From Candidatus Moraniibacteriota bacterium (GTDB lineage Bacteria > Patescibacteriota > Minisyncoccia > Moranbacterales > UBA1568), in the NCBI GenBank assembly GCA_013334245.1, contig JAAXXZ010000002.1:21166-85165 (forward strand): a stretch of DNA of 64,000 nt. Reading direction: 5' to 3'. This document shows, piece after piece, positions 1 to 64,000 of the stretch. The translations under genes were made by a program, and so were the position numbers. Under the pieces are notes generated by a model. The model was not told where the DNA came from. It was given only the letters and a program-made list of their open reading frames with translations, and searched no databases. How positions within the stretch are numbered: position 1 is the first letter of the stretch; the number at the start of each line of letters is the position of its first letter.

Positions 1-2
1 GG

Positions 3-1949
3 TATTATGCCGCAGGCAAGATCAAGGGATCGCGCTTCATCAAGCGCGAGGGCCGTCCTTCGGACGACGCCATCCTTTCGGGGCGGGCGGTGGACCGTAC
101 GGTGCGACCGCTGTTCGACGGACGTATGAGAAGCGAGGTGCAGGTCGTTACGACCGTGCTTTCGTTCGACGGTGAGAACGATCCGGATCTCGTGGCGATC
201 ATCGCGGCCTCGGCGGCGCTCGCGATTTCCGATATTCCATGGAACGGTCCGGTCGGGGCGGTTCGGGTCGGACGGATCAACGGCGGCGATTTCATCCTGA
301 ATCCGACGACCGAAGAGCGCGAGAGTTCGCAGAATGCGCTTGACCTCATGATTTCCGGAACCAAGGACAAGATCAACATGATCGAGGCGGGAGCCAACGA
401 GATTCCCGAGTCTGAGATGGCGGAGGCTTTCAAGTTCGGTTTCGAGAGCGTTCAGAAGATCGCCACCTTCATAGAGGGTATCCGCGCCGAAATCGGAAAG
501 CCGAAGTCGGAAGCCATCATGCTCGCCGGCCCGGAAGGATTCGACGAGGATTTGAAAGCGTTCCTTCGAAAGGAAGGACTTTCCGAAGCCCTTTTCGCCT
601 TGGGGAAGAAAGAGGAAAAGGAAGCTCGCTTCAATGAGATCGCGAAGAAAATGAAGGAATACATCGCCGAAAAGTATCCGGAACAGGCATCCGGGTTGGG
701 CGAGGTTTCTTCCTTGGTCATGGACGAGGTTTCCGACGAGATATTGCACGAGAAAATCCTGAAGGAGGGTATCCGACCGGACGGACGCAAACTCGATGAG
801 ATACGGACCATCACGTCGCATGTCGGCGTGCTGCCGCGTACGCATGGGACCGGTCTCTTTACCCGTGGCGAGACGCAGGCGCTGACCGTGACGACCCTCG
901 GCGCTCCCGGCGATCAGATGATCGTGGACACGATGGAGGTCGACATGAAAAAACGGTACATGCATTTCTACAATTTCCCGCCGTATTCGGTGGGAGAGGT
1001 AAGGCCGATGCGCGGCCCTGGGCGGCGCGAAGTCGGACATGGAGCACTCGCGGAGAAGGCCCTTTTGCCGGTGTTGCCGCCGTTTGAGACATTCCCGTAC
1101 ACCATCCTGCTCGTTTCGGAGGTACTTTCCTCGAACGGCTCTTCGTCCATGGCGTCCACCTGCGGATCGACACTGTCGCTCATGGACGCGGGTGTTCCGA
1201 TCAGGAAGCCGGTCGCGGGCATCGCGATGGGCATAGTCGAGGGTGACGGCGAGTACCGCGTACTGTCGGATATACAGGGACTCGAGGATCACTTCGGCGA
1301 CATGGACTTCAAGGTCGCTGGGACCGCGGACGGTATTACGGCCATGCAGATGGACGTCAAGATAGACGGACTTACGCCGGAGACGCTGGCAGAAGCGCTG
1401 AAACAGGCGAAGGAAAGCCGCCTCTTCATCCTCGGAAAGATGCTCGAGACGATAGCCGAGCCGAGACAGCAGATGTCGGCGTATGCGCCGCGCATCATCA
1501 CCCTGCACATCAACCCGGAGAAGATTCGCGACGTCATCGGTCCGGGTGGCAAGATGATCAATAGGATCATCGATGAGACCGGAGTTTCCATCGATATAGA
1601 GGACGATGGATCGGTTTTCATCACCTCGACCGACGAGACAAGCGCCAAGACCGCCGTCGAATGGATCAATAACCTGACGCGTGAGGTGAAGGCCGGGGAG
1701 CTTTTCCAGGGTCGCATCACGAGACTGATGAACTTCGGAGCGTTCGCGGAAGTGCTGCCGAATCAGGAAGGGCTTATCCATATCTCCGAACTGGCGGACT
1801 ACCGTGTCGAGAAGGTGGAAGACGTCGTCAAGGTCGGTGATGTCATTCCGGTTGTCGTCAAGGAGATCGACAGTCAGGGACGAATCAACCTTTCGCACAA
1901 GGCGGCCGTCCGAAGACTCGAGTCGGAGGGTCAGGCGAGCGCCGAGTAA
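3..1949 (+). CDS. pnp: Polynucleotide phosphorylase (PNPase), 5'-partial (continues upstream of window)
   Basis: Frame from nt 3 reads YYAAGKIKGSRFIKREGRPSDDAILSGRAVDRTVRPLF, the second RNase PH-like PNPase domain. KH and S1 domains are at the C-terminus (GRITRLMNFGAFAEVLPNQEGLIHISELADYRVEKVEDVVKVGDVIPVVV). Confidence 0.9.
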   Translation, partial: YYAAGKIKGSRFIKREGRPSDDAILSGRAVDRTVRPLFDGRMRSEVQVVTTVLSFDGENDPDLVAIIAASAALAISDIPWNGPVGAVRVGRINGGDFILNPTTEERESSQNALDLMISGTKDKINMIEAGANEIPESEMAEAFKFGFESVQKIATFIEGIRAEIGKPKSEAIMLAGPEGFDEDLKAFLRKEGLSEALFALGKKEEKEARFNEIAKKMKEYIAEKYPEQASGLGEVSSLVMDEVSDEILHEKILKEGIRPDGRKLDEIRTITSHVGVLPRTHGTGLFTRGETQALTVTTLGAPGDQMIVDTMEVDMKKRYMHFYNFPPYSVGEVRPMRGPGRREVGHGALAEKALLPVLPPFETFPYTILLVSEVLSSNGSSSMASTCGSTLSLMDAGVPIRKPVAGIAMGIVEGDGEYRVLSDIQGLEDHFGDMDFKVAGTADGITAMQMDVKIDGLTPETLAEALKQAKESRLFILGKMLETIAEPRQQMSAYAPRIITLHINPEKIRDVIGPGGKMINRIIDETGVSIDIEDDGSVFITSTDETSAKTAVEWINNLTREVKAGELFQGRITRLMNFGAFAEVLPNQEGLIHISELADYRVEKVEDVVKVGDVIPVVVKEIDSQGRINLSHKAAVRRLESEGQASAE

Positions 1950-1973
1950 TCTTGGAAAACAAAGCGTAGAAAG

Positions 1974-2003
1974 CGACCCGGACGTCCCGGGTCGCTTTTT
2001 TTA
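1974..2003 (+). terminator. Rho-independent terminator after pnp
   Basis: GC hairpin gcgacccggacgtcccgggtcgc followed by a T7 run. Confidence 0.7.
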
Positions 2004-2061
2004 CGCCGGATTCAATGTTATACTTGAACCGTTCCAAAAAATACCGATCCATTCACGCAGT

Positions 2062-3114
2062 ATGAGTGATCTCAAGGAAATGTTCGCAAAACGGGAGGGA
2101 CAGGAGGAACACGCCGACATAACGCCGGAGGAATATAAACATATTCATGTCATGCAGGACGATCTGGATGAACTTTCCGGAAAAAACACTGAAAAGCCCG
2201 TCGAACGGAACACGGAGGAGACGTCGATCGCGGCGGGAGGCAATCCGTTTCTCGGCGATGTTTCGGGCGCTGGCGCCGTTTCTCCGCAAGAATTGGGCGG
2301 TCCTTCGGAAACCAATGCGAAAACAAAGCTTCGGTCACTGAAAATCGATAGGAAAATACTGATCGTTTCCGGCGTAATCGTGCTCGTCATACTGATAGTC
2401 GCGGCCGTATTCGTAATCGTTGGTAGAAGTGCCCCGCCTCAGGATGTGCCTACCGGCGAAGATCTTTCGTCGAAAGCCGCCGTGACCCCGACCGTTTCGG
2501 AGAGTCTTTCCACTCCGGTCGATACGACGGAAAAGCCTTTCGTCGAGACCGGAGCGAATTACCTGCAGCTGAATACCGATTCGACGGATACGACGACAGA
2601 TGACATCGTCTCGATCCTTGACGAAACGGCATCTAAGATGAGCGTCATGGATACATCTGTTCCGGTCGAGTTCCTTGTCCGGGATATGAACAATAACCCG
2701 ATCGCGTTCTCGCGCTTCGCCTATCTTCTCGGACTGAAGCTTCCGGAGGAGCTGCTCGCGAACGTGAATGAGTCGTTTTCGCTGTATTTCGTGCGCGAAC
2801 CGATCGGTGTCCGCAGGGCGCTTGTCATCCAGGTAAAAGATGCCGAAAAGCTGAGCGCCACGATCGTGAAGAGCGAATCTTCTCTCCCGGCGTCGTTCAG
2901 TGCGTTATTGTATGGCAAGGGAGTCGTCGTTTCGTCCGCGCAGTCTTTTCGGGACGGCTCGTTCGGAACGATGCACACGAGGTTTTCCATCGTGAGTGCG
3001 GAAGCGGGACTTTCATTCGATCACGTGGTATTGGAAAAACGCTGGATCATCGGTACGAGCAAAGATTCGTTTGGTTCGGTCCTGGGCGGCGTGCTGCAAA
3101 AGATTTCAAAATAA
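2062..3114 (+). CDS. Hypothetical membrane-anchored protein (single TM ILIVSGVIVLVILIVAAVFVIVG)
   Basis: Long ORF. I prefer the ATG at 2062 (MSDLKEMF) to the track start at 1804, which would overlap pnp and its terminator. It has one TM helix and a Ser/Thr-rich extracytoplasmic part. Confidence 0.6.
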   Translation: MSDLKEMFAKREGQEEHADITPEEYKHIHVMQDDLDELSGKNTEKPVERNTEETSIAAGGNPFLGDVSGAGAVSPQELGGPSETNAKTKLRSLKIDRKILIVSGVIVLVILIVAAVFVIVGRSAPPQDVPTGEDLSSKAAVTPTVSESLSTPVDTTEKPFVETGANYLQLNTDSTDTTTDDIVSILDETASKMSVMDTSVPVEFLVRDMNNNPIAFSRFAYLLGLKLPEELLANVNESFSLYFVREPIGVRRALVIQVKDAEKLSATIVKSESSLPASFSALLYGKGVVVSSAQSFRDGSFGTMHTRFSIVSAEAGLSFDHVVLEKRWIIGTSKDSFGSVLGGVLQKISK

Positions 3115-3136
3115 GCCTTGTCCAAGACAAAAGAAA

Positions 3137-3172
3137 AAAGTGACCGCATTTATTTTTGCGGTCACTTTTTTC
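3137..3172 (+). terminator. Rho-independent terminator
   Basis: aaaaagtgaccgca...tgcggtcactttttt hairpin followed by a T-run. Confidence 0.7.
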
Positions 3173-3240
3173 GATCACGTGCTCGTGAAGGCCAGAGTGA
3201 TCAAGTATTCGCGAGTTGAAGCGAAAACGGAAAGACATGA

Positions 3241-3269
3241 TTGACCGCGCGATAAAAAAATGCTATACT
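3241..3269 (+). promoter_or_regulatory. Consensus sigma70-like promoter (TTGACC-17nt-TATACT) driving a non-coding-looking transcript
   Basis: ttgaccgcgcgataaaaaaatgctatact, with a 17-nt spacer. The nearest credible CDS (yraN) is about 560 nt downstream, beyond an intrinsic terminator. Confidence 0.5.
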
Positions 3270-3771
3270 ACGGAAGTAAAGAACATTTAAAACGAAGTTG
3301 GTGAACGGAGAAAGAAGTTTCAGCCACGAACTCCCCCTGATCGTGACTGAAACCTCTTTCACTGTTCAAACGCATCAGGTTGAACTCTTCCTGGTGCAAC
3401 CTCGGATCTGACCCGGGGACCAAAACAAAAATAAACAAGCCGAAAAATAATATAATCGGCATGTTTGAAACAAAAAGAAAAAGAGAAAACAGTTCTTTCA
3501 AGAAAGGCTATATGCCAGAGAACGGTGAAAGGAAGTCGTCATAGCAGTCAGACAGACGGCAAAAACGGTATGTATGTTCACAAACTACATGCGGCAGAAT
3601 GGACTATGAGACATCTTCACACCCGGGGATGTGTAGTAGCCTCGCCACATGTTGGGACATGCAGTCGGGCGCTTCAGCCACATTATTTATATATTGGGCG
3701 CACGAAGCGCCCGACACCAACAATCTTTATCTCTGATTGTGATGTCGGGCGGTGGCGGATGGCGGTGGATG

Positions 3772-3797
3772 CCCTGATGGGGCGTTTTTTTATTGCT
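3772..3797 (+). terminator. Intrinsic terminator closing the 3277-3797 transcript
   Basis: gccctgatggggc hairpin followed by tttttttatt. Confidence 0.55.
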
Positions 3798-3827
3798 TAA
3801 ACGTGGTGGGAGGGTTATTCTATCGAC

Positions 3828-4226
3828 ATGAAGGCTATCAGGCGCTTCCATCTCAAAAATCCTTTGGGAAATCGCGGAGAGAATGATGCCGCGACTTTCT
3901 TGCGGTCGCTCGGGTACAAGATCCTCGATAGGAATTACAGGAACGCTGTCGGAAAAGCGCTCGGTGAGATCGATATCGTCGCCAAAGACGGCGACGAGAT
4001 CGTGTTTGTCGAGGTGAAAGCTCGGACCGCATCGGAACGCTCATCCGTTCTTCCCGAGGAAAGCATAACGTTTGGAAAACTGAGAAAACTGGAAAGAATA
4101 TCGTCGGCATATCTCCGGGAAAAATCCGTGCTCTCGGCGCAGTATCGCTTCGATGCCGTGCTTGTGATGTATGGCGACTCTCCACACGGAAGTGAGATAC
4201 GCCACTTCAAAAGTATTTTTCTTTGA
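3828..4226 (+). CDS. yraN: YraN family (UPF0102) endonuclease-like protein
   Basis: GE(I)DIVAKDGDEIVFVEVKARTAS motif typical of UPF0102/YraN. RBS ggtgggagg lies upstream. Confidence 0.8.
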   Translation: MKAIRRFHLKNPLGNRGENDAATFLRSLGYKILDRNYRNAVGKALGEIDIVAKDGDEIVFVEVKARTASERSSVLPEESITFGKLRKLERISSAYLREKSVLSAQYRFDAVLVMYGDSPHGSEIRHFKSIFL

Positions 4227-4345
4227 ATCCCTATGTCTGAGGAAGTGAAAGATATCGCTTAAACGAAGCCAAAACGACGTTGCGTGACTTTACTTTCACA
4301 TGCCTTCGTCGTACAATTGACTCGTATAATCCTGTATTCAAACGT

Positions 4346-4705
4346 ATGACTGTCAGCAGCGAATTCCTGGAAGAGATGAAGGAGGCTCTTCTGTTGGAGA
4401 AGTCCCGGATGGAGGCGGAGCTTGGCCGATTTGCGGATAGGACGGATATTCCCGGTGATTACGAGACCCGCTTCGAGGATATCGGAAACGACCGGGATGA
4501 TAATGCGACCGAAGTCGAGCAATACGCGGATAATATCGCTCTTGAGGAGAATCTGGAAGGCCAGCTGTCCGAGGTAAACGAGGCCATTTCAAGGATTGAT
4601 GCCGGCACATACGGCGTATGTGTCAGTTGCGGTGCCGATATCGAAGAGGGCAGACTTCGGGCATATCCGGCCGCGAAGGAATGCATGGCCTGTTTGAAGA
4701 AATAA
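4346..4705 (+). CDS. TraR/DksA family C4-type zinc-finger transcriptional regulator
   Basis: C-terminal CVSCGADIEEGRLRAYPAAKECMACL four-Cys finger after a coiled-coil N-terminus. Start chosen at the MTVSSEFL ATG. Confidence 0.75.
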   Translation: MTVSSEFLEEMKEALLLEKSRMEAELGRFADRTDIPGDYETRFEDIGNDRDDNATEVEQYADNIALEENLEGQLSEVNEAISRIDAGTYGVCVSCGADIEEGRLRAYPAAKECMACLKK

Positions 4706-4709
4706 GTAG

Positions 4710-5135
4710 ATGCTTTCTTGTATTGAAAAAATTCACGTGAAAGGCCGCGAAATGTTATTGTTCGCGGTCTTGTTGTTTGCGGACCTGTCAGTGAAGAGCT
4801 TGTTCGAAGATTCTTCTCGTGCTTATTGTAATCCGGACGGTCCATGGGGGTGGCGAATCGGTATCGGAATGATGACCGTCTTGGTGATTTTTGCGTTGGC
4901 TGGAATCGTGACCGCCTTCGTTCGAAACAGGTCGATGTCGTTCCGTATCGTTCTTATCGTGATTTTGGCAGGTGGGACGGGCAATCTTCTGGATAGGGCA
5001 CTGCTCGGTTGCGTGCGTGATTACACGATCGTACCATGGTTTCCCGCATTCAATTTGGCTGACATGATGATTACCGCGGGCGCGGTACTGGCGCTATGGT
5101 TTGCAGGTATCCGTCGTTCCGACGGACACGTGTGA
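4710..5135 (+). CDS. lspA: Lipoprotein signal peptidase II
   Basis: GGTGNLLDRAL...VRDY...WFPAFNLADMMITAGAVL matches the LspA conserved motifs (NxxDR, FNxAD). It has multiple TM helices. The start may instead be at 4752. Confidence 0.8.
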   Translation: MLSCIEKIHVKGREMLLFAVLLFADLSVKSLFEDSSRAYCNPDGPWGWRIGIGMMTVLVIFALAGIVTAFVRNRSMSFRIVLIVILAGGTGNLLDRALLGCVRDYTIVPWFPAFNLADMMITAGAVLALWFAGIRRSDGHV

Positions 5136-5162
5136 TATAGTTGAAGCACCTATCGAATCAAT

Positions 5163-6686
5163 ATGCCTGCACGAATATTTTCCGTCGCCACGGTCGGACT
5201 CGACGGGGTGACGGTCGAGGCCGAAGTGGATGTCCTGAATCAGGGATTGCATGCGTTTACGCTCGTCGGACTGCCGGATACCTCGGTGAAGGAATCCCGT
5301 GAGCGCGTCAGTTCTTCGATCAAGAACAGCGGTTTCAAGCCGCCACACCAGAACGGTCGCATCACCGTCAATCTGGCCCCGGCGGATTTGCCGAAACAAG
5401 GGCCCGTGTACGATCTTCCGATAGCGCTCGGCTATCTTCGTGCTACCGGACAGTTGGATTTCGAACCCGCGGGAAAGCTGTTTCTTGGGGAACTCGCGCT
5501 CGATGGCGCCGTACGACGCGTAAATGGCGTGATTTCGGCGGCCGTATTGGCACGTGACGCCGGTTTCCCGGAGTTGTACGTACCTGCGGAGAATGCGGCG
5601 GAGGCGTCGCTTATTCCGGGCATAACCGTCTATCCCGTACGGAATCTCTTGTCACTCGTGTCCCATCTGTTGGGTCGCGAGCGTATCGAGGCCTTCGTGT
5701 CCGAAGAGACGCCGTTTGTCGAAGACTCGAAGGATGTTCTCGATATGTCGGAGGTGCGCGGTCAGGAGCATGCGAAGCGCGCGCTTGAAATCGCGGCTTC
5801 CGGGGGTCACAATGCGATTTTGGTCGGCCCGCCGGGATCGGGAAAGACATTGCTTGCGCGAGCTCTTCCGACCATTCTTCCCGCGTTGTCCCTTTCGGAA
5901 AGCCTGGAAGTGACCAAGATTTTTTCGGTCGCCGGAAAGCTGTCGGCGGAAAAGTCGCTCGTACGTCGTCGTCCGTTCCGATCACCGCACCATAGCGCAT
6001 CGGCGATTTCGCTTGTGGGAGGAGGGACCGTTCCGCGGCCTGGAGAAGTGAGTCTGGCACATCGTGGCGTGCTGTTTCTCGACGAATTTGCGGAGTTTCC
6101 GAAGTCCGTGCTGGAGAACCTTCGTCAGCCGCTTGAGGATGGCCATGTGTCGGTTTCCCGCATCAAGGGAACAAGCACGTTTCCTGCCAGGTTTACTCTG
6201 GTCGCGGCCATGAACCCGTGTCCGTGCGGGTACGCCGGGGATCCGGAACGTATGTGCTCCTGTTCGCCGTTTCATGTGCTCCGATACAGGGAAAAGATAT
6301 CCGGGCCGATACTCGACCGCATCGATCTTCAGGTATCCGTTCCGCGACCGAAAATAGAGAAACTCGAGGAAACCGGACGGGGAGAGTCGAGCGCCGATAT
6401 ACGGGAACGGGTGGAGGCTGCCAGGGCGCGGCAGGAGCGTCGTTTCGAAGGCAAGACGATTCATACCAACAGCGAGATGGGTCCGGAGATGATACGGGAG
6501 TACTGCAGACTTGATGAGGATTCGAAACAGTTGCTTCGCGGAGCCGTTTCAGAGTTGAAATTATCCGCCAGAAGCTATCATCGCATCCTGAAAGTCTCCC
6601 GGACGATCGCCGACCTTGCCGGATCGGAAGATATCCTGATGGGCCATGTCGCGGAAGCACTGCAGTTCCGATTCCGCAGCGAGTAA
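5163..6686 (+). CDS. comM: YifB/ComM family Mg-chelatase-like AAA+ ATPase
   Basis: N-terminal Lon-like domain (GLPDTSVKESRERVSSSIKNSGF), Walker A (GPPGSGKT), AAA+ core and C-terminal ChlI-like domain. Confidence 0.9.
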   Translation: MPARIFSVATVGLDGVTVEAEVDVLNQGLHAFTLVGLPDTSVKESRERVSSSIKNSGFKPPHQNGRITVNLAPADLPKQGPVYDLPIALGYLRATGQLDFEPAGKLFLGELALDGAVRRVNGVISAAVLARDAGFPELYVPAENAAEASLIPGITVYPVRNLLSLVSHLLGRERIEAFVSEETPFVEDSKDVLDMSEVRGQEHAKRALEIAASGGHNAILVGPPGSGKTLLARALPTILPALSLSESLEVTKIFSVAGKLSAEKSLVRRRPFRSPHHSASAISLVGGGTVPRPGEVSLAHRGVLFLDEFAEFPKSVLENLRQPLEDGHVSVSRIKGTSTFPARFTLVAAMNPCPCGYAGDPERMCSCSPFHVLRYREKISGPILDRIDLQVSVPRPKIEKLEETGRGESSADIRERVEAARARQERRFEGKTIHTNSEMGPEMIREYCRLDEDSKQLLRGAVSELKLSARSYHRILKVSRTIADLAGSEDILMGHVAEALQFRFRSE

Positions 6687-6785
6687 GGTGTCCTGGAAAT
6701 CTTGAGAGAAACGAGTATTCCGTATCCCGAGCGCCGATGGCGGCGAGTGGAAAGCATTTCGTAAGCGTGATAACGATGTTCTGGC

Positions 6786-7736
6786 ATGAGCAGAAAAAGA
6801 ACCACTATTATCAGCGCCGTCATTCTTGGAAGCGTAGCCATCGCCTCCTTTTTTATCATGTCGCAAAAAACCGCCCACATATATGGTTCATCCGCGCCGA
6901 AATTCGTTTCCGTGGTCGTCGACGGGTTTCCCATGTCGTACCCTTCGGTGACGGAATTGACTGTCGGGGGCTTTATTGACGGTCTTGGCATGGACATATC
7001 GTCGCGAGACGACGTTTTCCCTTCTCGGGACGTTTTGCTTTCATCGGGTATGAACATCATCGTGAACCGCCTGAAGACCGTCTCGATCCGCGCGGACGGG
7101 GAAACGCGGGAAATTAAAACGAATGCGCGGACCTCGGGGGAAGCGCTTATGGAGACGGATATTACGCTCCGTGAAGAGGATTTGGTCGCTCCGGCACGGG
7201 AAGCGCTGCTGTCCCGAAGCGAAAAAATCACCGTGACCCGCGTCGAGATTCGGGAAGAATCGACGGAGAAAAAAATCGCATTCGAGACGAAAACCAAGGA
7301 AGATGATACGCTGAGCTGGAGGAAGAAGGTCACCGAACAGAAAGGCGAATACGGGATACGGACCTACCGGTATCGTGTGAGCTATCATGATGGAAAGGAG
7401 GTCTCCCGAAAGCTGTTGGGCAGCGAGGTGACCAAGGAGCCGGTTACGGAGATCGTCGTGCAGGGGACGTATGTCAAAACAGGGAAAGCGGTCCGAGGGA
7501 TGGGAACGTGGTATTCGTATACCGGAAAGCGTGCGGCGGCAAGCCTTTCCTTGCCCCTGGGCAGTTATGCCAGGGTCACGAATCCGGCGAACGGAAAGTC
7601 GGTCATTGTCGTCATCAATGACAGGGGTCCGTACGGAAAAGGAAGGATTATCGATCTGGACAAGGTAGCCTTTGAGGAGATAGCATCACTCGGGGCGGGG
7701 GTCATCGATGTGAAAGTGGAGCTGGTACTGAACTAG
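6786..7736 (+). CDS. DUF348-G5-3D domain protein (YabE/RlpA-like cell-wall binding protein)
   Basis: N-terminal TM, a G5-like segment, and a C-terminal 3D/DPBB domain (YTGKRAAASLSLPLGSYARVTNPANGKSVIVVINDRGPYGKGRIIDLD). Confidence 0.75.
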   Translation: MSRKRTTIISAVILGSVAIASFFIMSQKTAHIYGSSAPKFVSVVVDGFPMSYPSVTELTVGGFIDGLGMDISSRDDVFPSRDVLLSSGMNIIVNRLKTVSIRADGETREIKTNARTSGEALMETDITLREEDLVAPAREALLSRSEKITVTRVEIREESTEKKIAFETKTKEDDTLSWRKKVTEQKGEYGIRTYRYRVSYHDGKEVSRKLLGSEVTKEPVTEIVVQGTYVKTGKAVRGMGTWYSYTGKRAAASLSLPLGSYARVTNPANGKSVIVVINDRGPYGKGRIIDLDKVAFEEIASLGAGVIDVKVELVLN

Positions 7737-7844
7737 CGGGAAACGAAAAGAAAAGTGAAAAAAGGAAGGACGGGAATATTCGTATCACATTCACCTTCCG
7801 TTCGTTTCATCCCATGAAGATTCTGCACAATATATACTACAGAT

Positions 7845-8666
7845 ATGGAACAAGTGAAGGCGAAAAAATCACTCGGACAGAACTTCCTCCGCGATGTCGA
7901 TATCATCGACGGGATTTTGGAAATCGCGGACCTCGGATCGGAAGATCGGGTGCTTGAGATAGGTCCGGGAACGGGTGCTCTCACATCTCATCTGCTCGCG
8001 CACGTGGCGTCCGTGACCGCCGTCGAGATCGATCACGACATGATCGTCCGTCTCGGAGAGACCTTTTGCGAATCCAAGGGCTTGTCTTTATTGGAAGCGA
8101 ATATCCTCGACATGGATCTCGGCACCTATCTTCGCGACGCCGGTTTCGAGGATGGAAAGTACAAGATCATCGCGAATATCCCCTATTACATAACCGCTCC
8201 GATCATCCGTCTCCTCTTGTCTTTGGCGATACGTCCGGAGAGGATGGTGCTCATGGTGCAAGAAGAGGTAGCCGATCGACTTTCCGCGGCGCCAGGCGAC
8301 ATGAGTCTCCTCTCGCTTATGGCACAGTACTATGCCGACGTTTCGAAGGAACTGTTTGTGCCCCGATCCGCCTTCATTCCCGAGCCGAAGGTTGACAGCG
8401 CGGTGATCAGGCTCGTTCCAAAACGTCCGTATTCGAAGGATACGGATAGGATTCTTTTCCGCACGGCGAGAGCTGGATTCGCCGCGAGGAGAAAGACCCT
8501 CGCGAACAATCTGTCATCCGCTTTTCATATCGAGCGGAAACAAGCCGAAGAAATGATCGTCGGAATCGGGCTTGGTCGCCTGGTCCGTGCGCAGGAACTG
8601 TCGGTCGAGAACTGGATCACGCTTTCAGAGGAGGTCGAGGCTATGCGGAACGAAACCGGAAATTGA
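7845..8666 (+). CDS. rsmA: 16S rRNA (adenine1518/1519-N6)-dimethyltransferase
   Basis: KSLGQNFLRDVDIIDGILEIADL...VLEIGPGTGALT is the classic KsgA/RsmA N-terminus and SAM motif. Confidence 0.9.
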   Translation: MEQVKAKKSLGQNFLRDVDIIDGILEIADLGSEDRVLEIGPGTGALTSHLLAHVASVTAVEIDHDMIVRLGETFCESKGLSLLEANILDMDLGTYLRDAGFEDGKYKIIANIPYYITAPIIRLLLSLAIRPERMVLMVQEEVADRLSAAPGDMSLLSLMAQYYADVSKELFVPRSAFIPEPKVDSAVIRLVPKRPYSKDTDRILFRTARAGFAARRKTLANNLSSAFHIERKQAEEMIVGIGLGRLVRAQELSVENWITLSEEVEAMRNETGN

Positions 8667-8699
8667 CATCCGGCGGACCGTCGAAAAAACCTCAGTAAA

Positions 8700-8725
8700 A
8701 AAGCCGGCCTGAGCCGGCTTTTGCG
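8700..8725. terminator. Bidirectional terminator between convergent rsmA and the UbiA-like gene
   Basis: aaaagccggcctgagccggctttt, a palindrome flanked by A- and T-runs. Confidence 0.65.
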
Positions 8726-8750
8726 GTCGATACGCCTATCGTTTTGTCCT

Positions 8751-10427
8751 TCACGAAAGAAGGATGAGTGCGACGCAGATGCCGTACAGGGCGATGAAAA
8801 GCATATTCCATGCCGGAAGTGAGCGGAAAGAACCCCAACGGGAACTCTTTTTCCCCGCGCGCCGAATACTCATGAACGCGAGTGATCCGAAGAGAAAGGC
8901 CGGCAAGAACAGGCCGGCATCATGCAGCGCGATTGGGCTGCCGACATAGCATGCGAATAGGACGCTGCCGAGAAAAAGCCGGGCTTTTTCTTCGCCGAGT
9001 ATGACGGGAATGGTGAATACCCCGTCTTGTCTGTCTCCCTTCATGTCTTTGAAGTCTTTGAGCGGTATGGTGGCCGCATAACAGACGAAAAGGAACGCGA
9101 GCAGAGGAAGCGGAACCGGGCTGATCGTGGGAACAGGTGCGATGACGGAGTAGCCGGCAAGCATGACGGCGATTCCTGCCGCCGCCGAGAGCGCCGTCGC
9201 GACGACGGGTATCCGCTTGAGACGGAGTGGGGGCATGGAGTATATCCATGCAATCGCCTGATAGGCCAGGAGGAACAGCATGCTTTTAATGCTGACAATC
9301 GAGGAAAACAGGATGGAGGTGAAAAAGAACAGTATTCCGATATGACGGTATCGGTACTCCGATATGGAGCGAACCGGCAACGGGCGGGACGGATTGGTAA
9401 TCGCGTCGATATGGCGGTCCGTCAGGTCGTTGCCGATCACGGAGGCAAGCCACGCGCTTTCGACGGCTATGACCATGACGATGACGGAAAGGATTTCGAA
9501 GAGTCTGAAGTCGGGTTCCGCACCGGCATAGATCATGGCGAGGCATCCGCCGAGAAGGAGGAGGCCTCCATGCCAGAAGACCTGTGGCCATCGTACGTTT
9601 CCGAGGAGGGCGAGGAATGTCTTTCTGAACGAATGAAAAAGGAGTATGCCGACGGAAAGAACTGACAAAATGGCGTATACGAGACTCATGCGATAGCCGA
9701 GCGACATTCGGGGATCTGCCATCTCCATCCCGAAAAACTTTTTGGTGGAGAGCATGTACCCGGCGATATCCGCGCCCGTGACGTGGAACAGTCCCTGCCG
9801 GGAAGCCAGGGCGCCGATCGCGATATAGGAGGGAAACGTGCCGAGAATGTAGAACACGAGATACGACAAGAAGACGATTCCGACGGAGCGGAGCGGTTTA
9901 CGGGTGCGGAATAACGAATACAGACCGAGAGCGATGCTCATGGCGGCGACTTCGAACCGGACCCCGTATGTGATTCCTATGTCCGGTCTGCCTCCGAAAA
10001 AGTGGAAAAAACCGGAGAAAAGTCCCGAAAGTCCGTCGAGCTGGTAGAAGCTCCAGAACGCCTGGTCGCCGAAAATCATCTTGTCGATAATCGGCGGTGT
10101 CCAGATGATGAGAAATCCGGCGAGGAGCAGATTCGTGGCGCGAGACCATGATGTGGCTCCGGCAAGTCGCGCGACAGGTAAGAAAAGGAGGAACGCGAAG
10201 AGAAAGAACAAAAACGTATGTGAGAACTCGTAGAGCATGTAGTTCAGCGGCTCAGAGCCGAAAAGATTCGTCCCGAGCTCGATCAGGATTCGGACGATAA
10301 TGATGGCGAAGAACGCCGTCGCAAAACCTCCGAGGGTGAGGGGCGCCGCTTCTATCGCCTCAAAAAGATCGGTAATTGCCTTATTGAGTCGTTTTAGCGC
10401 TCGACGAAGGGTTGATTTGTTGCTCAT
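8751..10427 (-). CDS. Polytopic membrane protein with C-terminal UbiA-family prenyltransferase domain (N-terminal ~250-aa multi-TM extension)
   Basis: The C-terminal half carries both Asp-rich UbiA motifs (GNDLTDRHIDAITNPSRPLP and KDFKDMKGDRQDG). The N-terminal half is predicted membrane-spanning with no recognisable motif. Confidence 0.7.
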   Translation of the reverse strand: MSNKSTLRRALKRLNKAITDLFEAIEAAPLTLGGFATAFFAIIIVRILIELGTNLFGSEPLNYMLYEFSHTFLFFLFAFLLFLPVARLAGATSWSRATNLLLAGFLIIWTPPIIDKMIFGDQAFWSFYQLDGLSGLFSGFFHFFGGRPDIGITYGVRFEVAAMSIALGLYSLFRTRKPLRSVGIVFLSYLVFYILGTFPSYIAIGALASRQGLFHVTGADIAGYMLSTKKFFGMEMADPRMSLGYRMSLVYAILSVLSVGILLFHSFRKTFLALLGNVRWPQVFWHGGLLLLGGCLAMIYAGAEPDFRLFEILSVIVMVIAVESAWLASVIGNDLTDRHIDAITNPSRPLPVRSISEYRYRHIGILFFFTSILFSSIVSIKSMLFLLAYQAIAWIYSMPPLRLKRIPVVATALSAAAGIAVMLAGYSVIAPVPTISPVPLPLLAFLFVCYAATIPLKDFKDMKGDRQDGVFTIPVILGEEKARLFLGSVLFACYVGSPIALHDAGLFLPAFLFGSLAFMSIRRAGKKSSRWGSFRSLPAWNMLFIALYGICVALILLS

Positions 10428-10549
10428 AAATCTAAATGTGACTTATAACTTTCTTATTATAGACGGTTTTCATAAATTTGAAGACTTCTTTCTGAAATTG
10501 GACCCATTGCGTTTCCCTGGTATACTGTACCCGTGGGGTTATCCGATAC

Positions 10550-11104
10550 ATGAACCATATGATCATATTTGCCATCGTTGCTATTGTTGTCGTGTTGTGG
10601 GGGGTAGTCGTTTATAACCGTCTGGTCACGCTCAAGAACCGGACCGACGAGTCATGGAGCGATATCGATGTGCAGCTCAAGCGCCGGTACGACTTGATTC
10701 CGAATCTCGTGAACACGGTGAAGGGGTATGCCGCTCATGAAAGCGGGGTATTCGAGAAGGTGACCGAGGCACGGACTCGCGCGATGGACGCTGGGAGTCA
10801 GCAGGAGAAAGCGGAAGCGGAGAACGCTCTTGCCGGCACGCTGAAAAGCCTGTTTGCTGTCGCGGAGAACTATCCCGATCTCAAGGCGAATCAGAACTTC
10901 CTCGAATTGCAGCGTGAGCTGTCCGATACGGAAAACAAGATTCAGTCCGCCCGCCGCTTTTACAATGCGAATGTTAGGGATTTCAACACGCAGATACAGT
11001 CATTCCCGACGAATCTGGTCGCATCGGGACTCGGTTTTCCGAAGCGGGACTTCTTCGAGCTCGATGAAGAGGCGGCAAAGAAGCCGGTCGAGGTCGCATT
11101 CTAA
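10550..11104 (+). CDS. lemA: LemA family protein
   Basis: N-terminal TM plus YNRLV...DESWSDIDVQLKRRYDLIPNLV...ENYPDLKANQNF...RRFYNANVRDFN, the canonical LemA sequence. Confidence 0.9.
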   Translation: MNHMIIFAIVAIVVVLWGVVVYNRLVTLKNRTDESWSDIDVQLKRRYDLIPNLVNTVKGYAAHESGVFEKVTEARTRAMDAGSQQEKAEAENALAGTLKSLFAVAENYPDLKANQNFLELQRELSDTENKIQSARRFYNANVRDFNTQIQSFPTNLVASGLGFPKRDFFELDEEAAKKPVEVAF

Positions 11105-11194
11105 GGGCTTCACCCTGGAAAATACTCTCATTTTCGAGTATAAAGAAGAGGCGACTACCCGCCTCTTTTCCTATTCTTCACCTATTTCGCACGT

Positions 11195-12097
11195 ATGCCA
11201 TCCATTTATACCAGCTTCGATCGGAACAGTCGTCTCACCTGGGTCTATCTTACCGGATTTCTCGTCATCGTAATCGGCGCGGGATATGTGTTCGCGCAGG
11301 CACTCGATATGCCGAGTATCCTTCCGATAGCGGTCCTTTTCTCGGTCATCATGAGTTTCGGCTCATACTGGTGGAGCGACAAGATCGTGCTTTCCATGAG
11401 CGGCGCGAGGCAGATCGGTCCCGAAGACGATAAGGAGTTGTTTCGGGTCGTGGAAAACTTGTCCATCACGGCCGGGCTTCCCATGCCACGGATCTATGTC
11501 ATCGACGATACGGCGATGAATGCGTTCGCGACCGGCCGCGATCCGGAACATGGGGTGATCTGTTTCACGACGGGCATCCTTTCAAGGCTTGAAAAAGCCG
11601 AGGTCGAGGGCGTGGCTGCTCATGAACTCTCCCATATAGGTAATCGGGACACGCTCATTTCGACGGTTGTCGTCATTTTGGTCGGCTTCATCGCACTTCT
11701 TGCGGACTGGTTTCGAAATTCGCTCTGGTTCGGCCGGGATCGCGACGATGACAACGGAAATGGCCAGCTCCAGGTGATATTCTTTGTCCTAGCGATCATT
11801 CTGTCCATTTTGGCCCCGCTTGCCGCGACACTCATACAGCTGGCCATATCACGTAAGCGCGAATTCGTCGCTGACGCCTCGGGAGTTCTTCTGACCCGCT
11901 ATCCGGAAGGTCTTGCCTCCGCATTACGGAAGATTTCCGCGGATTCGGAACCGCTCGAGGCGGCGAATCGTGCCACGGCACACCTCTATATCGCCAATCC
12001 GTTCAAGGGAGGGAAGGGAGCGAAACTTTTTATGACCCATCCGCCGATCGAAGAGCGAATCGCGGCACTTCTTGGTGAACATGCAACTGACCACTGA
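11195..12097 (+). CDS. htpX: Zinc metalloprotease HtpX (M48 family)
   Basis: HELSHIGNRD (HExxH), four TM segments, conserved NAFATG, and the C-terminal FMTHPPIEERIAAL. Confidence 0.9.
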   Translation: MPSIYTSFDRNSRLTWVYLTGFLVIVIGAGYVFAQALDMPSILPIAVLFSVIMSFGSYWWSDKIVLSMSGARQIGPEDDKELFRVVENLSITAGLPMPRIYVIDDTAMNAFATGRDPEHGVICFTTGILSRLEKAEVEGVAAHELSHIGNRDTLISTVVVILVGFIALLADWFRNSLWFGRDRDDDNGNGQLQVIFFVLAIILSILAPLAATLIQLAISRKREFVADASGVLLTRYPEGLASALRKISADSEPLEAANRATAHLYIANPFKGGKGAKLFMTHPPIEERIAALLGEHATDH

Positions 12098-12188
12098 TAA
12101 CTGACAACTTACGACGTTCGGCTGTCATTGTATGTATATCGATACGTTTTCGTTGATAGTCGTCGGTTGTAAGTTGTGAGTAGATGAT

Positions 12189-12680
12189 ATGCCGAACCAT
12201 CAGGATTTTCTCAAGATGGCCCGGGAGCGGCACGGAAAATTGTGCGGCGCCCCGAACCGTACGGTTCGGGGAGGCGTGTCGTTCACGCGCCATGCCGAAT
12301 ACAAGATGAAGCAGTACGGTTTGTCGGCGCAGCGGGTCCGAACGGTCATGCGGAACCCGAAGCGCATACAAGAGGGTGTTGCCAAGGATACGGTAGCCGT
12401 GATGCAACCGGTATCCACGCGGCGAAAGGATGGAAAGGAAACGTGGAGCCAGGAAATATGGGTGATGTACGTTCAACAGAAATCAGTTAACACGAAACAG
12501 AAAGCAGAAAACTCAGCATCCGGGGATTCCCGTTATCTGTTATCTGCTAACGGCTCTCTGCGAGTCATCAGCGCCTGGCGGTATCCCGGGGTAAGCCCTG
12601 CCGGGAACCCGATACCGGAGGATATTTTGCGTGAAATCGAGGAAGGGAGTATCTTTGAGGAAGAGGGAATAATCGGATAA
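12189..12680 (+). CDS. Hypothetical protein, DUF4258-like
   Basis: FTRHAEYKMKQYGLSAQRVRTVMRNP...LRVISAWRYPG resembles the DUF4258 pattern (RHAxxRMxxxGIS...viTvy). Unverified. Confidence 0.5.
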   Translation: MPNHQDFLKMARERHGKLCGAPNRTVRGGVSFTRHAEYKMKQYGLSAQRVRTVMRNPKRIQEGVAKDTVAVMQPVSTRRKDGKETWSQEIWVMYVQQKSVNTKQKAENSASGDSRYLLSANGSLRVISAWRYPGVSPAGNPIPEDILREIEEGSIFEEEGIIG

Positions 12681-12690
12681 TAAACGAAAT

Positions 12691-13197
12691 ATGACCGAAG
12701 AAGTGAAGCAGGAGCCGAAGGCGGAAGAGACGAAGACCGGAGCGGCATCGGATGCGAAGAATATCCTCGCCCAGCTCGAGGCGATCCTCGACGAATATAT
12801 GGTGACGAAGGCCCCGTTCACGATTCCGGCGAACGGAAAGGAGCTGATCGTGAAGATCGCTCCGTATCTCGTGATTCTGAGCGCCATCATCGCGGTGCCC
12901 GCCATTCTTGCGGGGATCGGGCTGTCCGCATTTCTCGCTCCGTTCGCGATGCTCGCCGGGCATGTCGGCATAGCGGCATTCATCTCGCTCATCTTTGCGG
13001 CCGTCTCGCTCGTAATCGATATCATGGCCATCCCGGGCCTTTTCGGTCGGACGAAGAAGGGTTGGAGACTTACGTACTATGCGACCGTCGTGAGTCTTGT
13101 CGGCAATGTCCTTTCCTTCAACATCATCGGAGGAATCATCAGTGCCATCATCGGGTGGTTCATCCTCTTCCAGGTCAAGGACAAGTACGTGAACTAG
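12691..13197 (+). CDS. Hypothetical integral membrane protein (4 TM)
   Basis: ORF with a hydrophilic N-terminus then four hydrophobic helices. It starts 11 nt after the previous ORF. Confidence 0.55.
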   Translation: MTEEVKQEPKAEETKTGAASDAKNILAQLEAILDEYMVTKAPFTIPANGKELIVKIAPYLVILSAIIAVPAILAGIGLSAFLAPFAMLAGHVGIAAFISLIFAAVSLVIDIMAIPGLFGRTKKGWRLTYYATVVSLVGNVLSFNIIGGIISAIIGWFILFQVKDKYVN

Positions 13198-13347
13198 CAG
13201 TTCATGTCGGTTCGAAAGCCGCTCCATATCGGAGCGGTTTTCTTTATCAGGCGGTTGTTCTTGACGGGAACGAGAATAGCATGTATAATGCGATTTCCTT
13301 AATATTATATACTTTTCTCAACCACTATCTCTACGGGAGTGTAAACC

Positions 13348-14376
13348 ATGGGCACTATCGAACAGCTATTTACCGCGATCGGCAAAATGCTGGACGCAAT
13401 TTTCGGAATTTTTAAAGGACAGGAAGTGCATGAGCCGCCCGTGCCTGTTTCGAAAGAGAAGGAGAGATCGGGTCCGGTTCGCTTTAAAAACGAGCCATTC
13501 ATGGCGAATTATGACAAATTTGGCGCTGAGCCGGTTAGGCTGACACCGATTGTCTACGATGAGGATTACAATTGCGGTGTGGGCATTGTCGGCCCTGACG
13601 GAAGCGGGTCAGTCTGGGGGCTCGTTGCTCCGCGAGATCTTGTTGCATCATGGAGAGCTACGGAAATACTCAGGAAGCTCAGTATCATCGAACATGGGAC
13701 ACTGTGTGCTTCATACTATGCGGGCCGACGAAATCCTCACGAAAGTGATCGTAAACGTTACGTCGAGCCGATAATCGGAATAATCGGCAGCGAGACCTAT
13801 GACAGTATCATGGCGATGCCGGTTCCCGAGCAGATTATCAGGGCTATTCTTGATTACCAGGACGCAGAGTTTTCGCCGAGCCTGTATCCGATAACCGAGG
13901 AAATCAAGGCAGGGACGATCAAGTGGCGTCAAGAGTTCGCTGATGCGGGAATCAATCATCCGGATGATGTTGAGATCGAGGAAGAAAGGAAGGCGGGAGT
14001 CATCGCCCGGTACGAACAGCTATTATGCGATTACGCGGAGCGACGTAAGCTTCCACGCGAGTGTCTGGGGATGAACCATGTCGAGGGCGCACTGCTGACG
14101 CTTTTAGATAAGGGGTTCAAAGAATCTTCCTCGCATTCGGACCGCACCCTTGTTGCTCTGTCTGGTATCGTCGGAGAGATTGCAAGCTTTGAGTTCTCAA
14201 TGTTTATGCTTCCCTTCGGTCCGCCGGAGGATTATCACGAAACGAAGAAAAAAGAAGCAATTGAGTTTTCCGCAAACTGGCTCTCAGAAGATGGAGAGAT
14301 GCGAAGAGAAGACGCGGAATGTTTTCTGGTCCTGCTGCTTGACGAATACTTCCCTACAGAGGAGATAGCCGGCTGA
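13348..14376 (+). CDS. Hypothetical protein
   Basis: 342-aa ORF with a plausible start and a terminator hairpin downstream (14399-14430). No recognisable motif. Confidence 0.55.
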   Translation: MGTIEQLFTAIGKMLDAIFGIFKGQEVHEPPVPVSKEKERSGPVRFKNEPFMANYDKFGAEPVRLTPIVYDEDYNCGVGIVGPDGSGSVWGLVAPRDLVASWRATEILRKLSIIEHGTLCASYYAGRRNPHESDRKRYVEPIIGIIGSETYDSIMAMPVPEQIIRAILDYQDAEFSPSLYPITEEIKAGTIKWRQEFADAGINHPDDVEIEEERKAGVIARYEQLLCDYAERRKLPRECLGMNHVEGALLTLLDKGFKESSSHSDRTLVALSGIVGEIASFEFSMFMLPFGPPEDYHETKKKEAIEFSANWLSEDGEMRREDAECFLVLLLDEYFPTEEIAG

Positions 14377-14398
14377 GATAACCCAAAATGAAAATCTG

Positions 14399-14430
14399 CC
14401 ACCAGTCTAACGACTCGTGGCGGTTTTTCA
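14399..14430 (+). terminator. Rho-independent terminator
   Basis: gccaccagtctaacgactcgtggcggttttt. Confidence 0.6.
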
Positions 14431-14493
14431 TTTCATCGGTGACGGGCTATACTGGAATCATCGAAAAACAGTCAATCATAAACGGATACGGAT

Positions 14494-15924
14494 ATGAAAA
14501 ACACCAAGATTGTCACGACTATCGGCCCGGCATCGGAATCCAAAGAGATGCTCCGGGCGCTCGCGGAGGCCGGAATGAACGTCGTCCGTCTCAACTTCTC
14601 GCACAACGAACATGCGTGGCATCGCGATGTCATAAACCGTGTCCGGGAGATATCGCAGGAGCTGAATCAGCCGATAGGCATACTGGCGGATCTGCAGGGA
14701 CCCCGCATCCGCATCGGGAACGATGCGGAAGTCGCGGTAGCGGCTGGACAGTCGGTCCGTGTCAGCGATATCGGACATAAGGAGACGCTTTCCGCTTCGG
14801 ATCTTGCGACCGTCTTCCTCGATATAGCCGGCATATCCGATCCGCTCGAGGCGGGACATCAGGTGCTCATCGAGGACGGTACGATCCGACTCTCCGTCAC
14901 GGGCCGGGAGGAAAGGTGTGCCATCGCGACGGTGGAGACCGATGGACTGATACGGCCTCGCAAGGGCGTGAATCTGCCTGATTCCAAACTCGATCTGCCG
15001 ATTCTTTCCGAAAAGGACCGAAAAGACCTGTCGTTCGTCCTTAAGGAAGGAGTCGATTTCGTCGGTCTTTCGTTTGTCGGGTCGGCCCAAGACATCGAGA
15101 GCGCCCGTGAAGTCATGCGGGCCGAGCTGCCCGAAGGGGCGCGTCTGCCGGATATCGTTTCCAAGATCGAGCGCAAGGAGGCGATCAAGAACATCGACGC
15201 GATCATCAAGGCGACGGATGCGGTCATGGTGGCTCGCGGCGACCTCGGTATCGAAATGCCGGAGTCCGAGGTGACACTTCTGCAAAAGGATATCATCCGC
15301 CGAAGCCTTATGGCGGTGAAGCCGGTCATAGTAGCGACGCAGATGATGAAAAGTATGACGGAACAGCCGATCCCGACACGCGCCGAGGTGAGCGATGTGA
15401 CGAATGCGGTCGTGGATCATGCGGATGCCGTGATGCTTTCCGAAGAGTCGGCTATGGGCAAGTATCCTGCGGAGACCGTTTCCATGATGCGCGAAATCAT
15501 CACAAGGACCGAAGAGTCGCCGTTTGACGACGTGTATGACGCCTTGGACCTGAATATCCATTCCGAATACGCCACATTGATCCGGAGCGTGTACGAGCTG
15601 GCCAAGAGTTTCGAGACCAAGGCGATCCTGCTGCTTTCCATGAGTGGATTCACCGCCAAGCTCGCATCCCATTTCCGACCGGATACGGGTATCTTGGTCG
15701 CGACGAACGACCGTCGAACCTATGATCGCATGGCGCTTGTCTGGGGTGTGCGCCCGTACCTGTTCGATGGGGACAAGGATCTCGACAGCTTTATCGACAA
15801 GATGGTCGATTCGGCCAAGGAAGACGGAATCCTCGCGGCCGGTGATCAGACGGTCGTATTCCTCGGCCGCGTGCCCGGCAACCGCGATATGATGCGCCTT
15901 GTCGGAATCCGGGAAATCGGTTAA
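14494..15924 (+). CDS. pyk: Pyruvate kinase
   Basis: MKNTKIVTTIGPASESKEMLRALAEAGMNVVRLNFSHNEH..., the canonical PK N-terminus. Also MVARGDLGIEMP and the C-terminal regulatory domain. Confidence 0.92.
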   Translation: MKNTKIVTTIGPASESKEMLRALAEAGMNVVRLNFSHNEHAWHRDVINRVREISQELNQPIGILADLQGPRIRIGNDAEVAVAAGQSVRVSDIGHKETLSASDLATVFLDIAGISDPLEAGHQVLIEDGTIRLSVTGREERCAIATVETDGLIRPRKGVNLPDSKLDLPILSEKDRKDLSFVLKEGVDFVGLSFVGSAQDIESAREVMRAELPEGARLPDIVSKIERKEAIKNIDAIIKATDAVMVARGDLGIEMPESEVTLLQKDIIRRSLMAVKPVIVATQMMKSMTEQPIPTRAEVSDVTNAVVDHADAVMLSEESAMGKYPAETVSMMREIITRTEESPFDDVYDALDLNIHSEYATLIRSVYELAKSFETKAILLLSMSGFTAKLASHFRPDTGILVATNDRRTYDRMALVWGVRPYLFDGDKDLDSFIDKMVDSAKEDGILAAGDQTVVFLGRVPGNRDMMRLVGIREIG

Positions 15925-15933
15925 TGGATCGGT

Positions 15934-16860
15934 ATGGAAATGGAATTCGGAGACGCTTCATCGGGAGAGGCACGGGAACAGGAGCGAAGTCGAAGGAGAC
16001 GTGTTTTTCTCGACTCTTGCGCACAGCGACTTCAGACGCTCGAACAGGACGGGGTGTTTCCGAGCGATTATATCGAGGCTCGGTTTGCGGCGGCAAAACT
16101 TTCATCTGGTGATTTCAAGAATCCAGAGGCCGAAGGCGAGTCGTTCGCGAGTCTTGGCGTGAAAGAACGGAAACGGTTTCTCAGCGCGATCGACACGTTG
16201 GTCGAAACCGTCCGTCCTGCGATTGTGAGGATAACAGGGAGGTTGGACGGGCTGGAGCTGAAGAAACTTTCTGGAATAATCTGGGGAGAAGCCTTACCGG
16301 TCAGCGTACATGATATCCGGAAATATCTTGAGCGGCCGTGGGAGGAGTTTCGGGATGCCGTGCGTTGCTGGAAAGAAGATCAGCTCTCTCTGCTTTTTGC
16401 AGTCGAAAATCCCGATTTGGACAGGCTTACCAGCGCCTATGGAGAGATGTTCGCGTGGAAGGACTCGTTATCGGATTCGCATGACGGATTAGATGAAGAT
16501 GACCTTACAACACCTCCCTCGGTCCGTATGTCGGAGGACGGATTGGAAAAACTCTTCTCGTTCGCCGAGGATCGACTGCTACGGAAGGCGGACGATTTTC
16601 GCGGACGGATAGAGGATATATTGGAGCTGAAGGAATCCGAAATTCTGCTCCTGCCGGAATTCGAAGAGTCGCTGTATGCGGAATACAGGAAGCTGAGTGA
16701 CAAGATGGATACCTTTCATGAGGATTCGGCGAAAGTGCGAAAGTGGTTCAGAATACTGGATCAGCTGACGGAAGATTCCCGATGGGATGACGTATTCAAG
16801 GCATTCGATCGGGCGATCGCGAGGGCTGCTCGACGCGGTTCGGGAGAAGAGCCTGTTTAG
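15934..16860 (+). CDS. Hypothetical acidic protein
   Basis: 308-aa ORF directly after pyk (10-nt gap). It is Glu/Asp-rich and helical. Confidence 0.5.
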   Translation: MEMEFGDASSGEAREQERSRRRRVFLDSCAQRLQTLEQDGVFPSDYIEARFAAAKLSSGDFKNPEAEGESFASLGVKERKRFLSAIDTLVETVRPAIVRITGRLDGLELKKLSGIIWGEALPVSVHDIRKYLERPWEEFRDAVRCWKEDQLSLLFAVENPDLDRLTSAYGEMFAWKDSLSDSHDGLDEDDLTTPPSVRMSEDGLEKLFSFAEDRLLRKADDFRGRIEDILELKESEILLLPEFEESLYAEYRKLSDKMDTFHEDSAKVRKWFRILDQLTEDSRWDDVFKAFDRAIARAARRGSGEEPV

Positions 16861-16974
16861 GAGTCTTGCCGCGGGTAGAAAACCTGCTCTTGCTCGACGA
16901 GGAAAAATACGATAGGCTGTCTTTCTGGGGAGTCAGGGTATTTTGTTCGAAAAGCGCTTTTCTCCGGTGTAATT

Positions 16975-16989
16975 GGAGAGGTGGCCGAG
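16975..16989 (+). repeat. Direct duplicate of tRNA-Ser 5' end (ggagaggtggccgag)
   Basis: Exact 15-nt match to the first 15 nt of tRNA-Ser at 17142. It is followed by hairpins (ccctgta..tacaggg, cccgttcg..cgaacggg), not by a tRNA body. Confidence 0.7.
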
Positions 16990-17141
16990 CCCTGTATCGT
17001 ACGGTACAGGGCCGAGTGGTTGCCCGTTCGTCACAGCGAACGGGTCCGCGCACTCCGCAAGGCGGAGATGTCGCAGAAAGGTGCACGCCTGTCCGAATTC
17101 AGAAGTCGTCAGTTGTTCGTTGTCAGTCGTCAGTTACTATT

Positions 17142-17228
17142 GGAGAGGTGGCCGAGTGGTTGAAGGCGCGCGCTTGGAAAGCGCGTTAGGGGCAACTCTA
17201 CGCAGGTTCGAATCCTGTCCTCTCCGCC
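17142..17228 (+). tRNA. tRNA-Ser (anticodon GGA), class II with long variable arm
   Basis: Acceptor GGAGAGG/CCTCTCC, D-arm GCCGAGTGGTTGAAGGC, anticodon stem CGCGC/GCGCG with loop TTGGAAA (GGA), long variable arm, T-arm CAGGTTCGAATCCTG, discriminator G. No encoded CCA. Confidence 0.85.
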
Positions 17229-17255
17229 TTCGCTACGCTGAAGCGTAGCTACGGC

Positions 17256-17543
17256 GTGACACAGTCCGCCGTAGAAACGCGAAAGCGAGGTTCGCAAGAG
17301 ATACACGATATGTATTACGTGTATAGTCTCAAATGCAAGGACGGGTATTATGTCGGGTGCACCGACGATTTGAAGGAACGCCTGAGCCGGCACCAGAACG
17401 GGTATGTTCCGGCGACCAAGAACCGTCTTCCGGTCGAATTGGATTTTTACGTCGCGATCCAAGAGAAATACAAGGCATTTGAATTCGAGAAATATCTCAA
17501 GTCCGGATCTGGTAGGGCATTCGTAATGAAGCATCTTCTTTAG
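17256..17543 (+). CDS. GIY-YIG nuclease family protein (small, tRNA-adjacent)
   Basis: YVYSLKCKDGYYVGCTDDLKERLSRHQ is a GIY-YIG motif. The ATG at 17310 (MYYVYSL) is an alternative, more typical start. A terminator hairpin follows at 17547-17578. Confidence 0.8.
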   Translation: MTQSAVETRKRGSQEIHDMYYVYSLKCKDGYYVGCTDDLKERLSRHQNGYVPATKNRLPVELDFYVAIQEKYKAFEFEKYLKSGSGRAFVMKHLL

Positions 17544-17688
17544 AAATACGGCTCCCCTTAACGGGGAGTCGTATTTATTCGGTATTTGTGCAAGGATAGG
17601 ATTCGAAAGCCGGACCGTCAGAAGGCGGGAGGCGGGGTCGCGACCCCGAACGAGGTCTTCCGAGACCTAGCGTTCGGGAGTTGTGACA

Positions 17689-17706
17689 GAATCCTGTCCT
17701 CTCCGC
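17689..17706 (+). repeat. Direct duplicate of tRNA-Ser 3' end (gaatcctgtcctctccgc)
   Basis: Exact 18-nt match to tRNA-Ser nt 17209-17226. It lies 463 nt downstream of the tRNA, bracketing the GIY-YIG gene. Confidence 0.7.
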
Positions 17707-17818
17707 AGTGAAAGGAGTGCGGAGTTCCGAGGGGCACTCATGGCTATGAAATCGGATACGAAAATACGAAAAGAGGCGCTACCATTTCTGATAGCGCCTC
17801 GGTTTGAATAGGATCGGC

Positions 17819-18955
17819 CTATCTGGCCTTCAACTTTTCCAGCGCGGCCTTTATCTGCACGATGAGCGTGTCTCCCTTGAGGAGTACGCTTTCGTATGTG
17901 AACCAGCCGCCACGAAGGGTGAAGAGGTGTAGCCATTGGCCAAACTTCTTGATAATCCGCTGAATAAGCTTTCTGGGGGGATTCGACCGATAGACGTCGG
18001 CCGCGATGCGGATTCGGCCGCTTTCCGCTTCCTTGAACATGGCACCTTCGTCGACCAGGCGTCCCGCACTCGTGTTGACGAAGATACTACCATCTTGAAT
18101 GAGAGACAATTCTTCTCTCCCGATGATGGGTCGGCCGTATTCCTTGATATACTGTGACATCCGGTCATCGATCGAGATGCGGCCTTCTTGATCGACATTC
18201 GCGTATGGGGAAACATGGAGCGTGACGATGTCGGAAGTACGGAGAAGTGTCTCCAGGTCGGCGTAGCCGACGTGCTCATTTTCCAGTTCTTCCTTACGGT
18301 GCAGCGAGTAGTACAGGGCGTTCATGCCGTATCCCGTAGCGATACGTGCCACTCTCTGTCCGATCCGGCCGAACCCGATGATACCGATCGTCTTTCCTTC
18401 GAACGTGTGGTACGGGATGGCATCCATCTTCGGCACGAAGAGCGATGTCTTCAGGAGTTCGTATACCCACTTCCCGCTTGCGACGTCTTTTGCCTGCCTT
18501 GAAGGCATCCTGTAGAGCGTATGAAGCAGTGAAAACACGTATTCGGCGACGGCGGTGGTTCCGTAGTCGGGAAGGGAGGTGACCTCTATTCCCATCTCCT
18601 TCGCCAGTTCCAGGTTGATCCGGTGATTTACCAGGTTCGTCCAGAATCCGATGTAGCGTATCTGCGGATTATTCCGGAGGACCTCGTCAGGAATGTTGGT
18701 CCAGCAGGTAACGACCGCATCCGCACCGGATAAACGCCGGTTGAGTTCCTGATTTGTCACCTCCTCCATGGCGAGAGCCGTGAAGCATACCGCTCCCGGG
18801 TCATGCGCCTGCTCATGCTGCAGTTTTTCGGTTACTTGCTGCGGCGTCAGGCCTGAATATTCCACGACCTCGTCCGCCAAGGAACGAAGTGTTTTCCACT
18901 GATCTTCCGACAGGATGATCCTGTCGAGAACGACCATTTTTTCGAACTTATCCAT
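17819..18955 (-). CDS. D-isomer-specific 2-hydroxyacid dehydrogenase family protein (NAD-binding) with ~55-aa C-terminal extension
   Basis: GKTIGIIGFGRIGQRVA Rossmann motif, catalytic-domain signature (IVTLHVSPYANVDQEGRI...VNTSAGRLVDEGAM), as in PGDH/LDH-D-like enzymes. Confidence 0.8.
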   Translation of the reverse strand: MDKFEKMVVLDRIILSEDQWKTLRSLADEVVEYSGLTPQQVTEKLQHEQAHDPGAVCFTALAMEEVTNQELNRRLSGADAVVTCWTNIPDEVLRNNPQIRYIGFWTNLVNHRINLELAKEMGIEVTSLPDYGTTAVAEYVFSLLHTLYRMPSRQAKDVASGKWVYELLKTSLFVPKMDAIPYHTFEGKTIGIIGFGRIGQRVARIATGYGMNALYYSLHRKEELENEHVGYADLETLLRTSDIVTLHVSPYANVDQEGRISIDDRMSQYIKEYGRPIIGREELSLIQDGSIFVNTSAGRLVDEGAMFKEAESGRIRIAADVYRSNPPRKLIQRIIKKFGQWLHLFTLRGGWFTYESVLLKGDTLIVQIKAALEKLKAR

Positions 18956-19006
18956 GATTGCCTCCGTTTGTTGTGCTGTTTGTGTGAATGCTGTAAGTAA
19001 TAAGAA

Positions 19007-19693
19007 TTAGAGAGTCAGATTCTTGAGATATCCTCCATCGACAGGAATTACTTTGCCCGTAATCCTTTCCTGGTTGCAAAGAGAATAGATTTCCCTCGCG
19101 ACCTCGATCGGTTCCAGTATCCTGCTTCCCAGAGAGTGACTGAGAAATTCCTCGATATCGCATTCGCCGTAAGCCTCTTCGATCATCGGCGTTCTGACCA
19201 GGCTGGGAGCGACACAGTTTGTGATAACGCCCTCGAGACCGAGGATAGCCTCTTCCATTTCCCTCTGGCATCCTTTTTCGAACGATGGAACAAGGGAGTC
19301 TGGCATGAGCGTGAAGAGCGAGCTGACCGCGCAGACATGCGTGATTCGACCCGGGTCCTGTGCTATGAGGCGGCGAATCAGTTCCACTCCGCCCATTTTC
19401 GTCGCCCGGTACGCCTCACGGTATGCTTCGTCTGCCGATCCGTCGCGCCTGAATATTCCGGCGCAGTGCACGATTTTGCTGATACCGAGCGGCTCGAGTC
19501 GCGGCAACAGTCCGTCGATTTCCTTTAGGTCGCTTACATCGAAAGAAATCCTCAGGGATCCATATAATTCGGGATTCGCGGCTATCTTGTTGATGTTTCT
19601 TCCGATGATGATGACTTTGTGATCCTCTCTGAAGAGGAGGGCCGTCGCAAGGCCTATTCCCGATGTTCCTCCGATGATCAGAACCACTTTCAT
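19007..19693 (-). CDS. SDR family short-chain dehydrogenase/reductase
   Basis: MKVVLIIGGTSGIGLATA (TGxxxGxG) and an active-site region (YRATKMGGVELIRRL, YxxxK-like). The track ORF extends to 19777, but the start at MKVV is more plausible. Confidence 0.8.
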   Translation of the reverse strand: MKVVLIIGGTSGIGLATALLFREDHKVIIIGRNINKIAANPELYGSLRISFDVSDLKEIDGLLPRLEPLGISKIVHCAGIFRRDGSADEAYREAYRATKMGGVELIRRLIAQDPGRITHVCAVSSLFTLMPDSLVPSFEKGCQREMEEAILGLEGVITNCVAPSLVRTPMIEEAYGECDIEEFLSHSLGSRILEPIEVAREIYSLCNQERITGKVIPVDGGYLKNLTL

Positions 19694-19881
19694 GTGCTGA
19701 TCCGCCTCGTTCACGTGATGCATTGTCTTCTCCGATTGGTTATGAATGAACGTTCCAACGCAGAATGGTAGCATCATCAGAACGAAAAGTCAATAGGAAA
19801 TGGCTTATAAGAAGCGCAATATTGACAACCGTATACAAAAGATATACACTAGGAATACGGAAATAGCCTGAATATGGCCGT

Positions 19882-20658
19882 ATGAAGAAGAACGAAACGT
19901 ACCAAAGTCTCTACACTTCGCTGAAAGAATTGGGTCTCGGGGACATGGAGGCCGATTTATACATGGTTTCGCTGAAGCTCGGACCGAGTCGGATTTCCGA
20001 TATCGCCAAGCATTTGGGAATCTCCCGTCCCAATGTCTACAAGGTCATACGGTCGTTGGAAAAGCATGCCTTGGTCCGATATTCCGAAAAGGACAAGTAC
20101 TCGAGGAGTTTCATGGTCGAGCCGCCGAGTCTTGTCTTGGAGGCTTTGAGAAAGAGAAAGAGTCGGCTATCCAAGATTGACGAGGGATTGGTCCTGGAGA
20201 TGCCGGATCTGTTGGCGACGTATCATCAGGGCGAAGGATCTACCAAAATAAAGGTCCTGAAGGGAAAAGAACAGTACATCAAGATATTCAATCAGTCGGT
20301 CGAGGAGGAAGACAAAGAGATCCAGTTCTGCGGATCTTCCGGGGACTTCATCGACTTCATTTCCTGGGATGTGGAGAATGACTGGATCAAGAAACGGCTC
20401 AAACGGAATATATCGATCAAGGTCCTGACGGTGCCGGGGGTTATTCCCGATAACCTGAAATCGAGGGATGATCGGGAAAAGCGCGAGACACGAATCCTTC
20501 AGGTCGCGAATCCCTTCCGGTCGTCCTTCATGCTCTACGCCAACAAGATGATCATCTGGCAGCCGGAGGCTCCGCTCGCGGTCCTCGTCGAGGATATCTA
20601 CATCGTCAGGATGATGAGGGAGTTGTTTGATGTGCTGTGGATTGGTTCCGAGCCCTGA
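19882..20658 (+). CDS. TrmB family transcriptional regulator
   Basis: N-terminal winged HTH (LKELGLGDMEADLYMVSLKLGPSRISDIAKHLGISRPNVYKVIRSLEKHALV) plus a C-terminal TrmB-like domain. Confidence 0.75.
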   Translation: MKKNETYQSLYTSLKELGLGDMEADLYMVSLKLGPSRISDIAKHLGISRPNVYKVIRSLEKHALVRYSEKDKYSRSFMVEPPSLVLEALRKRKSRLSKIDEGLVLEMPDLLATYHQGEGSTKIKVLKGKEQYIKIFNQSVEEEDKEIQFCGSSGDFIDFISWDVENDWIKKRLKRNISIKVLTVPGVIPDNLKSRDDREKRETRILQVANPFRSSFMLYANKMIIWQPEAPLAVLVEDIYIVRMMRELFDVLWIGSEP

Positions 20659-20707
20659 ACGGTAGCATTTCATCGATATTAATCCATAATCAGTAGAAAT
20701 AAGTCCT

Positions 20708-21085
20708 ATGCAGTCCAACAACGGGAAAATATTCCTAAATACGGTCTTCTGGGGATTCGTGCTCTGGCTCGTCGGCTATGTGCTGGGTATCGTTTTCTTC
20801 GCTCTTGTGCCCAAGGAGCAGATCGGGTACTTCGTCATGCCACTTGGTATAGCGTTCACCTTGTGGGTGTTGTGGAAGAAGATAGAGCGGGAGGAACTCA
20901 TATGCTATTTCGGACTGGGCATTATCTGGACGATCATGGCGATCATTTTGGACTATCTTTTCAATGTGAAATTGTTTCACCTGACCGATTACTACAAGCC
21001 GGATGTGTATCTGTACTACGTCCTAACCTTTGTCTTGCCAGTTGCCTTCGGGTGGTATAGGTTCAAGGTGGATAAAGGGCAGTAG
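20708..21085 (+). CDS. Hypothetical small membrane protein (4 TM)
   Basis: ORF with four hydrophobic helices. It is slightly AT-richer than its surroundings. Confidence 0.5.
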   Translation: MQSNNGKIFLNTVFWGFVLWLVGYVLGIVFFALVPKEQIGYFVMPLGIAFTLWVLWKKIEREELICYFGLGIIWTIMAIILDYLFNVKLFHLTDYYKPDVYLYYVLTFVLPVAFGWYRFKVDKGQ

Positions 21086-21216
21086 GGGAGATTATATGGT
21101 ACTCGTCATTGGTCATCCCGGGCTAGACCCGGGATCCAGAGCATAGATTCCGGCTCAAAGTCCGGAATGACAGGAAAAAGAATTTCAACAGGTTTAAACC
21201 ATTCATTTGTACGAAT

Positions 21217-21525
21217 ATGTCCAAGATTTGCAACGCGTGCGGGATGCCGCTTGAGAAGAAAGAGGATTTTGCGGGAGGGAACGAGGAGATGGATTATTGT
21301 CTTCATTGCGCGGATGAGAGCGGAAGCGTGCATTCGTGCGAGGAAATCTTTGAGGGAGGCGTTCAGTTTTTCATGGGGGCGACGGGTGCGGACCGCGCAC
21401 TCGCGGAGCGCGTGACACGCAAGAATATGAAGGGGCTGCCATATTGGCAGGGGAAGACCTGCACCATACTCGAAGGGGAGGAAGCGACCGACGCCGAGTT
21501 CGCTGAGGCGCTCGCAAAGCTGTGA
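21217..21525 (+). CDS. Zinc-ribbon domain protein
   Basis: Two Cys pairs (CNACGMP ... CLHCADE), as in zinc-ribbon family proteins. Confidence 0.6.
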   Translation: MSKICNACGMPLEKKEDFAGGNEEMDYCLHCADESGSVHSCEEIFEGGVQFFMGATGADRALAERVTRKNMKGLPYWQGKTCTILEGEEATDAEFAEALAKL

Positions 21526-21857
21526 GAGAGGATATGACTACCAAATCGTACAAACTCGTCGTGTTCGTGCCGATCACGTATGCGGACGCGGTGCGGGAAG
21601 CGATGGGAAAGGTCGGGGCTGGGAAGATCGGAAACTATACGCACTGCTCGTTCAGTTCGCGTGGGACGGGGCGGTTCCTGCCCGGGGAAGGCGCGCATCC
21701 GTCGATCGGTGAAGTCGGAAAACCTGAGGAGGTCGAGGAGGAGCGGATCGAAGTCTTATGTACCGAGGAATCGATCGATGCGGTCATCGCCGTGATGAAA
21801 TCAGCCCATCCGTACGAGGAAGTCGCGTACGATGTGTATCCGTTGGAGCTGCGGTAG
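21522..21857 (+). CDS. Hypothetical protein (Nif3/YqfO C-terminal-like fold suspected)
   Basis: KLVVFVP...AVREAMGKVGAGKIGNYTHCSFSSRGTGRFLPGEGAHPSIGEVGKPEEVEEERIEV resembles the inserted domain of NIF3-family proteins. Unverified. Confidence 0.5.
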   Translation: MREDMTTKSYKLVVFVPITYADAVREAMGKVGAGKIGNYTHCSFSSRGTGRFLPGEGAHPSIGEVGKPEEVEEERIEVLCTEESIDAVIAVMKSAHPYEEVAYDVYPLELR

Positions 21858-21966
21858 AGTAGAGTGAGGCGGGGAAGGGGAAAACGGTCTTCGGACCGTT
21901 TTTCTTTGTCCGGAACCGTGATAGACTGTCGCGGTACCCGTCGTCCGATGATGCCAGCCGAATCCT

Positions 21967-23130
21967 ATGAAAAAAATGTCGCCGAAATCACTCATCCTCT
22001 TTACCGTCTTTGTCGACGTGCTGGGTATCGGGGTGGTCATTCCGGTATTGCCGTTCTACATCGGCACGTTCAATTCGTCCCCGCAGGTCGTGACGTGGCT
22101 TATCGTCGCGTTCTCCTTCTTTTCGTTCCTTTCGGCGCCGCTGCTCGGGACCCTGTCCGACCGATTCGGACGGCGACCCGTTTTTCTTGTCAGCATCTTC
22201 AGTACGTTCCTTGGGTGGCTCGTCTTCGCGATGGGACAGAGTCTCTGGGTCCTGTTTCTCGGACGCATTATCGACGGACTCGCGGCAGGAAATATCTCGA
22301 CGGCACAGAGCGCGCTTTCCGATATCGCCAAAGACCGCAATGAGCGGATGCACAACCTCGGTTCTATCGGCGCGATATTCGGCATCGGGTTCATCATCGG
22401 TCCGTTGGTGGGAGGATTTCTCGGGAGCATCGACCATCGGCTGCCGTTCCAGTTCGTCGCGGGGCTCGCGTTCGTCAACTTCGTTCTTGCGGTATTTCGT
22501 CTTCCCGAAACCAGGAAGGGCGATTTTTCCGGACAATTCGATATTTCGCTCGCGGATCCGACACTTCCGATCCGGAGCGCCTTCCGCGACCGTGCACTTC
22601 GACCGACGTTCCTCGCCTGGTTCCTGTTTGGAACGGCATTCGCCGCGCAGCAGTCCGTCTTCGCACTCTATATGGGGAGGCTGTTCGGATCCGGAGAGGT
22701 GGTCGTGGGACTTTTTATGACCGGCGTCGGGGTCATGATCGCGCTCAATCAGGGATTTCTGCTCAAAAAATTCTGGCTGAAGCGGTTCACGGAACATGCG
22801 CTCGAGCCCGTGCTGCTCGCGCTGCTTTCCATCGCGTTCCTGGTCATGGGACTTCCGTGGTTCTGGGCCTTTACGGCAGGAATCGTCCTTTTGTCCGCCG
22901 TCCAGCCGGTTATCCGTGTCATCATGAACGGCCGTTTCGCACACGAGGAATCCCGAAGAGGTGAGCTTCTCGGCATGTCTGCGTCCGTCATGTCGCTTTC
23001 GATGATCGTAGGACCTATCGTGGCCGGGTGGCTGTTCGATATCAGGCCGTTCCTCCCGTTCGTGTTCGCGGCCGCGGTCGTCGCGTTTACGCTCGCCTTG
23101 CTTCGGCGGAATCGTGGCGTTCTCGCGTGA
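21967..23130 (+). CDS. MFS transporter
   Basis: 12 predicted TM helices and the MFS motif GTLSDRFGRRPV between TM2 and TM3. Confidence 0.85.
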   Translation: MKKMSPKSLILFTVFVDVLGIGVVIPVLPFYIGTFNSSPQVVTWLIVAFSFFSFLSAPLLGTLSDRFGRRPVFLVSIFSTFLGWLVFAMGQSLWVLFLGRIIDGLAAGNISTAQSALSDIAKDRNERMHNLGSIGAIFGIGFIIGPLVGGFLGSIDHRLPFQFVAGLAFVNFVLAVFRLPETRKGDFSGQFDISLADPTLPIRSAFRDRALRPTFLAWFLFGTAFAAQQSVFALYMGRLFGSGEVVVGLFMTGVGVMIALNQGFLLKKFWLKRFTEHALEPVLLALLSIAFLVMGLPWFWAFTAGIVLLSAVQPVIRVIMNGRFAHEESRRGELLGMSASVMSLSMIVGPIVAGWLFDIRPFLPFVFAAAVVAFTLALLRRNRGVLA

Positions 23131-23190
23131 TCCGGGGTACAGTAGTGGCATGGATGCTCTCCGCCTTGAAGCGTCGGAAAGCGGGAGTGT

Positions 23191-23574
23191 GTGGACTCAT
23201 GGTATACCGCTATGAACCGCGAACTGACCCCCGAAGAAGGGCGCGTGATCGTCGGCAAGGGGACGGAGCCTCCGTTCTTGGGGAAGTATGACGATTTCTT
23301 CGAATCGGGGACGTATCGTTGCCGGCGGTGCGGTGTCGCGCTCTATCGTTCCCGTGACAAGTTCCCTTCCGGTTGCGGCTGGCCGAGCTTCGACGACGAG
23401 ATTGCCGGTGCGGTCACGCGCGTTCCCGATGCGGACGGGCGACGGACCGAGATTACCTGCTCGTCCTGCGGGGCGCATCTCGGACACGTGTTTACGGGTG
23501 AGGGGATGACGCCGAAGAATGTGCGACACTGCGTCAATTCGATCTCGCTTGAGTTTGAGAAAGAAAAGGAATAG
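23191..23574 (+). CDS. msrB: Peptide-methionine (R)-S-oxide reductase
   Basis: Zn-binding CxxC pairs ([21 protein letters not shown]) and the catalytic RHCVNS motif. Confidence 0.9.
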
Positions 23575-23801
23575 CCTTCTGTCATCCCGGACTTGTCACA
23601 GTCGTTCTCGAACGACGTGACTTGATCCAGGATACAAGATGTGAGAGTGGGGAGGATGTGGATTCCGGGTCAACCCGCATACGCCGGTCGGAAGCCCGGA
23701 ATGACATGTGGGAGCATCTTGATATCGACATACTGCGTTATTCAGAGTCAGGATGCCGATATTCTGATGATAAGTCGGAATAATCCGTAACTGAAAATCC
23801 T

Positions 23802-24317
23802 ATGAATACGCGACAGACCGAAACAGCCTATTTCGCGGGAGGGTGCTTTTGGGGCGTCGAGTACTGGATGAAGCGGCTCGACGGCGTGTTATCGGTACGA
23901 TCCGGGTATATGGGCGGAACGGTTCAAAATCCGACCTATGAGGAAGTGTGTACCGGGAAGACCGGACACGCGGAAACGGTTGAAGTCGTCTTTGACTCGA
24001 AACGGACATCATATCGCGACCTTGCAAAACGGTTCTTCGAAATTCATGATCCGACCGAGCTGAATCGGCAGGGTCCAGATATCGGTACGCAGTACCGGTC
24101 GGCAGTCTTTTATACGGACGAAGATAAGAAGCGGCTCACCGGGGAACTGATCGGCATTCTTCGCGACCGGGAATACGACGTACGGACGGAAGTCGTCCCT
24201 GCCGAGACCTTCTATAATGCGGAGGACTATCATCAGGAGTACTATGACAGGTCCGGAGGTGCGCCGTACTGCCATACTCCGGTCGACCGATTCGGGAAAT
24301 CGACCGAGGGACGTTGA
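23802..24317 (+). CDS. msrA: Peptide-methionine (S)-S-oxide reductase
   Basis: AYFAGGCFWGVE (catalytic GCFWG motif), TGHAETVEVVFD, YHQxYY. Confidence 0.9.
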   Translation: MNTRQTETAYFAGGCFWGVEYWMKRLDGVLSVRSGYMGGTVQNPTYEEVCTGKTGHAETVEVVFDSKRTSYRDLAKRFFEIHDPTELNRQGPDIGTQYRSAVFYTDEDKKRLTGELIGILRDREYDVRTEVVPAETFYNAEDYHQEYYDRSGGAPYCHTPVDRFGKSTEGR

Positions 24318-24392
24318 CAAAACATCCGGGATAGGCAAGAATCACCAGTTGTCGTTTTCCAATAACAAAGAAGAGAAAAAAGGAGGTGCCGG

Positions 24393-24888
24393 TATGTCAA
24401 AGTCAATCGAGACGACCATACTCTGGACGGGAGGGAAAGATAAGGCTTTTTCCGGACAGAAGAACGAATTCGTTGCCGTTTTTGGCGGACTCTTCAGAGA
24501 TCTGTTCGGAGTTCTTCCCGGTTTCCGTGTGCCGAAACGGGAAAGAGGGTGTCCGTTCGGGTATGTCGCTATTTTCGGAGAAAAAGAAGTCCTTCGTCTG
24601 GCGCATCCCGATCCGGACCGACCGTTTTCCCGTCGTCCGGATAAATCGCTCGAGAGCGAATTTCTGCTCTCGGTCGACATATCGGACATGTCGGAAGAGA
24701 TACGTGATATGTTCCTGGACGCCCTGTTCCGGTTCCTGACCTACGGACGGGGGCATATAGGGAGAACGTCGAGGATATTTCAGGAGCGGTTGTTGGTGAA
24801 CGGTACCTTCATACGGCTGCCGGACGTGATGCAGGAGTCGGTCGAGCCACAGTGCACAGAGTTTATGAAAGCCATCCTGAAGGAATAA
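24393..24888 (+). CDS. Hypothetical protein
   Basis: ORF with a strong RBS (aaaggaggtgccggtATG). The track ORF from 24217 overlaps msrA, so I prefer the internal start. A terminator follows at about 24860-24902. Confidence 0.55.
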
Positions 24889-24955
24889 GGGTGGCTTTTT
24901 GTTAGAGGAAAGTACGCGCATCTCCCGTATGCTATGATGCCGGTATCGATCCGTC

Positions 24956-25678
24956 ATGTTTATGCGCGAGATTCCGAAATCCATTCCTATCCTTCTCACC
25001 GTCATGTTCCTGCTTTTCACGGCAGCCGTCGTTCTTTTTGGTAAGCCGTCCGAGCCAACGGTTCCGAATCAAACTCCGGTATCACCGGGTTCGACTTCGA
25101 ATGTACGGATGAACGGCCTGTCGGAGTCGGATCAGGTTTCGTCGGTGACGTCGGAATCGGGGGACGGTTCAAACTTCGTCCCGCCGTTCGCGCTCGCGAA
25201 CGAACGCGTGACGAAAAAGCCGTTCGGCATCTTTATCACGAAAGCCGCGTCGCCGGTTCAACCGGAACGGTTTTCGGGGTATCATACGGGAACGGATTTC
25301 GAAGTCTTTCCGGATGAGACGGATACTGACGTGGGCGTATCGGCAATCTGCGACGGCACACTGCTTATGAAACGCTCTGCAAGCGGTTACGGTGGCGTCG
25401 CGGTCCAATCGTGCGCATACGATGGGCGGCCGATAACGGTCGTATACGGTCATCTACGACTTTCAAGTATCCGGGTAAAGGTTGGGGAACCGATTGCCGC
25501 CGGTGATTTCCTAGGAAATCTTGGAGCGGGATACTCTTTGGAAACGGATGGGGAGCGGAAGCACCTCCATCTCGGAATACACAGGGGAGACATCGTCGAC
25601 ATACGCGGGTATGTGACGACCGTTCGACAGATGTCGGACTGGATGGATCCGTATGAACTGATACACTCTCAGCAATAA
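24956..25678 (+). CDS. M23 family metallopeptidase (LytM-like), membrane anchored
   Basis: N-terminal TM. The C-terminus carries the M23 motifs HTGTDF...VYGHL...HLHLGIH. Confidence 0.8.
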   Translation: MFMREIPKSIPILLTVMFLLFTAAVVLFGKPSEPTVPNQTPVSPGSTSNVRMNGLSESDQVSSVTSESGDGSNFVPPFALANERVTKKPFGIFITKAASPVQPERFSGYHTGTDFEVFPDETDTDVGVSAICDGTLLMKRSASGYGGVAVQSCAYDGRPITVVYGHLRLSSIRVKVGEPIAAGDFLGNLGAGYSLETDGERKHLHLGIHRGDIVDIRGYVTTVRQMSDWMDPYELIHSQQ

Positions 25679-25687
25679 TAATGGCTT

Positions 25688-26302
25688 ATGGACAAGAAAG
25701 TGATCATATTCGATTTCGACGGGACGATAGCGGACACGTTTCCGGTTTTCGTCGAATTCGCCCGCAGTGAGGGCTTCGATTTCAGTCCGGAGGAAACCGA
25801 AGAACTTCGGAATTTTTCCATGCGCGACGTAATCGCGAAACTGGACATATCCATGTGGAAAGTCCTGTTTCTTGCGAGCAAGTTTCACGGATATTTCCAA
25901 AAAGCGTCTCCGCGGGTGCCCCTGTTCGAGGGAATCGTCGATGTGATCCGAGATCTCCGTGAGAGTGGACACACCCTGGCGATCGTGACGTCGAACAGTC
26001 GATCGAACGTGGAGAATCTCCTGAACCGTGACGGAATTTACGATTGTTTCGAAACAATACATTCCGAACGAAGCCTTTTCGGAAAAGCGAGACCGCTGCG
26101 AAACATCATGCGACAGCTGCGGGCACTGCCAAACGATGCATGGTACGTTGGCGACGAGGTTCGTGATGTGGAAGCCGCGCGCGGAGCCGGAATGAGATCG
26201 CTGGCCGTTTCCTGGGGGTTCAATTCCGAGTCGGCGTTACGGGCGTCGCATCCGGATAGTCTCGCCTTCGAGCCTTCCGAACTGTCCTCGCTTCTCAACT
26301 GA
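25688..26302 (+). CDS. HAD-IA family hydrolase (phosphatase)
   Basis: MDKKVIIFDFDGTIADT (DxDGT motif I), VTSNS (motif II), and the GDEVRDVEAARGAG (DD) motif. Confidence 0.85.
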   Translation: MDKKVIIFDFDGTIADTFPVFVEFARSEGFDFSPEETEELRNFSMRDVIAKLDISMWKVLFLASKFHGYFQKASPRVPLFEGIVDVIRDLRESGHTLAIVTSNSRSNVENLLNRDGIYDCFETIHSERSLFGKARPLRNIMRQLRALPNDAWYVGDEVRDVEAARGAGMRSLAVSWGFNSESALRASHPDSLAFEPSELSSLLN

Positions 26303-26655
26303 TGTCATTCTATCGTATGAGTCCCGCCACCTTGCCGATCCTTGTCGGAGTAGCGCTGTCCTTCATCACCGTCGGGGCGGACTATCTTGTCAAAAGGTCT
26401 TCACAGGCACCTGGCTTTTGGGGATGGCGATCATTGTTGCTGGGCGCCACGATTTACGCGCTGACAGCGGTAGGCTGGTTCTTCGTCATGCGCTATGTGA
26501 AACTCTCGGTTCTCGGCGTGCTATACGCGGTAACCTGTGCCGTTCTCCTCGTCTTTCTCGGAGTGGCGCAATTCCATGAGCGACTCGTCTGGCAGGAGGT
26601 GATGGGGGTCGCATTCGCTCTCGTTTCATTGGTTCTCCTGTCGAGATTCGCATAA
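26302..26655 (+). CDS. DMT-superfamily small membrane protein (EamA/SMR-like, 4 TM)
   Basis: 117 aa, four TM helices. Overlaps the HAD stop (TGATG). ArnE/EamA-like topology. Confidence 0.6.
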   Translation: MSFYRMSPATLPILVGVALSFITVGADYLVKRSSQAPGFWGWRSLLLGATIYALTAVGWFFVMRYVKLSVLGVLYAVTCAVLLVFLGVAQFHERLVWQEVMGVAFALVSLVLLSRFA

Positions 26656-26667
26656 ACGCGAACACAA

Positions 26668-26700
26668 AAAAAGACCCGCCGAAGCGGGTCTTTTTTTCCG
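26668..26700. terminator. Bidirectional rho-independent terminator
   Basis: aaaaaaagacccgccgaagcgggtcttttttt between convergent genes. Confidence 0.8.
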
Positions 26701-26709
26701 ACTACCGTA

Positions 26710-26991
26710 TTAGTAGCGCGGGCGATCGTCGCGGCGCGGGCGATCCTCAAGCGGGCGGGCCTCGTTGACCACGAGCTCACGTCCGTCGAGTTCCTTTCCG
26801 TTCCACATGTCGATAGCCTTGTCGGCATCGGCATCTTCCATCTCGACAAAACCGAAACCGCGGGAGCGGCCCGTCATTTTGTCCATGATGACTGCAACCG
26901 AGACGACGGTTCCTGCCTGCTGGAAAGCGGCGCGGAGTCCCTCATCAGTCGTGTTGTAGGAAAGATTGCCAATGTAAAGCTTCTTTGCCAT
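26710..26991 (-). CDS. RRM-domain RNA-binding protein
   Basis: KLYIGNLSY (RNP2) and RGFGFVEM (RNP1) motifs, with an Arg/Asp-rich tail. Confidence 0.85.
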   Translation of the reverse strand: MAKKLYIGNLSYNTTDEGLRAAFQQAGTVVSVAVIMDKMTGRSRGFGFVEMEDADADKAIDMWNGKELDGRELVVNEARPLEDRPRRDDRPRY

Positions 26992-27224
26992 ATCTTCGAT
27001 AGAATCCTGAATTTACGCGTAAGACGACCTTCTTCTGGCGCGCCTCAGGTCGAATGGCCTTAACGCGCTCCCTTGCCGGCAAGCCGGGTGGGAAAAACCA
27101 AAAAGAAAACTTACAGGGCCATTATAGCGTAAAGGCGCGGAAAAGGCAAGTCCTGGCTGGAGACGGTCGAAAATCGGTCTTGAAGGGCATGGTATACTGA
27201 ATCAATAATCCGTTCCGAAACCAT

Positions 27225-27590
27225 ATGACATATTTTTTGGGAAATATCGCCGATAAGACGCTTGGCAATGTCAATTATCGCGAAGTTCTCTATTCCGGTC
27301 CGAAAATGCAGCTCGTGGTTATGTCTCTCGAGCCTGGAGAAGAGATCGGGGAGGAGATTCACGCGGATCACGATCAACTTCTTCATTTTGAGGCTGGTGA
27401 GGGAAAGGCGGTTCTCGATGGCGTCCCACATGACGTCAAAGTGGGTGACGTAGTCATCGTTCCGGCGGGAATGCGGCACAACATCATCAACTCCTCGACC
27501 GATGCCATGATGAAGCTTCATACCGTGTACGCGCCGCCGGAGCACAAGCCGGGGACGATACAGCCGCGGAAACGCGACTCGATATCATGA
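27225..27590 (+). CDS. Cupin domain protein
   Basis: Cupin motifs G(x)5HxH(x)3E...G(x)5PxG(x)2H: EEIHADHDQLLHFEAGEG...VIVPAGMRHNI. Confidence 0.7.
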   Translation: MTYFLGNIADKTLGNVNYREVLYSGPKMQLVVMSLEPGEEIGEEIHADHDQLLHFEAGEGKAVLDGVPHDVKVGDVVIVPAGMRHNIINSSTDAMMKLHTVYAPPEHKPGTIQPRKRDSIS

Positions 27591-27674
27591 CGAACCATTT
27601 CGGATGCCATAGCGGCGTCCGATTTTTTTTACTTGCATCGTTTGTGGTATACTTGACGTATCGTTATCACGAAT

Positions 27675-28250
27675 ATGCAGAACGAAACGAACGAAAAGAA
27701 AAGTCCGGGAGTTTCCTCCGGAAGCGCCGCTTTGGTGCGCGTCGCGGTCGTTATCGGGATAGCGATACTCATAAATGTCTTTCTCGCGTACCTGGTGCGC
27801 GTATTCTATCTGGAACCGACGTATACGGATTTTTGTCCCGAGTCGCAGGTGGTGAAGCCCGTTTCGGATCAGGAATCCTGCCTGTCGATCGGTGGGCAGT
27901 GGAATGAATCGGGGACATCGGGGCCTGTTTTGGAGGGAAAGGGGTCCGATTCGGCGTACTGCAACGAGCAGTTCACCTGTTCGAAGGATTTCGAGACGGC
28001 GAATTCGCTCTACAATCGCAACCTGTTCATCGTCTTCGTCATTGCCGGCGCGGCATTGTTGCTTGGCAGTTCTTTTCTTACAGCCGCCCGAACGGTTTCC
28101 TCGGGATTGTCCCTGGGCGGTGTGATCGCGCTGATTTTCGGTTCTCTGCGATACTGGTCGGATATGGATGATCGGTTGCGGGTCGTCGTTTCCGGGGCGG
28201 CATTGCTCGCATTGCTCGCCATCGCATGGAGAAGGTTCAAGGACGAATAA
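27675..28250 (+). CDS. Hypothetical membrane protein
   Basis: N-terminal TM, Cys-containing extracytoplasmic segment, two C-terminal TM helices. Confidence 0.5.
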   Translation: MQNETNEKKSPGVSSGSAALVRVAVVIGIAILINVFLAYLVRVFYLEPTYTDFCPESQVVKPVSDQESCLSIGGQWNESGTSGPVLEGKGSDSAYCNEQFTCSKDFETANSLYNRNLFIVFVIAGAALLLGSSFLTAARTVSSGLSLGGVIALIFGSLRYWSDMDDRLRVVVSGAALLALLAIAWRRFKDE

Positions 28251-28861
28251 ACGTCGTACGGAATCATATGAAAAAGGGTGAGGAACAGATTGCGGCGGAT
28301 ACACGAAACACCGTCTCGAAACCGGGTATGTATCGGGAAAGCCGACGGGATGATTTACTCGGGAAGACCGTCATGTTCTCGGTGGCCGTCCTTGTTGTCG
28401 GCGTCGCGGCTTTTTTCGTGTATATCGCGTATCGCATGGCAGGCTCGGATGCGACGGAAGGCGCCTCGATAGCGTCTATCGCGAACGAGAATCAGACTCC
28501 CACAGACGCGAAGGAGACATCAAAAGCGGAAGAGGCGCCCATAACGGAAAAAAAGATCGAGGACGCGTCTTTCAAAAAAGACTCGGTTGCCATATCCGTA
28601 CTCAATGGCGGTGCCCCGAAAGGTTCCGCGGCGATTATCGCCGACATCTTGAAGTCCGACGGGTTTTCGAGGACGACGACGGGCAACTCTTCTGGTGACT
28701 ATTCTGGGTTGGTCGTGTATCGGAAAGAGGGGAATGAAGAGGCCGCCGAGGCGGTGAGAAAAACGCTTTCCGTGAAATATCCCTCTGTCAGCGTGAAAGC
28801 CGCCGATCTGAAAAACAGCGAGACGTCGGTAACTCCTGTCGTCGTCGTGTTCGGAAAATAA
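28226..28861 (+). CDS. LytR_C (cell-envelope related) domain protein, membrane anchored
   Basis: TM anchor then VAISVLNGGAPKGSAAIIADILKSDGF...VVYRKEGNEEAAEAVRKTL, typical of the LytR C-terminal domain. The start may be at 28269. Confidence 0.6.
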   Translation: MEKVQGRINVVRNHMKKGEEQIAADTRNTVSKPGMYRESRRDDLLGKTVMFSVAVLVVGVAAFFVYIAYRMAGSDATEGASIASIANENQTPTDAKETSKAEEAPITEKKIEDASFKKDSVAISVLNGGAPKGSAAIIADILKSDGFSRTTTGNSSGDYSGLVVYRKEGNEEAAEAVRKTLSVKYPSVSVKAADLKNSETSVTPVVVVFGK

Positions 28862-28888
28862 ACGTTCGATAAGCGTCAATACACAACT

Positions 28889-30490
28889 ATGAGGATCATC
28901 CGGAACAGGGTCTTTTTTTTGGTAAGTCTCATCGTTGCCGTGACGATGACGGTCATGTTCCTCGTGACCTCCTACTTTCTCATGAAGGGATTCGGACAGG
29001 AAGAGGTTTCCCGCGCAAACGAGGAAGCTAATCGCGCGACGGAGCTTCTTTCAAGCCAGATCGATCAGCTGAACCTGAAATTGGCCGATTGGGCCCAGTG
29101 GGACGACTCGTATGAGTTCATACAGGATTCGGATCCGGACTACATAAAGTCGAACGTGAACAACGAGGCGTTGAAGATTCTCGGCATCGAGTCGATGATC
29201 TTCGTCAATGATGAAGGGCGGATCGTCCAATCTCTCAGTATCGACCCCGAGACCGGGACCGAGATGTCGTTGCCGCGCGGCTTGGAGGAGCACCTTCGGA
29301 AGGGGGATTTCCTCGTCAGCCACGAGGATGTAAAGAGTGCGAAGAAGGGCGTGCTCAATCTCGATGATGGGCCCGTCATGGTCGCGTCTCAGCCTGTCGT
29401 GAAAAGCGACGGTGAGGGGCCTGCGAAGGGTACGATCGTTTTTGTCAGTTATCTTGATAAGAAGTGGCAGAAGGATTTTACGGGTATCATCCATTTTCCG
29501 TTTTCAGTCGCATCGTTCCGTGATCCGAGGCTTTCACGCGAATTTTCCCAGGCCAAAGCCGGGCTTTCCGCGGACCGGCCCGTAACGGTCACAGAGCTGA
29601 ACGATGAGACTCTTGCCGTGTTCGGGCTGATGCCGGACGTATACGGTGAGCCGGGACTGCTGTTTCGGATGGAGATTTCCCGGGACATGCATCAGCAGGG
29701 TATGCGGACCTTGTACGTTTTCGCTTTCCTGCTCGCGGCGATAGGCCTGTTGTTTTTCTTCTCGCTCTCCTCGCTTCTGCGTCGTGAGGTCCTCGCGAGG
29801 CTTGAACAATTGTCGGAGGTCGTTTCCGAGATACGGCTTTCCGGAGGCTCGAAGATTCCCCATATTTCAATTTCTGGAGACGATGAGATCGCACAGCTGG
29901 CCGAAAAAATCAACGAGATGGTCGACGTATTGCGCAAGACGAAGTTGCGCGGCGAGGAGAGCGAACGGCGTTTTCAGACGATCGCCGATACGACCCCTAT
30001 CATGATCTGGATGTCGGACAAAACAGGGCTGTTCACATATTTGAACAAGGGGTGGCTTGAATATACGGGAAGAGAGTTCGATGACGTGATCGGGGAGGGA
30101 TATATGCAGGATATCCACATTCTCGATCGGGAGAAGGCCGTTGCCGCGTATCGTGAGGCATTCGAGAAGAGGCGGCCGTTCCGCACGGAGTTCCGATTGA
30201 GGCGGCATGATGGCGAATATCGGTACATGTTGGGAAACGGCGTGCCATACTATGCCGCACTCGGGGAGTTCCTCGGGTATGTGGGTGTGTGTTTTGATAT
30301 ACAGGACCGGCATGCCGTGGAGATGAAGCGTGAGGAGCGTATCGAGGAAGTCGAAAAACTGAACGCGGTCATGATCAGCCGCGAGCTTCGTATGGTCGAG
30401 CTCAAGGAGGAAGTGAAGCGTCTGCGCAAGGAGCTGGACGAAATGGGCGCGGCGATGTCACGTAAGAAGTCGGGAAGATCGGAAAAGTGA
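28889..30490 (+). CDS. Sensor protein: 2-TM periplasmic CHASE4-like sensor domain - HAMP-like linker - PAS; lacks kinase core (probable N-terminal part of a split histidine kinase)
   Basis: TM1 (aa 8-30), about 240-aa periplasmic domain (LADWAQWDDSYEFIQDSDPDYIKSNVNNEALKILGIESMIFVNDEGRIV), TM2, amphipathic linker, PAS (IMIWMSDKTGLFTYLNKGWLEYTGREF...). There is no HisKA/HATPase domain. Confidence 0.75.
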   Translation: MRIIRNRVFFLVSLIVAVTMTVMFLVTSYFLMKGFGQEEVSRANEEANRATELLSSQIDQLNLKLADWAQWDDSYEFIQDSDPDYIKSNVNNEALKILGIESMIFVNDEGRIVQSLSIDPETGTEMSLPRGLEEHLRKGDFLVSHEDVKSAKKGVLNLDDGPVMVASQPVVKSDGEGPAKGTIVFVSYLDKKWQKDFTGIIHFPFSVASFRDPRLSREFSQAKAGLSADRPVTVTELNDETLAVFGLMPDVYGEPGLLFRMEISRDMHQQGMRTLYVFAFLLAAIGLLFFFSLSSLLRREVLARLEQLSEVVSEIRLSGGSKIPHISISGDDEIAQLAEKINEMVDVLRKTKLRGEESERRFQTIADTTPIMIWMSDKTGLFTYLNKGWLEYTGREFDDVIGEGYMQDIHILDREKAVAAYREAFEKRRPFRTEFRLRRHDGEYRYMLGNGVPYYAALGEFLGYVGVCFDIQDRHAVEMKREERIEEVEKLNAVMISRELRMVELKEEVKRLRKELDEMGAAMSRKKSGRSEK

Positions 30491-32280
30491 GCACTCATAT
30501 GGAAACAGGAACGACAAAAGTCGGCGCTTCGGGGCGAAGGATGTCCCCCCGGTCGCTCGATGCCGTGTCTGTCGCAAAAAACTCAGACAAAAAATTGGTA
30601 ATATCCGATGATGTGAACAGTGGCGATGTCGAGGACGTCGTATCGCTTGCTGAGCTGGAATCCCGCAACAGGACCCTTCGGAATACCGAGCGTGCCATCA
30701 TGAATGTTCTGGAGGATACGCTTGAAATCCAGGAGAAATATCGGTACGAGGCCGAGGAGCTTCGGAAGTTCCGCATGGCTGTTGACAATAGTCCTATCCA
30801 TACGGTGATAACGGATATCGACGGTCTTATCCTGTATGCCAACGATGCCGTCGAAAGGACAACGGGATATACCGCGGAGGAGATGTTCGGTGAGACGCCG
30901 CGACTGTGGGGGAAGCAGATGCCGATCGAATTCTATGAGGATCTCTGGAAAACCATAAAAACCCTCAAGAAGCCGTTTTTCAGCGAGATTACGAACAAAC
31001 GGAAAAATGGACGGCAGTATATAGTGGACGCGGGAATTTTTCCGTTGCTCGATGAGAAGGGAGACGTGAGTTTTTTTGTCGGGGTCGAGCGGGACGTCAC
31101 TCCCGAAAAGCGGTATCAGGAAGAGTTGCTTGCTCAGGCATCGGTTCTCGAAAAGACGAATATTGAAATCCTGAAGGAGAAGGAGCGCGCCGAAGGAGTG
31201 CTACGGTTCCTGCGCTCCATCGGCAGCGGGGTATTCGCGACCGATCGTGAAGGAAGAATCGTATTCATGAACAAGTCGGCGGAAGATCTGACGGGATATC
31301 CGGTGTCCGACACCGAAGGAAGCCATTATTCGAAGATATTCTGCTTTTCGTTCGAACATAATCGTACGCCGGGCTGTGCGAGAATAGTCGAGGAGGCTAT
31401 CGATGAAAATCGGTCGGATCGGGGCGGCGCGACCCGTATCGTCATTACCCGTCGGGATGGGGAGGAAGTTCCCGTCACGTATACGGCCGCGCCGATACGC
31501 GATGCGGAGGGGGTGGCGATCGGCTGCATCGTGACGTTGGAAGACGCGAGCCGGGACCGGCAGACGGAAGCCCTCCGTGATGACTTTCTTTCGGTCGCGG
31601 CTCATCAGCTTCGTACTCCGCTTACCGGCATCCGCTGGGGACTCGAGTTGCTGCTCGAAGAGAAAGACGTTCCCGAATCCGTCCGGAAAGAGTTGACCAA
31701 GATCCACGAAAGCAGCCGTCAGATGTCGTACCTCATTGACGGACTTATCGATGAGTCAAGGTTGGACCAGGTGATCCGCACGGAAATGCCCGAGTGCGTC
31801 GATCCGGCCAATATCGTGGCGGAAGTGGTGGACGGCTTGCGTTCCGAGGCGAAACGGATCGGAACGAAAATGTCGTTGCATTCCGAGGGAAAGGGTGGGG
31901 CCATGGTCGTCCCACGCGCCGGATTGTTGGAGGTCGTGCGAAATATCGTTTCGAATGCCGTGAAATACAGTCGCAAGGGAGGGTCGGTGGAGATAGTGAC
32001 GTCACGTAAGGACGGATATTTCCTCGTGAGCGTCGCAGACAGCGGCATAGGGATACCGAAGAGCGAACAGGACCGCGTATTCTCGAAATTCTTCCGGGCG
32101 ACGAATGCCGTACTGAAGGAAAGCGAGGGTGCCGGAATCGGGCTTTCGGCGGTGAAGTCATTTCTTGACGGGATGGGCGGTCGGATCTGGTTTGAGAGCG
32201 AGGAGGGCGTCGGTACGACGTTTTACGTCGAGGTTCCCGATCTGTCGGCTTCGAAACATGGGAAGCGTAAGGCAAAATGA
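30487..32280 (+). CDS. PAS-PAS-HisKA-HATPase_c histidine kinase (C-terminal part of split sensor kinase)
   Basis: Two PAS domains, an H-box (LSVAAHQLRTPLTGIRWGLELL), and N/G1/G2 boxes (NAVKYSRKGGSV, DSGIGIP, GAGIGLS). The GTG start overlaps the upstream stop (GTGA). An alternative ATG lies at 30499. Confidence 0.85.
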   Translation: MSTHMETGTTKVGASGRRMSPRSLDAVSVAKNSDKKLVISDDVNSGDVEDVVSLAELESRNRTLRNTERAIMNVLEDTLEIQEKYRYEAEELRKFRMAVDNSPIHTVITDIDGLILYANDAVERTTGYTAEEMFGETPRLWGKQMPIEFYEDLWKTIKTLKKPFFSEITNKRKNGRQYIVDAGIFPLLDEKGDVSFFVGVERDVTPEKRYQEELLAQASVLEKTNIEILKEKERAEGVLRFLRSIGSGVFATDREGRIVFMNKSAEDLTGYPVSDTEGSHYSKIFCFSFEHNRTPGCARIVEEAIDENRSDRGGATRIVITRRDGEEVPVTYTAAPIRDAEGVAIGCIVTLEDASRDRQTEALRDDFLSVAAHQLRTPLTGIRWGLELLLEEKDVPESVRKELTKIHESSRQMSYLIDGLIDESRLDQVIRTEMPECVDPANIVAEVVDGLRSEAKRIGTKMSLHSEGKGGAMVVPRAGLLEVVRNIVSNAVKYSRKGGSVEIVTSRKDGYFLVSVADSGIGIPKSEQDRVFSKFFRATNAVLKESEGAGIGLSAVKSFLDGMGGRIWFESEEGVGTTFYVEVPDLSASKHGKRKAK

Positions 32281-32369
32281 ATCAAAGCGGTCTTTTCGTG
32301 GAAGGGTGAGTGAAGCGGCGCAAGGCGACAGGGCATAATTTTGTCGAAATAAGTATTCCAAGAACGCGT

Positions 32370-32747
32370 ATGGCGTCAACGAAAGGAAATGTGTTAGTCG
32401 TCGAAGACGACGAGTTTATCTCTGCAATCTATGAGAAGAAGCTGACGACGGAGGGATATTCGGTCAGATTGGCGAAAAACGGCGAAGAGGCGCTTCGGAT
32501 GATGCGCGAGGAACGGCCAGACGTCGTCTTGCTCGATATTATTATGCCGATAAAGGACGGGTTTGATACGTTGACGGAGATGCGGGCGGACGAACACCTG
32601 AAAGACATACGAGTGGCTGTGCTTTCGAATCTGAGCGATGACCGTGAAATGGGTCGTATGAAAGAGCTTCACGCGATAGACTACCTCGTCAAGGCGAACG
32701 TGTCGGTTCAGGAACTGGCTGGGAAGGTCGCGGCCTATATTGGCTGA
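32370..32747 (+). CDS. Single-domain response regulator (CheY-like receiver)
   Basis: NVLVVEDDEF...DVVLLDIIMP (phospho-acceptor Asp)...VAVLSNLS...K. The track ORF starts at 32310, but MASTKGNVLVV is the more typical start. Confidence 0.85.
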   Translation: MASTKGNVLVVEDDEFISAIYEKKLTTEGYSVRLAKNGEEALRMMREERPDVVLLDIIMPIKDGFDTLTEMRADEHLKDIRVAVLSNLSDDREMGRMKELHAIDYLVKANVSVQELAGKVAAYIG

Positions 32748-33846
32748 ATTGGCGACGGAAAAGGGAACGAGTATGTCTGAAGTATTCCATGTCAAACGCC
32801 GACAGATCGGCGCACTGTATCGGCTGTGTGCGTTGTTCGTATTCGTTTTCCCGGCGAGTGCGAATTATCAGCTGCAGGGATACGGATTCGGAAGCGGAGG
32901 GGAGGAGAATGCGACGTCGGCGAATTACGCGCTGGACGCCATGACCGGTGAGACCGGAGCGAGCAATCTGGTTGGAGCGAATTATTCTCTGGGCGCCGGG
33001 CTTTCGTTTGCCCAGCAGGCGGATGTGCCGGCTGCCCCGACGTTCACGAATCCGAGCAATTATTACAACAAGCTCCATCTCGTCATCAATACGTCCGGCA
33101 ACGCGAGCGATGCACTCTTTGCGATCGCCATCAGCACGGACGGTTTTGCGACCACGAACTACGTGAAAAGCGACCATACGGTCGGTGCCACGCTCACGCT
33201 TTCCGACTATCAGACCTATGCGGCCTGGGGCGGCGCAACGGGTATCGATGTTATCGGACTCACCGCAAATACGACGTACCAGGTGAAGGCCAAGGCCATG
33301 CACGGCAAATTCACGGAAACCGGATACGGTCCGACTGCGAGCGCGGCCACCGTCAATCCGACGCTTTCCTTCGGTATCACGACCGATACGCAATCGAGCC
33401 CGCCGTTTTCCGTCGATTTCGGCGTCATGGTTCCCGGATCGGTCAATACGAGTCCTCATCAGGTCAACGTCACCATGAATACGAACGGGGCGAACGGGGG
33501 ACAGGTATACCTATCCGGTGCTAATGCTGGTTTGCGGAGTGCCGGCGTCAGTTACACGATCGCCGCGGTGTCCGGAAACCTCTCGTCGCTGTCCGAAGGA
33601 TTCGGCGCACAGGGGATTTCCGCGACCCAGACATCCGGTGGCCCGTTCACGATCGCGACGCTTTACAATCAGGGGAGTGATATCGTTGGCATCACCGATA
33701 CGAACGTGCGGACCATTTTCACCAGCGCGGGACCTGTGGTCGGCGCAGCCGGATCGTTCAATTTCAAGGCGAAGCCGTCCTCGATCGCACCCGCCGCAAG
33801 CGATTATTCGGAAACGCTGACGATAGTGGCAGCGGGTAGTTTCTGA
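32740..33846 (+). CDS. Secreted Thr/Ser/Gly/Ala-rich protein, paralog A (C-terminal ...DYSETLTIVAAGSF; SCPU/Csu-pilin-like C-terminal motif suspected)
   Basis: N-terminal hydrophobic signal (ALYRLCALFVFVFPASA), beta-rich low-complexity body, and a C-terminal motif shared with the next ORF. Confidence 0.65.
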   Translation: MAELATEKGTSMSEVFHVKRRQIGALYRLCALFVFVFPASANYQLQGYGFGSGGEENATSANYALDAMTGETGASNLVGANYSLGAGLSFAQQADVPAAPTFTNPSNYYNKLHLVINTSGNASDALFAIAISTDGFATTNYVKSDHTVGATLTLSDYQTYAAWGGATGIDVIGLTANTTYQVKAKAMHGKFTETGYGPTASAATVNPTLSFGITTDTQSSPPFSVDFGVMVPGSVNTSPHQVNVTMNTNGANGGQVYLSGANAGLRSAGVSYTIAAVSGNLSSLSEGFGAQGISATQTSGGPFTIATLYNQGSDIVGITDTNVRTIFTSAGPVVGAAGSFNFKAKPSSIAPAASDYSETLTIVAAGSF

Positions 33847-33897
33847 TCGATGTGACTCAAATGATTCTTAGCGACGGTTTTGGACGCTTGTCGAAAT

Positions 33898-33909
33898 AAG
33901 TGCTATAAT
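33898..33909 (+). promoter_or_regulatory. Extended -10 promoter (TGcTATAAT) upstream of paralog B
   Basis: gtgctataat about 40 nt upstream of the 33948 ATG. Confidence 0.4.
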
Positions 33910-33947
33910 TTCACCAAGATTTCCGAAACGCAAAGTCGCAAACGAGT

Positions 33948-34997
33948 ATGGAATTCAAAGGAAAGAAAATCGTCTCGATAATCGGCGTGGTCGCCATCCT
34001 CGTGGCGATAGTGGCGCCGATCGTGATGATTCAGAACGCGAAAGCTTCCGGTCTTACGCAGGCATACGTACGTCTGGATCGACTGAAGACCGCGACCGCG
34101 ACTACGGGTTTGGTGTGCGCGCGACCGACGACCGCAACGACAACGAATATTGATGTCGCAGTCACTTTTCCGACCGTTGCCGTTACGAATTATATCGTCA
34201 GTTCGACGGCATCGAAATGGGCGGCAACCGGTTCCAATATCCCAACAGGAACGACTGCATGGCCGGGAATAGCATCGGCCACGGTGACAGTTTCCGGGCA
34301 AAAGGTCACGTGGACCTATGCTGCACAGACGCTCAATACCGGTACGACATATTGCTTCACGTGGGCAGATTCGACGGCACTGACGACGTCAGCTGCCGGA
34401 GTGGATCAGTTGGGTCTTATCGAGCTGCATAATACCGGTCCGACGCTTACGGATTCCTCACAATATGCGCTTTCAATCATCGCCAACGATCAGGTATTGA
34501 TTACCGGTACGGTAAATCCAACCTTTACCTTCAGTCTCTCACAGACTTCTACCTCGTTCTCCAGTATCGGTACATCCGTAGTCAATGCCAGTCCGACTCC
34601 CGTCGTCTCGGTTACGACCAATGCGAGGAACGGATATACGGCCTGGGTGCAGGACGCAAATAATGGAACGCTGAATTCGGCTGGTGCAAGTACCAATATT
34701 CCCGCTCCGGGCGCTGTCGGTTCGAATTACGATCTGGCGACACTGACGGCTAACGGCGCGTTCGGACTCGGTGTCACCGTAAGCGGCGGCAGTACGACTG
34801 CGGCTACGGAATACAACGGGGCTACGACGGGTCATGCCGGAGCATTGTCCACGTCTTTTCGACCGATGGCTTCCTCGACGACAGTTTCAGCAGGGGATAC
34901 GATAACGATGATTCCACGAGCTATCGCGAAAAGCACACAGGCACCGGCCAACGACTATACGGATACGCTGACGGTAGTTGCTGCCGGACAATTCTAA
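33948..34997 (+). CDS. Secreted Thr/Ser/Gly/Ala-rich protein, paralog B (C-terminal ...DYTDTLTVVAAGQF)
   Basis: Signal/TM (IVSIIGVVAILVAIVAPIV), a similar composition, and a C-terminal motif matching paralog A. A terminator follows at 35006-35041. Confidence 0.65.
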   Translation: MEFKGKKIVSIIGVVAILVAIVAPIVMIQNAKASGLTQAYVRLDRLKTATATTGLVCARPTTATTTNIDVAVTFPTVAVTNYIVSSTASKWAATGSNIPTGTTAWPGIASATVTVSGQKVTWTYAAQTLNTGTTYCFTWADSTALTTSAAGVDQLGLIELHNTGPTLTDSSQYALSIIANDQVLITGTVNPTFTFSLSQTSTSFSSIGTSVVNASPTPVVSVTTNARNGYTAWVQDANNGTLNSAGASTNIPAPGAVGSNYDLATLTANGAFGLGVTVSGGSTTAATEYNGATTGHAGALSTSFRPMASSTTVSAGDTITMIPRAIAKSTQAPANDYTDTLTVVAAGQF

Positions 34998-35005
34998 AGC
35001 CTGAA

Positions 35006-35041
35006 GGCCTCTAAGGCCCCGGAGAAGTCCGGGGCTTTTTA
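35006..35041 (+). terminator. Rho-independent terminator
   Basis: gccccggagaagtccggggcttttt. Confidence 0.7.
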
Positions 35042-35051
35042 ATAACGAAAA

Positions 35052-36182
35052 ATGGTGTATAATTGGGGCATTACAGATATCATCCCTATGATCCAAAACT
35101 TCTTCCGAAGAATCGGAACAGTCGGGGTTCTCGTTACGTCTCTTATTTGCTTCTACCCGATTGCCTCTCAGGCACAATCAACCGGCGAACTGCGTCTGAC
35201 CACATCGCCATTGCCAATCAATCTGAAGGTGGCGCCGGGATCGTCGGTGTCCGCGCCTATCAAGATTAAGAATGACGGGAATCTGAACGAGAATCTCAAG
35301 GTGATTCTGATGAAGTTCAAGGCGGATTCGGATACCGGCGTAGCGCAGTTGGTGGAGCGCGGGCCTTCGGACAGCTATTTCGATTGGGTCACCTTTTCCG
35401 ATCCGACGTTCACACTGACTCCGAACGAGTGGAAGACCGTCACCGCGACGTTCAATGTCCCGTCGACGGCGGCGTTCGACTATTACTACGCCATCGTCTT
35501 TTTCCGGGCGGATCAGCAGGTCGGTGCCGGAGATCGGCAAGCGGTTCTCAATGGGGGCACGGCAACGCTTGTATTGCTGACCGCCGACGTACCGAACGCG
35601 AAGAAGCAGTTGAATCTTGATTCGTTCTCCGTTGACAAGAACATCTTTGAGTTTCTGCCGGCGACATTCGATGTCCGAATCAGGAATACCGGTGATGTCC
35701 ATGTGATTCCACACGGGAACATCTTCATCAGCGATCAGGGCGGGAAGGATGTCGCCACGCTCAACGTCAACGATACACAGGGCTCCATACTTCCGGACTC
35801 GCCGCGTGATTTTCAATCGGCTTGGAGTGACGGTTTCCCAAAATACGTTTTTAAGGAAGAGAACGGAGTGAAGACGAAAGATTCCAAAGGGAATCCGATT
35901 CAGGAACTGAACTGGAACTGGGCAGATGCCGCGAAACTGCGGTGGGGAAAATATACCGCGAAGATGGTCATGGTGTATGACGACGGCCGTCGGGACGTAC
36001 CGATCGAAGCTGAGGCCTCCTTCTGGGTCATACCGTGGAGACTGATCGGTGGATCGCTGGTGATACTCCTGCTCGTCCTCATCGGATTGAGATCGGCCCT
36101 GCTCAATTTCTGGAACCGACTGCGGCGTGTTTCCGGCGGGAAGTCGGGCACCGGAAGCGGAACGGGACAGAAGAAGAAATAA
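35052..36182 (+). CDS. Cell-surface protein with signal peptide and C-terminal TM anchor (DUF916/DUF3324-like architecture), paralog 1
   Basis: Signal peptide (VTSLICFYPIASQAQS), beta-sandwich-like body (LRLTTSPLPINLKVAPGSSVSAPIKIKNDGNLNENLKV...), C-terminal TM (LIGGSLVILLLVLIGL), and a basic/Gly tail. Clear paralogy with the 36323 ORF. Confidence 0.65.
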   Translation: MVYNWGITDIIPMIQNFFRRIGTVGVLVTSLICFYPIASQAQSTGELRLTTSPLPINLKVAPGSSVSAPIKIKNDGNLNENLKVILMKFKADSDTGVAQLVERGPSDSYFDWVTFSDPTFTLTPNEWKTVTATFNVPSTAAFDYYYAIVFFRADQQVGAGDRQAVLNGGTATLVLLTADVPNAKKQLNLDSFSVDKNIFEFLPATFDVRIRNTGDVHVIPHGNIFISDQGGKDVATLNVNDTQGSILPDSPRDFQSAWSDGFPKYVFKEENGVKTKDSKGNPIQELNWNWADAAKLRWGKYTAKMVMVYDDGRRDVPIEAEASFWVIPWRLIGGSLVILLLVLIGLRSALLNFWNRLRRVSGGKSGTGSGTGQKKK

Positions 36183-36322
36183 CACCGTGTAAGAGTCGTC
36201 GCGACACATCAGATCGGCTATCTACGTAGCCGATTTGATTGTCACTGGTATACTTGAAGATATCGACGCGGGGTGAACGGCGGATTCGGATCCGTACATG
36301 CGTCGAAGAATGATCAAACGAT

Positions 36323-37249
36323 ATGAAGCATGTATTTTCAGTGTCGGTACTGCTCGCAGGGCTTTTCCTTCCCCTTCCATTTTCAAGATGTTTCGCCGAG
36401 TCGGCTCCCGCATCCGGATTCACTATCAGTCCGTTCTATCGGGAAATAGACATCCAAAAGAGTCAGGAAAGGGTTTCCTTCGCGATCGACGTGACGAATA
36501 ATTCCCAACAGATCGCGGAATTCCGCGTTTCAGTGCTCGATTTCGGCGCGCTCGACGAGACGGGCGGCGTCGCCTTTCTGGGATCATCGGATTCTTTGAA
36601 GTATGCACTCGCTTCCTGGGTGCAACTTGAGAACGATACGCTCCTTATCAAGGCCGGCGAGACCCAGACCGTCAGGGGGTATGTCGAAAACAGGGATTCC
36701 CTGTCACCCGGGGGTCATTACGGGGCGATTTATCTGAAATCCGAAGGGCCGGGTGTCTCCGCTGAAACGCGCCGGAATGTCGCCTTCGACCCGTCCATGG
36801 CATCGCTCCTGTTCGTCCGTAAAGTCGGCGGCGAGGTATACGATATGCGGCTTGATGGTCGGGAGTATCCGCAGTCGCTTTTCACACTTCCATCGTCGGT
36901 CACGCTTCGGTTTCAAAATATCGGAAACGTGCATGTCATACCGCGCGGAACGGTCAAGATCACAGATCCTCTCGGTCGTGTCGTGCGGAGCGGGGTTATC
37001 AATGAGCAGTCTGGTATCGTCCTGCCGGAGGCGTTCCGGAAGCTGTCGGCGAACCTGATGCGTGTGGAAACGCCTTTCATCCCCGGCCGATACACCGTGA
37101 CGATCGGCTACCGGTATGACGGAAAGGATTCAACCGACAGCAATATATCGGATTATATCTACATACCGCCCATCTTCGCACTGGCAATGGCCGTCATTGT
37201 AGTACTATCCATGCTTACGTTCCGTTATCTGCGCGCAAAAAACGTATGA
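36323..37249 (+). CDS. Cell-surface protein with signal peptide and C-terminal TM anchor, paralog 2
   Basis: Signal peptide (VSVLLAGLFLPLPFSRCFAES), shared motifs with paralog 1 (GHYGAIYLKS vs YYYAIVFFRAD; NVHVIPRGTVKITD vs DVHVIPHGNIFISD), C-terminal TM. Confidence 0.65.
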   Translation: MKHVFSVSVLLAGLFLPLPFSRCFAESAPASGFTISPFYREIDIQKSQERVSFAIDVTNNSQQIAEFRVSVLDFGALDETGGVAFLGSSDSLKYALASWVQLENDTLLIKAGETQTVRGYVENRDSLSPGGHYGAIYLKSEGPGVSAETRRNVAFDPSMASLLFVRKVGGEVYDMRLDGREYPQSLFTLPSSVTLRFQNIGNVHVIPRGTVKITDPLGRVVRSGVINEQSGIVLPEAFRKLSANLMRVETPFIPGRYTVTIGYRYDGKDSTDSNISDYIYIPPIFALAMAVIVVLSMLTFRYLRAKNV

Positions 37250-37845
37250 GCGAAGCAAACGTCAAGCCCGGTCGAGCAAAGCGTCTCGTGACCATTTTTC
37301 TGGTAGTTCTTTGTATTTGCGGTGCCGTCTTCCTCTACTTTTTTGCGAATCAGCCGTCGCGAGATACCAAAAAGAGCACATTGGCAACTTCGGATACCAA
37401 AACGGCGGTCCAAAAACCACAAGAAGAATTTGCAGGGAAGTACGTTTCGTTCACACATGGCGGTGATTACGTGGTCAAGACGCATGATACGGATGAGCGA
37501 GAGGGCGCCGTTATTTTGGAAAGCGCCTATCTGAGTGAAACGTCGGCATTATCAAAAAAAATCGGCTTGACGGTGCGATTTCTGCCCTCAAAGAGCGCGG
37601 ATGCTGATCCGGACTATACCATGCGACGGCAGAATCCCGATCGTTACCGGATGGATTCGTTCGATTTTGACGGGATGCAGGGAACATCGTTCACGTCCGT
37701 CGACACGGGGACATTCGAGAAGACGTGCTTTATGCGACACGGGGACAAAATGGTTTCCCTTACGCTGGGTGCTCCCGGCGCGGAAGATGCAAAAGTCGAT
37801 GCCGAGGCCGAAGCGCTCGTGCGGAGCATCCGATGGAACCAATAG
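37246..37845 (+). CDS. Hypothetical membrane-anchored protein (translationally coupled to preceding gene, ATGA overlap)
   Basis: N-terminal TM (LVTIFLVVLCICGAVFLYFFA) and a soluble domain with no recognisable motif. Confidence 0.55.
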   Translation: MSEANVKPGRAKRLVTIFLVVLCICGAVFLYFFANQPSRDTKKSTLATSDTKTAVQKPQEEFAGKYVSFTHGGDYVVKTHDTDEREGAVILESAYLSETSALSKKIGLTVRFLPSKSADADPDYTMRRQNPDRYRMDSFDFDGMQGTSFTSVDTGTFEKTCFMRHGDKMVSLTLGAPGAEDAKVDAEAEALVRSIRWNQ

Positions 37846-38015
37846 GAACGTTCCATGAATACATAATTTTTTAAATGTGATGATGCGTTTTTGATACCGG
37901 AAATAATCTCTGATTCAAGCCAAATTTCGTCAGAAAAGGATTCAAAAAGAAGTAGACGCACTTTTTATGAATGCAAAAAGACTTTCTTCTGTCCGATTTG
38001 AGTAAGTCAACCTGA

Positions 38016-38044
38016 TTTGAGGCTTGACCAAAGGATTTTTTTGC
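38016..38044 (+). promoter_or_regulatory. Consensus promoter TTGACC-17-TATACT upstream of giant gene
   Basis: cttgaccaaaggatttttttgctgtatact. Confidence 0.55.
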
Positions 38045-38067
38045 TGTATACTGTCTCTAGAGATATA

Positions 38068-38115
38068 TGAACGGGTGGCCCGGATTCCTTTTCCGGGCAC
38101 CCGTTTTCTTTTTGC
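38068..38115 (+). promoter_or_regulatory. Leader stem-loop with T-run (terminator/attenuator-like) in 5'UTR of giant gene
   Basis: aacgggtggcccgg-attcctttt-ccgggcacccgtt followed by ttctttttg, between the promoter and the ATG at 38123. Confidence 0.45.
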
Positions 38116-38122
38116 GGCAGCT

Positions 38123-41100
38123 ATGTTGGAGGGAAAAACAAAACACATTTCAAAAATTGCCTTGTATTCCGGAATTCTCGTGATTCTCGGGATTTTTTCG
38201 TTTTCTCAGGAGGCCTTGGCGGCTACTGGAATCAACAGTCAGATCAATTTTCAGGGCAAAGTGGTCAATACCGACGGCACGAACGTTGCGAACGGGAACT
38301 ACAACATGATATTTCGCGTCTATACGGCCTCATCCGGCGGATCGGCGATCTGGACGGAGACATGGAACTCGGGCACGTCGCAGGTCGGCGTTACGGACGG
38401 CATATTCCAGGTCGCGCTCGGAACGCATACATCGTTTCCCGGGTCTATCGACTTCAACACGGACAACATCTACCTCACGGTCGAGTTTAACGGCAACGGC
38501 GAAATGAGCCCGCGTATCCGATTCACTGCCGTTCCCTATGCCTTCAACGCGGAAAAGGTTTCGGGACTGACCGTGACGGATACGACGGGAACGCTGACCG
38601 TCGCGAACGGGAAAACGGTCTCATTCGCCGACGCGTTCACGACTTCCGGAGCCTATCCCCTTACGCTGACAACGACCGCCTCGACCAGCCTTACGCTTCC
38701 GACGACGGGGACGCTGGCGACGCTCGCCGGATCGGAACAGCTCACGAACAAGACCATCGGCTCCACGGGACTGGTATTTTCCGGGGCAACGACGGATATT
38801 GATGCTGCAACCGGGGAAGGGCTTGCGATTCAGGGTCGCGCCGCGTCCTCGTTTTCGACGACGTCCGGGACATTGACGTTCGAGTCTGCCGGAACAGGAA
38901 CAACGGGTATCGTGCAGGTAGGCTCGGGCGGATCCGGATCTGCGACACCGGACTATTTCGGTCTTGACGTGAAGTCGACGACTGGGGATCCCGCCGCCGG
39001 TTTCGAGGGAGCGATGTACTACAACACGTACGACAATAAATTCCGTTGTTATCAGGGTTCGGCCTGGGCGGATTGTATCGGGAGCGGATCGGGCGGCATG
39101 AGCATCGGTGGCACGATTACGAGCGCTACGCAGGGCTCAATCCTTTTCGCCGGATCGGCTGGTATTCTTGCTCAGGATAACGCGAACTTTTTTTGGGACG
39201 ATGCGAATGATTCCCTTGGCCTTGGCACAGCCACCCCGGCTGCCACCCTCGATGTCATTGGCGACGCTCATTTTGGCGACGTCACGAACTATACGGGTAT
39301 CGATGTTGACGGGGACCTTTCCTTTACCGGTACCGCTGACTATCTGGTCGGCGCTAATGACTATGCCTTTCGATATTCCGGAGACGAGGATTTCGGCATG
39401 TTCTTTAATGGCACCAGTGGGACGGTCGACTTACTCGGAGACGGACAGGCGCTCGCCCACCGGTTCAGTGTTGTTGGCGGCACATCATATATCAGCACGG
39501 CACTCGGCATCGGGACGACAGGACCGGATCATATGCTCGACGTCCTCGACGCGTCCAATCCGCAACTGCGCCTCACACATACCGATGGGACCGTCTATAC
39601 CGACTTCCAGACGACCTCTGCCGGAGACCTCACGATCACGCCGTCGGGCGGAGATATGACACTTGTCGGCAATCTTCTCCCGGGAGGCACTTCCGGCACC
39701 TACAACCTCGGTTCCGATACCGCCCGATGGGGTGACCTCTACCTCGACGGCGACACGATCCATATCGGCGCCTCCACAACTGACGAAGGCACCATCGGTT
39801 ACAATGCCTCGACGAACATTCTCTCTTTCGGCACCGATGCTACGACCAACGGCGACATCGCCTTCTTCACCGACGATCTGTATCTCGACAAGTCGAGCGG
39901 ATATGTGGGGATCAATACCACCGCTCCATCCGACCGTTTTCACCTCAAGGGTGGCACGCTACGTGTGGATGCGCCGTCGAATCCCACACTGACAGGTACC
40001 TACAATACGAGCGGATATGCACAAGGTGTCGCCGTGTCCGGTCGCTATGCCTATGTCGCCGATTCTACCGCAGGCCTCCACATCATCGACATATCCAATC
40101 CCGCAAGCCCGTCCCTTGTCGGTACCTACAATACGAGTGGAACTGCATACAGTGTCGCCGTGTCCGGCCGTTATGCCTATGTTGACGACTCCGCTTCAGG
40201 CCTCCACATCATCGACATATCCAATCCCGCAAGTCCGTCCCTTGTCGGTACCTACGATACGAGCGGATATGCATACAGTGTCGCTGTCTCCGGCCGCTAT
40301 GCCTATGTCGCCGATTCTACCGCAGGCCTCCACATCATCGACATATCCAATCCCGCAAGCCCGTCCCTTGTCGGTACCTACGATACGAGTGGAGACGCAA
40401 TCGGCGTCGCCGTGTCCGGTCGCTATGCCTATGTTGCCGATCATAGCTCAGGCCTCCACATCATCGACATATCCAATCCCGCAAGCCCGTCCCTTGTCGG
40501 TACCTACAATACGAGTGGAACTGCATACAGTGTCGCCGTGTCCGGTCGCTATGCCTATGTTGCCGATGTGGGTTCCGGCCTCCACATCATCGACATATCC
40601 AATCCCGCAAGCCCGTCCCTTGTCGGTACCTACGATACGAGCGGATATGCACAAGGTGTCGCCGTGTCCGGCCGCTATGCCTATGTTTCTGATTCTACCG
40701 CAGGCCTCCAAGTCATCGACATATCCAATCCCGCAAGCCCGTCCCTTGTCGGTACCTATAATACGAGCGGAGAAGCAATCGGCATCGCCGTGTCCGGCCG
40801 CTATGCCTATGTTTCCGATTCTACCGCAGGCCTCCAAGTCATCGACATCGGCGGTACCGATACCCATGCCCTCGTCGCCGGCGAAACCGAGACCGGCTTC
40901 CTCTCCGTCAATGGCAATGCCCAAGTGGCGCAGAACCTCTCGGTGAACGGGGGACTGTCTGTCGGTCCGGGTGGTATTCTCTCGCAGGGAGCGGGATCGG
41001 TGTATGCCAACGGTGCCAATACCGCCTTTACAGTGACACAGTATGGTACTGGCGACATTCTCAATCTTTTCGACGGCGCGACCGAAGTATTGACCGTTCT

Positions 41101-43810
41101 TGACGGTGGCAACGCCGGTATTGGCACTTCCTCCCCCGACCGTCGTCTCGACGTCCTCGACACCTCCAATCCGCAACTGCGCCTCACCTATACCGACGGC
41201 TCGGTCTATACCGACTTCCAGACGACCTCTGGTGGAGACCTCACGATCACGCCGTCGGGTGGGGATACCCGCGTTGCGGGAACCCTGGGCATTCTCGAAG
41301 GTGGCACCACACCTAGCTACTACACGATCTTCCAGGGAGGGGACCAGAGTGCCGACATTACCTATACCCTCCCGACCGGAGCTCCGGCGTCGAACGGGTA
41401 TGTGCTCTCGTCAACGACCGAGGGCGTGATGTCGTGGATTGCGGCGGGATCTGGCAGTACGACGCTTCAAACCGCTTATAATACCACTAGCGGTAACACC
41501 ATAACGACGACGACCGGAAGGAACGTCATCTTCACGTTGGCGGAACTCGCGACAGCGACCTCGTTTACGATCGAGAACCAGGATACGGGCGGTGCGGCGG
41601 CGGAGAAGATTACGAACTCCATCGCGTCCGGCACGCTGACTAACGGACTCCAGTTCGAGCAGACCGGTGCAGGCACGGTTACGAATGCCATAAGCATCCT
41701 GAGAACGGCGGGGACCATCACGAAAGGCATCGACATTTCCGGCACCGTGGGAACGGGCATTTCGATCGGCTCGAGCGTTACGACCGGCATCGCCTTCGCC
41801 GGGACGACGAATACGATCGATATGAACAATGCCTCGAACAGTACGCTTTCCATAACAAACTCGGGGACCGGTGTCGCGTCGGTCTCTGTCGAGGCGGGAG
41901 GTTCCTATACCGGCGCGGGCGCGGTGACGCTCTCATCTGCCGCTGCGACGGGTCTGACGATCGACTCCGGTACGACGGGCAACCTTGATATCGGCACCGG
42001 TGCCAATGCCAAGACCGTTACGATCGGAAACGCCACCGGAGCAACCGCGGTGAACATCAGTTCTGGGACGGCCGGTATCAAACTGCAGGCAGCCGGAACC
42101 GGCACTACCGGAACCGTGCAGATCGGTGAGGGCGGCCTTACGGGGTCGACGACGCCCGATCTCCTGGCTTTCGATACGAAGAGTGACTCGGGAAATCCGG
42201 CCGGAGCGGAAGGAAAGATGTACTATAACCTGTACGATCACAAGTTCCGCTGCTATCAGAACTCAGACTGGACGGATTGCGTGGGTATCACGTCCATCAA
42301 TACCACGTTGCCGGTGTTCCGTGCCGTGGGAACGTCGGCTACTGGAACCGGCGCGGTCAACCCGGGACTGCCTGCCGGGCACGTCGCGAACGATATCTTG
42401 ATCTTGTTCGTGCAGTCCGACAACGAGGCGGTGACGGCACCGGCCGGATATACGCAGATCGGCCCACAGCACGGCAGCGGTACGAACGCGACCGCCCTCG
42501 GGAACCGTTTGGCCATGTTCTGGAAACGTGATTCCGGATCGGAAAGCGCCCCGACCGTCGCGGACTCCGGGGACCACACTTTCGCGGTCATAGCGGCGTT
42601 CAGCGGTTGTCCGACGACGGGCGATCCGTTCAAATATATCGCTGGCGGCGAGAAATCGACGGCGAGCGTGACGGGAACGGCTAGCGGCGGACAGACGACC
42701 ATAGACAATTCGCTCGTCGTCGTGGCATTCGCCAACTCCGTCGACGGGGCGACATCGACGATGTATAGCGGTTGGACGAATGCGAGCCTTTCAAGTGTCA
42801 CGGAAATATTCGATACGGGTGTCGCGGATGGAAACGGCGGCAGTATCGGTATCATGACAGGCGCGAAGGCATCGGCTGGATCGGTCAGTTCGACGACGGT
42901 GACGGAGACCAGTGCCGTAGACGCTTATACGACCATAGCCCTTCTTCCTGCCGATGAAAAACAGATCGGAGCCTCGAACGAGGGTGTCGAGATACAGGAA
43001 TTCACCAATACCAACGCGACCGCGGATACGTGGGTCATGCCGTACGGCGCGCAGTCGGTGGAAATCATTGCAATCGGTGGCGGCGGTGCAGGAGGCCAGG
43101 GTATCGCTGCGACCGCCGCAGGCGGTGGTGGTGGTGGAGGTGGAGCCTATTCTAGAAAAGTTTTCGATGCATACGAATTGCCATCTACTCTGACGGTTAC
43201 CGTCGGCAAAGGCGGTGTCGGCGGCGCGACCAAATCCGCCGCGACGGCGTCGACCGTGACGGGAGGCGGTAGGACGCTTGTCAGCGCGGGATTCGGCGTG
43301 ATCGGAATCGCAGCTTCGTCTGGGAGCGGCGGCGGAGGCGGTGGCGGTGGTTCGGTGGGATCGCTGGCAGTCGCGGCAAACGGAAATCCCGGCGTACAGG
43401 GCCCTGGCGGCGGTGGCGCGGGCGGTGGAACGGGCGCGACGACCGGAGCTGTCGGAGGAAAAGGCTATGAAGGCGGTGGCGGTGGTGGAGGCGGAAAGAA
43501 CGCCGCAGGAACGGGAACCGGTGGGACCTCGGAACACGGTGGTGGTGGTGGAGGAGGGGGAGGTTCCGTGACGAACGGAGCCGTCGGTGGTGTCGGCGGC
43601 GCGGGTCAGGCTGGCGGTAGCAACGCGGGTGGGTCCGCGACGGCAACCGGTATGTTCACGCTGGGAGGGTCCGGGGGAGGAGGAAACTTCAGCACGGGAA
43701 CCGGCGGCAACGGCGCACAGCCGGGCGGTGGTGGCGGTGGAGGAGGTGCCACGACGAACAACGGTGGTAACGGCGCTGCCGGTGCGATCACAATCATCGT
43801 GCATTTCTAG
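38123..43810 (+). CDS. Giant secreted surface protein (~1896 aa) with 7 LVIVD beta-propeller repeats, internal large-scale duplication and C-terminal poly-Gly region
   Basis: Signal peptide ([24 protein letters not shown]). LVIVD-type repeats ([31 protein letters not shown]) x7. Duplicated blocks (MYYN.YD.KFRCYQ.S.W.DC.G; [36 protein letters not shown]). Gly-rich tail (runs of 8-9 Gly). The track start at 38024 precedes the predicted promoter, so the ATG at 38123 is preferred. Confidence 0.8.
39989..40870 (+). repeat. Seven near-identical in-frame 126-bp tandem repeats (LVIVD units) inside giant gene
   Basis: The unit cttgtcggtacctacaatacgag...ccaatcccgcaagcccgtcc recurs at 40115, 40241, 40367, 40493, 40619 and 40745, with a first degenerate unit at about 39989. 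Nucleotide identity is very high. Confidence 0.9.
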
Positions 43811-43841
43811 ACTCAGGTGATTTCGACCAAGAAAGATACAT

Positions 43842-44624
43842 ATGCGGAAAATGCAGTTCATCATCATCGGAATCGTTTTCGTTCTCCCGTTCCGTGCGGA
43901 GGCGGCGTATTTCACTCGGACGGAGGATAACCGGATCGAGGTATCCGGAGACTGTCGTTCGAACGGTGTCGACGTACTTATCCGGCTTTCGGAGGCAAGA
44001 AACGCATCGAAGACCGTCTATACGGCCGGTTCGTCGTGCGCGAACGGAAAATTCTTATTCAGCGACGACCTGACGAAGTGGCATTTTCCGGACGGACGGT
44101 ATGTCGTGACGGTGAATGGCGAAAAGACCGGGAAAGCGGTGGAGAAAAAATCTGATGCCGTCGAAGTCCGTGATGATGCGGAGCCGTCCGAAACAAAACG
44201 ACAGGATGCATCGTCGTCGGATGTCCCAGGTGTTGAGAGAGTCTCGGAACCGAAAGTGAATTTCTTGGAAGCATTCGCGACGCTTCAGCAATCCCTCGCG
44301 GATATGCGTTTGTGGCTTGCCGATTCCGAGTATCCGGAACCGATGAAAGTCGGCTTGGATGCGGCGATTGACGGGGTAGACCTCGCTGCCGGAAAGATCG
44401 CCGACCTTTTGTTCGCATCGGAAAGCGCACACGCTGCCACGACCGATGGAAGCGAGACGACAGGAAAGGTGCAGGCGACGGAAAACGCGACAATATCGCA
44501 GGGCGAGGCTTCCGGCACGGCGGACGCGACGACGACTTCGATACGTGAAGCGTCGGATCTTGCCACAACGTCGATCGATGCGGGAGGATTGCTGACCTCG
44601 GGCGGTCTGAGTGTTTCGCCTTAG
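43842..44624 (+). CDS. Hypothetical secreted protein
   Basis: Signal peptide (MQFIIIGIVFVLPFRAEAA). The C-terminal half is acidic and Thr/Ala-rich. Confidence 0.55.
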   Translation: MRKMQFIIIGIVFVLPFRAEAAYFTRTEDNRIEVSGDCRSNGVDVLIRLSEARNASKTVYTAGSSCANGKFLFSDDLTKWHFPDGRYVVTVNGEKTGKAVEKKSDAVEVRDDAEPSETKRQDASSSDVPGVERVSEPKVNFLEAFATLQQSLADMRLWLADSEYPEPMKVGLDAAIDGVDLAAGKIADLLFASESAHAATTDGSETTGKVQATENATISQGEASGTADATTTSIREASDLATTSIDAGGLLTSGGLSVSP

Positions 44625-44716
44625 GGAACGACGAATGTTCGTCCGGAGAGGTGGAGATGCCGTCTTCCGGGTAATGAACAATCAAAAGGAACGCGCCTTC
44701 CCGGCGCGTATTTTTC

Positions 44717-45742
44717 TTGCGTGTGATTTTCGTAATGGGTATAATGGTCTCAAAGAGAAATATAAACGGAACACGTATGCCGCAAAAGAAAAAAACGAAT
44801 GCCATATCGGCGGAGGCGCCGCTTGAGTCGGAAACCGAACCGAAGAAAACGCTTGCCACGATGAAGACATTCCAGAAAAATGAATCCGTTCAGGTGGCTC
44901 CCGTCGCAGTGAAGACGAAGCCAGGTATCAAGATCACGAAAGTTTCGGATTCCGGTAAGACGAGCCGGAAAGACAAGACCGGGATGACGATGTGGTTCGT
45001 CGGTGCTGTCCTTCTGTTGGCCGCACTCGGAGCGGCGATCTATTTCTATATCGCGTACCGCCAGGCGATCGAAGCCAGACCGGCGGAAAGCGAGGTCGGA
45101 CAGCTGATCGCCCGCATCTCTCGTTTTATGGAGCTCCCGGCCGGAGAGACGCCCACTTTGGCGACCGTCACCGATAAGGGAAAGTTGTCCGGTCAGGATT
45201 TTTTTGCGATCGCCGAAAACGGGGACAAGGTCCTGATCTACGAAAAGGCGGCGAAGGCGGTATTGTTCCGCCCATCGACCGGCAGGGTCATGAATGTCGC
45301 TCCTATAAATACGTCGGCGGAGACGGAGAAAACGTCGGCCGAACCCGCCACCCAGACGCTAGCCGAGTCTCCCTCGGAGAATGTGACGCCGACGGAGCCG
45401 GCGACGACGGATGGCGCTGCAGCGGCCCAGATTCAATCTGCGCCGGTCGGTAAGGCGAAGGTGGCGCTCTATAACGGCAGTACGACGGTCGGGATAACGA
45501 CGAAGGTGGAAAAGGAGCTTGCAACGGGCTTGGCCGATTCGGTGGAAGTGGTCGCCAAGGACGCCGCTTCCAAGAAAGATTACGAGGGGGTGACGGTCGT
45601 TGATCTTTCGGGGGCGAGGTCGCAGGATGCGTCGTCCATAGCGGGTTTGCTCGGGGGGGCCGTCGCAACCGCTCTTCCAGACAGCGAGGCGACTCCGGAG
45701 GGGGCGGATATCGTCGTCATCATCGGCAACGTGAAAAAGTGA
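44717..45742 (+). CDS. Membrane-anchored protein with C-terminal LytR_C-like domain
   Basis: TM (MWFVGAVLLLAALGAAIYFYIA). The C-terminus (KVALYNGSTTVGITTKVEKELATGLADSVEVVAKDAA...VVIIGN) resembles the LytR_C domain of the 28226 ORF. Start uncertain (alternative MPQKKK at 44778). A terminator follows at 45768-45795. Confidence 0.55.
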   Translation: MRVIFVMGIMVSKRNINGTRMPQKKKTNAISAEAPLESETEPKKTLATMKTFQKNESVQVAPVAVKTKPGIKITKVSDSGKTSRKDKTGMTMWFVGAVLLLAALGAAIYFYIAYRQAIEARPAESEVGQLIARISRFMELPAGETPTLATVTDKGKLSGQDFFAIAENGDKVLIYEKAAKAVLFRPSTGRVMNVAPINTSAETEKTSAEPATQTLAESPSENVTPTEPATTDGAAAAQIQSAPVGKAKVALYNGSTTVGITTKVEKELATGLADSVEVVAKDAASKKDYEGVTVVDLSGARSQDASSIAGLLGGAVATALPDSEATPEGADIVVIIGNVKK

Positions 45743-45822
45743 GGAGACTTTTCTTTCGGACTGAAAATCCCCTGAGAAGGGGATTTTTTTCTTTTTTATC
45801 CGCTTTTCCGTATAATGGAATC

Positions 45823-47268
45823 ATGAAATCAAGGAAGCAAAAAAACAAGTGGAAGAAAGTCGCGGGAATCCATGTCCGTGTGTCCGTTTGGATGTTCGTC
45901 TCGTACCTCGTCCTTTCGGTCGCCTACAGCCCGGAGTTCCTGGTTTCCGATATCCGACATAAATGGAGCGCGCTTGCCGACGACACCATAACGATAACGG
46001 GTCGGGTATTGGGACCGCCGCAGAAGGCAGTCGTGACGGCTGATTCGGTATGTTCGGCCGGAACTCTTTCCGTGAGGCTGGATTGGGCGGATGACGAGAA
46101 CTCCCAGTCGTTCGATGTGCTGCGCGATGGCGCTCCGCTTGTGACGGGGCTCGGGTCCTCTTCATATGTCGATACGACGGTCGTTGTCGGGGAAACGTAC
46201 TCGTATGAGGTCGTTTCAAACGGCCCCATGAGCCCCGGCTCGGCGACATCGGATCCGGTTGCCGCGGTCATGCCGGACGAATGTGTCGTCGTGTTCGTGC
46301 CTTCCGTCGAGATAGTTTCTTTCCAAGGAAAGGCGATTTCCGATTACGTTGGCATCCCGAAGACGGACGCGAGGAAACCGACTATAACCGGGACGACGAA
46401 TATCCCGTCCGCACAGGTCGATTTCCTCATAAACGATTCTGTGGTCGTATCGTCGCGCGTATTCGCGAATACGAACGGCTACTGGAGCTTCAGGGTTCCG
46501 ACGAACCTGTCGTATGGGACGCATACAATATTCGTGACGGCTTCGGATCCCGCCAATCCCTCTGTTACCGTTTCAAAAAGTCTTACGTTCCGTATCGTGA
46601 AGAATAAGAGCGACGGCGATGACGATACGAAGACCGAGCCGGCGTTGCCGAGTACTCCCAAGCCGTCCGTTCCGGGTACCGCGCCCACCCTTTCTCTGGA
46701 ACGACCGGCCACGACGTCCCCGGAATCGGTTCCGCTCGATTATACCCTCCGTCCGCTTTCGGAAGAGGTTTATCAGGGTCGCGACGTGTCTTTCGAAGTA
46801 CGGATTATCCGACTTGATCCCGCATACGCCGGCACGTCGGCGGTGGCGAAATATTCGTTGATCGACCATGAGGGCAGAGTGGTCGCTACGTCCGTCGGTA
46901 ACGTCGCGCTACGGTCAGGCGAATCGGTTTTCGATCGGATATATCTTCCACCATACGTGAGCGGGGGGCAGTACCGGCTGCGCGCCGAACTTTTCTTTGG
47001 CAAGTATGCGGTAAGCCGGGAAGCTCCCGTGACCGTTCTGCCGTTGCCGATATTGTCCTTCGGCGGGGGACTTATGCTAACGTATCCGGATTTGCTGAGC
47101 CGTATCGGCACGATATCCATGCTCCTCCTCCTGCTCCTCCTCTTATGGCTGTCACTGTTCTTGCGTGAGTATCTCCTCTATTCCGAATCGATCCGTCACA
47201 TCACTGAGCGGAATCTGATCGGTGCCGGCTTTTTCGGCCGGAAAAAAAGGAAGGGGGTGTCAGGCTGA
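45823..47268 (+). CDS. Hypothetical membrane-anchored protein with Ig/FN3-like segments and C-terminal poly-Leu TM
   Basis: Start MKSRKQKNK preceded by a TATAAT box at 45811. The track start at 45739 would span the upstream terminator. N-terminal TM, beta-rich middle, C-terminal LLLLLLLLWLSLFL. Confidence 0.55.
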   Translation: MKSRKQKNKWKKVAGIHVRVSVWMFVSYLVLSVAYSPEFLVSDIRHKWSALADDTITITGRVLGPPQKAVVTADSVCSAGTLSVRLDWADDENSQSFDVLRDGAPLVTGLGSSSYVDTTVVVGETYSYEVVSNGPMSPGSATSDPVAAVMPDECVVVFVPSVEIVSFQGKAISDYVGIPKTDARKPTITGTTNIPSAQVDFLINDSVVVSSRVFANTNGYWSFRVPTNLSYGTHTIFVTASDPANPSVTVSKSLTFRIVKNKSDGDDDTKTEPALPSTPKPSVPGTAPTLSLERPATTSPESVPLDYTLRPLSEEVYQGRDVSFEVRIIRLDPAYAGTSAVAKYSLIDHEGRVVATSVGNVALRSGESVFDRIYLPPYVSGGQYRLRAELFFGKYAVSREAPVTVLPLPILSFGGGLMLTYPDLLSRIGTISMLLLLLLLLWLSLFLREYLLYSESIRHITERNLIGAGFFGRKKRKGVSG

Positions 47269-47269
47269 T

Positions 47270-47587
47270 ATGGAAACGCTTTCATTGATCGTCGACTCGA
47301 TTCTCTTCGTCTCACTCCTACTTTCCATCGTTTTCACCGCCGGAGTGGTGTGGCGAGTCGAAATGAGGCTCGATGTCTCATATAAGTTCTATCTCGCGGC
47401 CATCGTCTGTTTTCTCCTGGCGGAAATTTTCGATCTCTGGTATGTTCCGGAGACCAGGGAGATAGCGATCTTAGCCTCTCATGCGCTCCGAACGCTCTTT
47501 TCGGTCCTGTTCCTGGCCGGCATCCTGTCCATGCGGCGCATCGTGCGCGATATGGACGGGGAACGCCGAAAGAAGGGACGAAAATAA
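47270..47587 (+). CDS. Hypothetical small membrane protein
   Basis: Three hydrophobic helices. Start at METLSLIV, 2 nt after the previous stop. Confidence 0.45.
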   Translation: METLSLIVDSILFVSLLLSIVFTAGVVWRVEMRLDVSYKFYLAAIVCFLLAEIFDLWYVPETREIAILASHALRTLFSVLFLAGILSMRRIVRDMDGERRKKGRK

Positions 47588-47614
47588 GGGAATAACCGGT
47601 AATGCCCAGAGACA

Positions 47615-49405
47615 ATGGATTCCATCGTTCCAGAAATCAAGTCGAAACTCAATATCGTGGACGTGGTCGGATCGTATCTCCGGCTTACGAAGGCCGGTGC
47701 CTACTGGAAAGCCTGCTGCCCGTTCCACAATGAAAAGACGCCGTCCTTCACCGTGAACGAGGAACGGCAGGCTTTTCATTGCTTCGGATGCGGGAAAGGC
47801 GGGGACATATTCTCGTTTGTCGAGGAAATCGAGGGTATCGAATTCCGAGAAGCGCTTAAACTTTTGGCGGAACGTGCCGGAGTCGAGATTCCGGCATATC
47901 GGAAATCGTCGGTATTTTCGAAAGATGGCGTCGAGAAACCGGATCGGACAAGGGAAATTCTCGAACTTTCGACAAAGTTTTTTGAAAAACAGCTCTGGGA
48001 AGGCGAGGGCGCGAAGACGGCGCTTCCATACCTGCGAAAGCGTGGGCTCTCGGATGAAAGCATAAAGACTTTCCGGGTTGGCTATTCGCTTTCGGGGTGG
48101 CGGCATCTGCACGATTTTCTGGCCTCCAGGGGGTATAGACCGGAAGAGCTCGAACGTGCCGGGCTCGTCATCGCAAAGGACGGTCGGACGGGATACTATG
48201 ACCGTTTCCGCGACCGGATCATGTTCCCGATATCCGACGTGGTCGGACGTGTCATCGGATATTCCGCACGCGTAGCCCCGGGAGGGGACGAGAGCCAGGC
48301 AAAATATATCAATACGCCGGAAACGCCCGTCTATCACAAGGGACGTGTCCTGTATGGCCTGTATCAGGCGAAGCAGGCGATCAAGGCGGAAGGGGTATCG
48401 GTGCTGGTCGAGGGACAGATGGACGTGATCGCCTGTCATCAGGCCGGCATAAAAAACGCTATCGCGGCATCGGGTACCGCGCTTACCGGCGAACAGCTGG
48501 ATATTCTCAAGCGATACGGAAGGGAAATACGTTTGTTCTTCGATATGGATGGAGCCGGACAGGCCGCCGCCTGGAAGAGCGCGCTTCTTTCTTTGGGAAA
48601 GGAAATGTCCGTGTCCGTCGTACTATTGCCAGAGGGGAAGGATGCGGCCGATGCGGCGCTTGAAGATCCTGAGGCGCTGCGACAGGCGGTGATCCGATCC
48701 ACTCCCGCGGCGAAATATTTTCTGGACCGGGCGGTCTCGGCGAACGACGTCAGGATTCCGGACGGAAAGCGTTCCGTGGCGGAGGGATACGCCCCGCTTC
48801 TGGCAGCGATGACGAATCGGATAGACCGCGATTTTTGGCAGCGTGAGCTTGCGGACGCGATCGGGGTCGAGGAGCGTTCACTCCTCGCGACGTTACGGGC
48901 CGCCGAGGTGGCTCCGCGCGAGTCTGCTCCCGAAATACCCAAGACGAAGTCGTCCGGGGAGCGTGGAGACGTGTTTCTGACCCGTTCAGACGTTTTATGT
49001 GACCGGATTCTCGGGCTTATGCTGCTTGAGCCGGTGTTCCGCAAGGATTCGCGCATTTCGGGAAGGGTCGAAGAGGCTCTTTCCAGTGACCCGCTCTTTC
49101 TGTTGATCCGTTCGGCGTCACCGGATGACCTGTTTCCGGTTTCGGAAGACGAAGCGGTGAAACGTCGCCTGGCCAGGTTGTTGTTCGATGCCGAGGAACT
49201 TCTTGCCGGGGAGCGGGGAGAGGATGAACAGGACAAGCGAAAAGAAGTCGTCTTTTCCGAACTGCTTGGTCAGCTCTCTGAGGAATTCCGCAAGGAAGAA
49301 TTGCAGCGTATCGTAAAGGCTATCGGGGCCGCTCGTGTGGACGGTGACCGCGCGCTTGAAAAAAAGCTTCTCGAACGCTTCGCGGAACTTTCGCGGGAAA
49401 ATTGA
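47615..49405 (+). CDS. dnaG: DNA primase
   Basis: CHC2 zinc finger (CCPFHNEKTPSFTVNEERQAFHCFGCGKGGD) and TOPRIM region (VLVEGQMDVIA...DMDGAGQAAA). Confidence 0.92.
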   Translation: MDSIVPEIKSKLNIVDVVGSYLRLTKAGAYWKACCPFHNEKTPSFTVNEERQAFHCFGCGKGGDIFSFVEEIEGIEFREALKLLAERAGVEIPAYRKSSVFSKDGVEKPDRTREILELSTKFFEKQLWEGEGAKTALPYLRKRGLSDESIKTFRVGYSLSGWRHLHDFLASRGYRPEELERAGLVIAKDGRTGYYDRFRDRIMFPISDVVGRVIGYSARVAPGGDESQAKYINTPETPVYHKGRVLYGLYQAKQAIKAEGVSVLVEGQMDVIACHQAGIKNAIAASGTALTGEQLDILKRYGREIRLFFDMDGAGQAAAWKSALLSLGKEMSVSVVLLPEGKDAADAALEDPEALRQAVIRSTPAAKYFLDRAVSANDVRIPDGKRSVAEGYAPLLAAMTNRIDRDFWQRELADAIGVEERSLLATLRAAEVAPRESAPEIPKTKSSGERGDVFLTRSDVLCDRILGLMLLEPVFRKDSRISGRVEEALSSDPLFLLIRSASPDDLFPVSEDEAVKRRLARLLFDAEELLAGERGEDEQDKRKEVVFSELLGQLSEEFRKEELQRIVKAIGAARVDGDRALEKKLLERFAELSREN

Positions 49406-49494
49406 CTTTTCGCCTGAATAAAGCTATTTTATGATTACTGTCGCTTCGGCGACCCTTCGTGTTTCCTTTCGTTTTTGAATACTATCAAAACCGT

Positions 49495-50967
49495 ATGAGC
49501 GTCAAGAAGAAGCCCGTAAAAAAGCCGGTGAAAAAGGGTTCGAAAAAGCCTGTGAAAAAGGTGGCCCCGAAGAAGCCCGTAAAAAAGACGTCTTCAAGCA
49601 AAGCGGCAATGAAAAAGCTGGTGAAAAAGGTTGTTTCGAAGAAGGTTCCAGCGAAAAAAGTAACATCGATACCGAAAAAGACCGTGAAAAAAGCACCGAT
49701 CAAGAAAGTCATCGCCAAGTCCGTTCCGAAGAAGGCTGCGCCAAAGAAAGCGGCACCGAAGAAACTTCCGTCGAAGCAGGCGAAGGCGGCGCCAAAAAAG
49801 AAGGTGTCCGCTCCGAAGTCGGAACCGAAGAAAACCAAGGCCGAGGTCAAGAAGGAAGAGAAGAATGACGCGTTCGAGGAGATCGTGAACCGTGGCAAGC
49901 AGCGCGGTTTCGTGACGGAAGACGAGATCATCCATATCCTCCCGGATGTCGAGACCGACCTCGATGCCCTTGAACGGTTGTATGGAAGTCTTGAAGAGGC
50001 CGGTGTCCGCGTGGTCACGTCCGACGAGATGCTCAAGGTGGAGACCGACCAGATTGCCGAGACCTTCGAGACCGTCAAGGAGAAGGTGCCGAAGAAGAAA
50101 TCCCAGGAGCGCCCTCAGCCGGTGGACGGTGAGGATGATACCTCCGATCTCGTGCAGATGTATCTTCGGGAAATCGGTCGTGTCGCGCTTCTGAACGCCG
50201 AGGAGGAAGTGCGTCTTGCCAAGAATATCGAAAAGGGCGATATCGCGTCCAAGCAGAAGCTGACCGAGGCAAACCTTCGTCTTGTGGTCTCGATCGCGAA
50301 GAAGTATGTCGGCCGTTCACACAATCTCTCCCTTCTCGATCTCATTCAGGAGGGGAATATGGGGTTGTTTCGCGCCGTCGAGAAATTCGATTATCGCAAG
50401 GGGTATAAGTTCTCGACGTATGCCACCTGGTGGATCCGTCAGGCCATCACCCGCGCACTCGCGGACCAGTCCCGTACTATCCGCATCCCGGTCCATATGG
50501 TGGAGACGATCAATAAGTATCTTCAGGTAACCCGACGACTGGTTCAGGACCTTGGCCGTGAACCGTTGCCGGAGGAGATCGCCGCGGAAATGGGCATGGA
50601 GGTTGACAAGGTCCGTCATATACAGAAGATCTCGCAGGAGACCGTCTCCCTCGAGACGTCCATCGGGGACAGCGACGATGATTCGGTGCTGGGCGATTTC
50701 ATCGAGGACACCGAAACCGTCATGCCGAACCAGTCCGCAGCACGAAAGCTCCTGAAAGAGCATATCGCCGACATTTTGGGCGAGCTGACTCCTCGCGAGC
50801 AGAAGATCCTTCGGATCCGGTTCGGTCTCGAGGACGGTGTGACTCATACGCTCGAGGAGGTCGGTCAGGAGTTCGGCGTCACTCGCGAGCGCATCCGACA
50901 GATCGAGGCCAAAGCGCTCGAGAAGATCCGCGAGCACGACAACGTGAAGAAGCTCCGGCATTACTAA
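49495..50967 (+). CDS. rpoD: RNA polymerase sigma-70 factor RpoD with N-terminal Lys/Pro/Ala-rich (KKPVKK) histone-H1-like repeat extension
   Basis: Regions 1.2-4.2 are present ([54 protein letters not shown]). About 120 aa of KKPVKK/AAPKK repeats precede them. Classic dnaG-rpoD synteny. Confidence 0.92.
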
Positions 50968-51180
50968 AACTCGTCGAAAGCATGCCCCGTAGCAGAGTCC
51001 GCGAGGCTTTACGGGGTCAAAAGCCCATAAAGTCTATCAAGTCGGAATGTGGGGGCTGAATCAGGAATAGGGAATAAGGAATCAGGAAAGAACGCAAGAA
51101 TCCGTCCGAAAGGGCGGATTCTTGCCAATATGGAAGGGTTTGGTTATACTGTCTCTGTTTCAAGTTCGCTTGAAAATCAG

Positions 51181-51196
51181 ATTCCGGTGTAGCTCA
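51181..51196 (+). repeat. Direct duplicate of tRNA-Asn 5' end plus 2 upstream nt (attccggtgtagctca)
   Basis: Exact 16-nt match to 51596-51611. The two copies bracket the GIY-YIG ORF. Confidence 0.7.
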
Positions 51197-51245
51197 ACCC
51201 AACGGGTCCCCTTCGGGGGCGGTAGGGCAGGGTGAATTAAATGAT

Positions 51246-51608
51246 ATGAAGTATTTTGTTTATCTTCTGCAGAGCGAAAAAGATAAGCGTTTTTATATCG
51301 GTTCGACATCGGATCTTGAAAAAAGACTGACGTACCATAATCGCGGTTCGAACAAGTCGACACGGCATAGGAGACCGTTGAAGCTTGTACACGTCGAGGA
51401 GTACGATGAGAAGTCGGATGCGACGAAACGAGAATTTCTTCTGAAAAGTCCGAAAGGTTTTTTGGAAAAGAAGAGAATTATAGAAGATGTACGAAATTCC
51501 GGCGAACCTCAAACAAACGGGTTCCCTTCGGGTGTGGCAGAGCAGGAGAAAGGAGTTTCGTTTGATGAGAATGGTGATGTCTTGAAAGAGAATGATATTC
51601 CGGTGTAG
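51246..51608 (+). CDS. GIY-YIG nuclease family protein (tRNA-adjacent; stop codon lies inside tRNA-Asn 5' end)
   Basis: MKYFVYLLQSEKDKRFYIGSTSDLEKRLTYHN is a GIY-YIG motif. It is a paralog of the 17256 ORF. Its TAG stop is at 51606-51608, within the tRNA acceptor/D region. Confidence 0.8.
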   Translation: MKYFVYLLQSEKDKRFYIGSTSDLEKRLTYHNRGSNKSTRHRRPLKLVHVEEYDEKSDATKREFLLKSPKGFLEKKRIIEDVRNSGEPQTNGFPSGVAEQEKGVSFDENGDVLKENDIPV

Positions 51609-51671
51609 CTCAGCGGTAGAGCAGGGGACTGTTAATCCCTTGGTCGCAGGTTCGAATCCTGCCGCCGGAGC
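51599..51671 (+). tRNA. tRNA-Asn (anticodon GUU)
   Basis: Acceptor TCCGGTG/CGCCGGA, D-arm GCTCAGCGGTAGAGC, anticodon stem GGGGA/TCCCT with loop CTGTTAA (GTT), T-arm GCAGGTTCGAATCCTGC, discriminator G. A terminator hairpin follows (51681-51706). Confidence 0.85.
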
Positions 51672-51756
51672 CGACAAATGCAAGGCCACCCATTCGGGTG
51701 GCTTTTGCGTTTGCTTCGGCTCCGAGCGGAGCGAGTGAACGGTTTCACTCGCGTCA

Positions 51757-52052
51757 GGATTCGAAAGGCGGAGCGTCGTTCGGTCAGCAGACCGGACAGC
51801 GAGCCGGGGTCGAGGAATTATCCCGCGACGGCGGGATAATATTTGTGACCGAATCCGCCGCCGGATATTCAGATGTGCTTCCGTCAGGATGAGAACGCCG
51901 GAGCGTCTTTTGCCAGCAGGCAAAAGCGCTTGTCACGTCGCTCACGAACGACGTGATGAAACGGTGCCCAGCCCGAGGGGCGCGACGGCGCACCGAGAGG
52001 CGAGTCACGTCATTCGCGAACGACGTGGCGAGGGAGCATCCTGCCGCCGGAA
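51757..52052 (+). repeat. Two degenerate tandem ~130-nt units each ending in a tRNA-Asn 3'-end-like segment (aatcc(t)gccgccgga)
   Basis: The units begin cgtcaggat..gaa..gccggagcgtc (51757 and 51886). tRNA-3'-like matches are at 51851-51865 (gaatccgccgccgga) and 52038-52051 (atcctgccgccgga, exact 14 nt). Confidence 0.5.
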
Positions 52053-52375
52053 CCCTGTGCCGTTTTCTGAATTTTCAGGGCATACTGCCGTTTACGAAAT
52101 ATGATGTTATTTGATTCTTCCAGTATTTCCAAAGATAACTTTACCGAAAGATTATCCGTCACGTTCAGGACAAGTCTATTCCCGAATTTCTCGTGCAACG
52201 GCCGAAGGAATTCATCTCCCCAGGAAGGGGAAAACGTGGTTACCCCGTCAAAATCGACGATGACATCTTGATTGTCTTTGACATCATTGAGAGTCGGAGT
52301 AAATGCTGAAAGCGCCTCTTTTCCGGCCTGGCGGGAGGTGAGGACAGTCCCGAATTTTTTCAGTTCGATGTTCAT
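52010..52375 (-). CDS. STAS-like (DUF4325-type) protein
   Basis: About 120 aa with SpoIIAA/STAS-like pattern (VIVDFDGVTTFSPSWGDEFL). Immediately downstream of the GHKL ATPase gene. Start chosen at MNIELKK. Confidence 0.55.
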   Translation of the reverse strand: MNIELKKFGTVLTSRQAGKEALSAFTPTLNDVKDNQDVIVDFDGVTTFSPSWGDEFLRPLHEKFGNRLVLNVTDNLSVKLSLEILEESNNIIFRKRQYALKIQKTAQGSGGRMLPRHVVRE

Positions 52376-52386
52376 ATCGGTCAATT

Positions 52387-53112
52387 CTAAAAAGTGATGT
52401 ACGTGAAGCATCCCGAAACGGTATCCGGCGTTTCCTGGATATCAAGGCCGGTCCTTTCCTTTGAGATTTCAACGGTCGCGTTACCGGTCTGAAAGAATAT
52501 GTCCATATTCGCGATCGGAGCGACTTTTCTCACGAACTTTAGTCCGTTGCCTCGTTCCTCGGGGGCTCTTCCGGAAAGAATCTCCGTGAACGCCGTCCTG
52601 AGCGCCTCCGCATCATTCTTCAGGGATGGCTTGACTCGCTTCAACGTTTTCAGGATGCCTTGTCCCTTGTCCGCGAGAACGATCTGTCCTTTTGCGACGT
52701 CATAGCCGAAAAATATGCCTCGGATATCCGGCCAGTTGCCGATATTATGATCGTAGGAGTTGTTCCCGATTTCGCTGGTAGCCGCCACGATAAGGGAAAA
52801 CGAGGCGCTGAGGTCGGGGTTTAACCGCAGATCTCGCTCCAGATTCTCGATTCTTGATTGAAATACGGCTGTGCTGGGACAGTAAAAGTCCGGAGGGGGC
52901 AGTGTTCCATTGGGAGCGTTCAGCCACTCTATCGCCTGGTTATACAAAGAGTCTCCCAGAAAAATTCGGATTTTTCGTACTGAAAAACGCCGACTCCCAC
53001 CCGGGGTCCGAATCGCGGTCAGTTTCCCGTTCTTATCCCACGCCCTGAGCGTGGTAGGGGTAACGCCGAGTATTTTCGCCGCCTTTCCTATCGATATGTA
53101 TTCTTCGTCCAT
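52387..53112 (-). CDS. HTH_17 (excisionase/MerR-like) DNA-binding domain fused to GHKL/SpoIIAB-like ATPase domain
   Basis: N-terminal ISIGKAAKILGVTPTTLRAWDKNGKLTAIRTPGGSRRF (HTH_17 pattern). The C-terminal part carries an N-box (EIGNNSYDHN) and G-box (ERGNGLKFV) of the anti-sigma-factor kinase-like ATPase fold. Confidence 0.65.
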   Translation of the reverse strand: MDEEYISIGKAAKILGVTPTTLRAWDKNGKLTAIRTPGGSRRFSVRKIRIFLGDSLYNQAIEWLNAPNGTLPPPDFYCPSTAVFQSRIENLERDLRLNPDLSASFSLIVAATSEIGNNSYDHNIGNWPDIRGIFFGYDVAKGQIVLADKGQGILKTLKRVKPSLKNDAEALRTAFTEILSGRAPEERGNGLKFVRKVAPIANMDIFFQTGNATVEISKERTGLDIQETPDTVSGCFTYITF

Positions 53113-53215
53113 ATTTCGGAAATATATTCACAGTGTATCAAAAGTTATAAATATTGTCAAAGAATATAAAAATATATAAATCTGAATATTATATATAAAT
53201 AAATCTTTACTCCCC

Positions 53216-53239
53216 GACATCTTCGGGAGGGAGTATGAC
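53216..53239 (+). repeat. Intergenic repeat family copy R1 (core cgacatcttcgggagggagtatga)
   Basis: Identical 24-nt core to the copies at 54706 and 56541. Confidence 0.7.
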
Positions 53240-53287
53240 TTCGATAATCCATCTTCTGATTTTGCGTAGCATTCGCATGGCGAATGA

Positions 53288-53983
53288 CTACTTCTCATTC
53301 TCGATTGCCACGTTCAGGAAGAAGATCGTTTCACTTTTCAGTTTCGCGCGGGCCCAGTCTTTTTGCGGTTCACCCAGGAGTTCTCCGAGGCCGTCGAGGA
53401 TATGCCGGTCGTCCATGTGCTCAAGCATATCGACGCACTTTTGCAGGGCCTCTTTGAAGGGGAGTCCGGAACGCTGCTCCGCTATTTCGCGGTTGATCTC
53501 CCAGCCTTGTTTGAAGAAATAATACACGTCGAAGACATCGCGGCTCGTTTTGCCGATCCGTTCGTACATGGCCATGAGCTTGTGCGCGAACATGTCCGGC
53601 TCGGTCATGACGAGCATGGAAATCCCCAGAAAGGTCTTCATCTCGTAGTTCGATCCGAACTGTCTTCGGTTGATCTCGATCTTTATATTCTGCGCTCCCG
53701 CCTCGTATGAAATAACGGTAAGCAGATTGAAGCGTTTTCTATGGGAATCCACGATGACCCCGTACGTTTCGGCGATTTTCTGGATTTTCCCGAACACGAA
53801 CTCCTCCTTGGAGTCGTCCAAGAGATCGAGATCGATATCGACCGAATATCGGTCGAGACCGTAGAAGAGCATCGCGGCCGTCCCGCCCTTGAATCCGAGG
53901 TACGGAGCGATAGTCGTATCGGTATAGATATCCTTGAGGATCCGGAGCAGGATGCTCTTATGTTTGGCGTAGTTCGCAGCCAT
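53288..53983 (-). CDS. Nucleotidyltransferase AbiEii/AbiGii toxin family protein
   Basis: LGFKGGTAAMLFYGLDRYSVDIDLDL, the characteristic AbiEii NTase motif (GGTAL...S.DIDL). Confidence 0.8.
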   Translation of the reverse strand: MAANYAKHKSILLRILKDIYTDTTIAPYLGFKGGTAAMLFYGLDRYSVDIDLDLLDDSKEEFVFGKIQKIAETYGVIVDSHRKRFNLLTVISYEAGAQNIKIEINRRQFGSNYEMKTFLGISMLVMTEPDMFAHKLMAMYERIGKTSRDVFDVYYFFKQGWEINREIAEQRSGLPFKEALQKCVDMLEHMDDRHILDGLGELLGEPQKDWARAKLKSETIFFLNVAIENEK

Positions 53984-53984
53984 A

Positions 53985-54581
53985 TCATTTCGTGTTTATG
54001 AAGTTCCGGTGAAATTTCCGTACCTGTTTTTCCAGCCGCTTGTTGCCATATACGGGCAGGATTTCGAAAACCTTGTCCCAATCCAAGACATTCAGGCTAT
54101 CGAAGTAATATTCCTTGGTCACATACAACCGGTCCAGAAAAGCCCGCTCTTTCGTAGCCCAGGCGACGCCGTTTCTATGATCGATTCCCGTGGTATCGCT
54201 CAAGACGGAACTTTTCATGCGGACATAGTTGATTTTCTGACCGTTAGCCTCTATCTCGCGGTTCAGATACGATGCGACGAAGATATTCCCATAGTACTGG
54301 AAACTGACTCCTTCACGGGTCAAAACGGTCTCGAAGCCGATATAGGAGGGGGTATAGATCCGCGTCGCCAGCTCGTACCGGTCGTAGTTTTCGTCTTTGG
54401 CATACAGGCCATGGCGGACCCGTAACAGCTTCCCTGCGCGGATGTACTTCTTCAGGCGATTGGTGATGGTCGCACTCTCTGATTCGCCCCACAGCAAAGC
54501 CACGTCCTGAACGGAGAAGACGGTTTTCGATGATCGTAGCAGTATTTCCAGGAAATTTCCCTTTGAAGGTCTATTTTCCAT
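53985..54581 (-). CDS. AbiEi-family type IV antitoxin
   Basis: N-terminal wHTH and C-terminal domain typical of AbiEi (FSVQDVALLWGESESATITNRLKKYIRAGKLLRVRHGLY...). 1-nt gap to AbiEii. The track start at 54632 is possible. Confidence 0.75.
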   Translation of the reverse strand: MENRPSKGNFLEILLRSSKTVFSVQDVALLWGESESATITNRLKKYIRAGKLLRVRHGLYAKDENYDRYELATRIYTPSYIGFETVLTREGVSFQYYGNIFVASYLNREIEANGQKINYVRMKSSVLSDTTGIDHRNGVAWATKERAFLDRLYVTKEYYFDSLNVLDWDKVFEILPVYGNKRLEKQVRKFHRNFINTK

Positions 54582-54652
54582 ATATGTACTGATATGGTAC
54601 TTTAAGTACCCTTTCAGTAACAATAGTAGCATATTTTGATACTGCGCGCAAG

Positions 54653-54731
54653 GACCCGGGTTTTTGATTGCTCAAGAAAGGCTTCACAAAGCGACACTTG
54701 CGACATCTTTGGGAGGGAGTATGATGATATG
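54653..54731 (+). repeat. Intergenic repeat family copy R2 (palindrome cccgggtttttgattg + ggcttcacaaagcgacacttgcgacatctttgggagggagtatgatgatatg)
   Basis: Shares about 75 nt with R3 and the 3' core with R1 and R4. Confidence 0.75.
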
Positions 54732-54838
54732 TAACCTTGGAAACGCACCTGACTTCTTTTCTGTTCTGGTATAAGGAATTATATGGAAAAACTTGAACTC
54801 AGGAATAGAAAAATCAGAAGATCGTCGGTATACTCGAG

Positions 54839-55579
54839 ATGCCGGAGGGGCTAGTACATGGTACGGCTGTGGTTTTGCACGGTTTCGGTGGGATAAAGGA
54901 ACAGGATCATATTCTGAAGATGGCGGCCACATTCCGAGACAACGGATTTATCACGTTCAACTTTGATGCCACTAACTCTTTCGGCGAGAGTGAGGGGGAG
55001 TACTGGGACGCGCGGCTCGGGCTACACGCTGAGGATTTGGAGGATGTCGTGAAATGGGTGCGACAGCAGGTCTGGTTCAGGGAACCTCTGGCATTGACGG
55101 GGCACAGTATGGGCGGGTATGCCGTTGCTCGATACGCGGAACGATATCCGGACGAAGTCTCGATCCTTGTCCCGATCGCCCCGGTCGTTTCGGGCAAGCT
55201 TTCTTTTGAAGCGCATCATGAGGAAGACCCCGTCGCATTCGAGGAATTCAGGCGGCGTGGATTCAAAGAATCCGTGAGTCATACATCCGGTCGTCTCAAG
55301 CGTTCCTCGTGGGCGGAAATGGAGGAACGGCTGCATCATGATCTTTTGCCGGATGCGAAGAAACTCGTCATGCCGACGCTTCTGGTCGTCGGGTCGAAGG
55401 ACTTCTCGATCAGACCTCGGGATGTGCAATCACTCTACGACGCGCTTCCGGCGAGAAAAGACAACGAGATCCGGATTATCGAGGGGGCGCCGCACACGTA
55501 TCGAAGTCGGGAAGATGTCGATGCCTTGTATGAGATCATCTCGAACTGGTTGAAGGACTTGATGCTGAAGAAACATTAG
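54839..55579 (+). CDS. Alpha/beta hydrolase
   Basis: HGFGG oxyanion region and GHSMGG nucleophile elbow. GC-rich, unlike its neighbours. Flanked by R2 and R3. Confidence 0.75.
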   Translation: MPEGLVHGTAVVLHGFGGIKEQDHILKMAATFRDNGFITFNFDATNSFGESEGEYWDARLGLHAEDLEDVVKWVRQQVWFREPLALTGHSMGGYAVARYAERYPDEVSILVPIAPVVSGKLSFEAHHEEDPVAFEEFRRRGFKESVSHTSGRLKRSSWAEMEERLHHDLLPDAKKLVMPTLLVVGSKDFSIRPRDVQSLYDALPARKDNEIRIIEGAPHTYRSREDVDALYEIISNWLKDLMLKKH

Positions 55580-55636
55580 GAATAAGCCAGAAAAGGAGCC
55601 ATGCACCATTGTTGTGAACAGCTTCTATCCCGATTG

Positions 55637-55732
55637 AATCAATCAAAAACAACCAAAAACCCGGCCATCCACACGGACCCGGGTTTTTGATTGAGAAAAA
55701 AGGCTTCACAGAGCGACGCTTGCGACATCTTC
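55637..55732 (+). repeat. Intergenic repeat family copy R3 (long hairpin caatcaaaaac...cccgggtttttgattg + ggcttcacagagcgacgcttgcgacatcttc)
   Basis: Direct repeat of R2, diverging after cgacatcttc. Confidence 0.75.
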
Positions 55733-55790
55733 TGAAAGTGAGCGCGTCATTATTAGCTCTTGAAAACAAGTGATTTCGTCTGTAGCTTGA

Positions 55791-56258
55791 TTATTTTATT
55801 GCATTCAATTCGACAGGAAAATTGTGAAGATTATCACATTCGCTGCAAATGTAGGTCATACTTCCAGCATAGCTCTCATTTAATCCTGTTATTGAAATAA
55901 CAAATGAGCCTGCTCCTTTTATCCTATGTTTTTGGTCAAAATAATTAATTACTCCTATTCTGTCCGGAGTAACAAAACCTTGAAGAATAAAAGCGACCTT
56001 TAGAATAGAGTTTGAAAAAACTTCATATTTACCGGTAATGCGTTTTCCATGCTGTGATATGGATAAAATACCTTTTTCGCCTTCGAACCACGGCTTTTGC
56101 CGGTCTTGATTGCCATACACAATTTCATATTTCCCTGAAATGTTCGGATAGAACTTCATAAACAGTGAATAATACCATTCAAATATCTTATTTTTTAGTA
56201 AATAAGCAATGAATGTGGCAAAGAGTGATGAAACGATGCCTGTAATGAAAGCGCTCAT
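55791..56258 (-). CDS. Hypothetical membrane-anchored protein (AT-rich, island)
   Basis: 155 aa with an N-terminal TM (ITGIVSSLFATFIAYLL) and a soluble domain with CSEC. About 30% GC. Confidence 0.5.
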   Translation of the reverse strand: MSAFITGIVSSLFATFIAYLLKNKIFEWYYSLFMKFYPNISGKYEIVYGNQDRQKPWFEGEKGILSISQHGKRITGKYEVFSNSILKVAFILQGFVTPDRIGVINYFDQKHRIKGAGSFVISITGLNESYAGSMTYICSECDNLHNFPVELNAIK

Positions 56259-56540
56259 AGGTTCGAAAATAGTAAAATAATTAAGCCAATACTATATATC
56301 ATACCCCAATTAAACCGAAATACAATTTTGCAGGAAAGTAATTTGGATGCCAAAATGAACTAGGCACTTTGCTCCCTTTGGGCCTAATTGTTTTAGGTAT
56401 TGGTTGCTGATATAAAAAAGGGTATACACATGAAGTGGCATACGCCTCTTTGGTTAATTGCTGGTCAAGCTGGCACCGGCACCGCCCATAAGGGATGCCT
56501 TTTTGGCGCAATCCTCGATTTTGAAACAAATCTGCCTTTT

Positions 56541-56571
56541 CGACATCTTCGGGAGGGAGTATGATGATATG
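56541..56571 (+). repeat. Intergenic repeat family copy R4 (cgacatcttcgggagggagtatgatgatatg)
   Basis: Identical core to R1 and R2. Confidence 0.7.
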
Positions 56572-56777
56572 AACTCCGAAATGTACAAATATCTGTTCCG
56601 GATTAATTCATATTTTTCCGGCCCGGAAGGCATAAGGGGGGGGTGCTGACGGGACAAAATGTACCTGATGCATTTTCTGAGATCAAAATGAGAAAGATGT
56701 TAATGATTTCTTTGCCTCATTAAATTAGCTTTGACTAAGGCTAGTTTGGGGCGTAGAATCTATAAAATCATTACTTT

Positions 56778-59270
56778 ATGATTCCGGTTAGAATTAAGAA
56801 CAATTTATATAGATTTAAGAGTTTTTGGCTGTTCAAGAAATGGCTTAACAGGCCTGTATTTTTGTTTTGGGCAAATATGTTCCATGGGCATTACACTATG
56901 GATAATACTAAAAATTACATACGAATATTAAAGCCAACCATAGTTCCCTTTTTGGGATCTGTATTGTATAGCGCCTTTATCATATTTATTCTTGAGCTTT
57001 ACAATAAATATTTTCCAATAAATTCTCAGTTTTTTGATAAGGCTTCAACTGATTCATTGCTTACTGCTGTGGCTAGTCTTATGGGTGTATTTCTCGGACT
57101 TTATTTTGCAGCTCTTTCTGGCATTGCAAGCAATTTCTTAATAAGAGCAACACAGGATGTCAGAAGATTCTTTTTTTCTGCTCCCCTGGGGTTGCAATAT
57201 GTTCGCACTATTGCAATTACTGGAATTGTAAGCGTATTTTATTTATTCCTTAAATCGTTTGGGCACACCTTTCACCCCGTTGGCCTTGCTTTTCTGTCTC
57301 TATTAGCTGCATACATAATTATAAGGTTCTGGAGTATTGGATCTTCGGTTTTTAATTCAATGGAACCGGGCAGCTCCTTTCCATTTGTTAGAAAGGATAT
57401 AGAAGATTCTATAAAAGATATTGCACCACCAGGATTTCAATGGCAAACGCCATTGCTTCAAAATCATAGACGTAGATTGGTTGTTACTGATTTGGATTTG
57501 CTAGCAAACTTGGTAGATTTTGGAATTAAAGAACTCGAACTTCCTGATGAGCAGTTGCTTACAGCTATTGCTCACTTGCGATTAATCTTACTCAAATATT
57601 CAGAAAGCAAGGGAAAAATACCCAGAAAGAGTCTCTGGCATGAGACCAAAAGCCAGTTTGAGAATTGGGCATTTACTGACTCTACCCGAATTAGTCTTGC
57701 TCTAAATACCGGAACATCTATCCAGCCTAAATCAATTCAGGATTTCTTCTGGTTTGAAAATAGAGTCTTTGATATTGTCGTCAAAATACTCAATGAGCTT
57801 GGAAAAAAGAACAAAATACTATCTGTATTTCAGGGCTCTGAATATTTTATTGATGTGGCTGAAGAATATGGGGAAAATCTTGAAGAAGAAAATGTAAAAA
57901 CATTGCTTCAAAAACTAGAGGGAATTTTTTCCAACACTCATTTGGAGAAAACAGATGAAGGTCAAGTTGCGCACAAGGAGCAACTTGCACTTTTAGAAAC
58001 CCAGGGAAGATTAGCCATAGCCGCATTACTTGGGCTAATTAGACACATTGATAAATATCCTTGTGAAAAAATTTCATCGAAAATATCTGGGATTAATTGG
58101 AATTCCAAAAAGAAAGAAACTATTTATTTGACGGGACTTCCATCTTCCATGCTGCCAAGATTAGAAGAAATAGAAGCTAATCTGGAAAATGAAAAGGTTA
58201 TTGAGGGCAAGATACAATCTCCTAGATGGTATATAAAAACTCTTTGCATGCAACAGTACTTATACTCTCTTGAGAAGTATTTTATTTATATAAAATCATT
58301 GCATTCTAATTATTTTCAACGAAAATTCGATAAATTATTAGCAGAGGAACAATATTCGCTTGCAGTGCATTTCCTTCAAAGATGGCTTGAGTTTTCCAAT
58401 AAGTATCAGAGTTTAATTGGATATCTCAAAAAACAGGCTGAATGCTGTAGAAAATTTCATTGGGTAAAAGATTTGCCATTTCCAGACTTTGATTTTTCTC
58501 AAGAAGAAAAAACTGCTTTAGACAGAGAAAGAGAGGTTACTGATAAAATGATTCAGTTACTTCCCAAATTAAAATCAGCAGTAACTGGAAAAGAATTACC
58601 TGACTACTTTGGTCAAGCGCTCACTCTTGGGCTCCAAGCTTGCTATGAAGCATGCATGGATAATGATGTGGAAAGATTTATAAATATTTTCCCAATTATT
58701 TTTGATGCATCGCTGGTATCTCATGATAAAATTCGGAAAGAAGTTCAAAATTGGAGCCAGGACGATAGTAAGATTATTTACTCAACAGAACCACTGGCTA
58801 ATCTGTTCGAAATAAGTGGGTTTGCTCTTCTTTATGCGGAGCTATATCAAAAAAATGAACTCTGGGACATAACAAAAAAAACGTGGAATGCATATTTAAA
58901 AATTGTAGATGCTAAAGCGGCAATTCAGTTTATGATTGCAATTGTGGGATACCGAAATAGCTTGTTTGTCTTGATGCCCCAAGCAATTCTGAGAACAAAC
59001 TGGCAGATGAATTTTAATAGAAAAATGAAAGAAGCGGGGTTGCCAGTTTTTCCTGAAGATAGATATGGCAGAAAAGGAAAAATATCTCATAAAAGTGCGT
59101 TAATAAGAGTTATTGCAAAATGGGGAGGCCTATCAATATTTTCTGCCCAAGAAGTATTTTTCACTATTTATTTATCGAATCGTCCTGAAGCAAAAGACCT
59201 AGCTTTCCTAGATAAGCATGAGCTTAAAGAGGAGGTTGAAAAAGAGGAAAAAGGAAACATTGAAGAATAA
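56778..59270 (+). CDS. Hypothetical 830-aa protein: N-terminal 4-TM domain + large all-alpha cytoplasmic domain (AT-rich island, unknown function)
   Basis: Long ORF at about 31% GC. TM helices at about aa 55-75, 95-120, 150-170 and 175-195. No recognisable catalytic motif. Confidence 0.6.
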   Translation: MIPVRIKNNLYRFKSFWLFKKWLNRPVFLFWANMFHGHYTMDNTKNYIRILKPTIVPFLGSVLYSAFIIFILELYNKYFPINSQFFDKASTDSLLTAVASLMGVFLGLYFAALSGIASNFLIRATQDVRRFFFSAPLGLQYVRTIAITGIVSVFYLFLKSFGHTFHPVGLAFLSLLAAYIIIRFWSIGSSVFNSMEPGSSFPFVRKDIEDSIKDIAPPGFQWQTPLLQNHRRRLVVTDLDLLANLVDFGIKELELPDEQLLTAIAHLRLILLKYSESKGKIPRKSLWHETKSQFENWAFTDSTRISLALNTGTSIQPKSIQDFFWFENRVFDIVVKILNELGKKNKILSVFQGSEYFIDVAEEYGENLEEENVKTLLQKLEGIFSNTHLEKTDEGQVAHKEQLALLETQGRLAIAALLGLIRHIDKYPCEKISSKISGINWNSKKKETIYLTGLPSSMLPRLEEIEANLENEKVIEGKIQSPRWYIKTLCMQQYLYSLEKYFIYIKSLHSNYFQRKFDKLLAEEQYSLAVHFLQRWLEFSNKYQSLIGYLKKQAECCRKFHWVKDLPFPDFDFSQEEKTALDREREVTDKMIQLLPKLKSAVTGKELPDYFGQALTLGLQACYEACMDNDVERFINIFPIIFDASLVSHDKIRKEVQNWSQDDSKIIYSTEPLANLFEISGFALLYAELYQKNELWDITKKTWNAYLKIVDAKAAIQFMIAIVGYRNSLFVLMPQAILRTNWQMNFNRKMKEAGLPVFPEDRYGRKGKISHKSALIRVIAKWGGLSIFSAQEVFFTIYLSNRPEAKDLAFLDKHELKEEVEKEEKGNIEE

Positions 59271-59271
59271 T

Positions 59272-60321
59272 ATGAATAGCTTGATAAAAAAAATTATAGA
59301 AAAAATTAAACCTGTCTTGCGGGATCCTCTTTGTCTGAAAAAATGGGATTCTCCTGATCATTATGGGCATCGCTTAGAAGACAGTAATCGTCTATCCGTA
59401 AGGGTTTCAGGCTCCATGAGAAGAGATTTGTACTCTTATAATGGGGATGCTTTTATGTTCACTCAAGATATCTATGCTGGAATAATGCCATTCATGCATT
59501 ACAGAGGAAAAAGAGAAGCCTACCCAACTAAAGTAATGCCTGCAAATAAAGAGAAAGAGCAAATGATTTGCGAAGGAATTTCAGATAGAGGCAATGCATA
59601 TTTCATTGAGGATGCATTGTGTGATTTTGTTAGAAAAACAGCACAAATATTATGCACTGATGGCATTGTATTTTATGAGATAATTTATGACAAAGATGAA
59701 AATGGACAAATTGAGAGTTTTGAATTAGAAACAATCAGGTCAAAATATTTTTTCCGTTTTCTTGGAAATTATTACCAAATAATACCTTGGTGGGAGGCAA
59801 AAAGATCTCACGTTAGAGTTCAGCTTGTAAAAATTCCAAAAGACAAAATTTTAAGAATAGATATCCCTCTTGAACTTGGGGGTGGTAGAAAATTAAAGAG
59901 AGTAATCAAGCGGTTATGGAAATTGAGTAAAGAAATAATACCTATATTTCAAATGGAAGCGATGGAGAATGATAAGAGTATCGGTTTTGATATGGAAAAA
60001 TTTAGCATGGCCAAATATTTAGAAATAGCAAAAGTAACAAGAGATTTTGGGTGGAGCCAGAGACAACGAGCTGAGAGTAGTTCAATCACTGAATACTATC
60101 TGATATTGCGTCATTTAAGAACAAAGAAGGCGGAAGCTTTAATTAGGGAAAAAATTATATTGGAGTTAAACAATACTCTCAATGGACTAGTTTTAAATTT
60201 GGGCGTAAAAGTAAGTATGGACAACTTGTTTACGTTACGAGACGTGGAAAAACAAGAGGAAATTCTAAAAAAAGGAAATGTTACTTTTGTGGATATTGTT
60301 AATGCTATAAAACTAGAATAG
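59272..60321 (+). CDS. Hypothetical 349-aa protein, translationally coupled to upstream 830-aa gene (unknown function)
   Basis: ATG 2 nt after the upstream TAA. AT-rich. No recognisable motif. Confidence 0.6.
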   Translation: MNSLIKKIIEKIKPVLRDPLCLKKWDSPDHYGHRLEDSNRLSVRVSGSMRRDLYSYNGDAFMFTQDIYAGIMPFMHYRGKREAYPTKVMPANKEKEQMICEGISDRGNAYFIEDALCDFVRKTAQILCTDGIVFYEIIYDKDENGQIESFELETIRSKYFFRFLGNYYQIIPWWEAKRSHVRVQLVKIPKDKILRIDIPLELGGGRKLKRVIKRLWKLSKEIIPIFQMEAMENDKSIGFDMEKFSMAKYLEIAKVTRDFGWSQRQRAESSSITEYYLILRHLRTKKAEALIREKIILELNNTLNGLVLNLGVKVSMDNLFTLRDVEKQEEILKKGNVTFVDIVNAIKLE

Positions 60322-60447
60322 CTAAGCTTTATTCATCAAGGTTCTGACTTCTTCCATAACGTGGAGCAAAACGAAATCCGCCCGGAGCCGGAAAATGGGT
60401 TAAGTGCATTTTTTTAAAGATCACGTCTGATTCATTTCGCTTCTTAA

Positions 60448-60482
60448 CTAATATAAAAGGGTATACGTACGTATACCCTTTT
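60448..60482 (-). terminator. Perfect palindromic intrinsic terminator closing the rSAM-peptide operon
   Basis: aaaagggtatacgtacgtataccctttt. Confidence 0.75.
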
Positions 60483-60484
60483 GG

Positions 60485-60523
60485 TTACTTGCCGGCGGAG
60501 CCGGTGCTTGCGCCACTATCCAT
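60485..60523 (-). CDS. Tiny ORF 2: MDSGASTGSAGK (12 aa) with consensus SD, candidate ribosomal peptide
   Basis: Minus strand reads GAGGAGGtaaacgctATGGATAGTGGCGCAAGCACCGGCTCCGCCGGCAAGTAA. 8-nt SD-to-ATG spacing. It resembles tiny ORF 1. Confidence 0.45.
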   Translation of the reverse strand: MDSGASTGSAGK

Positions 60524-60576
60524 AGCGTTTACCTCCTCTGCGTCATTGTTTTTTTTTGAAAAAAGCCTCTGTTTGA

Positions 60577-60612
60577 CTACTTGCCTGTGGAACCGGTGTT
60601 TGCGCCGCCCAT
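60577..60612 (-). CDS. Tiny ORF 1: MGGANTGSTGK (11 aa), SD formed by last two Arg codons of rSAM gene, candidate ribosomal peptide
   Basis: Minus strand reads AGGAGGTGAgaataATGGGCGGCGCAAACACCGGTTCCACAGGCAAGTAG, immediately after the rSAM stop. Confidence 0.45.
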   Translation of the reverse strand: MGGANTGSTGK

Positions 60613-60617
60613 TATTC

Positions 60618-61760
60618 TCACCTCCTTTCGTGTTCGTTTTGATTTTGGAAAATTGTCGCTTCTATTGCAATTGCCTGTTCGAAATGCATGTCGAGCCACC
60701 TTCGCACGCATTCTTGATAGAGTTTCGAGAGGGTGTTGTCCGGTCCGATGGGGCCGACGGTGAGCGGAGAAAAGTCTTTGCCGAAACGCGATATGCCTGA
60801 CTGAAGCTCCCGTAGGGAATACGCATTGGCGTAGGGGAGCCGGAAACAGGCATCGGCATCGATGACGAAGGTTTCCTTCGGGGCTATGGAGTGCGGGAAA
60901 TATCGGATCTCGATACCGTCGATCTCGAACCAGACCGATGAATAGTCCGCGATTGCTTGTGAGAATGCGCAATCGAAGACTTTTCGCCCTACGGCTTCAA
61001 TCAGTTTTGGTACATCATCTGTCCAGTAGAACTTTAACGTGACGGGTCGATGTTTACTGATTTGCTTCAGTTGTCTCCAGGATTCCTTGAATTGTTCTGC
61101 GGTCACGGAGAGCGGCATGAGCTCGGGTCTGGCCGGGGTTACGGTCGTCACGTGCCACGCTTCGATACTTTGTGTCAGTGTATCGCATGTCGCGACGAGC
61201 GTATCGTAATTGAGGCCTGTGAGCGTGGTCAGCGCGCTTACCGATCCATTTGCAACAAGGATATCATGTGCGGCGTCGATGCCTGTGAGCGCATTACGGA
61301 ACGCCGTAGTGGAACATCGCTGCCGGTTGTGGACGGCCTCTGGTCCGTCTATCGAGATATCAAGCCCGTCGAAGCGGAATCCGGAGGCGAGAATCTCTGG
61401 CAGGTGCCGGACATACGAACCATTGTCGATAAGACCGATATAGGCATCTGGCCGTATTTGTCGTACCGCACGGAGCCAGTCGAGGTGTTCCGGCGAGAAG
61501 GTTCGGCCTTCGTGAATGAGGGCGAATCCATGGGGCATCTGCCGGGAAATCGTTTCGACGGCGATACCGAGAGCGTGACTGTCGGCTGGCAGCGAGTCAT
61601 CGTGGGGGAATATGCAGTGTCGGCATTGCAGATTACACTTCCTCGTACCGATGACAGAGAGAATGTTCGGGAGATCGTCGGGCATACGGGTACGGATCGC
61701 TTCGGCGGAACCCGCCTGACGCATGTATGCCAGCCACAAGTCGGCGACGGAATGTTTCAT
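60618..61760 (-). CDS. Radical SAM domain protein
   Basis: CNLQCRHC (Cx3Cx2C) near the N-terminus. The track ORF extends to 61820, but I prefer the start at MKHSVADLW. No SPASM-like Cys cluster. Confidence 0.75.
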   Translation of the reverse strand: MKHSVADLWLAYMRQAGSAEAIRTRMPDDLPNILSVIGTRKCNLQCRHCIFPHDDSLPADSHALGIAVETISRQMPHGFALIHEGRTFSPEHLDWLRAVRQIRPDAYIGLIDNGSYVRHLPEILASGFRFDGLDISIDGPEAVHNRQRCSTTAFRNALTGIDAAHDILVANGSVSALTTLTGLNYDTLVATCDTLTQSIEAWHVTTVTPARPELMPLSVTAEQFKESWRQLKQISKHRPVTLKFYWTDDVPKLIEAVGRKVFDCAFSQAIADYSSVWFEIDGIEIRYFPHSIAPKETFVIDADACFRLPYANAYSLRELQSGISRFGKDFSPLTVGPIGPDNTLSKLYQECVRRWLDMHFEQAIAIEATIFQNQNEHERR

Positions 61761-61946
61761 GGTCGTTTTGCTAGGGGTTGTGAAAGGGCTTTTCTGTCCA
61801 GAGTATGAGCTGGTGTTCAAGAATAGACAAAATAGATGAATGAAACAAAGTTCGATTTTGTATTTATATAAAGCAAAAGAAACGACATCTGATTCTATTC
61901 ATCAAAAATATTGACTCTTTGGATGATTCGGGAATATCATAGGCGT

Positions 61947-62744
61947 ATGGAACTCATGGAATCGCTCATCAATCTGGGACTCAACGACAAGGAAGCCAAG
62001 GTGTACCTGGCTCTGCTTCCGCTTGAAAAGGCGACGGCCTATACGGTCGCGGTCCGGAGTGGGCTCAAAAAGCCGACGGCCTATGTCGTGCTCGATACGT
62101 TGGTGGGAAAAGGGTTCGTCTTGAAGATACCGGGCTCGGACAAGCATCTGTTCATGGCGAAGTCCCCGAAGGAATGCGTCGCGGCCGCTCGACAACGACT
62201 CTCGACTGCCGAGGACGCCTTGCCGGAACTCATGGCCCTGCGCAAGAAAGGGGAGGAGAAGGCGAACGTTTCCTATTTCGAGGGGTTCGACGGGATACGG
62301 GAAATGTATACACGATTGGTGACGGATATGAAGGGGAGGCCGATCGGGGACCGCTCGTTTGTCGCCTTCTATGCGCACCAGAAACACACGCCGGACTTTC
62401 TTCGCGACTACTGGCTGGAATTGAACGAGACGTATCGGGAAGCCGGTATCCGTCGGAAGGCGATCACGACACTCGATCCGTCGATTCGGCAGTACCTGGA
62501 GGAAGAGACGAAACGTCGCTTCGGCATGGACCTGCGTCCGCTTCCGGAATCCGAGTATGCAAGCAATGTCTCCATCGAAATCTACGGCGACCGCGTGCAG
62601 ATCGTCTCGCATCGCGGGATTCAGGGCGTACTCATCGAACACCAAGATATCGCCGACGTCATGCGGCAGATATTCGCCTTGGTGTGGAAAACGACGGAAG
62701 TGACGAACGAAGGAAATGAATCGCAGGAACACCTAAACGGATGA
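61947..62744 (+). CDS. TrmB family transcriptional regulator (paralog of 19882)
   Basis: wHTH LINLGLNDKEAKVYLALLPLEKATAYTVAVRSGLKKPTAYVVLDTLVGKGFV. Divergent from the rSAM gene. Confidence 0.75.
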   Translation: MELMESLINLGLNDKEAKVYLALLPLEKATAYTVAVRSGLKKPTAYVVLDTLVGKGFVLKIPGSDKHLFMAKSPKECVAAARQRLSTAEDALPELMALRKKGEEKANVSYFEGFDGIREMYTRLVTDMKGRPIGDRSFVAFYAHQKHTPDFLRDYWLELNETYREAGIRRKAITTLDPSIRQYLEEETKRRFGMDLRPLPESEYASNVSIEIYGDRVQIVSHRGIQGVLIEHQDIADVMRQIFALVWKTTEVTNEGNESQEHLNG

Positions 62745-63838
62745 CTCTTGAAGACCTGGGATACGATGACTTTTTCGAATCGAGCCGCGCGGAGCGCGGA
62801 TCGGAGGGTGTTCGTGTCGCGCGGGTGATCGCGCAGGCGCGCGGCGGGTACCGGGTGAAGGATGCGGACGGGGAATATGTCGCCAAGGTGACGGGAAAGC
62901 GCATGCACACGGCTTCGTCGCGGGAGGACTATCCGGCCGTAGGGGACTGGGTGGAGCTCTCGGACGTCGCGGGAGGTCAGGCGGTGATTCAACAGATACT
63001 GCCGAGAAAAACCGTTATCCGGAGGAAGTCCGTCGGGAAGGGCAACGGATACGAGGGAAAGAGCGGGGTCCAGATTATCGCGACGAACGTCGACGTGGCC
63101 TTCGTCGTCGAGGCGGTCGACCGCGACTACAACCTGAACCGGATGGAGCGCTACTTCGCCATCGCACGTGACGGAGGCGTACGGCCGGCACTCATTTTGA
63201 ACAAAATGGATCTGATACCCGAAGAGGAGCGGGACGCGAAGGTCGCTGAAATCCGTGGACGGTTCGGGAATATCGACGTGATGACGACCAGCACCGTGAA
63301 CGGGGAAGGGGTGGGTTCGGTGCGGAACGCTATCGAGAAAGGGAAGACGTATTGCTTTCTGGGCTCATCGGGCGTCGGGAAGTCGTCGCTTATAAACGGT
63401 CTCCTTGAATCGGATGGCATCCTGACAGGTGAGATCGGCTCGTATTCCGGACGAGGAAAACATGTGACCACCGCGCGCGAGATGTATTTCCTCACAAACG
63501 GTGGGATAGTGATCGACAACCCCGGTGTCCGGGAAGTGGGGATGACGGATACGGAAACCGGTATCGAGGAAAGTTTCGACGAAATCGCTTCGCTTTCCGG
63601 AAAATGCCGGTTCGCCGACTGTACGCACGAACATGAGCCGGGATGTGCGGTCTTGGCCGCGCTTGGATCGGGGGAGATGAACCGGGAACGATACGACAAC
63701 TATCACAGGCTCCGGAAAGAGGCGGAGTTCTTCGGCTCGTCCGCGTTGGAGCGTCGCGACAAGGACCGGAGCTTCGGGAAATTCATGAAGACCGCCAAGA
63801 AGGAACTGAAGAAGCGCAAAGGGTGCTACGTGGACTGA
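62741..63838 (+). CDS. rsgA: Ribosome small-subunit-dependent GTPase A
   Basis: G4-G1-G3 circular permutation (LNKMDL, GSSGVGKSSLIN, DNPGVRE) and a C-terminal Zn finger (CRFADCTHEHEPGC). ATGA overlap with the TrmB stop. Confidence 0.9.
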   Translation: MTLEDLGYDDFFESSRAERGSEGVRVARVIAQARGGYRVKDADGEYVAKVTGKRMHTASSREDYPAVGDWVELSDVAGGQAVIQQILPRKTVIRRKSVGKGNGYEGKSGVQIIATNVDVAFVVEAVDRDYNLNRMERYFAIARDGGVRPALILNKMDLIPEEERDAKVAEIRGRFGNIDVMTTSTVNGEGVGSVRNAIEKGKTYCFLGSSGVGKSSLINGLLESDGILTGEIGSYSGRGKHVTTAREMYFLTNGGIVIDNPGVREVGMTDTETGIEESFDEIASLSGKCRFADCTHEHEPGCAVLAALGSGEMNRERYDNYHRLRKEAEFFGSSALERRDKDRSFGKFMKTAKKELKKRKGCYVD

Positions 63839-63860
63839 CGGAGCTATTGATTCAGCCTTT

Positions 63861-64000
63861 CTATTTCTTCGCCACCGCCCAGAGGGTGTCGAACTGGAGC
63901 TTTTGGAGAGCGGCGAATTCGGCACTCTCGACGATGAACCCGAACGATTCCTTGTTCGAGCTGATAAAGGCGACTTTCTGGTCGTACAGGATGTAGCTCA
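63861..64000 (-). CDS. Hypothetical protein, 3' end only (continues beyond window)
   Basis: Minus-strand open frame ending ...FDTLWAVAKK* with its stop at 63861-63863. Confidence 0.35.
   Translation of the reverse strand, partial: SYILYDQKVAFISSNKESFGFIVESAEFAALQKLQFDTLWAVAKK

What the first reader, a model, noticed from the sequence alone, without database searches (positions are those of the whole stretch)
16975..17706. tRNA-Ser(GGA) with GIY-YIG nuclease gene, bracketed by exact duplicates of the tRNA 5' end (15 nt) and 3' end (18 nt)
ggagaggtggccgag occurs at 16975 and again as the first 15 nt of the intact tRNA at 17142. gaatcctgtcctctccgc occurs at the tRNA 3' end (17209-17226) and again at 17689, after the GIY-YIG ORF and its terminator. 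The upstream partial copy runs into two strong hairpins, not a tRNA body. This pattern is the classic att-site scar of an element that integrated into a tRNA gene and carried a replacement tRNA segment. Here the cargo is only a 77-95-aa GIY-YIG nuclease, about 460 bp. That suggests a minimal GIY-YIG homing-type element that targets tRNA genes.
Basis: seen in the sequence. Interest (0 to 1): 0.72.

Follow-up and report, generated by a model that had tools for sequence, protein, structure and literature searches.

The report
Tiny nuclease cassette nested in tRNA-Ser
A gene for a 77-amino-acid DNA-cutting enzyme, preceded by a small hairpin module, sits directly behind a serine tRNA gene and is flanked by leftover copies of the tRNA's two ends; about 90 related loci show it belongs to a widespread family, not found described in the searched literature, of miniature selfish cassettes that colonise tRNA genes while keeping them intact.

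Summary
Both repeats are exact and not chance, with small coordinate corrections. The window comes from a Candidatus Moranbacteria (CPR) genome.

The 77-aa ORF (17310-17543) is a catalytically intact minimal GIY-YIG nuclease. In 64 of 70 homologous loci with enough upstream sequence, a co-oriented tRNA (Ser of any anticodon, Trp, or once Asp) ends 66-396 nt upstream. A conserved ~70-nt hairpin module always lies between the tRNA and the ORF. One hairpin of that module copies the last 5-8 nt of the neighbouring tRNA.

A strain 99% identical in the flanks has this tRNA without the cassette. Between the window and a second relative, the cassette's synonymous divergence is 4-7 times lower than that of the flanking genes.

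The bracket is composite. The 5' partial copy is the scar of a second, related kind of GIY-YIG cassette that splits tRNA genes in a loop. The 3' partial copy sits next to a ~95-nt "tail" element that also occurs without any nuclease gene, including at this window's tRNA-Asn.

Best reading: a selfish, homing-type tRNA-nested cassette family. The mechanism is inferred, not shown. I found no description in the searched literature.

The parts
16972..16989 (+). 5' partial tRNA copy: 3 leader nt plus tRNA-Ser nt 1-15. Exact direct repeat of 17139-17156.
   Evidence: The same piece is present with 1 mismatch in L001 and exactly in L081, L083 and L084.
16990..17009 (+). 20-nt palindromic mini-insert (CCCTGTATCGTACGGTACAG) in the D-arm of the partial copy, flanked by a duplicated GGCCGAG.
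   Evidence: inverted repeat I6. Absent from L001, present in L081 and L083. Analogous CCC...CAG inserts occur in L005, L057 and L022.
17010..17022 (+). Continuation of the partial copy: tRNA nt 9-21 (GGCCGAGTGGTTG).
   Evidence: repeat D4
17023..17067 (+). Double hairpin: CCCGTTCG-TCACAG-CGAACGGG at 17023-17044 and CTCCGC-AAG-GCGGAG at 17053-17067. It occupies the position that the DH double hairpin holds in type-2 GIY-YIG cassettes.
   Evidence: architecture of L206, L081, L210, L214, L216, L208, L022. The same hairpins lie upstream of the tRNA-like gene in L085.
17076..17089 (+). Degenerate copy of tRNA nt 20-32 (GAAAGGTGCACGCC). This is the end of the 5' scar, with the break at the anticodon loop.
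   Evidence: L001 has GAAAGGCGCGCGCC, and an 11-nt exact match to the tRNA appears.
17090..17141 (+). Leader of the intact tRNA, presumed to hold its promoter. It belongs to the block that is 95-100% identical to L001.
   Evidence: 17085-17141 is 94.7% identical against 76-81% in the flanking genes. The promoter function is inferred.
17142..17228 (+). Intact tRNA-Ser(GGA). Ends ...CCTCTCC-G73-CC and is followed by TTCG; A76 is not encoded.
17229..17294 (+). Conserved hairpin module: junction TTCG; H1 17232-17249; H2 17252-17271 (CGGCG-T-GAC/ACA/GTC-CGCCG); H3 GCGAAAGCG 17278-17287. The 3' strand of H2 repeats the tRNA end TCCGCC.
   Evidence: compensatory changes; H2 paired in 100% of cells; covariance model R1 scores 89.3 bits at 17218-17294 and is the only significant hit in the window. 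RNA fold z = -4.1; the H2 type tracks the tRNA type.
17310..17543 (+). Type-1 minimal GIY-YIG nuclease gene, 77 aa, of the UPF0213/Slx1-like stand-alone kind.
   Evidence: PDB 1ZG2, E=1e-5. Y14, G16, R24, H28 and E60 invariant, Y5 nearly so; dN/dS 0.02-0.17.
17552..17568 (+). Terminator-like hairpin directly after the ORF.
   Evidence: palindromic stem; the scan called it on the minus strand. On the + strand the stem is followed by a T-rich stretch. 97% conserved in L001, which holds a second copy.
17593..17688 (+). Tail element: AGGATAGGATTCGAAAGCCGGA ... GTTGTGACA. It starts with an inverted copy of the T-loop and T-stem and ends in GTGAC next to the 3' scar.
   Evidence: (I4). The same family lies at the window's tRNA-Asn and in L001 and L074.
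17689..17706 (+). 3' partial tRNA copy: T-loop G57 through C74. Exact direct repeat of 17210-17227, followed by an ancestral-type trailer (AGTGAAAGG).
   Evidence: The trailer resembles those after the cassette-free tRNA in L083 (CCGCC|AGAAAGGA) and L085 (CCGC|AACGAAAG).

Best explanation
The locus is a serine tRNA gene colonised by miniature selfish cassettes built around minimal GIY-YIG nucleases.

The live element (type 1) consists of the tRNA's 3' end, the junction TTCG, a ~70-nt hairpin module and a 77-aa nuclease gene. It sits directly after C75 of the tRNA and is probably transcribed from the tRNA promoter.

Proposed mechanism (inferred):
- The nuclease nicks or breaks a cassette-free copy of the same or a similar tRNA gene.
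- The break is repaired from a cassette-bearing copy.
- The duplicated tRNA segments serve as portable homology arms: the tRNA body on the left and the displaced 3' end on the right.
- The tRNA is therefore regenerated and the host is not harmed.

Hairpin H2 mirrors the top of the acceptor stem plus G73-CC of whichever tRNA the cassette occupies. It is therefore a cis element tied to target identity: a target mimic or operator, or a guide.

The 5' partial tRNA copy is the scar of a sister cassette type (type 2). That type enters a tRNA loop, duplicates the tRNA's 5' part and carries a double hairpin; its ORF has been lost here.

The 3' partial copy is the displaced native 3' end. It lies behind a ~95-nt tail element that can also insert at T-loops on its own.

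Shown here: anatomy, linkage, polymorphism, discordant divergence, hairpin-tRNA covariation. Inferred: cleavage, target, repair route, co-transcription.
For: 1. Linkage. 64 of 70 homologous genomic loci with at least 460 nt upstream have a co-oriented tRNA ending 66-396 nt before the ORF. With the window the counts are 53 Ser of all anticodons, 11 Trp or UCA, and 1 Asp. The six exceptions still carry ...CCGCC|TTCG fragments. Among 80 unrelated tRNA-Ser genes with the same 25-nt 3' end, only 1 is followed by CTTCG and a downstream GIY-YIG gene.

2. The module is part of the unit. Model R1 hits nearly every locus between the tRNA and the ORF, or next to tRNA-end copies around the cassette. It finds one significant site in the 64-kb window.

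3. Polymorphism among relatives.
- L083 is 99.0% identical to the window over 14420-17210. It diverges exactly in the T-loop and has the tRNA followed by CCGCC|AGAAAGG, without module or ORF in the ~100 nt before the contig ends.
- L132 also lacks type 1.
- L081 has type 1 plus an intact type-2 gene.
- L001 has the window's arrangement.

4. Recent exchange. Between the window and L001 the cassette has dS 0.17, against 1.19 for pyk and 0.66 for orf308. Nucleotide identity is 95-100% against 76-81%.

5. Scars recur elsewhere.
- 3' end copies lie downstream in L001, L003, L020, L025, L060, L062, L067, L075, L050, L061 and L077.
- 5' copies with CCC-hairpins lie upstream in L001, L005, L062, L057, L022, L081 and L083.

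6. Type-2 genes in L206-L217, L081, L132 and L022 usually end 3-5 nt before a full tRNA. They are preceded by an exact 5' part of that tRNA, broken in the D, anticodon or T loop and followed by a double hairpin.

7. H2 tracks the tRNA. 45 of 53 Ser loci have the Ser type. 9 of 11 Trp loci have the Trp type, and one more matches its own variant. The single Asp locus matches. There is one cross-type case. Rare tRNA-end variants (CGTC in L011, TGCC in L080) are mirrored with compensation. The proteins do not cluster by tRNA type.

8. The nuclease is intact and under purifying selection.

9. Distribution is patchy and crosses phyla: CPR, Bacteroidota and Smithella. One paper predicts that Patescibacteria donated GIY-YIG genes to other bacteria (PMC12455944).
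Against: - There are no biochemical data. Cleavage, target site and strand are unknown.
- A 77-aa protein holds only the catalytic domain. Sequence-specific recognition of a tRNA gene is hard to picture without a partner or a nucleic-acid guide.
- Most type-1 loci (about 80%) show no downstream 3' scar, so the homology-arm idea applies to a minority, or the scars decay quickly.
- Between the window and L081 the cassette dS (1.24) equals the pyk dS (1.25). This indicates long vertical residence there.
- Strong purifying selection and about 80% amino-acid identity across CPR would also fit a host function.
- The tail and 3' scar unit exists without any nuclease gene. The 18-nt repeat could therefore have been made by another agent.
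- The regenerated full tRNA should remain a target. How the occupied allele escapes cutting is unexplained.
- L083's contig ends about 100 nt after its tRNA, and its downstream sequence differs from the window's. It is an empty type-1 site but not a clean isogenic empty allele.
Confidence: 0.6

Rival explanations
1. Miniature integrative elements moved in trans by a site-specific recombinase. The 18-nt repeat running from the T-loop to the tRNA 3' end would be an attL/attR pair. The module and the tail would be the arms of attP. The GIY-YIG would be cargo or a helper, not the agent of insertion.
For: - Direct repeats that start in the T-loop and run to the tRNA 3' end are the classic footprint of tRNA-targeting integrases (established knowledge).
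- The tail + repeat unit occurs without any ORF at the window's tRNA-Asn.
- The same unit occurs as at least 3 tandem ~175-nt copies after tRNA-Trp in L074, which looks like tandem integration.
- The junction GTGAC|(C/A)GAATCC is the same in six instances.
Against: - There is no recombinase in the 479-bp unit.
- None was found among the 13 ORFs tested around both tRNAs.
- The GIY-YIG/tRNA linkage holds in about 80% of loci that have no repeat or tail.
- Type-2 breakpoints fall in three different tRNA loops, unlike a recombinase with a fixed core.
- The block shared by the window and L081 is exactly tRNA + module + ORF, without the tail.
Confidence: 0.18
2. A host (domesticated) function. The small GIY-YIG would be co-transcribed with tRNA-Ser or tRNA-Trp and act on nucleic acid linked to that tRNA, for example in processing or repair. 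The hairpins would be RNA processing or stability signals. The partial tRNA copies would be incidental products of recombination at tRNA genes.
For: - Gene order and orientation are very constant.
- dN/dS is 0.02-0.17.
- Divergence between the window and L081 looks vertical.
- H2 looks like an acceptor-stem minihelix with the trailer paired, and in 26 of 42 cases it reads ...CCGCC-A, like a CCA end.
- The module folds well as RNA.
- Some prokaryotic Slx1-like GIY-YIG domains are fused to a TrmH-like tRNA methyltransferase (PMC1564403).
Against: - Presence and absence differ between near-identical strains.
- One genome can carry several copies at different tRNAs: L061 and L062 lie on one contig.
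- dS is discordantly low between the window and L001.
- The family is scattered across phyla.
- Decayed, ORF-less scars are common.
- Modules are amplified in tandem.
Confidence: 0.12
3. Chance or assembly artefact. The repeats would be random matches or chimeric MAG assembly at a repeated tRNA.
For: - The window is from a metagenome-assembled genome.
- Several related contigs break at this tRNA (L083, L084, L003 and others).
Against: - The repeats are far beyond chance.
- The same arrangement was assembled independently in L001. Its parts were assembled independently in L081, L082, L083, L084 and L132, from different samples and assemblers.
Confidence: 0.02

Closest known systems
Free-standing GIY-YIG homing endonucleases of T-even phages, especially SegB in the tRNA gene region
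   Same: A GIY-YIG nuclease gene sits among or next to tRNA genes. [quoted passage not shown] It spreads by break repair with co-conversion of flanks.
   Different: Seg proteins are about 200+ aa and carry a DNA-binding domain. This protein is 77 aa and holds the catalytic core only. It has no PHROG match and no relative in viral contigs. Its hosts are cellular: CPR, Bacteroidota and Smithella. It carries a conserved hairpin module that mirrors the tRNA end, and it duplicates tRNA segments.
tRNA-targeting integrative elements (phage- or island-type att sites made by tyrosine integrases)
   Same: A direct repeat of the tRNA 3' end, from the T-loop to the terminus, flanks the insert. The tRNA is regenerated by an element-borne copy. 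The region next to the tRNA is variable between strains.
   Different: There is no integrase. The insert is only 479 bp, or about 175 bp for the ORF-less tail units. A sister type duplicates the 5' part instead and breaks in any of three loops.
UPF0213 / YhbQ / prokaryotic Slx1-like stand-alone GIY-YIG proteins
   Same: Single-domain proteins of about 80-100 aa. The best solved relatives are BH0048 (1ZG2, E=1e-5) and EF2693 (1YWL). They were described as the minimal form of the domain (PMC1564403).
   Different: No function or genomic behaviour was reported for that group in the literature searched. No NCBIfam model matches. The strict tRNA linkage and hairpin module are properties of this clade. 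Whether they hold for the wider family was not tested.
IS200/IS605 (guide-target pairing) and REP/RAYT systems
   Same: A small nuclease gene is accompanied by hairpins. A short element-borne sequence is complementary to the flanking target (here GGCGGA against the tRNA end TCCGCC). That sequence changes when the target changes, while the protein does not sort by target. ORF-less hairpin derivatives exist.
   Different: The enzyme is GIY-YIG, not HUH/Y1. No single-strand transposition has been shown. The complementary sequence is itself locked in a hairpin with a second copy of the target.
I-TevI operator mimic (autorepression by a homing-site look-alike)
   Same: A copy of the presumed target lies between the promoter and the nuclease start. 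From my own knowledge, I-TevI binds such an operator.
   Different: Here the copy is a perfect hairpin, often with one bulged base. That argues for a folded RNA or single strand rather than a duplex operator. No binding data exist.

Membership tests
GIY-YIG nuclease superfamily (Pfam PF01541) | Profile match above the curated threshold | tested here: met
   48.1 bits against a cut-off of 22.6, E=1.5e-12, residues 19-85 of the 95-aa reading
GIY-YIG nuclease superfamily (Pfam PF01541) | Catalytic residues: Tyr of GIY, Tyr and Gly of YIG, Arg, His/Tyr, Glu | tested here: met
   Y14, G16, R24, H28 and E60 are invariant and Y5 is at least 90% conserved in 33 type-1 and type-2 sequences
GIY-YIG nuclease superfamily (Pfam PF01541) | Alpha/beta GIY-YIG fold | not tested
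   No structure was predicted. There is only sequence similarity to solved UPF0213 proteins.
UPF0213 / Slx1-like stand-alone GIY-YIG | Single catalytic domain without auxiliary domains, and sequence similarity to family members | tested here: met
   77 aa; 1ZG2 E=1e-5 and 1YWL E=0.07. The similarity is weak and no NCBIfam model matches.
Free-standing homing endonuclease gene | Presence/absence polymorphism at the same site in related genomes | tested here: met
   Type 1 is present in the window, L001 and L081. It is absent after the same tRNA in L083 (99% identical flanks) and in L132.
Free-standing homing endonuclease gene | Cassette less diverged than its flanks (recent transfer or co-conversion) | tested here: inconclusive
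   Window vs L001: dS 0.17 against 0.66-1.19, which meets the criterion. Window vs L081: dS 1.24 against 1.25, which does not.
Free-standing homing endonuclease gene | Cleaves the cassette-free allele and spares the occupied one | not testable with these tools
   Needs purified protein or an in vivo assay
Free-standing homing endonuclease gene | Separate DNA-binding domain that reads a long target (as in I-TevI and Seg) | tested here: not met
   The 77-aa protein is covered end to end by the catalytic domain. There is no PHROG homing-endonuclease match for type 1.
Integrase-mediated tRNA-integrating element | Direct repeat of a tRNA segment flanking the insert | tested here: met
   18-nt exact repeat at 17210-17227 and 17689-17706
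Integrase-mediated tRNA-integrating element | Tyrosine or serine recombinase gene in the element | tested here: not met
   The only ORF with family support between the repeats is the GIY-YIG. None of the 13 neighbouring ORFs tested is a recombinase. The rest of the genome was not examined.
IS200/IS605-type single-strand transposon | HUH (Y1) transposase | tested here: not met
   The protein is GIY-YIG
IS200/IS605-type single-strand transposon | Element-borne guide complementary to the flanking target, varying with the target | tested here: inconclusive
   The H2 5' strand is complementary to the tRNA end and tracks it. The same data fit a mimic or a duplicated target.
Any described RNA family (Rfam 15) | Covariance-model match for the module, the 5' copy or the tail | tested here: not met
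   Only tRNA passes. The rest are sub-threshold chance hits.

The most novel reading that the evidence does not exclude
Target choice would be encoded in nucleic acid, not in the protein. Under this reading the 77-aa GIY-YIG is a structure-specific cutter. Hairpin H2 (GGCG-N-GAC / GTC-CGCC) acts as a guide, or a guide/decoy pair, that base-pairs with the last 6-8 nt of a tRNA gene or transcript. This would make the cassette a re-programmable, guide-directed mobile element of under 350 bp, following an IS200/IS605-like logic with an unrelated nuclease. The switches between Ser, Trp and Asp tRNAs would then be single base-pair guide changes.
Probability: 0.15. Interest if true: 0.9.

Novelty: new variant of a known kind. 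Interest (0 to 1): 0.7.

Why it matters
If correct, this is among the smallest self-contained selfish units in cellular genomes. It is a 77-aa nuclease plus a ~70-nt hairpin module that lives off a tRNA gene's promoter, sequence conservation and homology.

It would matter in four ways:
- It gives a biological role to part of the large, uncharacterised family of minimal GIY-YIG (UPF0213/Slx1-like) proteins.
- It explains partial tRNA copies, tRNA-adjacent strain variation and contig breaks in CPR genomes. This is useful for annotation and binning.
- It extends to cells the GIY-YIG/tRNA association recently described for phage SegB.
- The hairpin that mirrors each tRNA's acceptor end poses a directly testable question: can a catalytic-core-only nuclease be aimed by a short cis hairpin? 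If so, that would interest both mobile-element biology and tool development.

Tried and rejected
1. The upstream copy as a second, odd tRNA or other known RNA. Rfam gives nothing.
2. The module or tail as a known RNA family. Nothing passes.
3. A phage origin. There is no relative in 2.9 million viral contigs and no PHROG match for type 1.
4. An exact search for the 3' scar plus flank in metagenomes found nothing. The broader 25-mer search returned mostly unrelated bacteria. I used it as a background control, and it also yielded L132.
5. A look-up of the exact 378-aa neighbouring protein found nothing on record.
6. Nucleases sorting by tRNA type. They do not.
7. An integrase near either tRNA. 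None was found among the ORFs tested.
8. L085 as a clean empty site. Rejected: its tRNA-Ser is a degenerate tRNA-like gene whose anticodon and variable arms are replaced by a tetraloop hairpin.
9. One fixed secondary structure for the module. H1 and the long P2 helix both show compensatory changes and exclude each other. This may reflect tandem copies of one hairpin rather than a switch, so I make no claim.
10. Pairing of the tail with the T-loop copy. It is conserved but invariant, so it is uninformative.
Full report
**1. Observation**

- ATTGGAGAGGTGGCCGAG (3 leader nt plus tRNA nt 1-15) occurs at 16972-16989 and 17139-17156.
- GAATCCTGTCCTCTCCGC occurs at 17210-17227 and 17689-17706.
- Shuffles of the window expect 0.11 and 0.03 matches, even with mismatches allowed.
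- ARAGORN and Rfam call one tRNA-Ser(GGA) at 17142-17228.
- The ORF is a GIY-YIG domain protein. Its homologues are almost all 77 aa, which fixes the start at 17310.
- A third repeat was missed: GGCCGAGTGGTTG at 17010-17022 equals 17150-17162.

The upstream copy therefore reads, in order:
- tRNA nt 1-15;
- a 20-nt palindrome;
- tRNA nt 9-21;
- two hairpins;
- a degenerate copy of nt 20-32.

One search finds an identical protein named as coming from a Candidatus Moranbacteria MAG, so the window is from a Moranbacteria (CPR/Patescibacteria) genome.

**2. The nuclease-tRNA linkage is general**

A scan of one genome per species returned over 535 relatives, of which the best 80 loci were kept (61-95% amino-acid identity). 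They come from CPR lineages and also from Bacteroidota such as Niastella, Chitinophaga and Saprospiraceae.
- Ten loci begin less than 460 nt before the ORF and cannot be judged.
- Of the other 70, 64 have a co-oriented tRNA ending 66-396 nt upstream.
- Including the window, the tRNAs are 53 Ser (anticodons GGA, CGA, TGA, GCT), 11 Trp or UCA, and 1 Asp.
- With roughly 45 tRNA genes per megabase, a figure from my own knowledge, fewer than one locus would be expected by chance.
- The six exceptions keep a short ...CCGCC|TTCG fragment.

As a control, I examined 80 metagenomic tRNA-Ser genes sharing the same 25-nt 3' end. Only one was followed by CTTCG and a downstream GIY-YIG gene.

**3. A conserved hairpin module belongs to the unit**

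Every type-1 locus has, directly after ...G73-C-C, the tetranucleotide TTCG and GC-rich hairpins: H1, H2, and often a partial H1 repeat containing GCGAAGGCG.
- In a 26-sequence alignment H2 is paired in 100% of cells, with compensatory changes.
- H1 and an alternative long helix also show many compensatory changes.
- A covariance model of the module finds one significant site in the 64-kb window (17218-17294, 89 bits).
- In nearly all related loci its sites lie between the tRNA and the ORF, or next to tRNA-end copies around the cassette.
- No Rfam family matches.
- The window's module folds well as RNA, with z = -4.1.

**4. H2 mirrors the tRNA end**

The 3' strand of H2 repeats the tRNA's last acceptor bases plus G73-C-C, and its 5' strand is the complement.
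- Ser loci: tRNA ...TCCGCC, H2 GGCG(T)GAC...GTCCGCC.
- Trp loci: ...CCCGCC, with GGCG(T)GGC...GCCCGCC.
- The Asp locus: ...GACCGCC, with GGCGGTC...GACCGCC.
- Rare tRNA-end variants are mirrored with compensation: CGTC in L011 and TGCC in L080.
- Counts: 45 of 53 Ser, 9 of 11 Trp plus one own-variant, 1 of 1 Asp, and one cross-type case.
- In 26 of 42 cases the next base is A, so the strand reads like ...CCGCCA.
- The proteins do not sort by tRNA type. Each Trp-linked protein other than the near-duplicate pair L047/L048 has a Ser-linked or tRNA-unassigned protein as best match, at 67-78% identity.

The match is therefore a property of the cis element. It is either re-made at each target switch or selected. 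No single explanation is established for it.

**5. Evidence for mobility: strain polymorphism**

The pyk-linked tRNA-Ser(GGA) locus differs among relatives.
- L001 has the window's arrangement.
- L081 lacks the 308-aa ORF and has the 5' scar. Then come a tRNA copy (nt 1-69) carrying a 35-nt double hairpin in the T-loop, an 87-aa type-2 GIY-YIG, a full tRNA, the module and the 77-aa gene. It has no tail and no 3' scar.
- L083 is 99.0% identical to the window over 14420-17210 and diverges exactly in the T-loop. It then has the double hairpin, a 45-nt ORF-less remnant and a second full tRNA. That tRNA is followed by CCGCC|AGAAAGGATTTTG: CCA is encoded, and there is no module or type-1 ORF before the contig ends about 100 nt later.
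- L132 has type 2 but not type 1.
- The flank of the window's 3' scar (CCGC|AGTGAAAGG) resembles the native trailers of L083 and L085.

**6. Evidence for mobility: discordant divergence**

Between the window and L001:
- tRNA 100% identical, leader 94.7%, ORF 94.9%;
- pyk 75.9% and the 308-aa ORF 80.8%;
- synonymous divergence 0.17 for the cassette, against 1.19 and 0.66 for the two flanking genes.

This argues for recent exchange rather than protein constraint alone. Between the window and L081 the cassette dS (1.24) equals the pyk dS (1.25), so there it has been inherited vertically. dN/dS is 0.02-0.17.

**7. The bracket is composite: 5' side**

Type-2 GIY-YIG genes (83-99 aa; 185 proteins at E<=1e-10) usually end 3-5 nt before a co-oriented full tRNA (Ser or Asp). 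One gene overlaps its tRNA and one ends about 60 nt before it. An exact copy of that tRNA's 5' part precedes each gene. The copy breaks in a loop:
- T-loop: L206, L081, L132, L210;
- anticodon loop: L216 (Smithella), L208;
- D-loop: L214, L022.

After the break come a ~35-nt double hairpin, then 5-8 further tRNA bases, then the ORF.

In L022 the 5' fragment (GGAGAGT...) pairs with the acceptor strand of a 3' tRNA half further downstream (...ACTCTCC) that still carries the type-1 module and gene. An older tRNA was thus split there by an element that brought its own tRNA.

The window's 16972-17089 has this architecture without an ORF. L001, L005, L062 and L057 do as well.

**8. The bracket is composite: 3' side**

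The 18-nt copy is preceded by GTGAC and a ~95-nt tail (AGGAT..GAAAG(C/G)CGGA...TTGTGAC). The same tail, followed by a tRNA 3'-end copy, occurs in three other settings:
- after the window's tRNA-Asn, with no ORF (51756-51865);
- in L001;
- as at least 3 tandem ~175-nt units after tRNA-Trp in L074.

Downstream 3' copies also occur in about ten other type-1 loci. Among tRNAs with no neighbouring tRNA, 6 of 49 GIY-linked ones have such a copy (10 nt or more), against 1 of 25 others. That single case is the L074 array.

**9. The protein**

- The best solved relatives are UPF0213 proteins: 1ZG2 at E=1e-5 and 1YWL.
- Catalytic residues are conserved.
- No NCBIfam model matches.
- The family has 280 representatives at E<=1e-10 and 3378 at E<=1e-3 among 1.84 billion clusters at 50% identity.

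**10. Interpretation**

The best-supported reading is a family of selfish, homing-type mini-cassettes nested in tRNA genes.
- Type 1 sits after C75.
- Type 2 sits in a loop and re-creates the tRNA downstream.

The duplicated tRNA pieces would let the tRNA gene itself supply both homology arms for break repair. That makes the cassettes independent of the flanks and harmless to the host. This step, the cleavage itself and co-transcription from the tRNA promoter are inferred.

Rivals:
- a recombinase acting in trans, favoured by the tail arrays;
- a host function, favoured by conservation and the vertical pair;
- artefact, excluded by independent assemblies.

**11. Literature**

Searches for GIY-YIG combined with tRNA-Ser, tRNA adjacency, CPR or Patescibacteria, and COG2827 found no description of this arrangement. 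The 2006 superfamily survey does not mention it.

The closest published parallel is phage SegB, a GIY-YIG homing endonuclease frequently associated with tRNA genes (PMC13096335). One study predicts that Patescibacteria donated GIY-YIG genes to other bacteria (PMC12455944). The library is incomplete, so prior description elsewhere cannot be excluded.

Noticed in passing
window 51599-51865: The window's other tRNA, tRNA-Asn(GTT) at 51599-51672, has its own displaced 3' end copy (CGAATCC-GCCGCCGGA, 51850-51865). It is preceded by GTGAC and a ~95-nt tail (51756-51849) of the same family as at tRNA-Ser. There is a terminator hairpin but no ORF in between. A TTCG + hairpin remnant (TTCGGCTCCGAGCGGAGC) also lies there.
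   Followed up: partly
L074 3118-3710 (contig CAZWMQ010000002): tRNA-Trp is followed by at least 3 tandem ~175-nt ORF-less units. Each unit is the tRNA nt 56-75 copy, an A/T-rich terminator-like stretch and a tail ending TTGTGAC. This looks like iterated integration or amplification of a miniature element at the T-loop. A type-1 cassette sits on the next tRNA (UCA anticodon).
   Followed up: partly
L081 4403-4797; L206-L217; L132 1810-2190; L022 3318-3685: A second family of mini GIY-YIG genes (83-99 aa) lies immediately upstream of tRNA-Ser or tRNA-Asp. Each is preceded by an exact 5' part of that tRNA, broken in the D, anticodon or T loop, and by a conserved double hairpin (CCCGGGCATTCGCCGGG CGCCCCGCGGATGCGGGGCG).
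   Followed up: partly
L216/L217 (Smithella, 100-1850): In a Smithella genome (outside CPR) the type-2 cassette sits between the seryl-tRNA synthetase gene and tRNA-Ser(TGA). The tRNA 5' copy is broken in the anticodon loop.
   Followed up: no
L085 5251-5322 and 5695-7782: A more distant relative has, at the same pyk-linked site, a 70-nt tRNA-Ser-like gene (Rfam 41.6 bits; not called by ARAGORN). A GAAA-tetraloop hairpin replaces its anticodon and variable arms. A BglI/SfiI-like restriction-modification system with an HTH gene follows downstream.
   Followed up: no
window 16990-17009; L005 3636-3655; L081 4226-4245: 20-nt CCC...CAG palindromes are inserted in the D-arm of the 5' tRNA scars, with short duplications of the flanking bases (GGCCGAG in the window). 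The insert is present in the window, L081 and L083 but absent in L001. This is a possible nano-insertion or template-switch product.
   Followed up: partly
L001 4524-5873 and 5060-5095: To the right of its 3' scar, L001 carries two extra ORFs (143 and 246 aa, no family assigned) that the window lacks. It also holds a second 97%-identical copy of the post-GIY-YIG terminator hairpin. The region next to this tRNA is a variable hotspot.
   Followed up: no
P0011 (119 aa, Moranbacteria): One close homologue (90% identity over the matched stretches) has a 42-aa insertion inside the GIY-YIG ORF, between the KAFE and FEKY motifs. This is either an interrupted gene or a nested insertion.
   Followed up: no
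loci L015, L023, L032, L045, L021 (intergenic tRNA to ORF): The H1-H2 module is tandemly amplified 2-4 times or more in some loci. Extra modules with tRNA-end copies lie downstream of the ORF in L061, L062, L072 and L077.
   Followed up: partly

What the first reader, a model, noticed from the sequence alone, without database searches (positions are those of the whole stretch)
32740..37845. Surface-structure locus: two paralogous secreted T/S/G/A-rich proteins with SCPU/Csu-pilin-like C-terminal Y-x-D/E-T-L-T-V-V motif + two paralogous signal-peptide/C-terminal-TM (DUF916/DUF3324-like) proteins + coupled membrane protein
The first pair (368 and 349 aa) both start with a hydrophobic signal and end with ...DYSETLTIVAAGSF and ...DYTDTLTVVAAGQF. 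This resembles the C-terminal beta-strand of spore-coat-U/archaic Csu pilin subunits (Y-x-D-T-V-T-V-T). The second pair (376 and 308 aa) share several motifs and have the topology of Gram-positive WxL-locus DUF916 proteins: cleavable signal, beta-sandwich, C-terminal membrane anchor. A fifth, coupled membrane protein follows. The locus sits downstream of a split sensor kinase and response regulator, and upstream of the giant LVIVD protein. A pilin-like fibre assembled by chaperone-like DUF916 proteins would be a non-canonical appendage system. I cannot confirm the family assignments from memory alone.
Basis: partly seen in the sequence, partly recalled or inferred. Interest (0 to 1): 0.65.

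Follow-up and report, generated by a model that had tools for sequence, protein, structure and literature searches.

The report
WxL-like surface cluster in Moranbacteria
A gene cluster conserved in ultra-small Moranbacteria (candidate phyla radiation, CPR) encodes two membrane-anchored proteins distantly related to Gram-positive "WxL-interacting proteins", next to two secreted proteins that share an undescribed C-terminal domain; it is probably a new way of tethering proteins to the cell surface.

Summary
Five co-directional genes (A to E) sit at 32740-37845. A and B are paralogous only in their last ~165 residues. C and D are paralogous over ~245 residues. D and E overlap by 4 nt.

C and D are remote homologues of WxLIP (DUF916+DUF3324+TM helix):
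- hhalign gives 96.7% probability over both domains.
- The best Foldseek hits are the solved E. faecium WxLIP structures, followed by pilus chaperones (CfaA, CsuC, FimC).

A and B are not SCPU/Csu pilins and are not WxL proteins by any sequence test. They share a new C-terminal domain ("CTD") ending in DY(T/S)(D/E)TLT(V/I)(V/I)A..F. It has 1216 representative clusters. It ends at the C-terminus in all 150 best hits, and it is also fused to proteases and adhesins.

The order A-B-W-W(-W)-E-giant protein, where W is a WxLIP-like gene, recurs in 66 of 79 related loci.

Best reading: a Patescibacterial counterpart of the Firmicute WxL cluster. Membrane-tethered, chaperone-like WxLIP homologues would capture CTD-bearing secreted proteins by strand insertion. 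The binding itself is inferred, not shown.

Verdict: new variant of a known kind, moderately interesting.

The parts
32773..33846 (+). Gene A: secreted protein, 357 aa from Met12 (the ORF opens at TTG 32740). It has a signal peptide, three NYxL...G repeats, an FN3-like domain and the shared C-terminal domain (CTD).
   Evidence: There are >=1230 homologues at 54-68% identity. There is no Pfam or NCBIfam hit.
33343..33846 (+). CTD of A (residues 202-368). It ends in DYSETLTIVAAGSF (33802-33843).
33948..34997 (+). Gene B: secreted protein, 349 aa. It has a signal peptide, an Ig-like N-terminal domain with two invariant Cys, and the CTD.
   Evidence: The AF2 model has pLDDT 91.3 and shows two beta-sandwich domains.
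34497..34997 (+). CTD of B (residues 184-349). It ends in DYTDTLTVVAAGQF (34953-34994).
35052..36182 (+). Gene C: WxLIP-like protein, 376 aa. It has a signal peptide, two Ig-like domains and a C-terminal TM helix (residues ~322-355, 36015-36116) with a basic tail.
36323..37249 (+). Gene D: WxLIP-like protein, 308 aa. It has a signal peptide, a DUF916-like domain, a DUF3324-like domain and a TM helix (residues 283-307, 37169-37243).
36539..36619 (+). Loop in the first domain of D (residues 73-99, DFGALDETGGVAFLGSSDSLKYALASW). It holds the densest cluster of near-invariant residues. AF2 pLDDT is below 50 for residues 80-94. It is the candidate inserted (donor) strand.
   Evidence: Conservation. 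pLDDT. It aligns to the conserved NGV..YS...KY loop of genuine WxLIPs. The role is inferred from PMC10599100 and from the title of PDB entry 9i25, which lists WxLIP bound to long WxL.
37246..37845 (+). Gene E: single-pass membrane protein, 199 aa, with an N-terminal TM helix and a ~150-aa ectodomain. Its start overlaps the stop of D.
   Evidence: An E-like gene is present in 53 of 79 related loci.
38024..43810 (+). Giant secreted protein, 1928 aa, with LVIVD x7 and Gly_rich_2. Its N-terminal ~270 residues (residues 60-330, 38201-39013) are conserved in the gene that follows E in 51 related loci. It has no CTD.

Best explanation
This is a conserved cell-surface gene cluster of Candidatus Moranbacteria (CPR/Patescibacteria). 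It is built on the same plan as the Gram-positive WxL (Csc) cluster.

Proposed steps, each marked shown or inferred:
1. All five proteins are exported by Sec (inferred from the signal peptides).
2. C and D stay in the cytoplasmic membrane through a C-terminal TM helix. They expose two Ig-like domains that are remotely homologous to WxLIP (DUF916+DUF3324). The fold also resembles pilus chaperones (shown at the level of homology and fold).
3. A and B are released. They carry different N-terminal domains and a common ~165-residue C-terminal beta-sandwich domain (CTD) whose last strand, DY(T/S)(D/E)TLT(V/I)(V/I)A..F, ends the protein (shown).
4. The highly conserved loop in the first domain of C and D, which the AF2 monomer model leaves disordered, becomes a beta-strand. 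It inserts into the CTD, as predicted for WxLIP-WxL; the title of PDB entry 9i25 says the two proteins are bound together. This tethers A and B to the cell surface (inferred).
5. Other secreted proteins that carry the same CTD (a subtilase, TIG/NHL adhesins, lectin-like proteins) are tethered the same way (inferred).
6. E and the giant protein, whose N-terminal domain is conserved, are further parts of the same surface structure (inferred from synteny only).
For: **C and D are WxLIP homologues.**
- PF06030 hits D at E 9e-4 and hits 31 of 47 family members, best E 1.2e-6.
- hhalign of the D family against three genuine WxLIPs gives 96.7% probability, E 3.8e-10, over 228 columns that span both domains.
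- A local HMM of the D family hits the Firmicute WxLIPs at E about 1e-6.
- Foldseek's best PDB hits for the D model are 9i25_C, "WxLIP bound to long WxL" (E 1.5e-11), and 9i1y. Next come CfaA, CsuC, FimC, Caf1M and PapD.
- Topology is a signal peptide plus a C-terminal TM helix.

**The loop.**
- Residues 73-99 hold the densest cluster of near-invariant residues, while pLDDT is below 50 for residues 80-94.
- It aligns to the conserved loop of WxLIPs.
- PMC10599100 predicts that this kind of loop inserts as a strand into WxL.

**The CTD.**
- A and B share it.
- There are 1216 representative clusters at E<=1e-3. In all 150 listed hits the match ends at the last or penultimate residue.
- It is fused to TIG, NHL, subtilase S8, Laminin_G_3 and Big_5 proteins.
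- Some of these are encoded away from the cluster.

**Co-occurrence.**
- A-B-W-W(-W)-E-Giant, where W is a WxLIP-like gene, occurs in 66 of 79 loci from species-representative genomes.
- 11 of the 13 exceptions are cut by a contig end within about 0.9 kb.
Against: - No physical or predicted complex was obtained.
- The CTD shows no detectable sequence relation to the WxL domain (hhalign probability 0.3%; no PF13731 hit). The partner assignment therefore rests on synteny and analogy.
- The B model is a confident, apparently complete pair of beta-sandwiches. Nothing seen so far shows an open groove.
- D does not reach Pfam's curated cut-off (19.7 against 27.3 bits). PF11797 is not hit.
- The WxLIP motif NQIDKxxxYFDLK is absent.
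Confidence: 0.55

Rival explanations
1. Usher-less donor-strand fibre. A and/or B polymerise into a pilus-like filament by strand exchange. C and D act as membrane-tethered chaperones or assembly platforms. CTD-bearing large proteins are tip adhesins, as FimH carries a pilin domain.
For: - The fold of D matches chaperone-usher chaperones as well as it matches WxLIP (TM-score normalised to the target 0.56 for CfaA, 0.44-0.47 for CsuC).
- The last strand of A and B always sits at the free C-terminus and ends in an aromatic residue, as in chaperone-usher pilins.
- The mature N-termini of A (NYQLKDYGFG) and B (YVRLDRL) are highly conserved.
- A is unusually conserved for a surface protein, at 54-68% identity.
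- There is a weak Foldseek hit to the CfaB pilin.
Against: - There is no SCPU or pilin family hit and no usher.
- In fusion proteins the B-type N-terminal strand is internal (P0383). It need not be a free donor strand.
- B folds as two apparently complete sandwiches.
- Fold hits for B are generic tandem-Ig proteins: integrin, FnBPA, cohesin dyad.
Confidence: 0.15
2. Two-component S-layer-like coat. A and B form a surface lattice (canopy). C and D are membrane-anchored stalks, as SlaB is for SlaA in Sulfolobus. The CTD lets other exoproteins join the layer, as SLH domains do.
For: - Secreted anchorless proteins are paired with partners anchored by a C-terminal TM helix.
- A is highly conserved and T/S/G/A-rich.
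- The CTD is shared with exoenzymes.
- The cluster is near-universal in the lineage.
- From my own knowledge, not checked here: CPR cells have been reported to carry an S-layer-like envelope.
Against: - There is no evidence of lattice formation or of abundance.
- No S-layer family was hit.
- No paper found identifies CPR S-layer proteins.
- This reading overlaps the best explanation. It adds lattice formation to the same anchoring step.
Confidence: 0.15
3. The genes are co-located surface proteins with no direct A/B-C/D binding. C and D bind cell-wall or host glycans on their own, and A and B are independent adhesins.
For: - No complex has been shown.
- The CTD is unrelated in sequence to WxL.
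Against: - Gene order and co-occurrence are strictly conserved over many species.
- WxLIPs bind their neighbours: PDB 9i25 and the papers read.
Confidence: 0.1

Closest known systems
WxL / Csc cell-surface clusters of Firmicutes (small and large WxL proteins, WxLIP = DUF916+DUF3324+TM, a small LPXTG protein, a large adhesin)
   Same: - C and D are remote homologues of WxLIP with the same architecture and a conserved disordered loop.
- Two or more secreted proteins that share a strictly C-terminal domain lie next to the WxLIP-like genes.
- That domain also sits at the C-terminus of large multi-domain adhesins and enzymes.
- A small membrane- or wall-anchored protein and a very large adhesin-like protein are in the cluster (for real WxL loci; here).
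   Different: - The partner domain is not a WxL domain: there are no WxL motifs, no PF13731 hit, and hhalign gives 0.3%.
- There are two or three WxLIP-like genes per cluster instead of usually one.
- There is no LPXTG protein or sortase.
- The giant protein lacks the shared domain.
- The host is a CPR bacterium, not a Firmicute.
- D falls below Pfam's cut-off and lacks the NQIDK motif.
Chaperone-usher pili, especially archaic Csu and class 5 CFA/I (chaperones CsuC and CfaA; pilins CsuA/B and CfaB; SCPU family)
   Same: - The two-Ig-domain fold of D matches CfaA, CsuC, FimC and Caf1M.
- The subunit-like proteins have a conserved last strand at a free, aromatic C-terminus.
- Capture by strand insertion is the likely common principle.
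   Different: - There is no usher, and from general knowledge of Patescibacteria no outer membrane is expected.
- C and D are membrane-anchored, not soluble.
- A and B are not SCPU or pilin family members by any sequence test.
- A and B are about twice the size of pilins and have two domains.
SLH-domain and two-component S-layer anchoring (for example Sulfolobus SlaA/SlaB)
   Same: - One anchoring module is shared by major surface proteins and by exoenzymes.
- A secreted canopy protein is paired with a membrane-anchored stalk protein.
   Different: - There is no sequence relation.
- Anchoring here would be protein to protein, through a WxLIP-like receptor.
- A lattice has not been shown.

Membership tests
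WxLIP (DUF916+DUF3324+TM; Pfam PF06030 + PF11797), tested for C and D | Signal peptide, two tandem Ig-like domains, C-terminal TM helix | tested here: met
   The AF2 model of D shows two beta-sandwiches and a helix at residues 283-307. Hydropathy of C and D agrees.
WxLIP, tested for C and D | PF06030 (DUF916/PGBD) match above Pfam's gathering score | tested here: not met
   D scores 19.7 bits against a cut-off of 27.3, and C has no hit. 31 of 47 family members hit at E<=0.01, best 1.2e-6. Genuine WxLIPs score 142-147 bits.
WxLIP, tested for C and D | PF11797 (DUF3324/HBD) match | tested here: not met
   hmmscan gives no hit. Genuine WxLIPs score 153-177 bits.
WxLIP, tested for C and D | Homology over both domains by profile-profile and fold comparison | tested here: met
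   hhalign gives 96.7%, E 3.8e-10, over 228 columns. Foldseek's top hits are 9i25_C and 9i1y, EfmWxLIP1. The local HMM hits Firmicute WxLIPs at about 1e-6.
WxLIP, tested for C and D | Conserved N-terminal motif NQIDKxxxYFDLK | tested here: not met
   The D family has SPFFQEIxL at the aligned position.
WxLIP, tested for C and D | Encoded next to at least two WxL-domain (PF13731) proteins | tested here: not met
   The neighbours A and B have no PF13731 hit and no profile similarity to WxL. Two CTD proteins take that place in 66 of 79 loci.
WxL domain (PF13731), tested for A and B | Two conserved Trp-x-Leu motifs and a PF13731 match | tested here: not met
   No Trp is conserved across the A and B families. 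There is no Pfam hit. hhalign gives 0.3%. The positive control scores 213 bits.
WxL domain, tested for A and B | Domain always at the extreme C-terminus of secreted proteins, including large multi-domain ones | tested here: met
   All 150 listed hits end at the C-terminus, and 17 of them are longer than 450 aa. Their N-terminal domains are TIG, NHL, S8 and Laminin_G. The hits of ~200 aa are truncated fragments, so a CTD-only small form is not shown.
WxL domain, tested for A and B | Fold similarity to a WxL domain | not testable with these tools
SCPU / Csu archaic pilins (PF05229), tested for A and B | PF05229 match, or sequence similarity to the solved CsuA/B | tested here: not met
   Pfam gives none. 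Profile searches of PDB sequences find nothing relevant, even at E<=10.
SCPU / chaperone-usher system | Usher plus a soluble PapD-like chaperone in the locus | tested here: not met
   No usher or PapD Pfam family is found in the five genes or the tested neighbouring genes. The fold of C and D resembles chaperones, but they are membrane-anchored.
SCPU / chaperone-usher system | Incomplete Ig fold completed by a donor strand | not testable with these tools

The most novel reading that the evidence does not exclude
Patescibacteria have their own protein-anchoring system. A ~165-residue C-terminal beta-sandwich ending in DY(T/S)(D/E)TLT(V/I)(V/I)A..F-COOH acts as a sorting and attachment tag on many exoproteins. 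Membrane-tethered, chaperone-like WxLIP homologues capture it by donor-strand complementation against its last strand. This would be an usher-less, monoderm relative of chaperone-subunit capture. It would form the base of the cell coat or of a fibre that carries the giant adhesin used in episymbiosis.
Probability: 0.3. Interest if true: 0.75.

Novelty: new variant of a known kind. Interest (0 to 1): 0.6.

Why it matters
- CPR bacteria are thought to live attached to other cells, yet their surface proteins are almost all annotated as hypothetical.
- This cluster gives a concrete, testable candidate for how one large CPR lineage displays proteins on its surface.
- It extends the WxLIP family well outside the Firmicutes.
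- It defines an unannotated C-terminal domain family (over 1200 representative clusters) that marks a set of surface-exposed proteases and adhesins.
- It points to a structural link between WxLIP-type anchors and pilus chaperones.

Tried and rejected
1. **SCPU/Csu assignment of A and B.** Pfam, NCBIfam and PDB-sequence profile searches were all negative.
2. **WxL homology of the CTD.** I recalled a WxL consensus from memory and used it only to fetch real WxL loci (E 7e-44). Pfam confirmed them. hhalign of the B family and of the CTD against 8 real WxL proteins gave 0.3%. Only a 9-13 residue A.(D/E)Y..T(L/I)T resemblance at the last strand remains, which is not evidence.
3. **Fold search of B.** It found only generic tandem-Ig hits: integrin, FnBPA/ClfB, cohesin dyad, weak CfaB, viral "clumping factor".
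5. **"Small" CTD-only proteins of ~200 aa.** They are truncated gene fragments, not counterparts of small WxL.
6. **Large ORFs hit by the full-length B profile in L010, L018 and L075.** They lack the CTD.
7. **The giant LVIVD protein.** It has no CTD.
8. **Regulation by the adjacent two-component system.** That neighbourhood is not conserved. The promoter and terminator scans were at chance level.
9. **Literature.** No paper links WxL or DUF916 with CPR, and none identifies CPR S-layer proteins.
Full report
**What is there.** The window carries five co-directional ORFs at the stated coordinates: A 32740-33846, B 33948-34997, C 35052-36182, D 36323-37249 and E 37246-37845. Gaps between them are 54-140 nt, and the D stop overlaps the E start by 4 nt. 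The public annotation of an identical protein starts A at Met12, position 32773 (P0241). Exact or near-exact copies are annotated as hypothetical proteins of Candidatus Moranbacteria MAGs, so the window comes from a CPR/Patescibacteria genome.

A and B are 47% and 50% T+S+G+A and have only an N-terminal signal peptide. C and D have a signal peptide plus a C-terminal TM helix followed by a basic tail. E has an N-terminal TM anchor.

**Paralogy.** A and B are related only in their last ~165-170 residues (38% identity, E 1e-11). C and D are related over ~245 residues (26%, E 8e-16). Each of the five genes has its own orthologues in other Moranbacteria loci: A 53-57%, B 40-42%, C 54-61%, D 43-49% and E 27-28% identity. 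Both duplications are therefore old.

**C and D.**
- Pfam gives D a sub-threshold hit to PF06030 (WxLIP_PGBD = DUF916): E 9e-4, 19.7 bits against a cut-off of 27.3. Of 47 family members, 31 hit it at E<=0.01, best 1.2e-6.
- I fetched genuine WxL loci from Bacillus and Enterococcus plasmids and checked them with Pfam as positive controls. WxLIPs scored 142-177 bits on PF06030 and PF11797. The two WxL proteins scanned scored 213 and 122 bits on PF13731.
- Profile-profile comparison of the D family with three genuine WxLIPs gives 96.7% probability, E 3.8e-10, over 228 columns that cover both the DUF916 and the DUF3324 domains.
- A local HMM of the D family also finds the Firmicute WxLIPs at E about 1e-6.
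- The AF2 model of D (pLDDT 84.8) shows two beta-sandwiches and a terminal helix.
- Foldseek's best PDB matches for that model are 9i25_C, "WxLIP from E. faecium locus A bound to long WxL" (E 1.5e-11), and 9i1y. They are followed closely by the pilus chaperones CfaA, CsuC, FimC, Caf1M and PapD, with TM-scores normalised to the target of 0.43-0.56. Searches confirm these are EfmWxLIP1 entries.

C and D are therefore remote WxLIP homologues with a chaperone-like fold. They are not members at Pfam's curated thresholds, and they lack the WxLIP motif NQIDKxxxYFDLK.

**The loop.** Residues 73-99 of D (DFGALDETGGVAFLGSSDSLKYALASW) hold 17 invariant or near-invariant positions. AF2 nevertheless gives pLDDT below 50 for residues 80-94. 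In the hhalign alignment the loop lies opposite the conserved NGV(I/V)(D/E)YS...KY loop of genuine WxLIPs. Hassan et al. (PMC10599100) report that a long hairpin loop of DUF916 is disordered in monomer models. In their AlphaFold2 complexes it becomes a beta-strand that fills a gap in the WxL sandwich. The title of PDB entry 9i25 lists a solved WxLIP bound to long WxL. That the D loop does the same is an inference.

**A and B.**
- Neither protein, nor any of 48 B homologues, hits any Pfam family at a meaningful level. In particular there is no hit to SCPU (PF05229) or WxL (PF13731).
- Profiles of the B family and of the shared domain find nothing relevant in PDB sequences, even at E<=10.
- hhalign against eight real WxL proteins gives 0.3%.
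- The AF2 model of B is confident (pLDDT 91.3) and shows two beta-sandwich domains. Its fold matches are generic tandem-Ig proteins: integrin, FnBPA/ClfB/SdrG, a cohesin dyad, and weakly the CfaB pilin.
- The resemblance of the last strand to SCPU or WxL C-termini remains a resemblance only.

**The shared domain (CTD).** An alignment of the C-terminal ~165 residues of both families has T41, N42, G46, L59, S61, I68, L80, D153, Y154, T159 and F166 invariant. A profile search of 1.84 billion representatives finds 1216 clusters at E<=1e-3 and 633 at E<=1e-10. In all 150 listed hits the match ends at the last or penultimate residue of the protein. Seventeen of these are 550-2564 aa long. Those scanned carry TIG repeats, NHL propellers, a subtilase with its prodomain, Laminin_G_3/DUF2341 or Big_5. 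Whole A-like or B-like modules can be fused behind other domains. Two such large proteins are encoded far from any WxLIP-like gene. The ~200-aa hits are truncated fragments. The CTD thus behaves like a C-terminal anchoring or sorting module, as WxL, SLH and similar domains do.

**Conservation of the cluster.** The C-terminal motif pattern matched 182 stretches in 596 Gb of species-representative genomes, and 164 are true relatives. In the 79 loci kept, HMM labelling shows the order A-B(-B)-W-W(-W), where W is a WxLIP-like gene, in 66 loci. Of the 13 exceptions, 11 are cut by a contig end within about 0.9 kb. One has a partial W at its end, and one is a fragmented assembly. E follows in 53 loci. 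A gene whose product shares the N-terminal ~270 residues of the window's giant protein follows in 51 loci. The commonest patterns are ABWWEG and ABWWWEG. The two-component genes upstream are not conserved neighbours. Many record titles (Gammaproteobacteria, Bdellovibrionales) are probably mislabels. The "Bdellovibrionales" loci are as close to the window as the Moraniibacteriota ones. The "Gamma/Pseudomonadales" ones form a more distant group.

**Interpretation.** The plan matches the Firmicute WxL cluster, as defined in PMC9772566 and PMC10599100: at least two secreted proteins with a shared, strictly C-terminal domain, plus a WxLIP. Real loci also have a small anchored protein and a large adhesin. 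Here the WxLIP component is homologous, but the partner domain is different and undescribed. I therefore read the locus as a Patescibacterial variant of that system. C and D are membrane-tethered receptors that capture the CTD of A, B and other exoproteins by strand insertion. Homology, topology, domain position and synteny are shown. The binding, the role of the loop, and the roles of E and the giant protein are inferred.

**Rivals.** The chaperone-like fold of D and the invariant free C-terminal strand keep the fibre idea alive. There is no pilin family signal and no usher. I found no paper that links WxL or DUF916 with CPR, and none that identifies CPR S-layer proteins.

**Verdict.** This is a new variant of a known kind, of moderate to good interest.

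Noticed in passing
window 38024-43810: The giant 1928-aa protein has LVIVD x7 and a glycine-rich C-terminus. Its N-terminal ~270 residues (residues 60-330, no Pfam hit) are conserved in the gene that follows the E gene in 51 of 79 related loci, while the rest of the protein varies. It is probably part of the same surface structure.
   Followed up: partly
window 45739-47268 and about 47270-47590: A 509-aa Big_13 protein is followed by a ~105-aa multi-pass membrane protein. Homologous pairs lie beside the cluster in L001 and L002 and in a few other loci (9 and 7 of 79).
   Followed up: partly
window 28889-32747: A split sensor: a CHASE4-HAMP-PAS protein without a kinase domain overlaps by 4 nt a PAS-PAS-HisKA-HATPase protein. 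A stand-alone receiver with no output domain follows. These are not conserved neighbours of the cluster.
   Followed up: partly
window 53288-54632 (- strand): An AbiEii toxin and AbiEi antitoxin pair (type IV toxin-antitoxin), with a MerR-family regulator at 52387-53112.
   Followed up: no
window about 56000-60000: A low-GC island (0.34-0.37 against about 0.54) with two ORFs of 830 and 367 aa that have no Pfam hit. It is probably foreign DNA.
   Followed up: no
L009-L087 (record titles): Many species-representative MAGs that carry the cluster are titled Gammaproteobacteria, Bdellovibrionales or Pseudomonadales. Their A, B and D orthologues are as close to the window as those of MAGs titled Moraniibacteriota, or form a sister group. 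These are probably taxonomic mislabels.
   Followed up: partly
L001 1-6733: In one Moranbacteria relative the cluster lies directly downstream of a type IV pilus-like gene set (T2SSE, T2SSF, N_methyl pilins). This was not seen in the window or in L002.
   Followed up: no
window 32863-33010 (A residues 42-90): The mature N-terminus of A begins with three short repeats of the form NY-x-L...G (NYQLQGYGFGSGG, NYALDAMTGETG, NYSLGAGLSF), which are highly conserved in the family. The same module is fused inside a larger protein (P0395). Their function is unknown.
   Followed up: no

What the first reader, a model, noticed from the sequence alone, without database searches (positions are those of the whole stretch)
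51181..51672. Second GIY-YIG ORF inserted between a 16-nt duplicate of the tRNA-Asn 5' end and the intact tRNA; ORF stop codon lies inside the tRNA
attccggtgtagctca is present at 51181-51196 and again at 51596-51611, where it runs into the tRNA-Asn acceptor and D-arm. The 120-aa GIY-YIG ORF fills the interval, and its TAG stop (51606-51608) is inside the tRNA. The same theme appears in the tRNA-Ser locus but on the other side of the tRNA. That argues for a family of elements that use tRNA ends as targets and as duplicated junctions. Overlap of a CDS 3' end with a tRNA 5' end is unusual and implies co-transcription and RNase P processing out of the mRNA.
Basis: seen in the sequence. Interest (0 to 1): 0.7.

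Follow-up and report, generated by a model that had tools for sequence, protein, structure and literature searches.

The report
Nuclease gene cassette inside tRNA gene
A tiny GIY-YIG nuclease gene sits inside a partly duplicated tRNA-Asn gene, and I found no published description of the same design, which recurs next to many different tRNAs in many bacterial phyla and resembles phage T4's tRNA-linked SegB homing nuclease.

Summary
ATTCCGGTGTAGCTCA occurs only at 51181-51196 and 51597-51612. The ORF 51246-51608 ends 10 nt inside tRNA-Asn (51599-51672).

The upstream copy is the original 5' end of the gene. In close relatives, the same terminator, promoter and leader run straight into tRNA-Asn, and their alignment to the window stops exactly at nt 14. 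After nt 14 the window carries a 416-bp insertion. It holds a conserved 22-nt double hairpin, a decayed stretch of tRNA nt 15-31, the ORF, a second decayed 5' copy, an ORF relic, then the intact tRNA.

Only about 85 of the 120 codons are the nuclease. It belongs to the UPF0213/Slx1-like family. The rest is read-through.

In a protein-seeded scan of one genome per species, 62 of 80 loci have a co-oriented tRNA or tmRNA beside the ORF. About 43 loci (counted among 62 that include five metagenome loci) have a partial copy of that tRNA on the ORF's other side. Tandem arrays occur.

Best reading: a nuclease cassette resident in tRNA genes, expressed from the tRNA promoter, analogous to but not homologous with phage T4 SegB. 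Cleavage, mobility and RNase P processing are inferred, not shown.

The parts
51122..51150 (+). Sigma-70-like promoter, TTGCCA-N17-TATACT. It is the native tRNA-Asn promoter and now lies upstream of copy A, the ORF and the tRNA.
   Evidence: It is the only promoter-like site found in 50950-52150. The same hexamers sit at the same distance from the tRNA in relative L087 (5002-5030). L004 has TTGCCA-N17-TATAAT upstream of its own 5' copy.
51172..51196 (+). Copy A: the original leader plus tRNA-Asn nt 1-14. It forms the left direct repeat of the insertion; the exact 16-mer is 51181-51196.
   Evidence: Alignments to L087-L090 run from rpoD through this point and stop exactly at 51196.
51197..51218 (+). 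22-nt double mini-hairpin inserted in the D-loop: ACCC-aac-GGGT then CCCC-ttcg-GGGG.
   Evidence: It is conserved in all 10 Asn-family 5' copies. 96% of cells pair, with one compensatory pair. The motif occurs once in the window.
51219..51235 (+). Relic of tRNA nt 15-31 (GCGGTAGGGCAGGGTGA). GCGGTAG is conserved; the rest has decayed.
   Evidence: repeat family D7. Across loci, nt 22-31 show 44 mismatches in 90 positions, against 6 in 126 for nt 1-14.
51246..51608 (+). GIY-YIG ORF of 120 aa. The nuclease domain is roughly codons 1-85 (51246-51500). The last ~35 codons read through copy B and the relic, and the stop lies in tRNA nt 8-10.
   Evidence: Most homologues are 85-93 aa, and the tail lacks counterparts in those. 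It matches solved UPF0213 proteins 1ywl (E = 3e-9) and 1zg2.
51496..51546 (+). Copy B: a second, degenerate 5' pseudo-copy with a decayed hairpin insert. It sits exactly where the tRNA normally begins after the ORF.
   Evidence: It is 80% identical to copy A. Its position relative to ...IIEDVRNSG matches the ...NLKHSGVAQR* ending of homologues.
51547..51598 (+). 52-nt spacer, probably the relic of a second, internally deleted ORF copy. It ends in AAGAGAATGATA(T), which resembles the ORF codons for KRII.
   Evidence: Repeat D10: 51471-51482 against 51586-51597, 92%. L002 and L003 show the same tandem design, with an ORF 3' end upstream of the 5' copy. This reading is an inference.
51599..51672 (+). 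Intact tRNA-Asn(GTT).
   Evidence: ARAGORN. Rfam tRNA at 72.7 bits, and it is the only tRNA hit in 50900-52200.
51685..51702 (.). Terminator-like hairpin, GCCACCC-attc-GGGTGGC, with T-rich tracts on both sides.
   Evidence: reported on the - strand. On the + strand it is followed by TTTTGCGTTT.
51755..51865 (+). ORF-less 3' pseudo-copy 1: T-arm half CAGGaTTCGAA, a hairpin-rich insert, then GAATCCgCCGCCGGA.
   Evidence: The motif GGATTCGAAAGsCGGAsCGTC occurs only at 17599, 51757 and 51887. Alignment A3. Sequence.
51885..52054 (+). ORF-less 3' pseudo-copy 2. It ends in ATCCTGCCGCCGGAACC, which is 94% identical to the tRNA 3' end.
   Evidence: families D2 and D6.
16972..17141 (+). tRNA-Ser locus: 5' pseudo-copy. 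It has 18 of 18 nt including 3 nt of leader, then 13 of 13 nt, interrupted by GC-rich hairpins. It has no ORF.
17142..17228 (+). Intact tRNA-Ser(GGA).
   Evidence: 60.5 bits.
17229..17309 (+). Spacer between tRNA-Ser and the ORF, carrying the conserved motif GGCGTGACACAGTCCGC (17253-17269).
   Evidence: The same motif follows tRNA-Ser in L127, L129 and L132 from other Patescibacteria; L128 carries a diverged version (GGCGTGATGAAATCCGC). It is unique in the window.
17310..17543 (+). Second GIY-YIG ORF, 77 aa, 36% identical to the Asn one.
   Evidence: It has 2681 homologous 90%-identity clusters, and the best 120 listed are 61-100% identical (mostly 75-96%) across Patescibacteria classes.
17597..17706 (+). 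tRNA-Ser 3' pseudo-copy: T-arm half, then an insert, then GAATCCTGTCCTCTCCGC (18 of 18).

Best explanation
The locus is a nuclease cassette that lives inside a tRNA gene.

**Structure (shown).** A minimal GIY-YIG nuclease of about 85 aa, of the bacterial Slx1-like/UPF0213 type, is inserted after nt 14 of tRNA-Asn. The inserted DNA ends with its own copy of the leader and tRNA 5' end, so a complete tRNA is rebuilt downstream. The original 5' end is left upstream as a pseudo-copy, now interrupted by a conserved double hairpin.

**Expression (position shown, transcription inferred).** The nuclease gene lies between the native tRNA promoter and the tRNA. It should be transcribed as part of the pre-tRNA, and its reading frame runs into the tRNA.

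**Propagation (inferred).** By analogy with phage T4/T6 SegB, the nuclease breaks or nicks tRNA-gene DNA. Repair by recombination uses the tRNA ends as homology arms: copy nt 1-14 on the left and the intact tRNA on the right. This copies, retains or tandemly amplifies the cassette.

The window holds a two-generation version: copy A, ORF, copy B, ORF relic, tRNA. It also holds ORF-less relatives on the 3' side of tRNA-Asn and the 5' side of tRNA-Ser.
For: **Insertion at the orthologous site.**
- Relatives with rpoD 81-84% identical at the protein level carry the same terminator, promoter and leader joined directly to tRNA-Asn.
- Their alignment to the window stops at 51196 and resumes at 51597.
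- L118 has a plain tRNA-Asn 43 nt after rpoD. L004 has the cassette.

**The association is general.**
- 80 loci came from a protein-seeded scan of one genome per species. 57 have a co-oriented tRNA within a few hundred nt.
- Three more have intron-containing tRNAs and two have tmRNA.
- No adjacent tRNA is on the opposite strand.
- 0 of 7 distant phage relatives have a tRNA within about 1.2 kb. An eighth, in a Rhizobium phage, has none annotated within 1.5 kb.

**Partial copies.** A partial copy of the same tRNA lies on the far side of the ORF in about 43 loci of the 62 tRNA-adjacent loci, which include five metagenome loci.

**The overlap is conserved.** Close homologues end in SGVAQR*, which is tRNA nt 1-21. 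About 20 loci have the ORF stop inside the tRNA.

**Lineages are specific.** Protein clusters track tRNA identity and orientation.

**Recombination products exist.**
- L037 has 4.1 tandem units of 329 bp with four intact ORFs. L016 has 2.6 units of 359 bp.
- Nested copies occur in L002, L003 and the window.
- L007 and L022 carry disrupted ORFs.

**The nuclease looks active and selected.**
- Catalytic Tyr, Arg and Glu columns are invariant.
- dN/dS is 0.18 or lower.

**Precedent.** SegB is a GIY-YIG enzyme placed 5 nt upstream of a co-oriented tRNA. It recognises the conserved T-loop motif of tRNA genes (PMC2330249). It drives amplification of segB-tRNA units through microhomology between the segB 3' end and the tRNA 5' end (PMC13096335).

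**Promoter.** The promoter is conserved upstream of copy A, and no other promoter was found before the tRNA.
Against: - No cleavage or transfer has been demonstrated.
- The protein is only the catalytic domain, with no DNA-binding domain. Site choice is therefore unexplained.
- The rebuilt tRNA should still contain any target that lies inside the tRNA, so immunity is unexplained.
- ORF synonymous sites are saturated. ORF identity between the window and L004 (72.8%) is about the same as rpoD identity (73.9%). This fits old vertical inheritance plus loss as well as it fits repeated invasion.
- The abundant Ser-type family often lacks a flanking partial copy (L129, L132).
- The hairpins of the Asn family are conserved in sequence. 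They show only one compensatory pair and unremarkable folding z-scores. Their role is unknown.
Confidence: 0.6

Rival explanations
1. The nuclease is a domesticated host factor linked to tRNAs. Under this reading, the small GIY-YIG proteins serve the cell, for example in tRNA-gene maintenance, protection of tRNA genes from introns and integrating elements, or RNA processing. They are co-transcribed with tRNAs for that reason, and the flanking pseudo-tRNAs are cis-regulatory elements.
For: - Purifying selection is strong and long-lasting: dN/dS is 0.18 or lower with saturated dS.
- The Ser-type family is very large and highly conserved, with 2681 clusters; the best 120 are mostly 75-96% identical across Patescibacteria classes. 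It has a conserved spacer motif and often no duplication.
- The 5' copy nt 1-14, the hairpin and GCGGTAG are conserved, while neighbouring nt 22-31 decay (p = 3e-14). This suggests function rather than passive relic.
- Dunin-Horkawicz et al. 2006 (PMC1564403) note a fusion of an Slx1-like domain to a TrmH-type tRNA methyltransferase, and they treat the clade as vertically inherited.
Against: - Distribution among close relatives at one orthologous site is patchy.
- Paralogues are only 36% identical yet sit at different tRNAs in one genome.
- Many different tRNA identities are involved.
- Tandem arrays, nested copies, disrupted ORFs and ORF-less relics occur.
- The ORF is AT-richer than the window: 41-43% GC against 52.9%.
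Confidence: 0.22
2. The ORF is a leftover intron-encoded homing endonuclease. It began inside a group I intron in the anticodon loop. The ribozyme was later lost, and the tRNA was rescued by duplication of its 5' half.
For: - In L002, L004 and L084 the 5' copy runs to nt 31-36, that is, into the anticodon loop, just before the ATG.
- The orthologous tRNA-Asn of relatives carries a group I intron at position 35/36 with an HNH ORF. This intron class is described by Nakagawa et al. 2026 (PMC13011429).
- L044, L051 and L053 have intron-containing tRNAs next to the ORF.
- There is a weak match to TIGR01453, group I intron endonuclease: 29 bits against a cut-off of 56.
Against: - No ribozyme remnant appears in 50900-52200, even at E up to 10.
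- The tRNA-Asn introns in Patescibacteria encode HNH, not GIY-YIG (PMC13011429).
- In L044, L051 and L053 the ORF lies outside the intron.
- The same design occurs at many tRNAs and in the downstream-of-tRNA orientation, which an anticodon-loop intron does not explain.
Confidence: 0.08
3. The repeats are passive scars. On this view they are att-type duplications left by integrase-mediated elements, or chance local duplications, and the GIY-YIG ORF is unrelated cargo.
For: - tRNA genes are classic integration sites that leave partial copies (PMC9897764).
- A serine recombinase gene lies next to tRNA-Asn in L087.
- Synteny with relatives breaks at the tRNA 3' end.
Against: - The insertion is only 416 bp and has no recombinase.
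- The duplicated part is the 5' end.
- The same ORF family and the same hairpin-modified copies recur in 62 of 80 species-level loci.
- The 16-mer is not a common repeat.
Confidence: 0.05

Closest known systems
Phage T4/T6 SegB, a free-standing GIY-YIG homing endonuclease in the tRNA gene cluster (PMC2330249; PMC13096335)
   Same: - It has a GIY-YIG catalytic domain.
- The gene is co-oriented with tRNAs and ends 5 nt before a tRNA.
- Its recognition site includes a conserved tRNA loop motif.
- Presence/absence varies among relatives.
- Nuclease-dependent tandem amplification of nuclease-tRNA units occurs through microhomology between the gene's 3' end and the tRNA 5' end. This parallels the arrays in L037 and L016 and the nested copies in the window.
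   Different: - SegB is 221 aa with additional C-terminal sequence; the proteins here are about 85 aa.
- There is no detectable pairwise similarity.
- The elements here are on cellular chromosomes, mostly Patescibacteria, Bacteroidales and others, not in phages.
- Here the ORF overlaps the tRNA, and a hairpin-modified pseudo-tRNA flanks it.
Bacterial Slx1-like / UPF0213 stand-alone GIY-YIG proteins (PDB 1ywl, 1zg2; Dunin-Horkawicz et al. 2006, PMC1564403)
   Same: - Sequence matches to both solved members.
- Minimal single-domain size.
   Different: - The family has been described as a vertically inherited repair factor.
- No link to tRNA genes or to flanking pseudo-tRNAs was found in the searchable literature.
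Group I introns with HNH homing endonuclease at position 35/36 of Patescibacteria tRNA-Asn (Nakagawa et al. 2026, PMC13011429)
   Same: - The same gene, at the same chromosomal site, in the window's closest relatives.
- It is a selfish element that keeps the tRNA functional.
   Different: - The intron relies on ribozyme splicing. The cassette relies on a duplicated 5' end plus normal end-processing.
- The nuclease family differs.
- The window has no ribozyme.
Integrative elements that duplicate part of a tRNA gene (attL/attR; PMC9897764)
   Same: One intact and one partial tRNA copy bracket the inserted DNA.
   Different: - Those elements are kilobases long and encode an integrase.
- They usually duplicate the 3' part.
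- Here the element is about 0.4 kb with only a nuclease gene, and either the 5' or the 3' end is duplicated.
Homing-endonuclease insertions that split host genes yet keep them working ('fractured genes', PMC2677866)
   Same: A free-standing endonuclease ORF sits inside an essential gene whose function is preserved.
   Different: There, function is restored at the protein level by split inteins. Here it is restored by duplicating part of an RNA gene.

Membership tests
GIY-YIG nuclease superfamily (Pfam PF01541) | Domain match above the curated cut-off | tested here: met
   The Asn ORF scores 61.7 bits and the Ser ORF 49 bits, against a cut-off of 22.6.
GIY-YIG nuclease superfamily (Pfam PF01541) | Catalytic residues present: Tyr of the GIY motif, Tyr-x-Gly, Arg, Glu | tested here: met
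   Y6, G19, R27 and E63 are invariant and Y17 is nearly invariant across 15 sequences.
Bacterial Slx1-like / UPF0213 minimal GIY-YIG | Sequence similarity to established members | tested here: met
   1ywl_A at E = 3.3e-9 and 1zg2_A at E = 3.2e-6.
Bacterial Slx1-like / UPF0213 minimal GIY-YIG | Stand-alone domain of about 80-100 aa with no accessory domain | tested here: met
   Most homologues are 85-93 aa. The 35-aa tail of the window ORF has no counterpart in them.
Free-standing GIY-YIG homing endonucleases (Seg family, SegB) | Sequence relationship to SegB beyond the shared superfamily domain | tested here: not met
   BLASTP finds no alignment at E up to 100. Both proteins match PF01541 only.
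Free-standing GIY-YIG homing endonucleases (Seg family, SegB) | Catalytic domain joined to a separate DNA-binding region; protein of about 200 aa or more | tested here: not met
   The family is 77-93 aa.
Free-standing GIY-YIG homing endonucleases (Seg family, SegB) | Gene present in some genomes and absent from the same site in related genomes | tested here: met
   The window, L001 and L004 are occupied. L087-L090 and L118 are not.
Free-standing GIY-YIG homing endonucleases (Seg family, SegB) | Site-specific cleavage of the empty allele and nuclease-dependent preferential inheritance | not testable with these tools
   This needs biochemistry and genetic crosses.
Group I intron with encoded homing endonuclease in a tRNA | Ribozyme core next to the ORF, between two tRNA exons | tested here: not met
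   No RF00028 hit in 50900-52200 at E up to 10. The DNA downstream of the ORF is a complete tRNA, not a 3' exon.
Integrase-type integrative element at a tRNA gene | Recombinase gene within the element bounded by the tRNA repeats | tested here: not met
   The repeats are 416 bp apart, and the GIY-YIG ORF is the only one in the interval with a protein-family match.
tRNA gene (applied to copies A and B and the 3' pseudo-copies) | Detected as a cloverleaf by ARAGORN or the Rfam tRNA model | tested here: not met
   Only 51599-51672 and 17142-17228 are detected.

The most novel reading that the evidence does not exclude
Minimal Slx1-like GIY-YIG nucleases, so far filed as housekeeping repair proteins, may be a widespread and unrecognised class of elements resident in tRNA genes of cellular genomes, spanning Patescibacteria, Bacteroidales, Omnitrophota, Acidobacteriota and other phyla.

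On this reading they:
- ride tRNA promoters;
- keep the tRNA alive by duplicating one of its ends;
- carry a conserved, hairpin-modified pseudo-tRNA as a cis element;
- drive duplication and amplification of tRNA genes.

That would make them a chromosomal counterpart of phage SegB. Because they lack a DNA-binding domain, target choice may rest on DNA structure or on the conserved D-loop and T-loop boxes, rather than on a long recognition sequence.
Probability: 0.45. Interest if true: 0.8.

Novelty: new variant of a known kind. Interest (0 to 1): 0.72.

Why it matters
If correct, this would:
- reassign a very large family of 'GIY-YIG nuclease family protein' annotations from DNA repair to a lifestyle tied to tRNA genes;
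- explain many tRNA fragments and tandem tRNA duplicates in bacterial genomes, especially the reduced genomes of Patescibacteria;
- offer a third way for a selfish gene to sit inside an essential RNA gene without killing it, namely duplication of a gene end, alongside self-splicing introns and att-site restoration;
- extend the recently shown SegB mechanism of nuclease-driven tRNA gene amplification from phages to cellular chromosomes.

The ORF-tRNA overlap also predicts a testable conflict. RNase P cleavage at the tRNA 5' end would remove the ORF's stop codon.

Tried and rejected
- **Ribozyme remnants.** I looked for them in the insertion. Rfam gives nothing but the tRNA at E up to 10.
- **Pseudo-copies as tRNA genes.** Neither ARAGORN nor Rfam detects them.
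- **Covariation in the Asn-family double hairpin.** Only one compensatory pair was found in 2 of 10 sequences, and 9 of 500 shuffles reach the observed score. Folding z-scores for the Asn family are -0.1 to -1.5. Structure is therefore not demonstrated by these tests for this family. Across families, upstream regions are GC-rich (56% against 35% for the ORF) and fold better than controls (mean z -2.0 against -0.7).
- **Phage origin.** Phage relatives are at most about 45% identical and are not next to tRNAs.
- **Defence-system membership.** PADLOC gives only weak 'homing endonuclease' matches.
- **Recent mobility from dN/dS.** dS is saturated, so the test shows only purifying selection.
- **Literature.** Ten full-text searches found no description of small GIY-YIG genes nested in tRNA duplications. 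Subscription journals are not covered.
- **Correction to my notes.** An early notebook entry placed the CGAATCCGCCGCCGGA copy at about 51843-51857. The correct position is 51850-51865.
Full report
**1. The observation**

The 16-mer ATTCCGGTGTAGCTCA is present only at 51181-51196 and 51597-51612, even with two mismatches allowed. Shuffles give an expected 0.05 matches.

- tRNA-Asn(GTT) is at 51599-51672 (ARAGORN; Rfam 72.7 bits).
- The ORF is 51246-51608. Its TAG stop is at 51606-51608, so it overlaps the tRNA by 10 nt.
- Pfam GIY-YIG covers residues 2-70 only.

**2.

- The direct repeat extends into the leader: 25 nt at 88% identity. It resumes after a 22-nt insert, with GCGGTAGGGCAGGG at 51219-51232 against 51613-51626. 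The upstream copy (A) is therefore tRNA nt 1-14, then a 22-nt double mini-hairpin (51197-51218), then a decaying stretch of nt 15-31.
- A second, more degenerate copy of the same design (B, 51496-51546) lies inside the ORF's 3' tail.
- Downstream of the tRNA are two ORF-less pseudo-copies of its 3' part. Their T-loop is split by hairpin-rich inserts (51755-51865 and 51885-52054).
- The tRNA-Ser locus mirrors this. It has a hairpin-interrupted 5' pseudo-copy (16972-17141), the intact tRNA, a 77-aa GIY-YIG ORF (17310-17543), and a 3' pseudo-copy with a T-loop insert (17597-17706).
- These are the only two tRNAs and the only two GIY-YIG ORFs in the window.

**3. What the protein is**

- It matches the solved UPF0213 proteins 1ywl (E = 3e-9) and 1zg2. 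These are the bacterial Slx1-like stand-alone GIY-YIG clade of Dunin-Horkawicz et al. 2006 (PMC1564403).
- Most homologues are 85-93 aa. The window ORF is 120 aa because it reads on through copy B.
- Most close homologues end in ...SGVAQR*. That is the translation of TCCGGTGTAGCTCAGCGGTAG, tRNA-Asn nt 1-21.
- The ORF-into-tRNA overlap is therefore a family trait. The particular frame and stop in the window (offset -9 instead of -20) are secondary.
- The catalytic columns are invariant.
- dN is 0.09-0.31 with saturated dS, so dN/dS is 0.18 or lower. The gene has been kept functional for a long time.

**4. The orthologous site in relatives**

A scan seeded with the neighbouring RpoD gave 41 loci.

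- In the four informative close relatives (L087-L090, 81-84% protein identity), the window aligns from rpoD through the terminator, promoter and leader to tRNA nt 14. The alignment stops exactly at 51196 and resumes at 51597.
- Copy A is therefore the original 5' end of the gene. The window carries a 416-bp insertion bounded by a 16-bp direct repeat.
- Those relatives have no GIY-YIG gene. They have a group I intron (RF00028 at 68 and 57 bits in L089 and L088) with a weak HNH-type ORF (20.4 bits, just under the 21.4 cut-off) between anticodon nt 35 and 36. This intron class was described by Nakagawa et al. 2026 (PMC13011429).
- L118 has a plain tRNA-Asn 43 nt after rpoD.
- L004, a more distant relative, has the cassette at the syntenic position.
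- ORF nucleotide identity between the window and L004 (72.8%) is about the same as rpoD identity (73.9%). Vertical descent with loss is as compatible with the data as repeated gain.

**5. Generality**

A protein-pattern scan of one genome per species returned 80 loci from many phyla.

- 57 have a co-oriented tRNA within a few hundred nt of the ORF.
- Three more have intron-containing tRNAs and two have tmRNA. That makes 62 of 80.
- No adjacent tRNA lies on the other strand.
- A rough expectation for a random gene in a 1-Mb genome with about 45 tRNAs is about 2%. This figure is my own estimate.
- None of seven distant phage relatives has a tRNA within about 1.2 kb. An eighth has none annotated within 1.5 kb.
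- Two orientations occur, counted over all 85 loci held at that stage. In 28 loci the ORF lies upstream of the tRNA; across the set, about 20 loci have the stop inside the tRNA. In 27 loci the ORF lies downstream of the tRNA. In 7 loci a tRNA is on both sides.
- In about 43 loci of the 62 tRNA-adjacent loci in that set, a partial copy of the same tRNA lies on the far side of the ORF.
- Protein clusters follow tRNA identity and orientation.
- Tandem arrays exist. L037 has 4.1 units of 329 bp with four intact ORFs. L016 has 2.6 units of 359 bp.
- L002 and L003, like the window, show a second unit upstream.
- L007 and L022 have broken ORFs.

**6. The pseudo-tRNA copies are not random debris**

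*Asn family (10 copies).*
- nt 1-14 match the local tRNA with 6 mismatches in 126 positions; five of the six come from one indel-shifted locus.
- nt 15-21 have 4 mismatches in 63.
- nt 22-31 have 44 mismatches in 90 (Fisher p = 3e-14).
- This holds although ORF synonymous sites are saturated.
- The first 14 nt co-vary with the local acceptor stem.
- The 22-nt double hairpin is conserved in sequence. It has one compensatory pair.

*Other families.*
- The same design recurs with different hairpin sequences: local tRNA nt 1 to about 11-16, then two GC-rich hairpins of the YCCCG...CGGGR type, then D-loop or anticodon-arm-like sequence, then ATG.
- In the opposite orientation, the ORF 3' end runs into a tRNA-like copy. 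Its anticodon arm is replaced by a GC-rich hairpin that keeps an anticodon-like loop. The ORF stop often lies in that loop or in the D-loop GGTAG. This is followed by nt 44-76 identical to the local tRNA.

What is preserved is always the end of the copy farthest from the ORF. Those are the segments that would act as homology arms. The function of the hairpins is unexplained. Possibilities are disruption of a nuclease site, reduced homology that would otherwise delete the ORF, an operator, or an RNA element.

**7. Expression**

- The only promoter-like site in 50950-52150 is TTGCCA-N17-TATACT at 51122-51150.
- It is conserved in L087, directly upstream of that genome's tRNA. A similar promoter sits upstream of L004's 5' copy.
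- A terminator-like hairpin follows the tRNA at 51685-51702.

I infer that copy A, the ORF, copy B and the tRNA form one transcript, from which RNase P must release the tRNA. In the family norm, that cut would remove the last six or seven codons and the stop codon. This has not been tested.

**8. Mechanism and comparison**

The nearest precedent is phage T4/T6 SegB.
- It is a free-standing GIY-YIG endonuclease gene lying 5 nt upstream of a co-oriented tRNA.
- Its 27-bp site contains the conserved T-loop motif of tRNA genes. It is inherited preferentially in crosses (PMC2330249).
- It drives tandem amplification of segB-tRNA units by recombination between the tRNA 5' region and the segB 3' region (PMC13096335).

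The cassettes here share the layout, the ORF-3'-end to tRNA-5'-end relationship and the arrays. The protein, however, is a different and much smaller GIY-YIG lineage. There is no BLASTP similarity and no DNA-binding domain. The elements are chromosomal.

I therefore describe the locus as working like SegB but not as a member of that family. I rate 'tRNA-gene-resident nuclease cassette maintained by recombination at tRNA ends' at 0.6. The rivals are:
- a domesticated tRNA-linked nuclease (0.22);
- a degenerated intron-encoded endonuclease (0.08);
- passive att or duplication scars (0.05).

**9. Novelty**

Ten full-text searches found SegB, the Patescibacteria tRNA introns and integrase-type tRNA fragments. 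None described small UPF0213-type GIY-YIG genes nested in tRNA partial duplications with hairpin-modified pseudo-tRNAs. Subscription journals were not searchable.

I classify the finding as a new variant of a known kind. Interest is 0.72.

Noticed in passing
L087 5062-5761; L088 5091-5740; L089 4251-4868; L090 5093-5796: The orthologous tRNA-Asn of the window's closest relatives is split between anticodon nt 35 and 36 by a 545-629-nt intervening sequence. Rfam calls it a group I intron above threshold in L088 and L089. In L087 it carries a 107-aa ORF with a weak HNH match, just under the Pfam cut-off. Default ARAGORN misses these genes. The intron class is already described (PMC13011429).
   Followed up: yes
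L128 about 1450-1680: An intact tRNA-Ser(TGA) gene appears to be nested inside the anticodon loop (after CTTG) of a second tRNA-Ser gene. The outer gene's halves flank it, and the insert is bracketed by TCCCG...CGGGA. There is no ORF inside. It lies just downstream of a Ser-type GIY-YIG ORF.
   Followed up: no
L037 1431-2779; L016 1042-1966: Tandem arrays occur in Bacteroidales genomes. The unit is a tRNA-Pro 3' part, a terminator and a GIY-YIG ORF. L037 has 4.1 units of 329 bp at 96% identity with four intact 87-aa ORFs. L016 has 2.6 units of 359 bp at 99%.
   Followed up: partly
L054 985-1372; L070 967-1349: In two Patescibacteria loci the GIY-YIG ORF lies about 130-150 nt downstream of a co-oriented tmRNA gene instead of a tRNA.
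   Followed up: no
window 17599-17619, 51757-51777, 51887-51907: A repeat family with no ORF, found only inside tRNA 3' pseudo-copies. Its left end is GGATTCGAAAGsCGGAsCGTC and its right end is TTGTGACmGAATCC. It looks like an insertion into the T-loop TTCGAA^TCC with GAA duplicated.
   Followed up: partly
window 17253-17269; L127, L129, L132 upstream of the ORF: The motif GGCGTGACRCAGTCCGC, preceded by a hairpin, is conserved between the tRNA-Ser 3' end and the 77-aa GIY-YIG ORF in three other Patescibacteria loci. L128 carries a diverged version. Its function is unknown.
   Followed up: no
L087 5605-7299 (- strand): A 564-aa ORF, whose N-terminus (…YARVSSKEQ…) looks like a serine recombinase, abuts the 3' end of the intron-containing tRNA-Asn. 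No domain search was run on it. Synteny between the window and its relatives ends at the tRNA 3' end, so this tRNA may also be an integration hot spot.
   Followed up: no
window 52010-53112 (- strand): Directly after the last tRNA 3' pseudo-copy lies a two-gene module: a 241-aa protein with a MerR-type HTH and a 133-aa protein with a DUF4325 STAS-like domain. It is not shared with the relatives at this position and may be part of an inserted island.
   Followed up: partly
window 49459-49900: The RpoD homologue has a long lysine-rich N-terminal extension with KKPVKK-type repeats.
   Followed up: no
L005 2941-2985: In one Asn-family locus, the first mini-hairpin of the D-loop insert carries an extra 25 nt in its loop. 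The hairpins can therefore themselves accept insertions.
   Followed up: no
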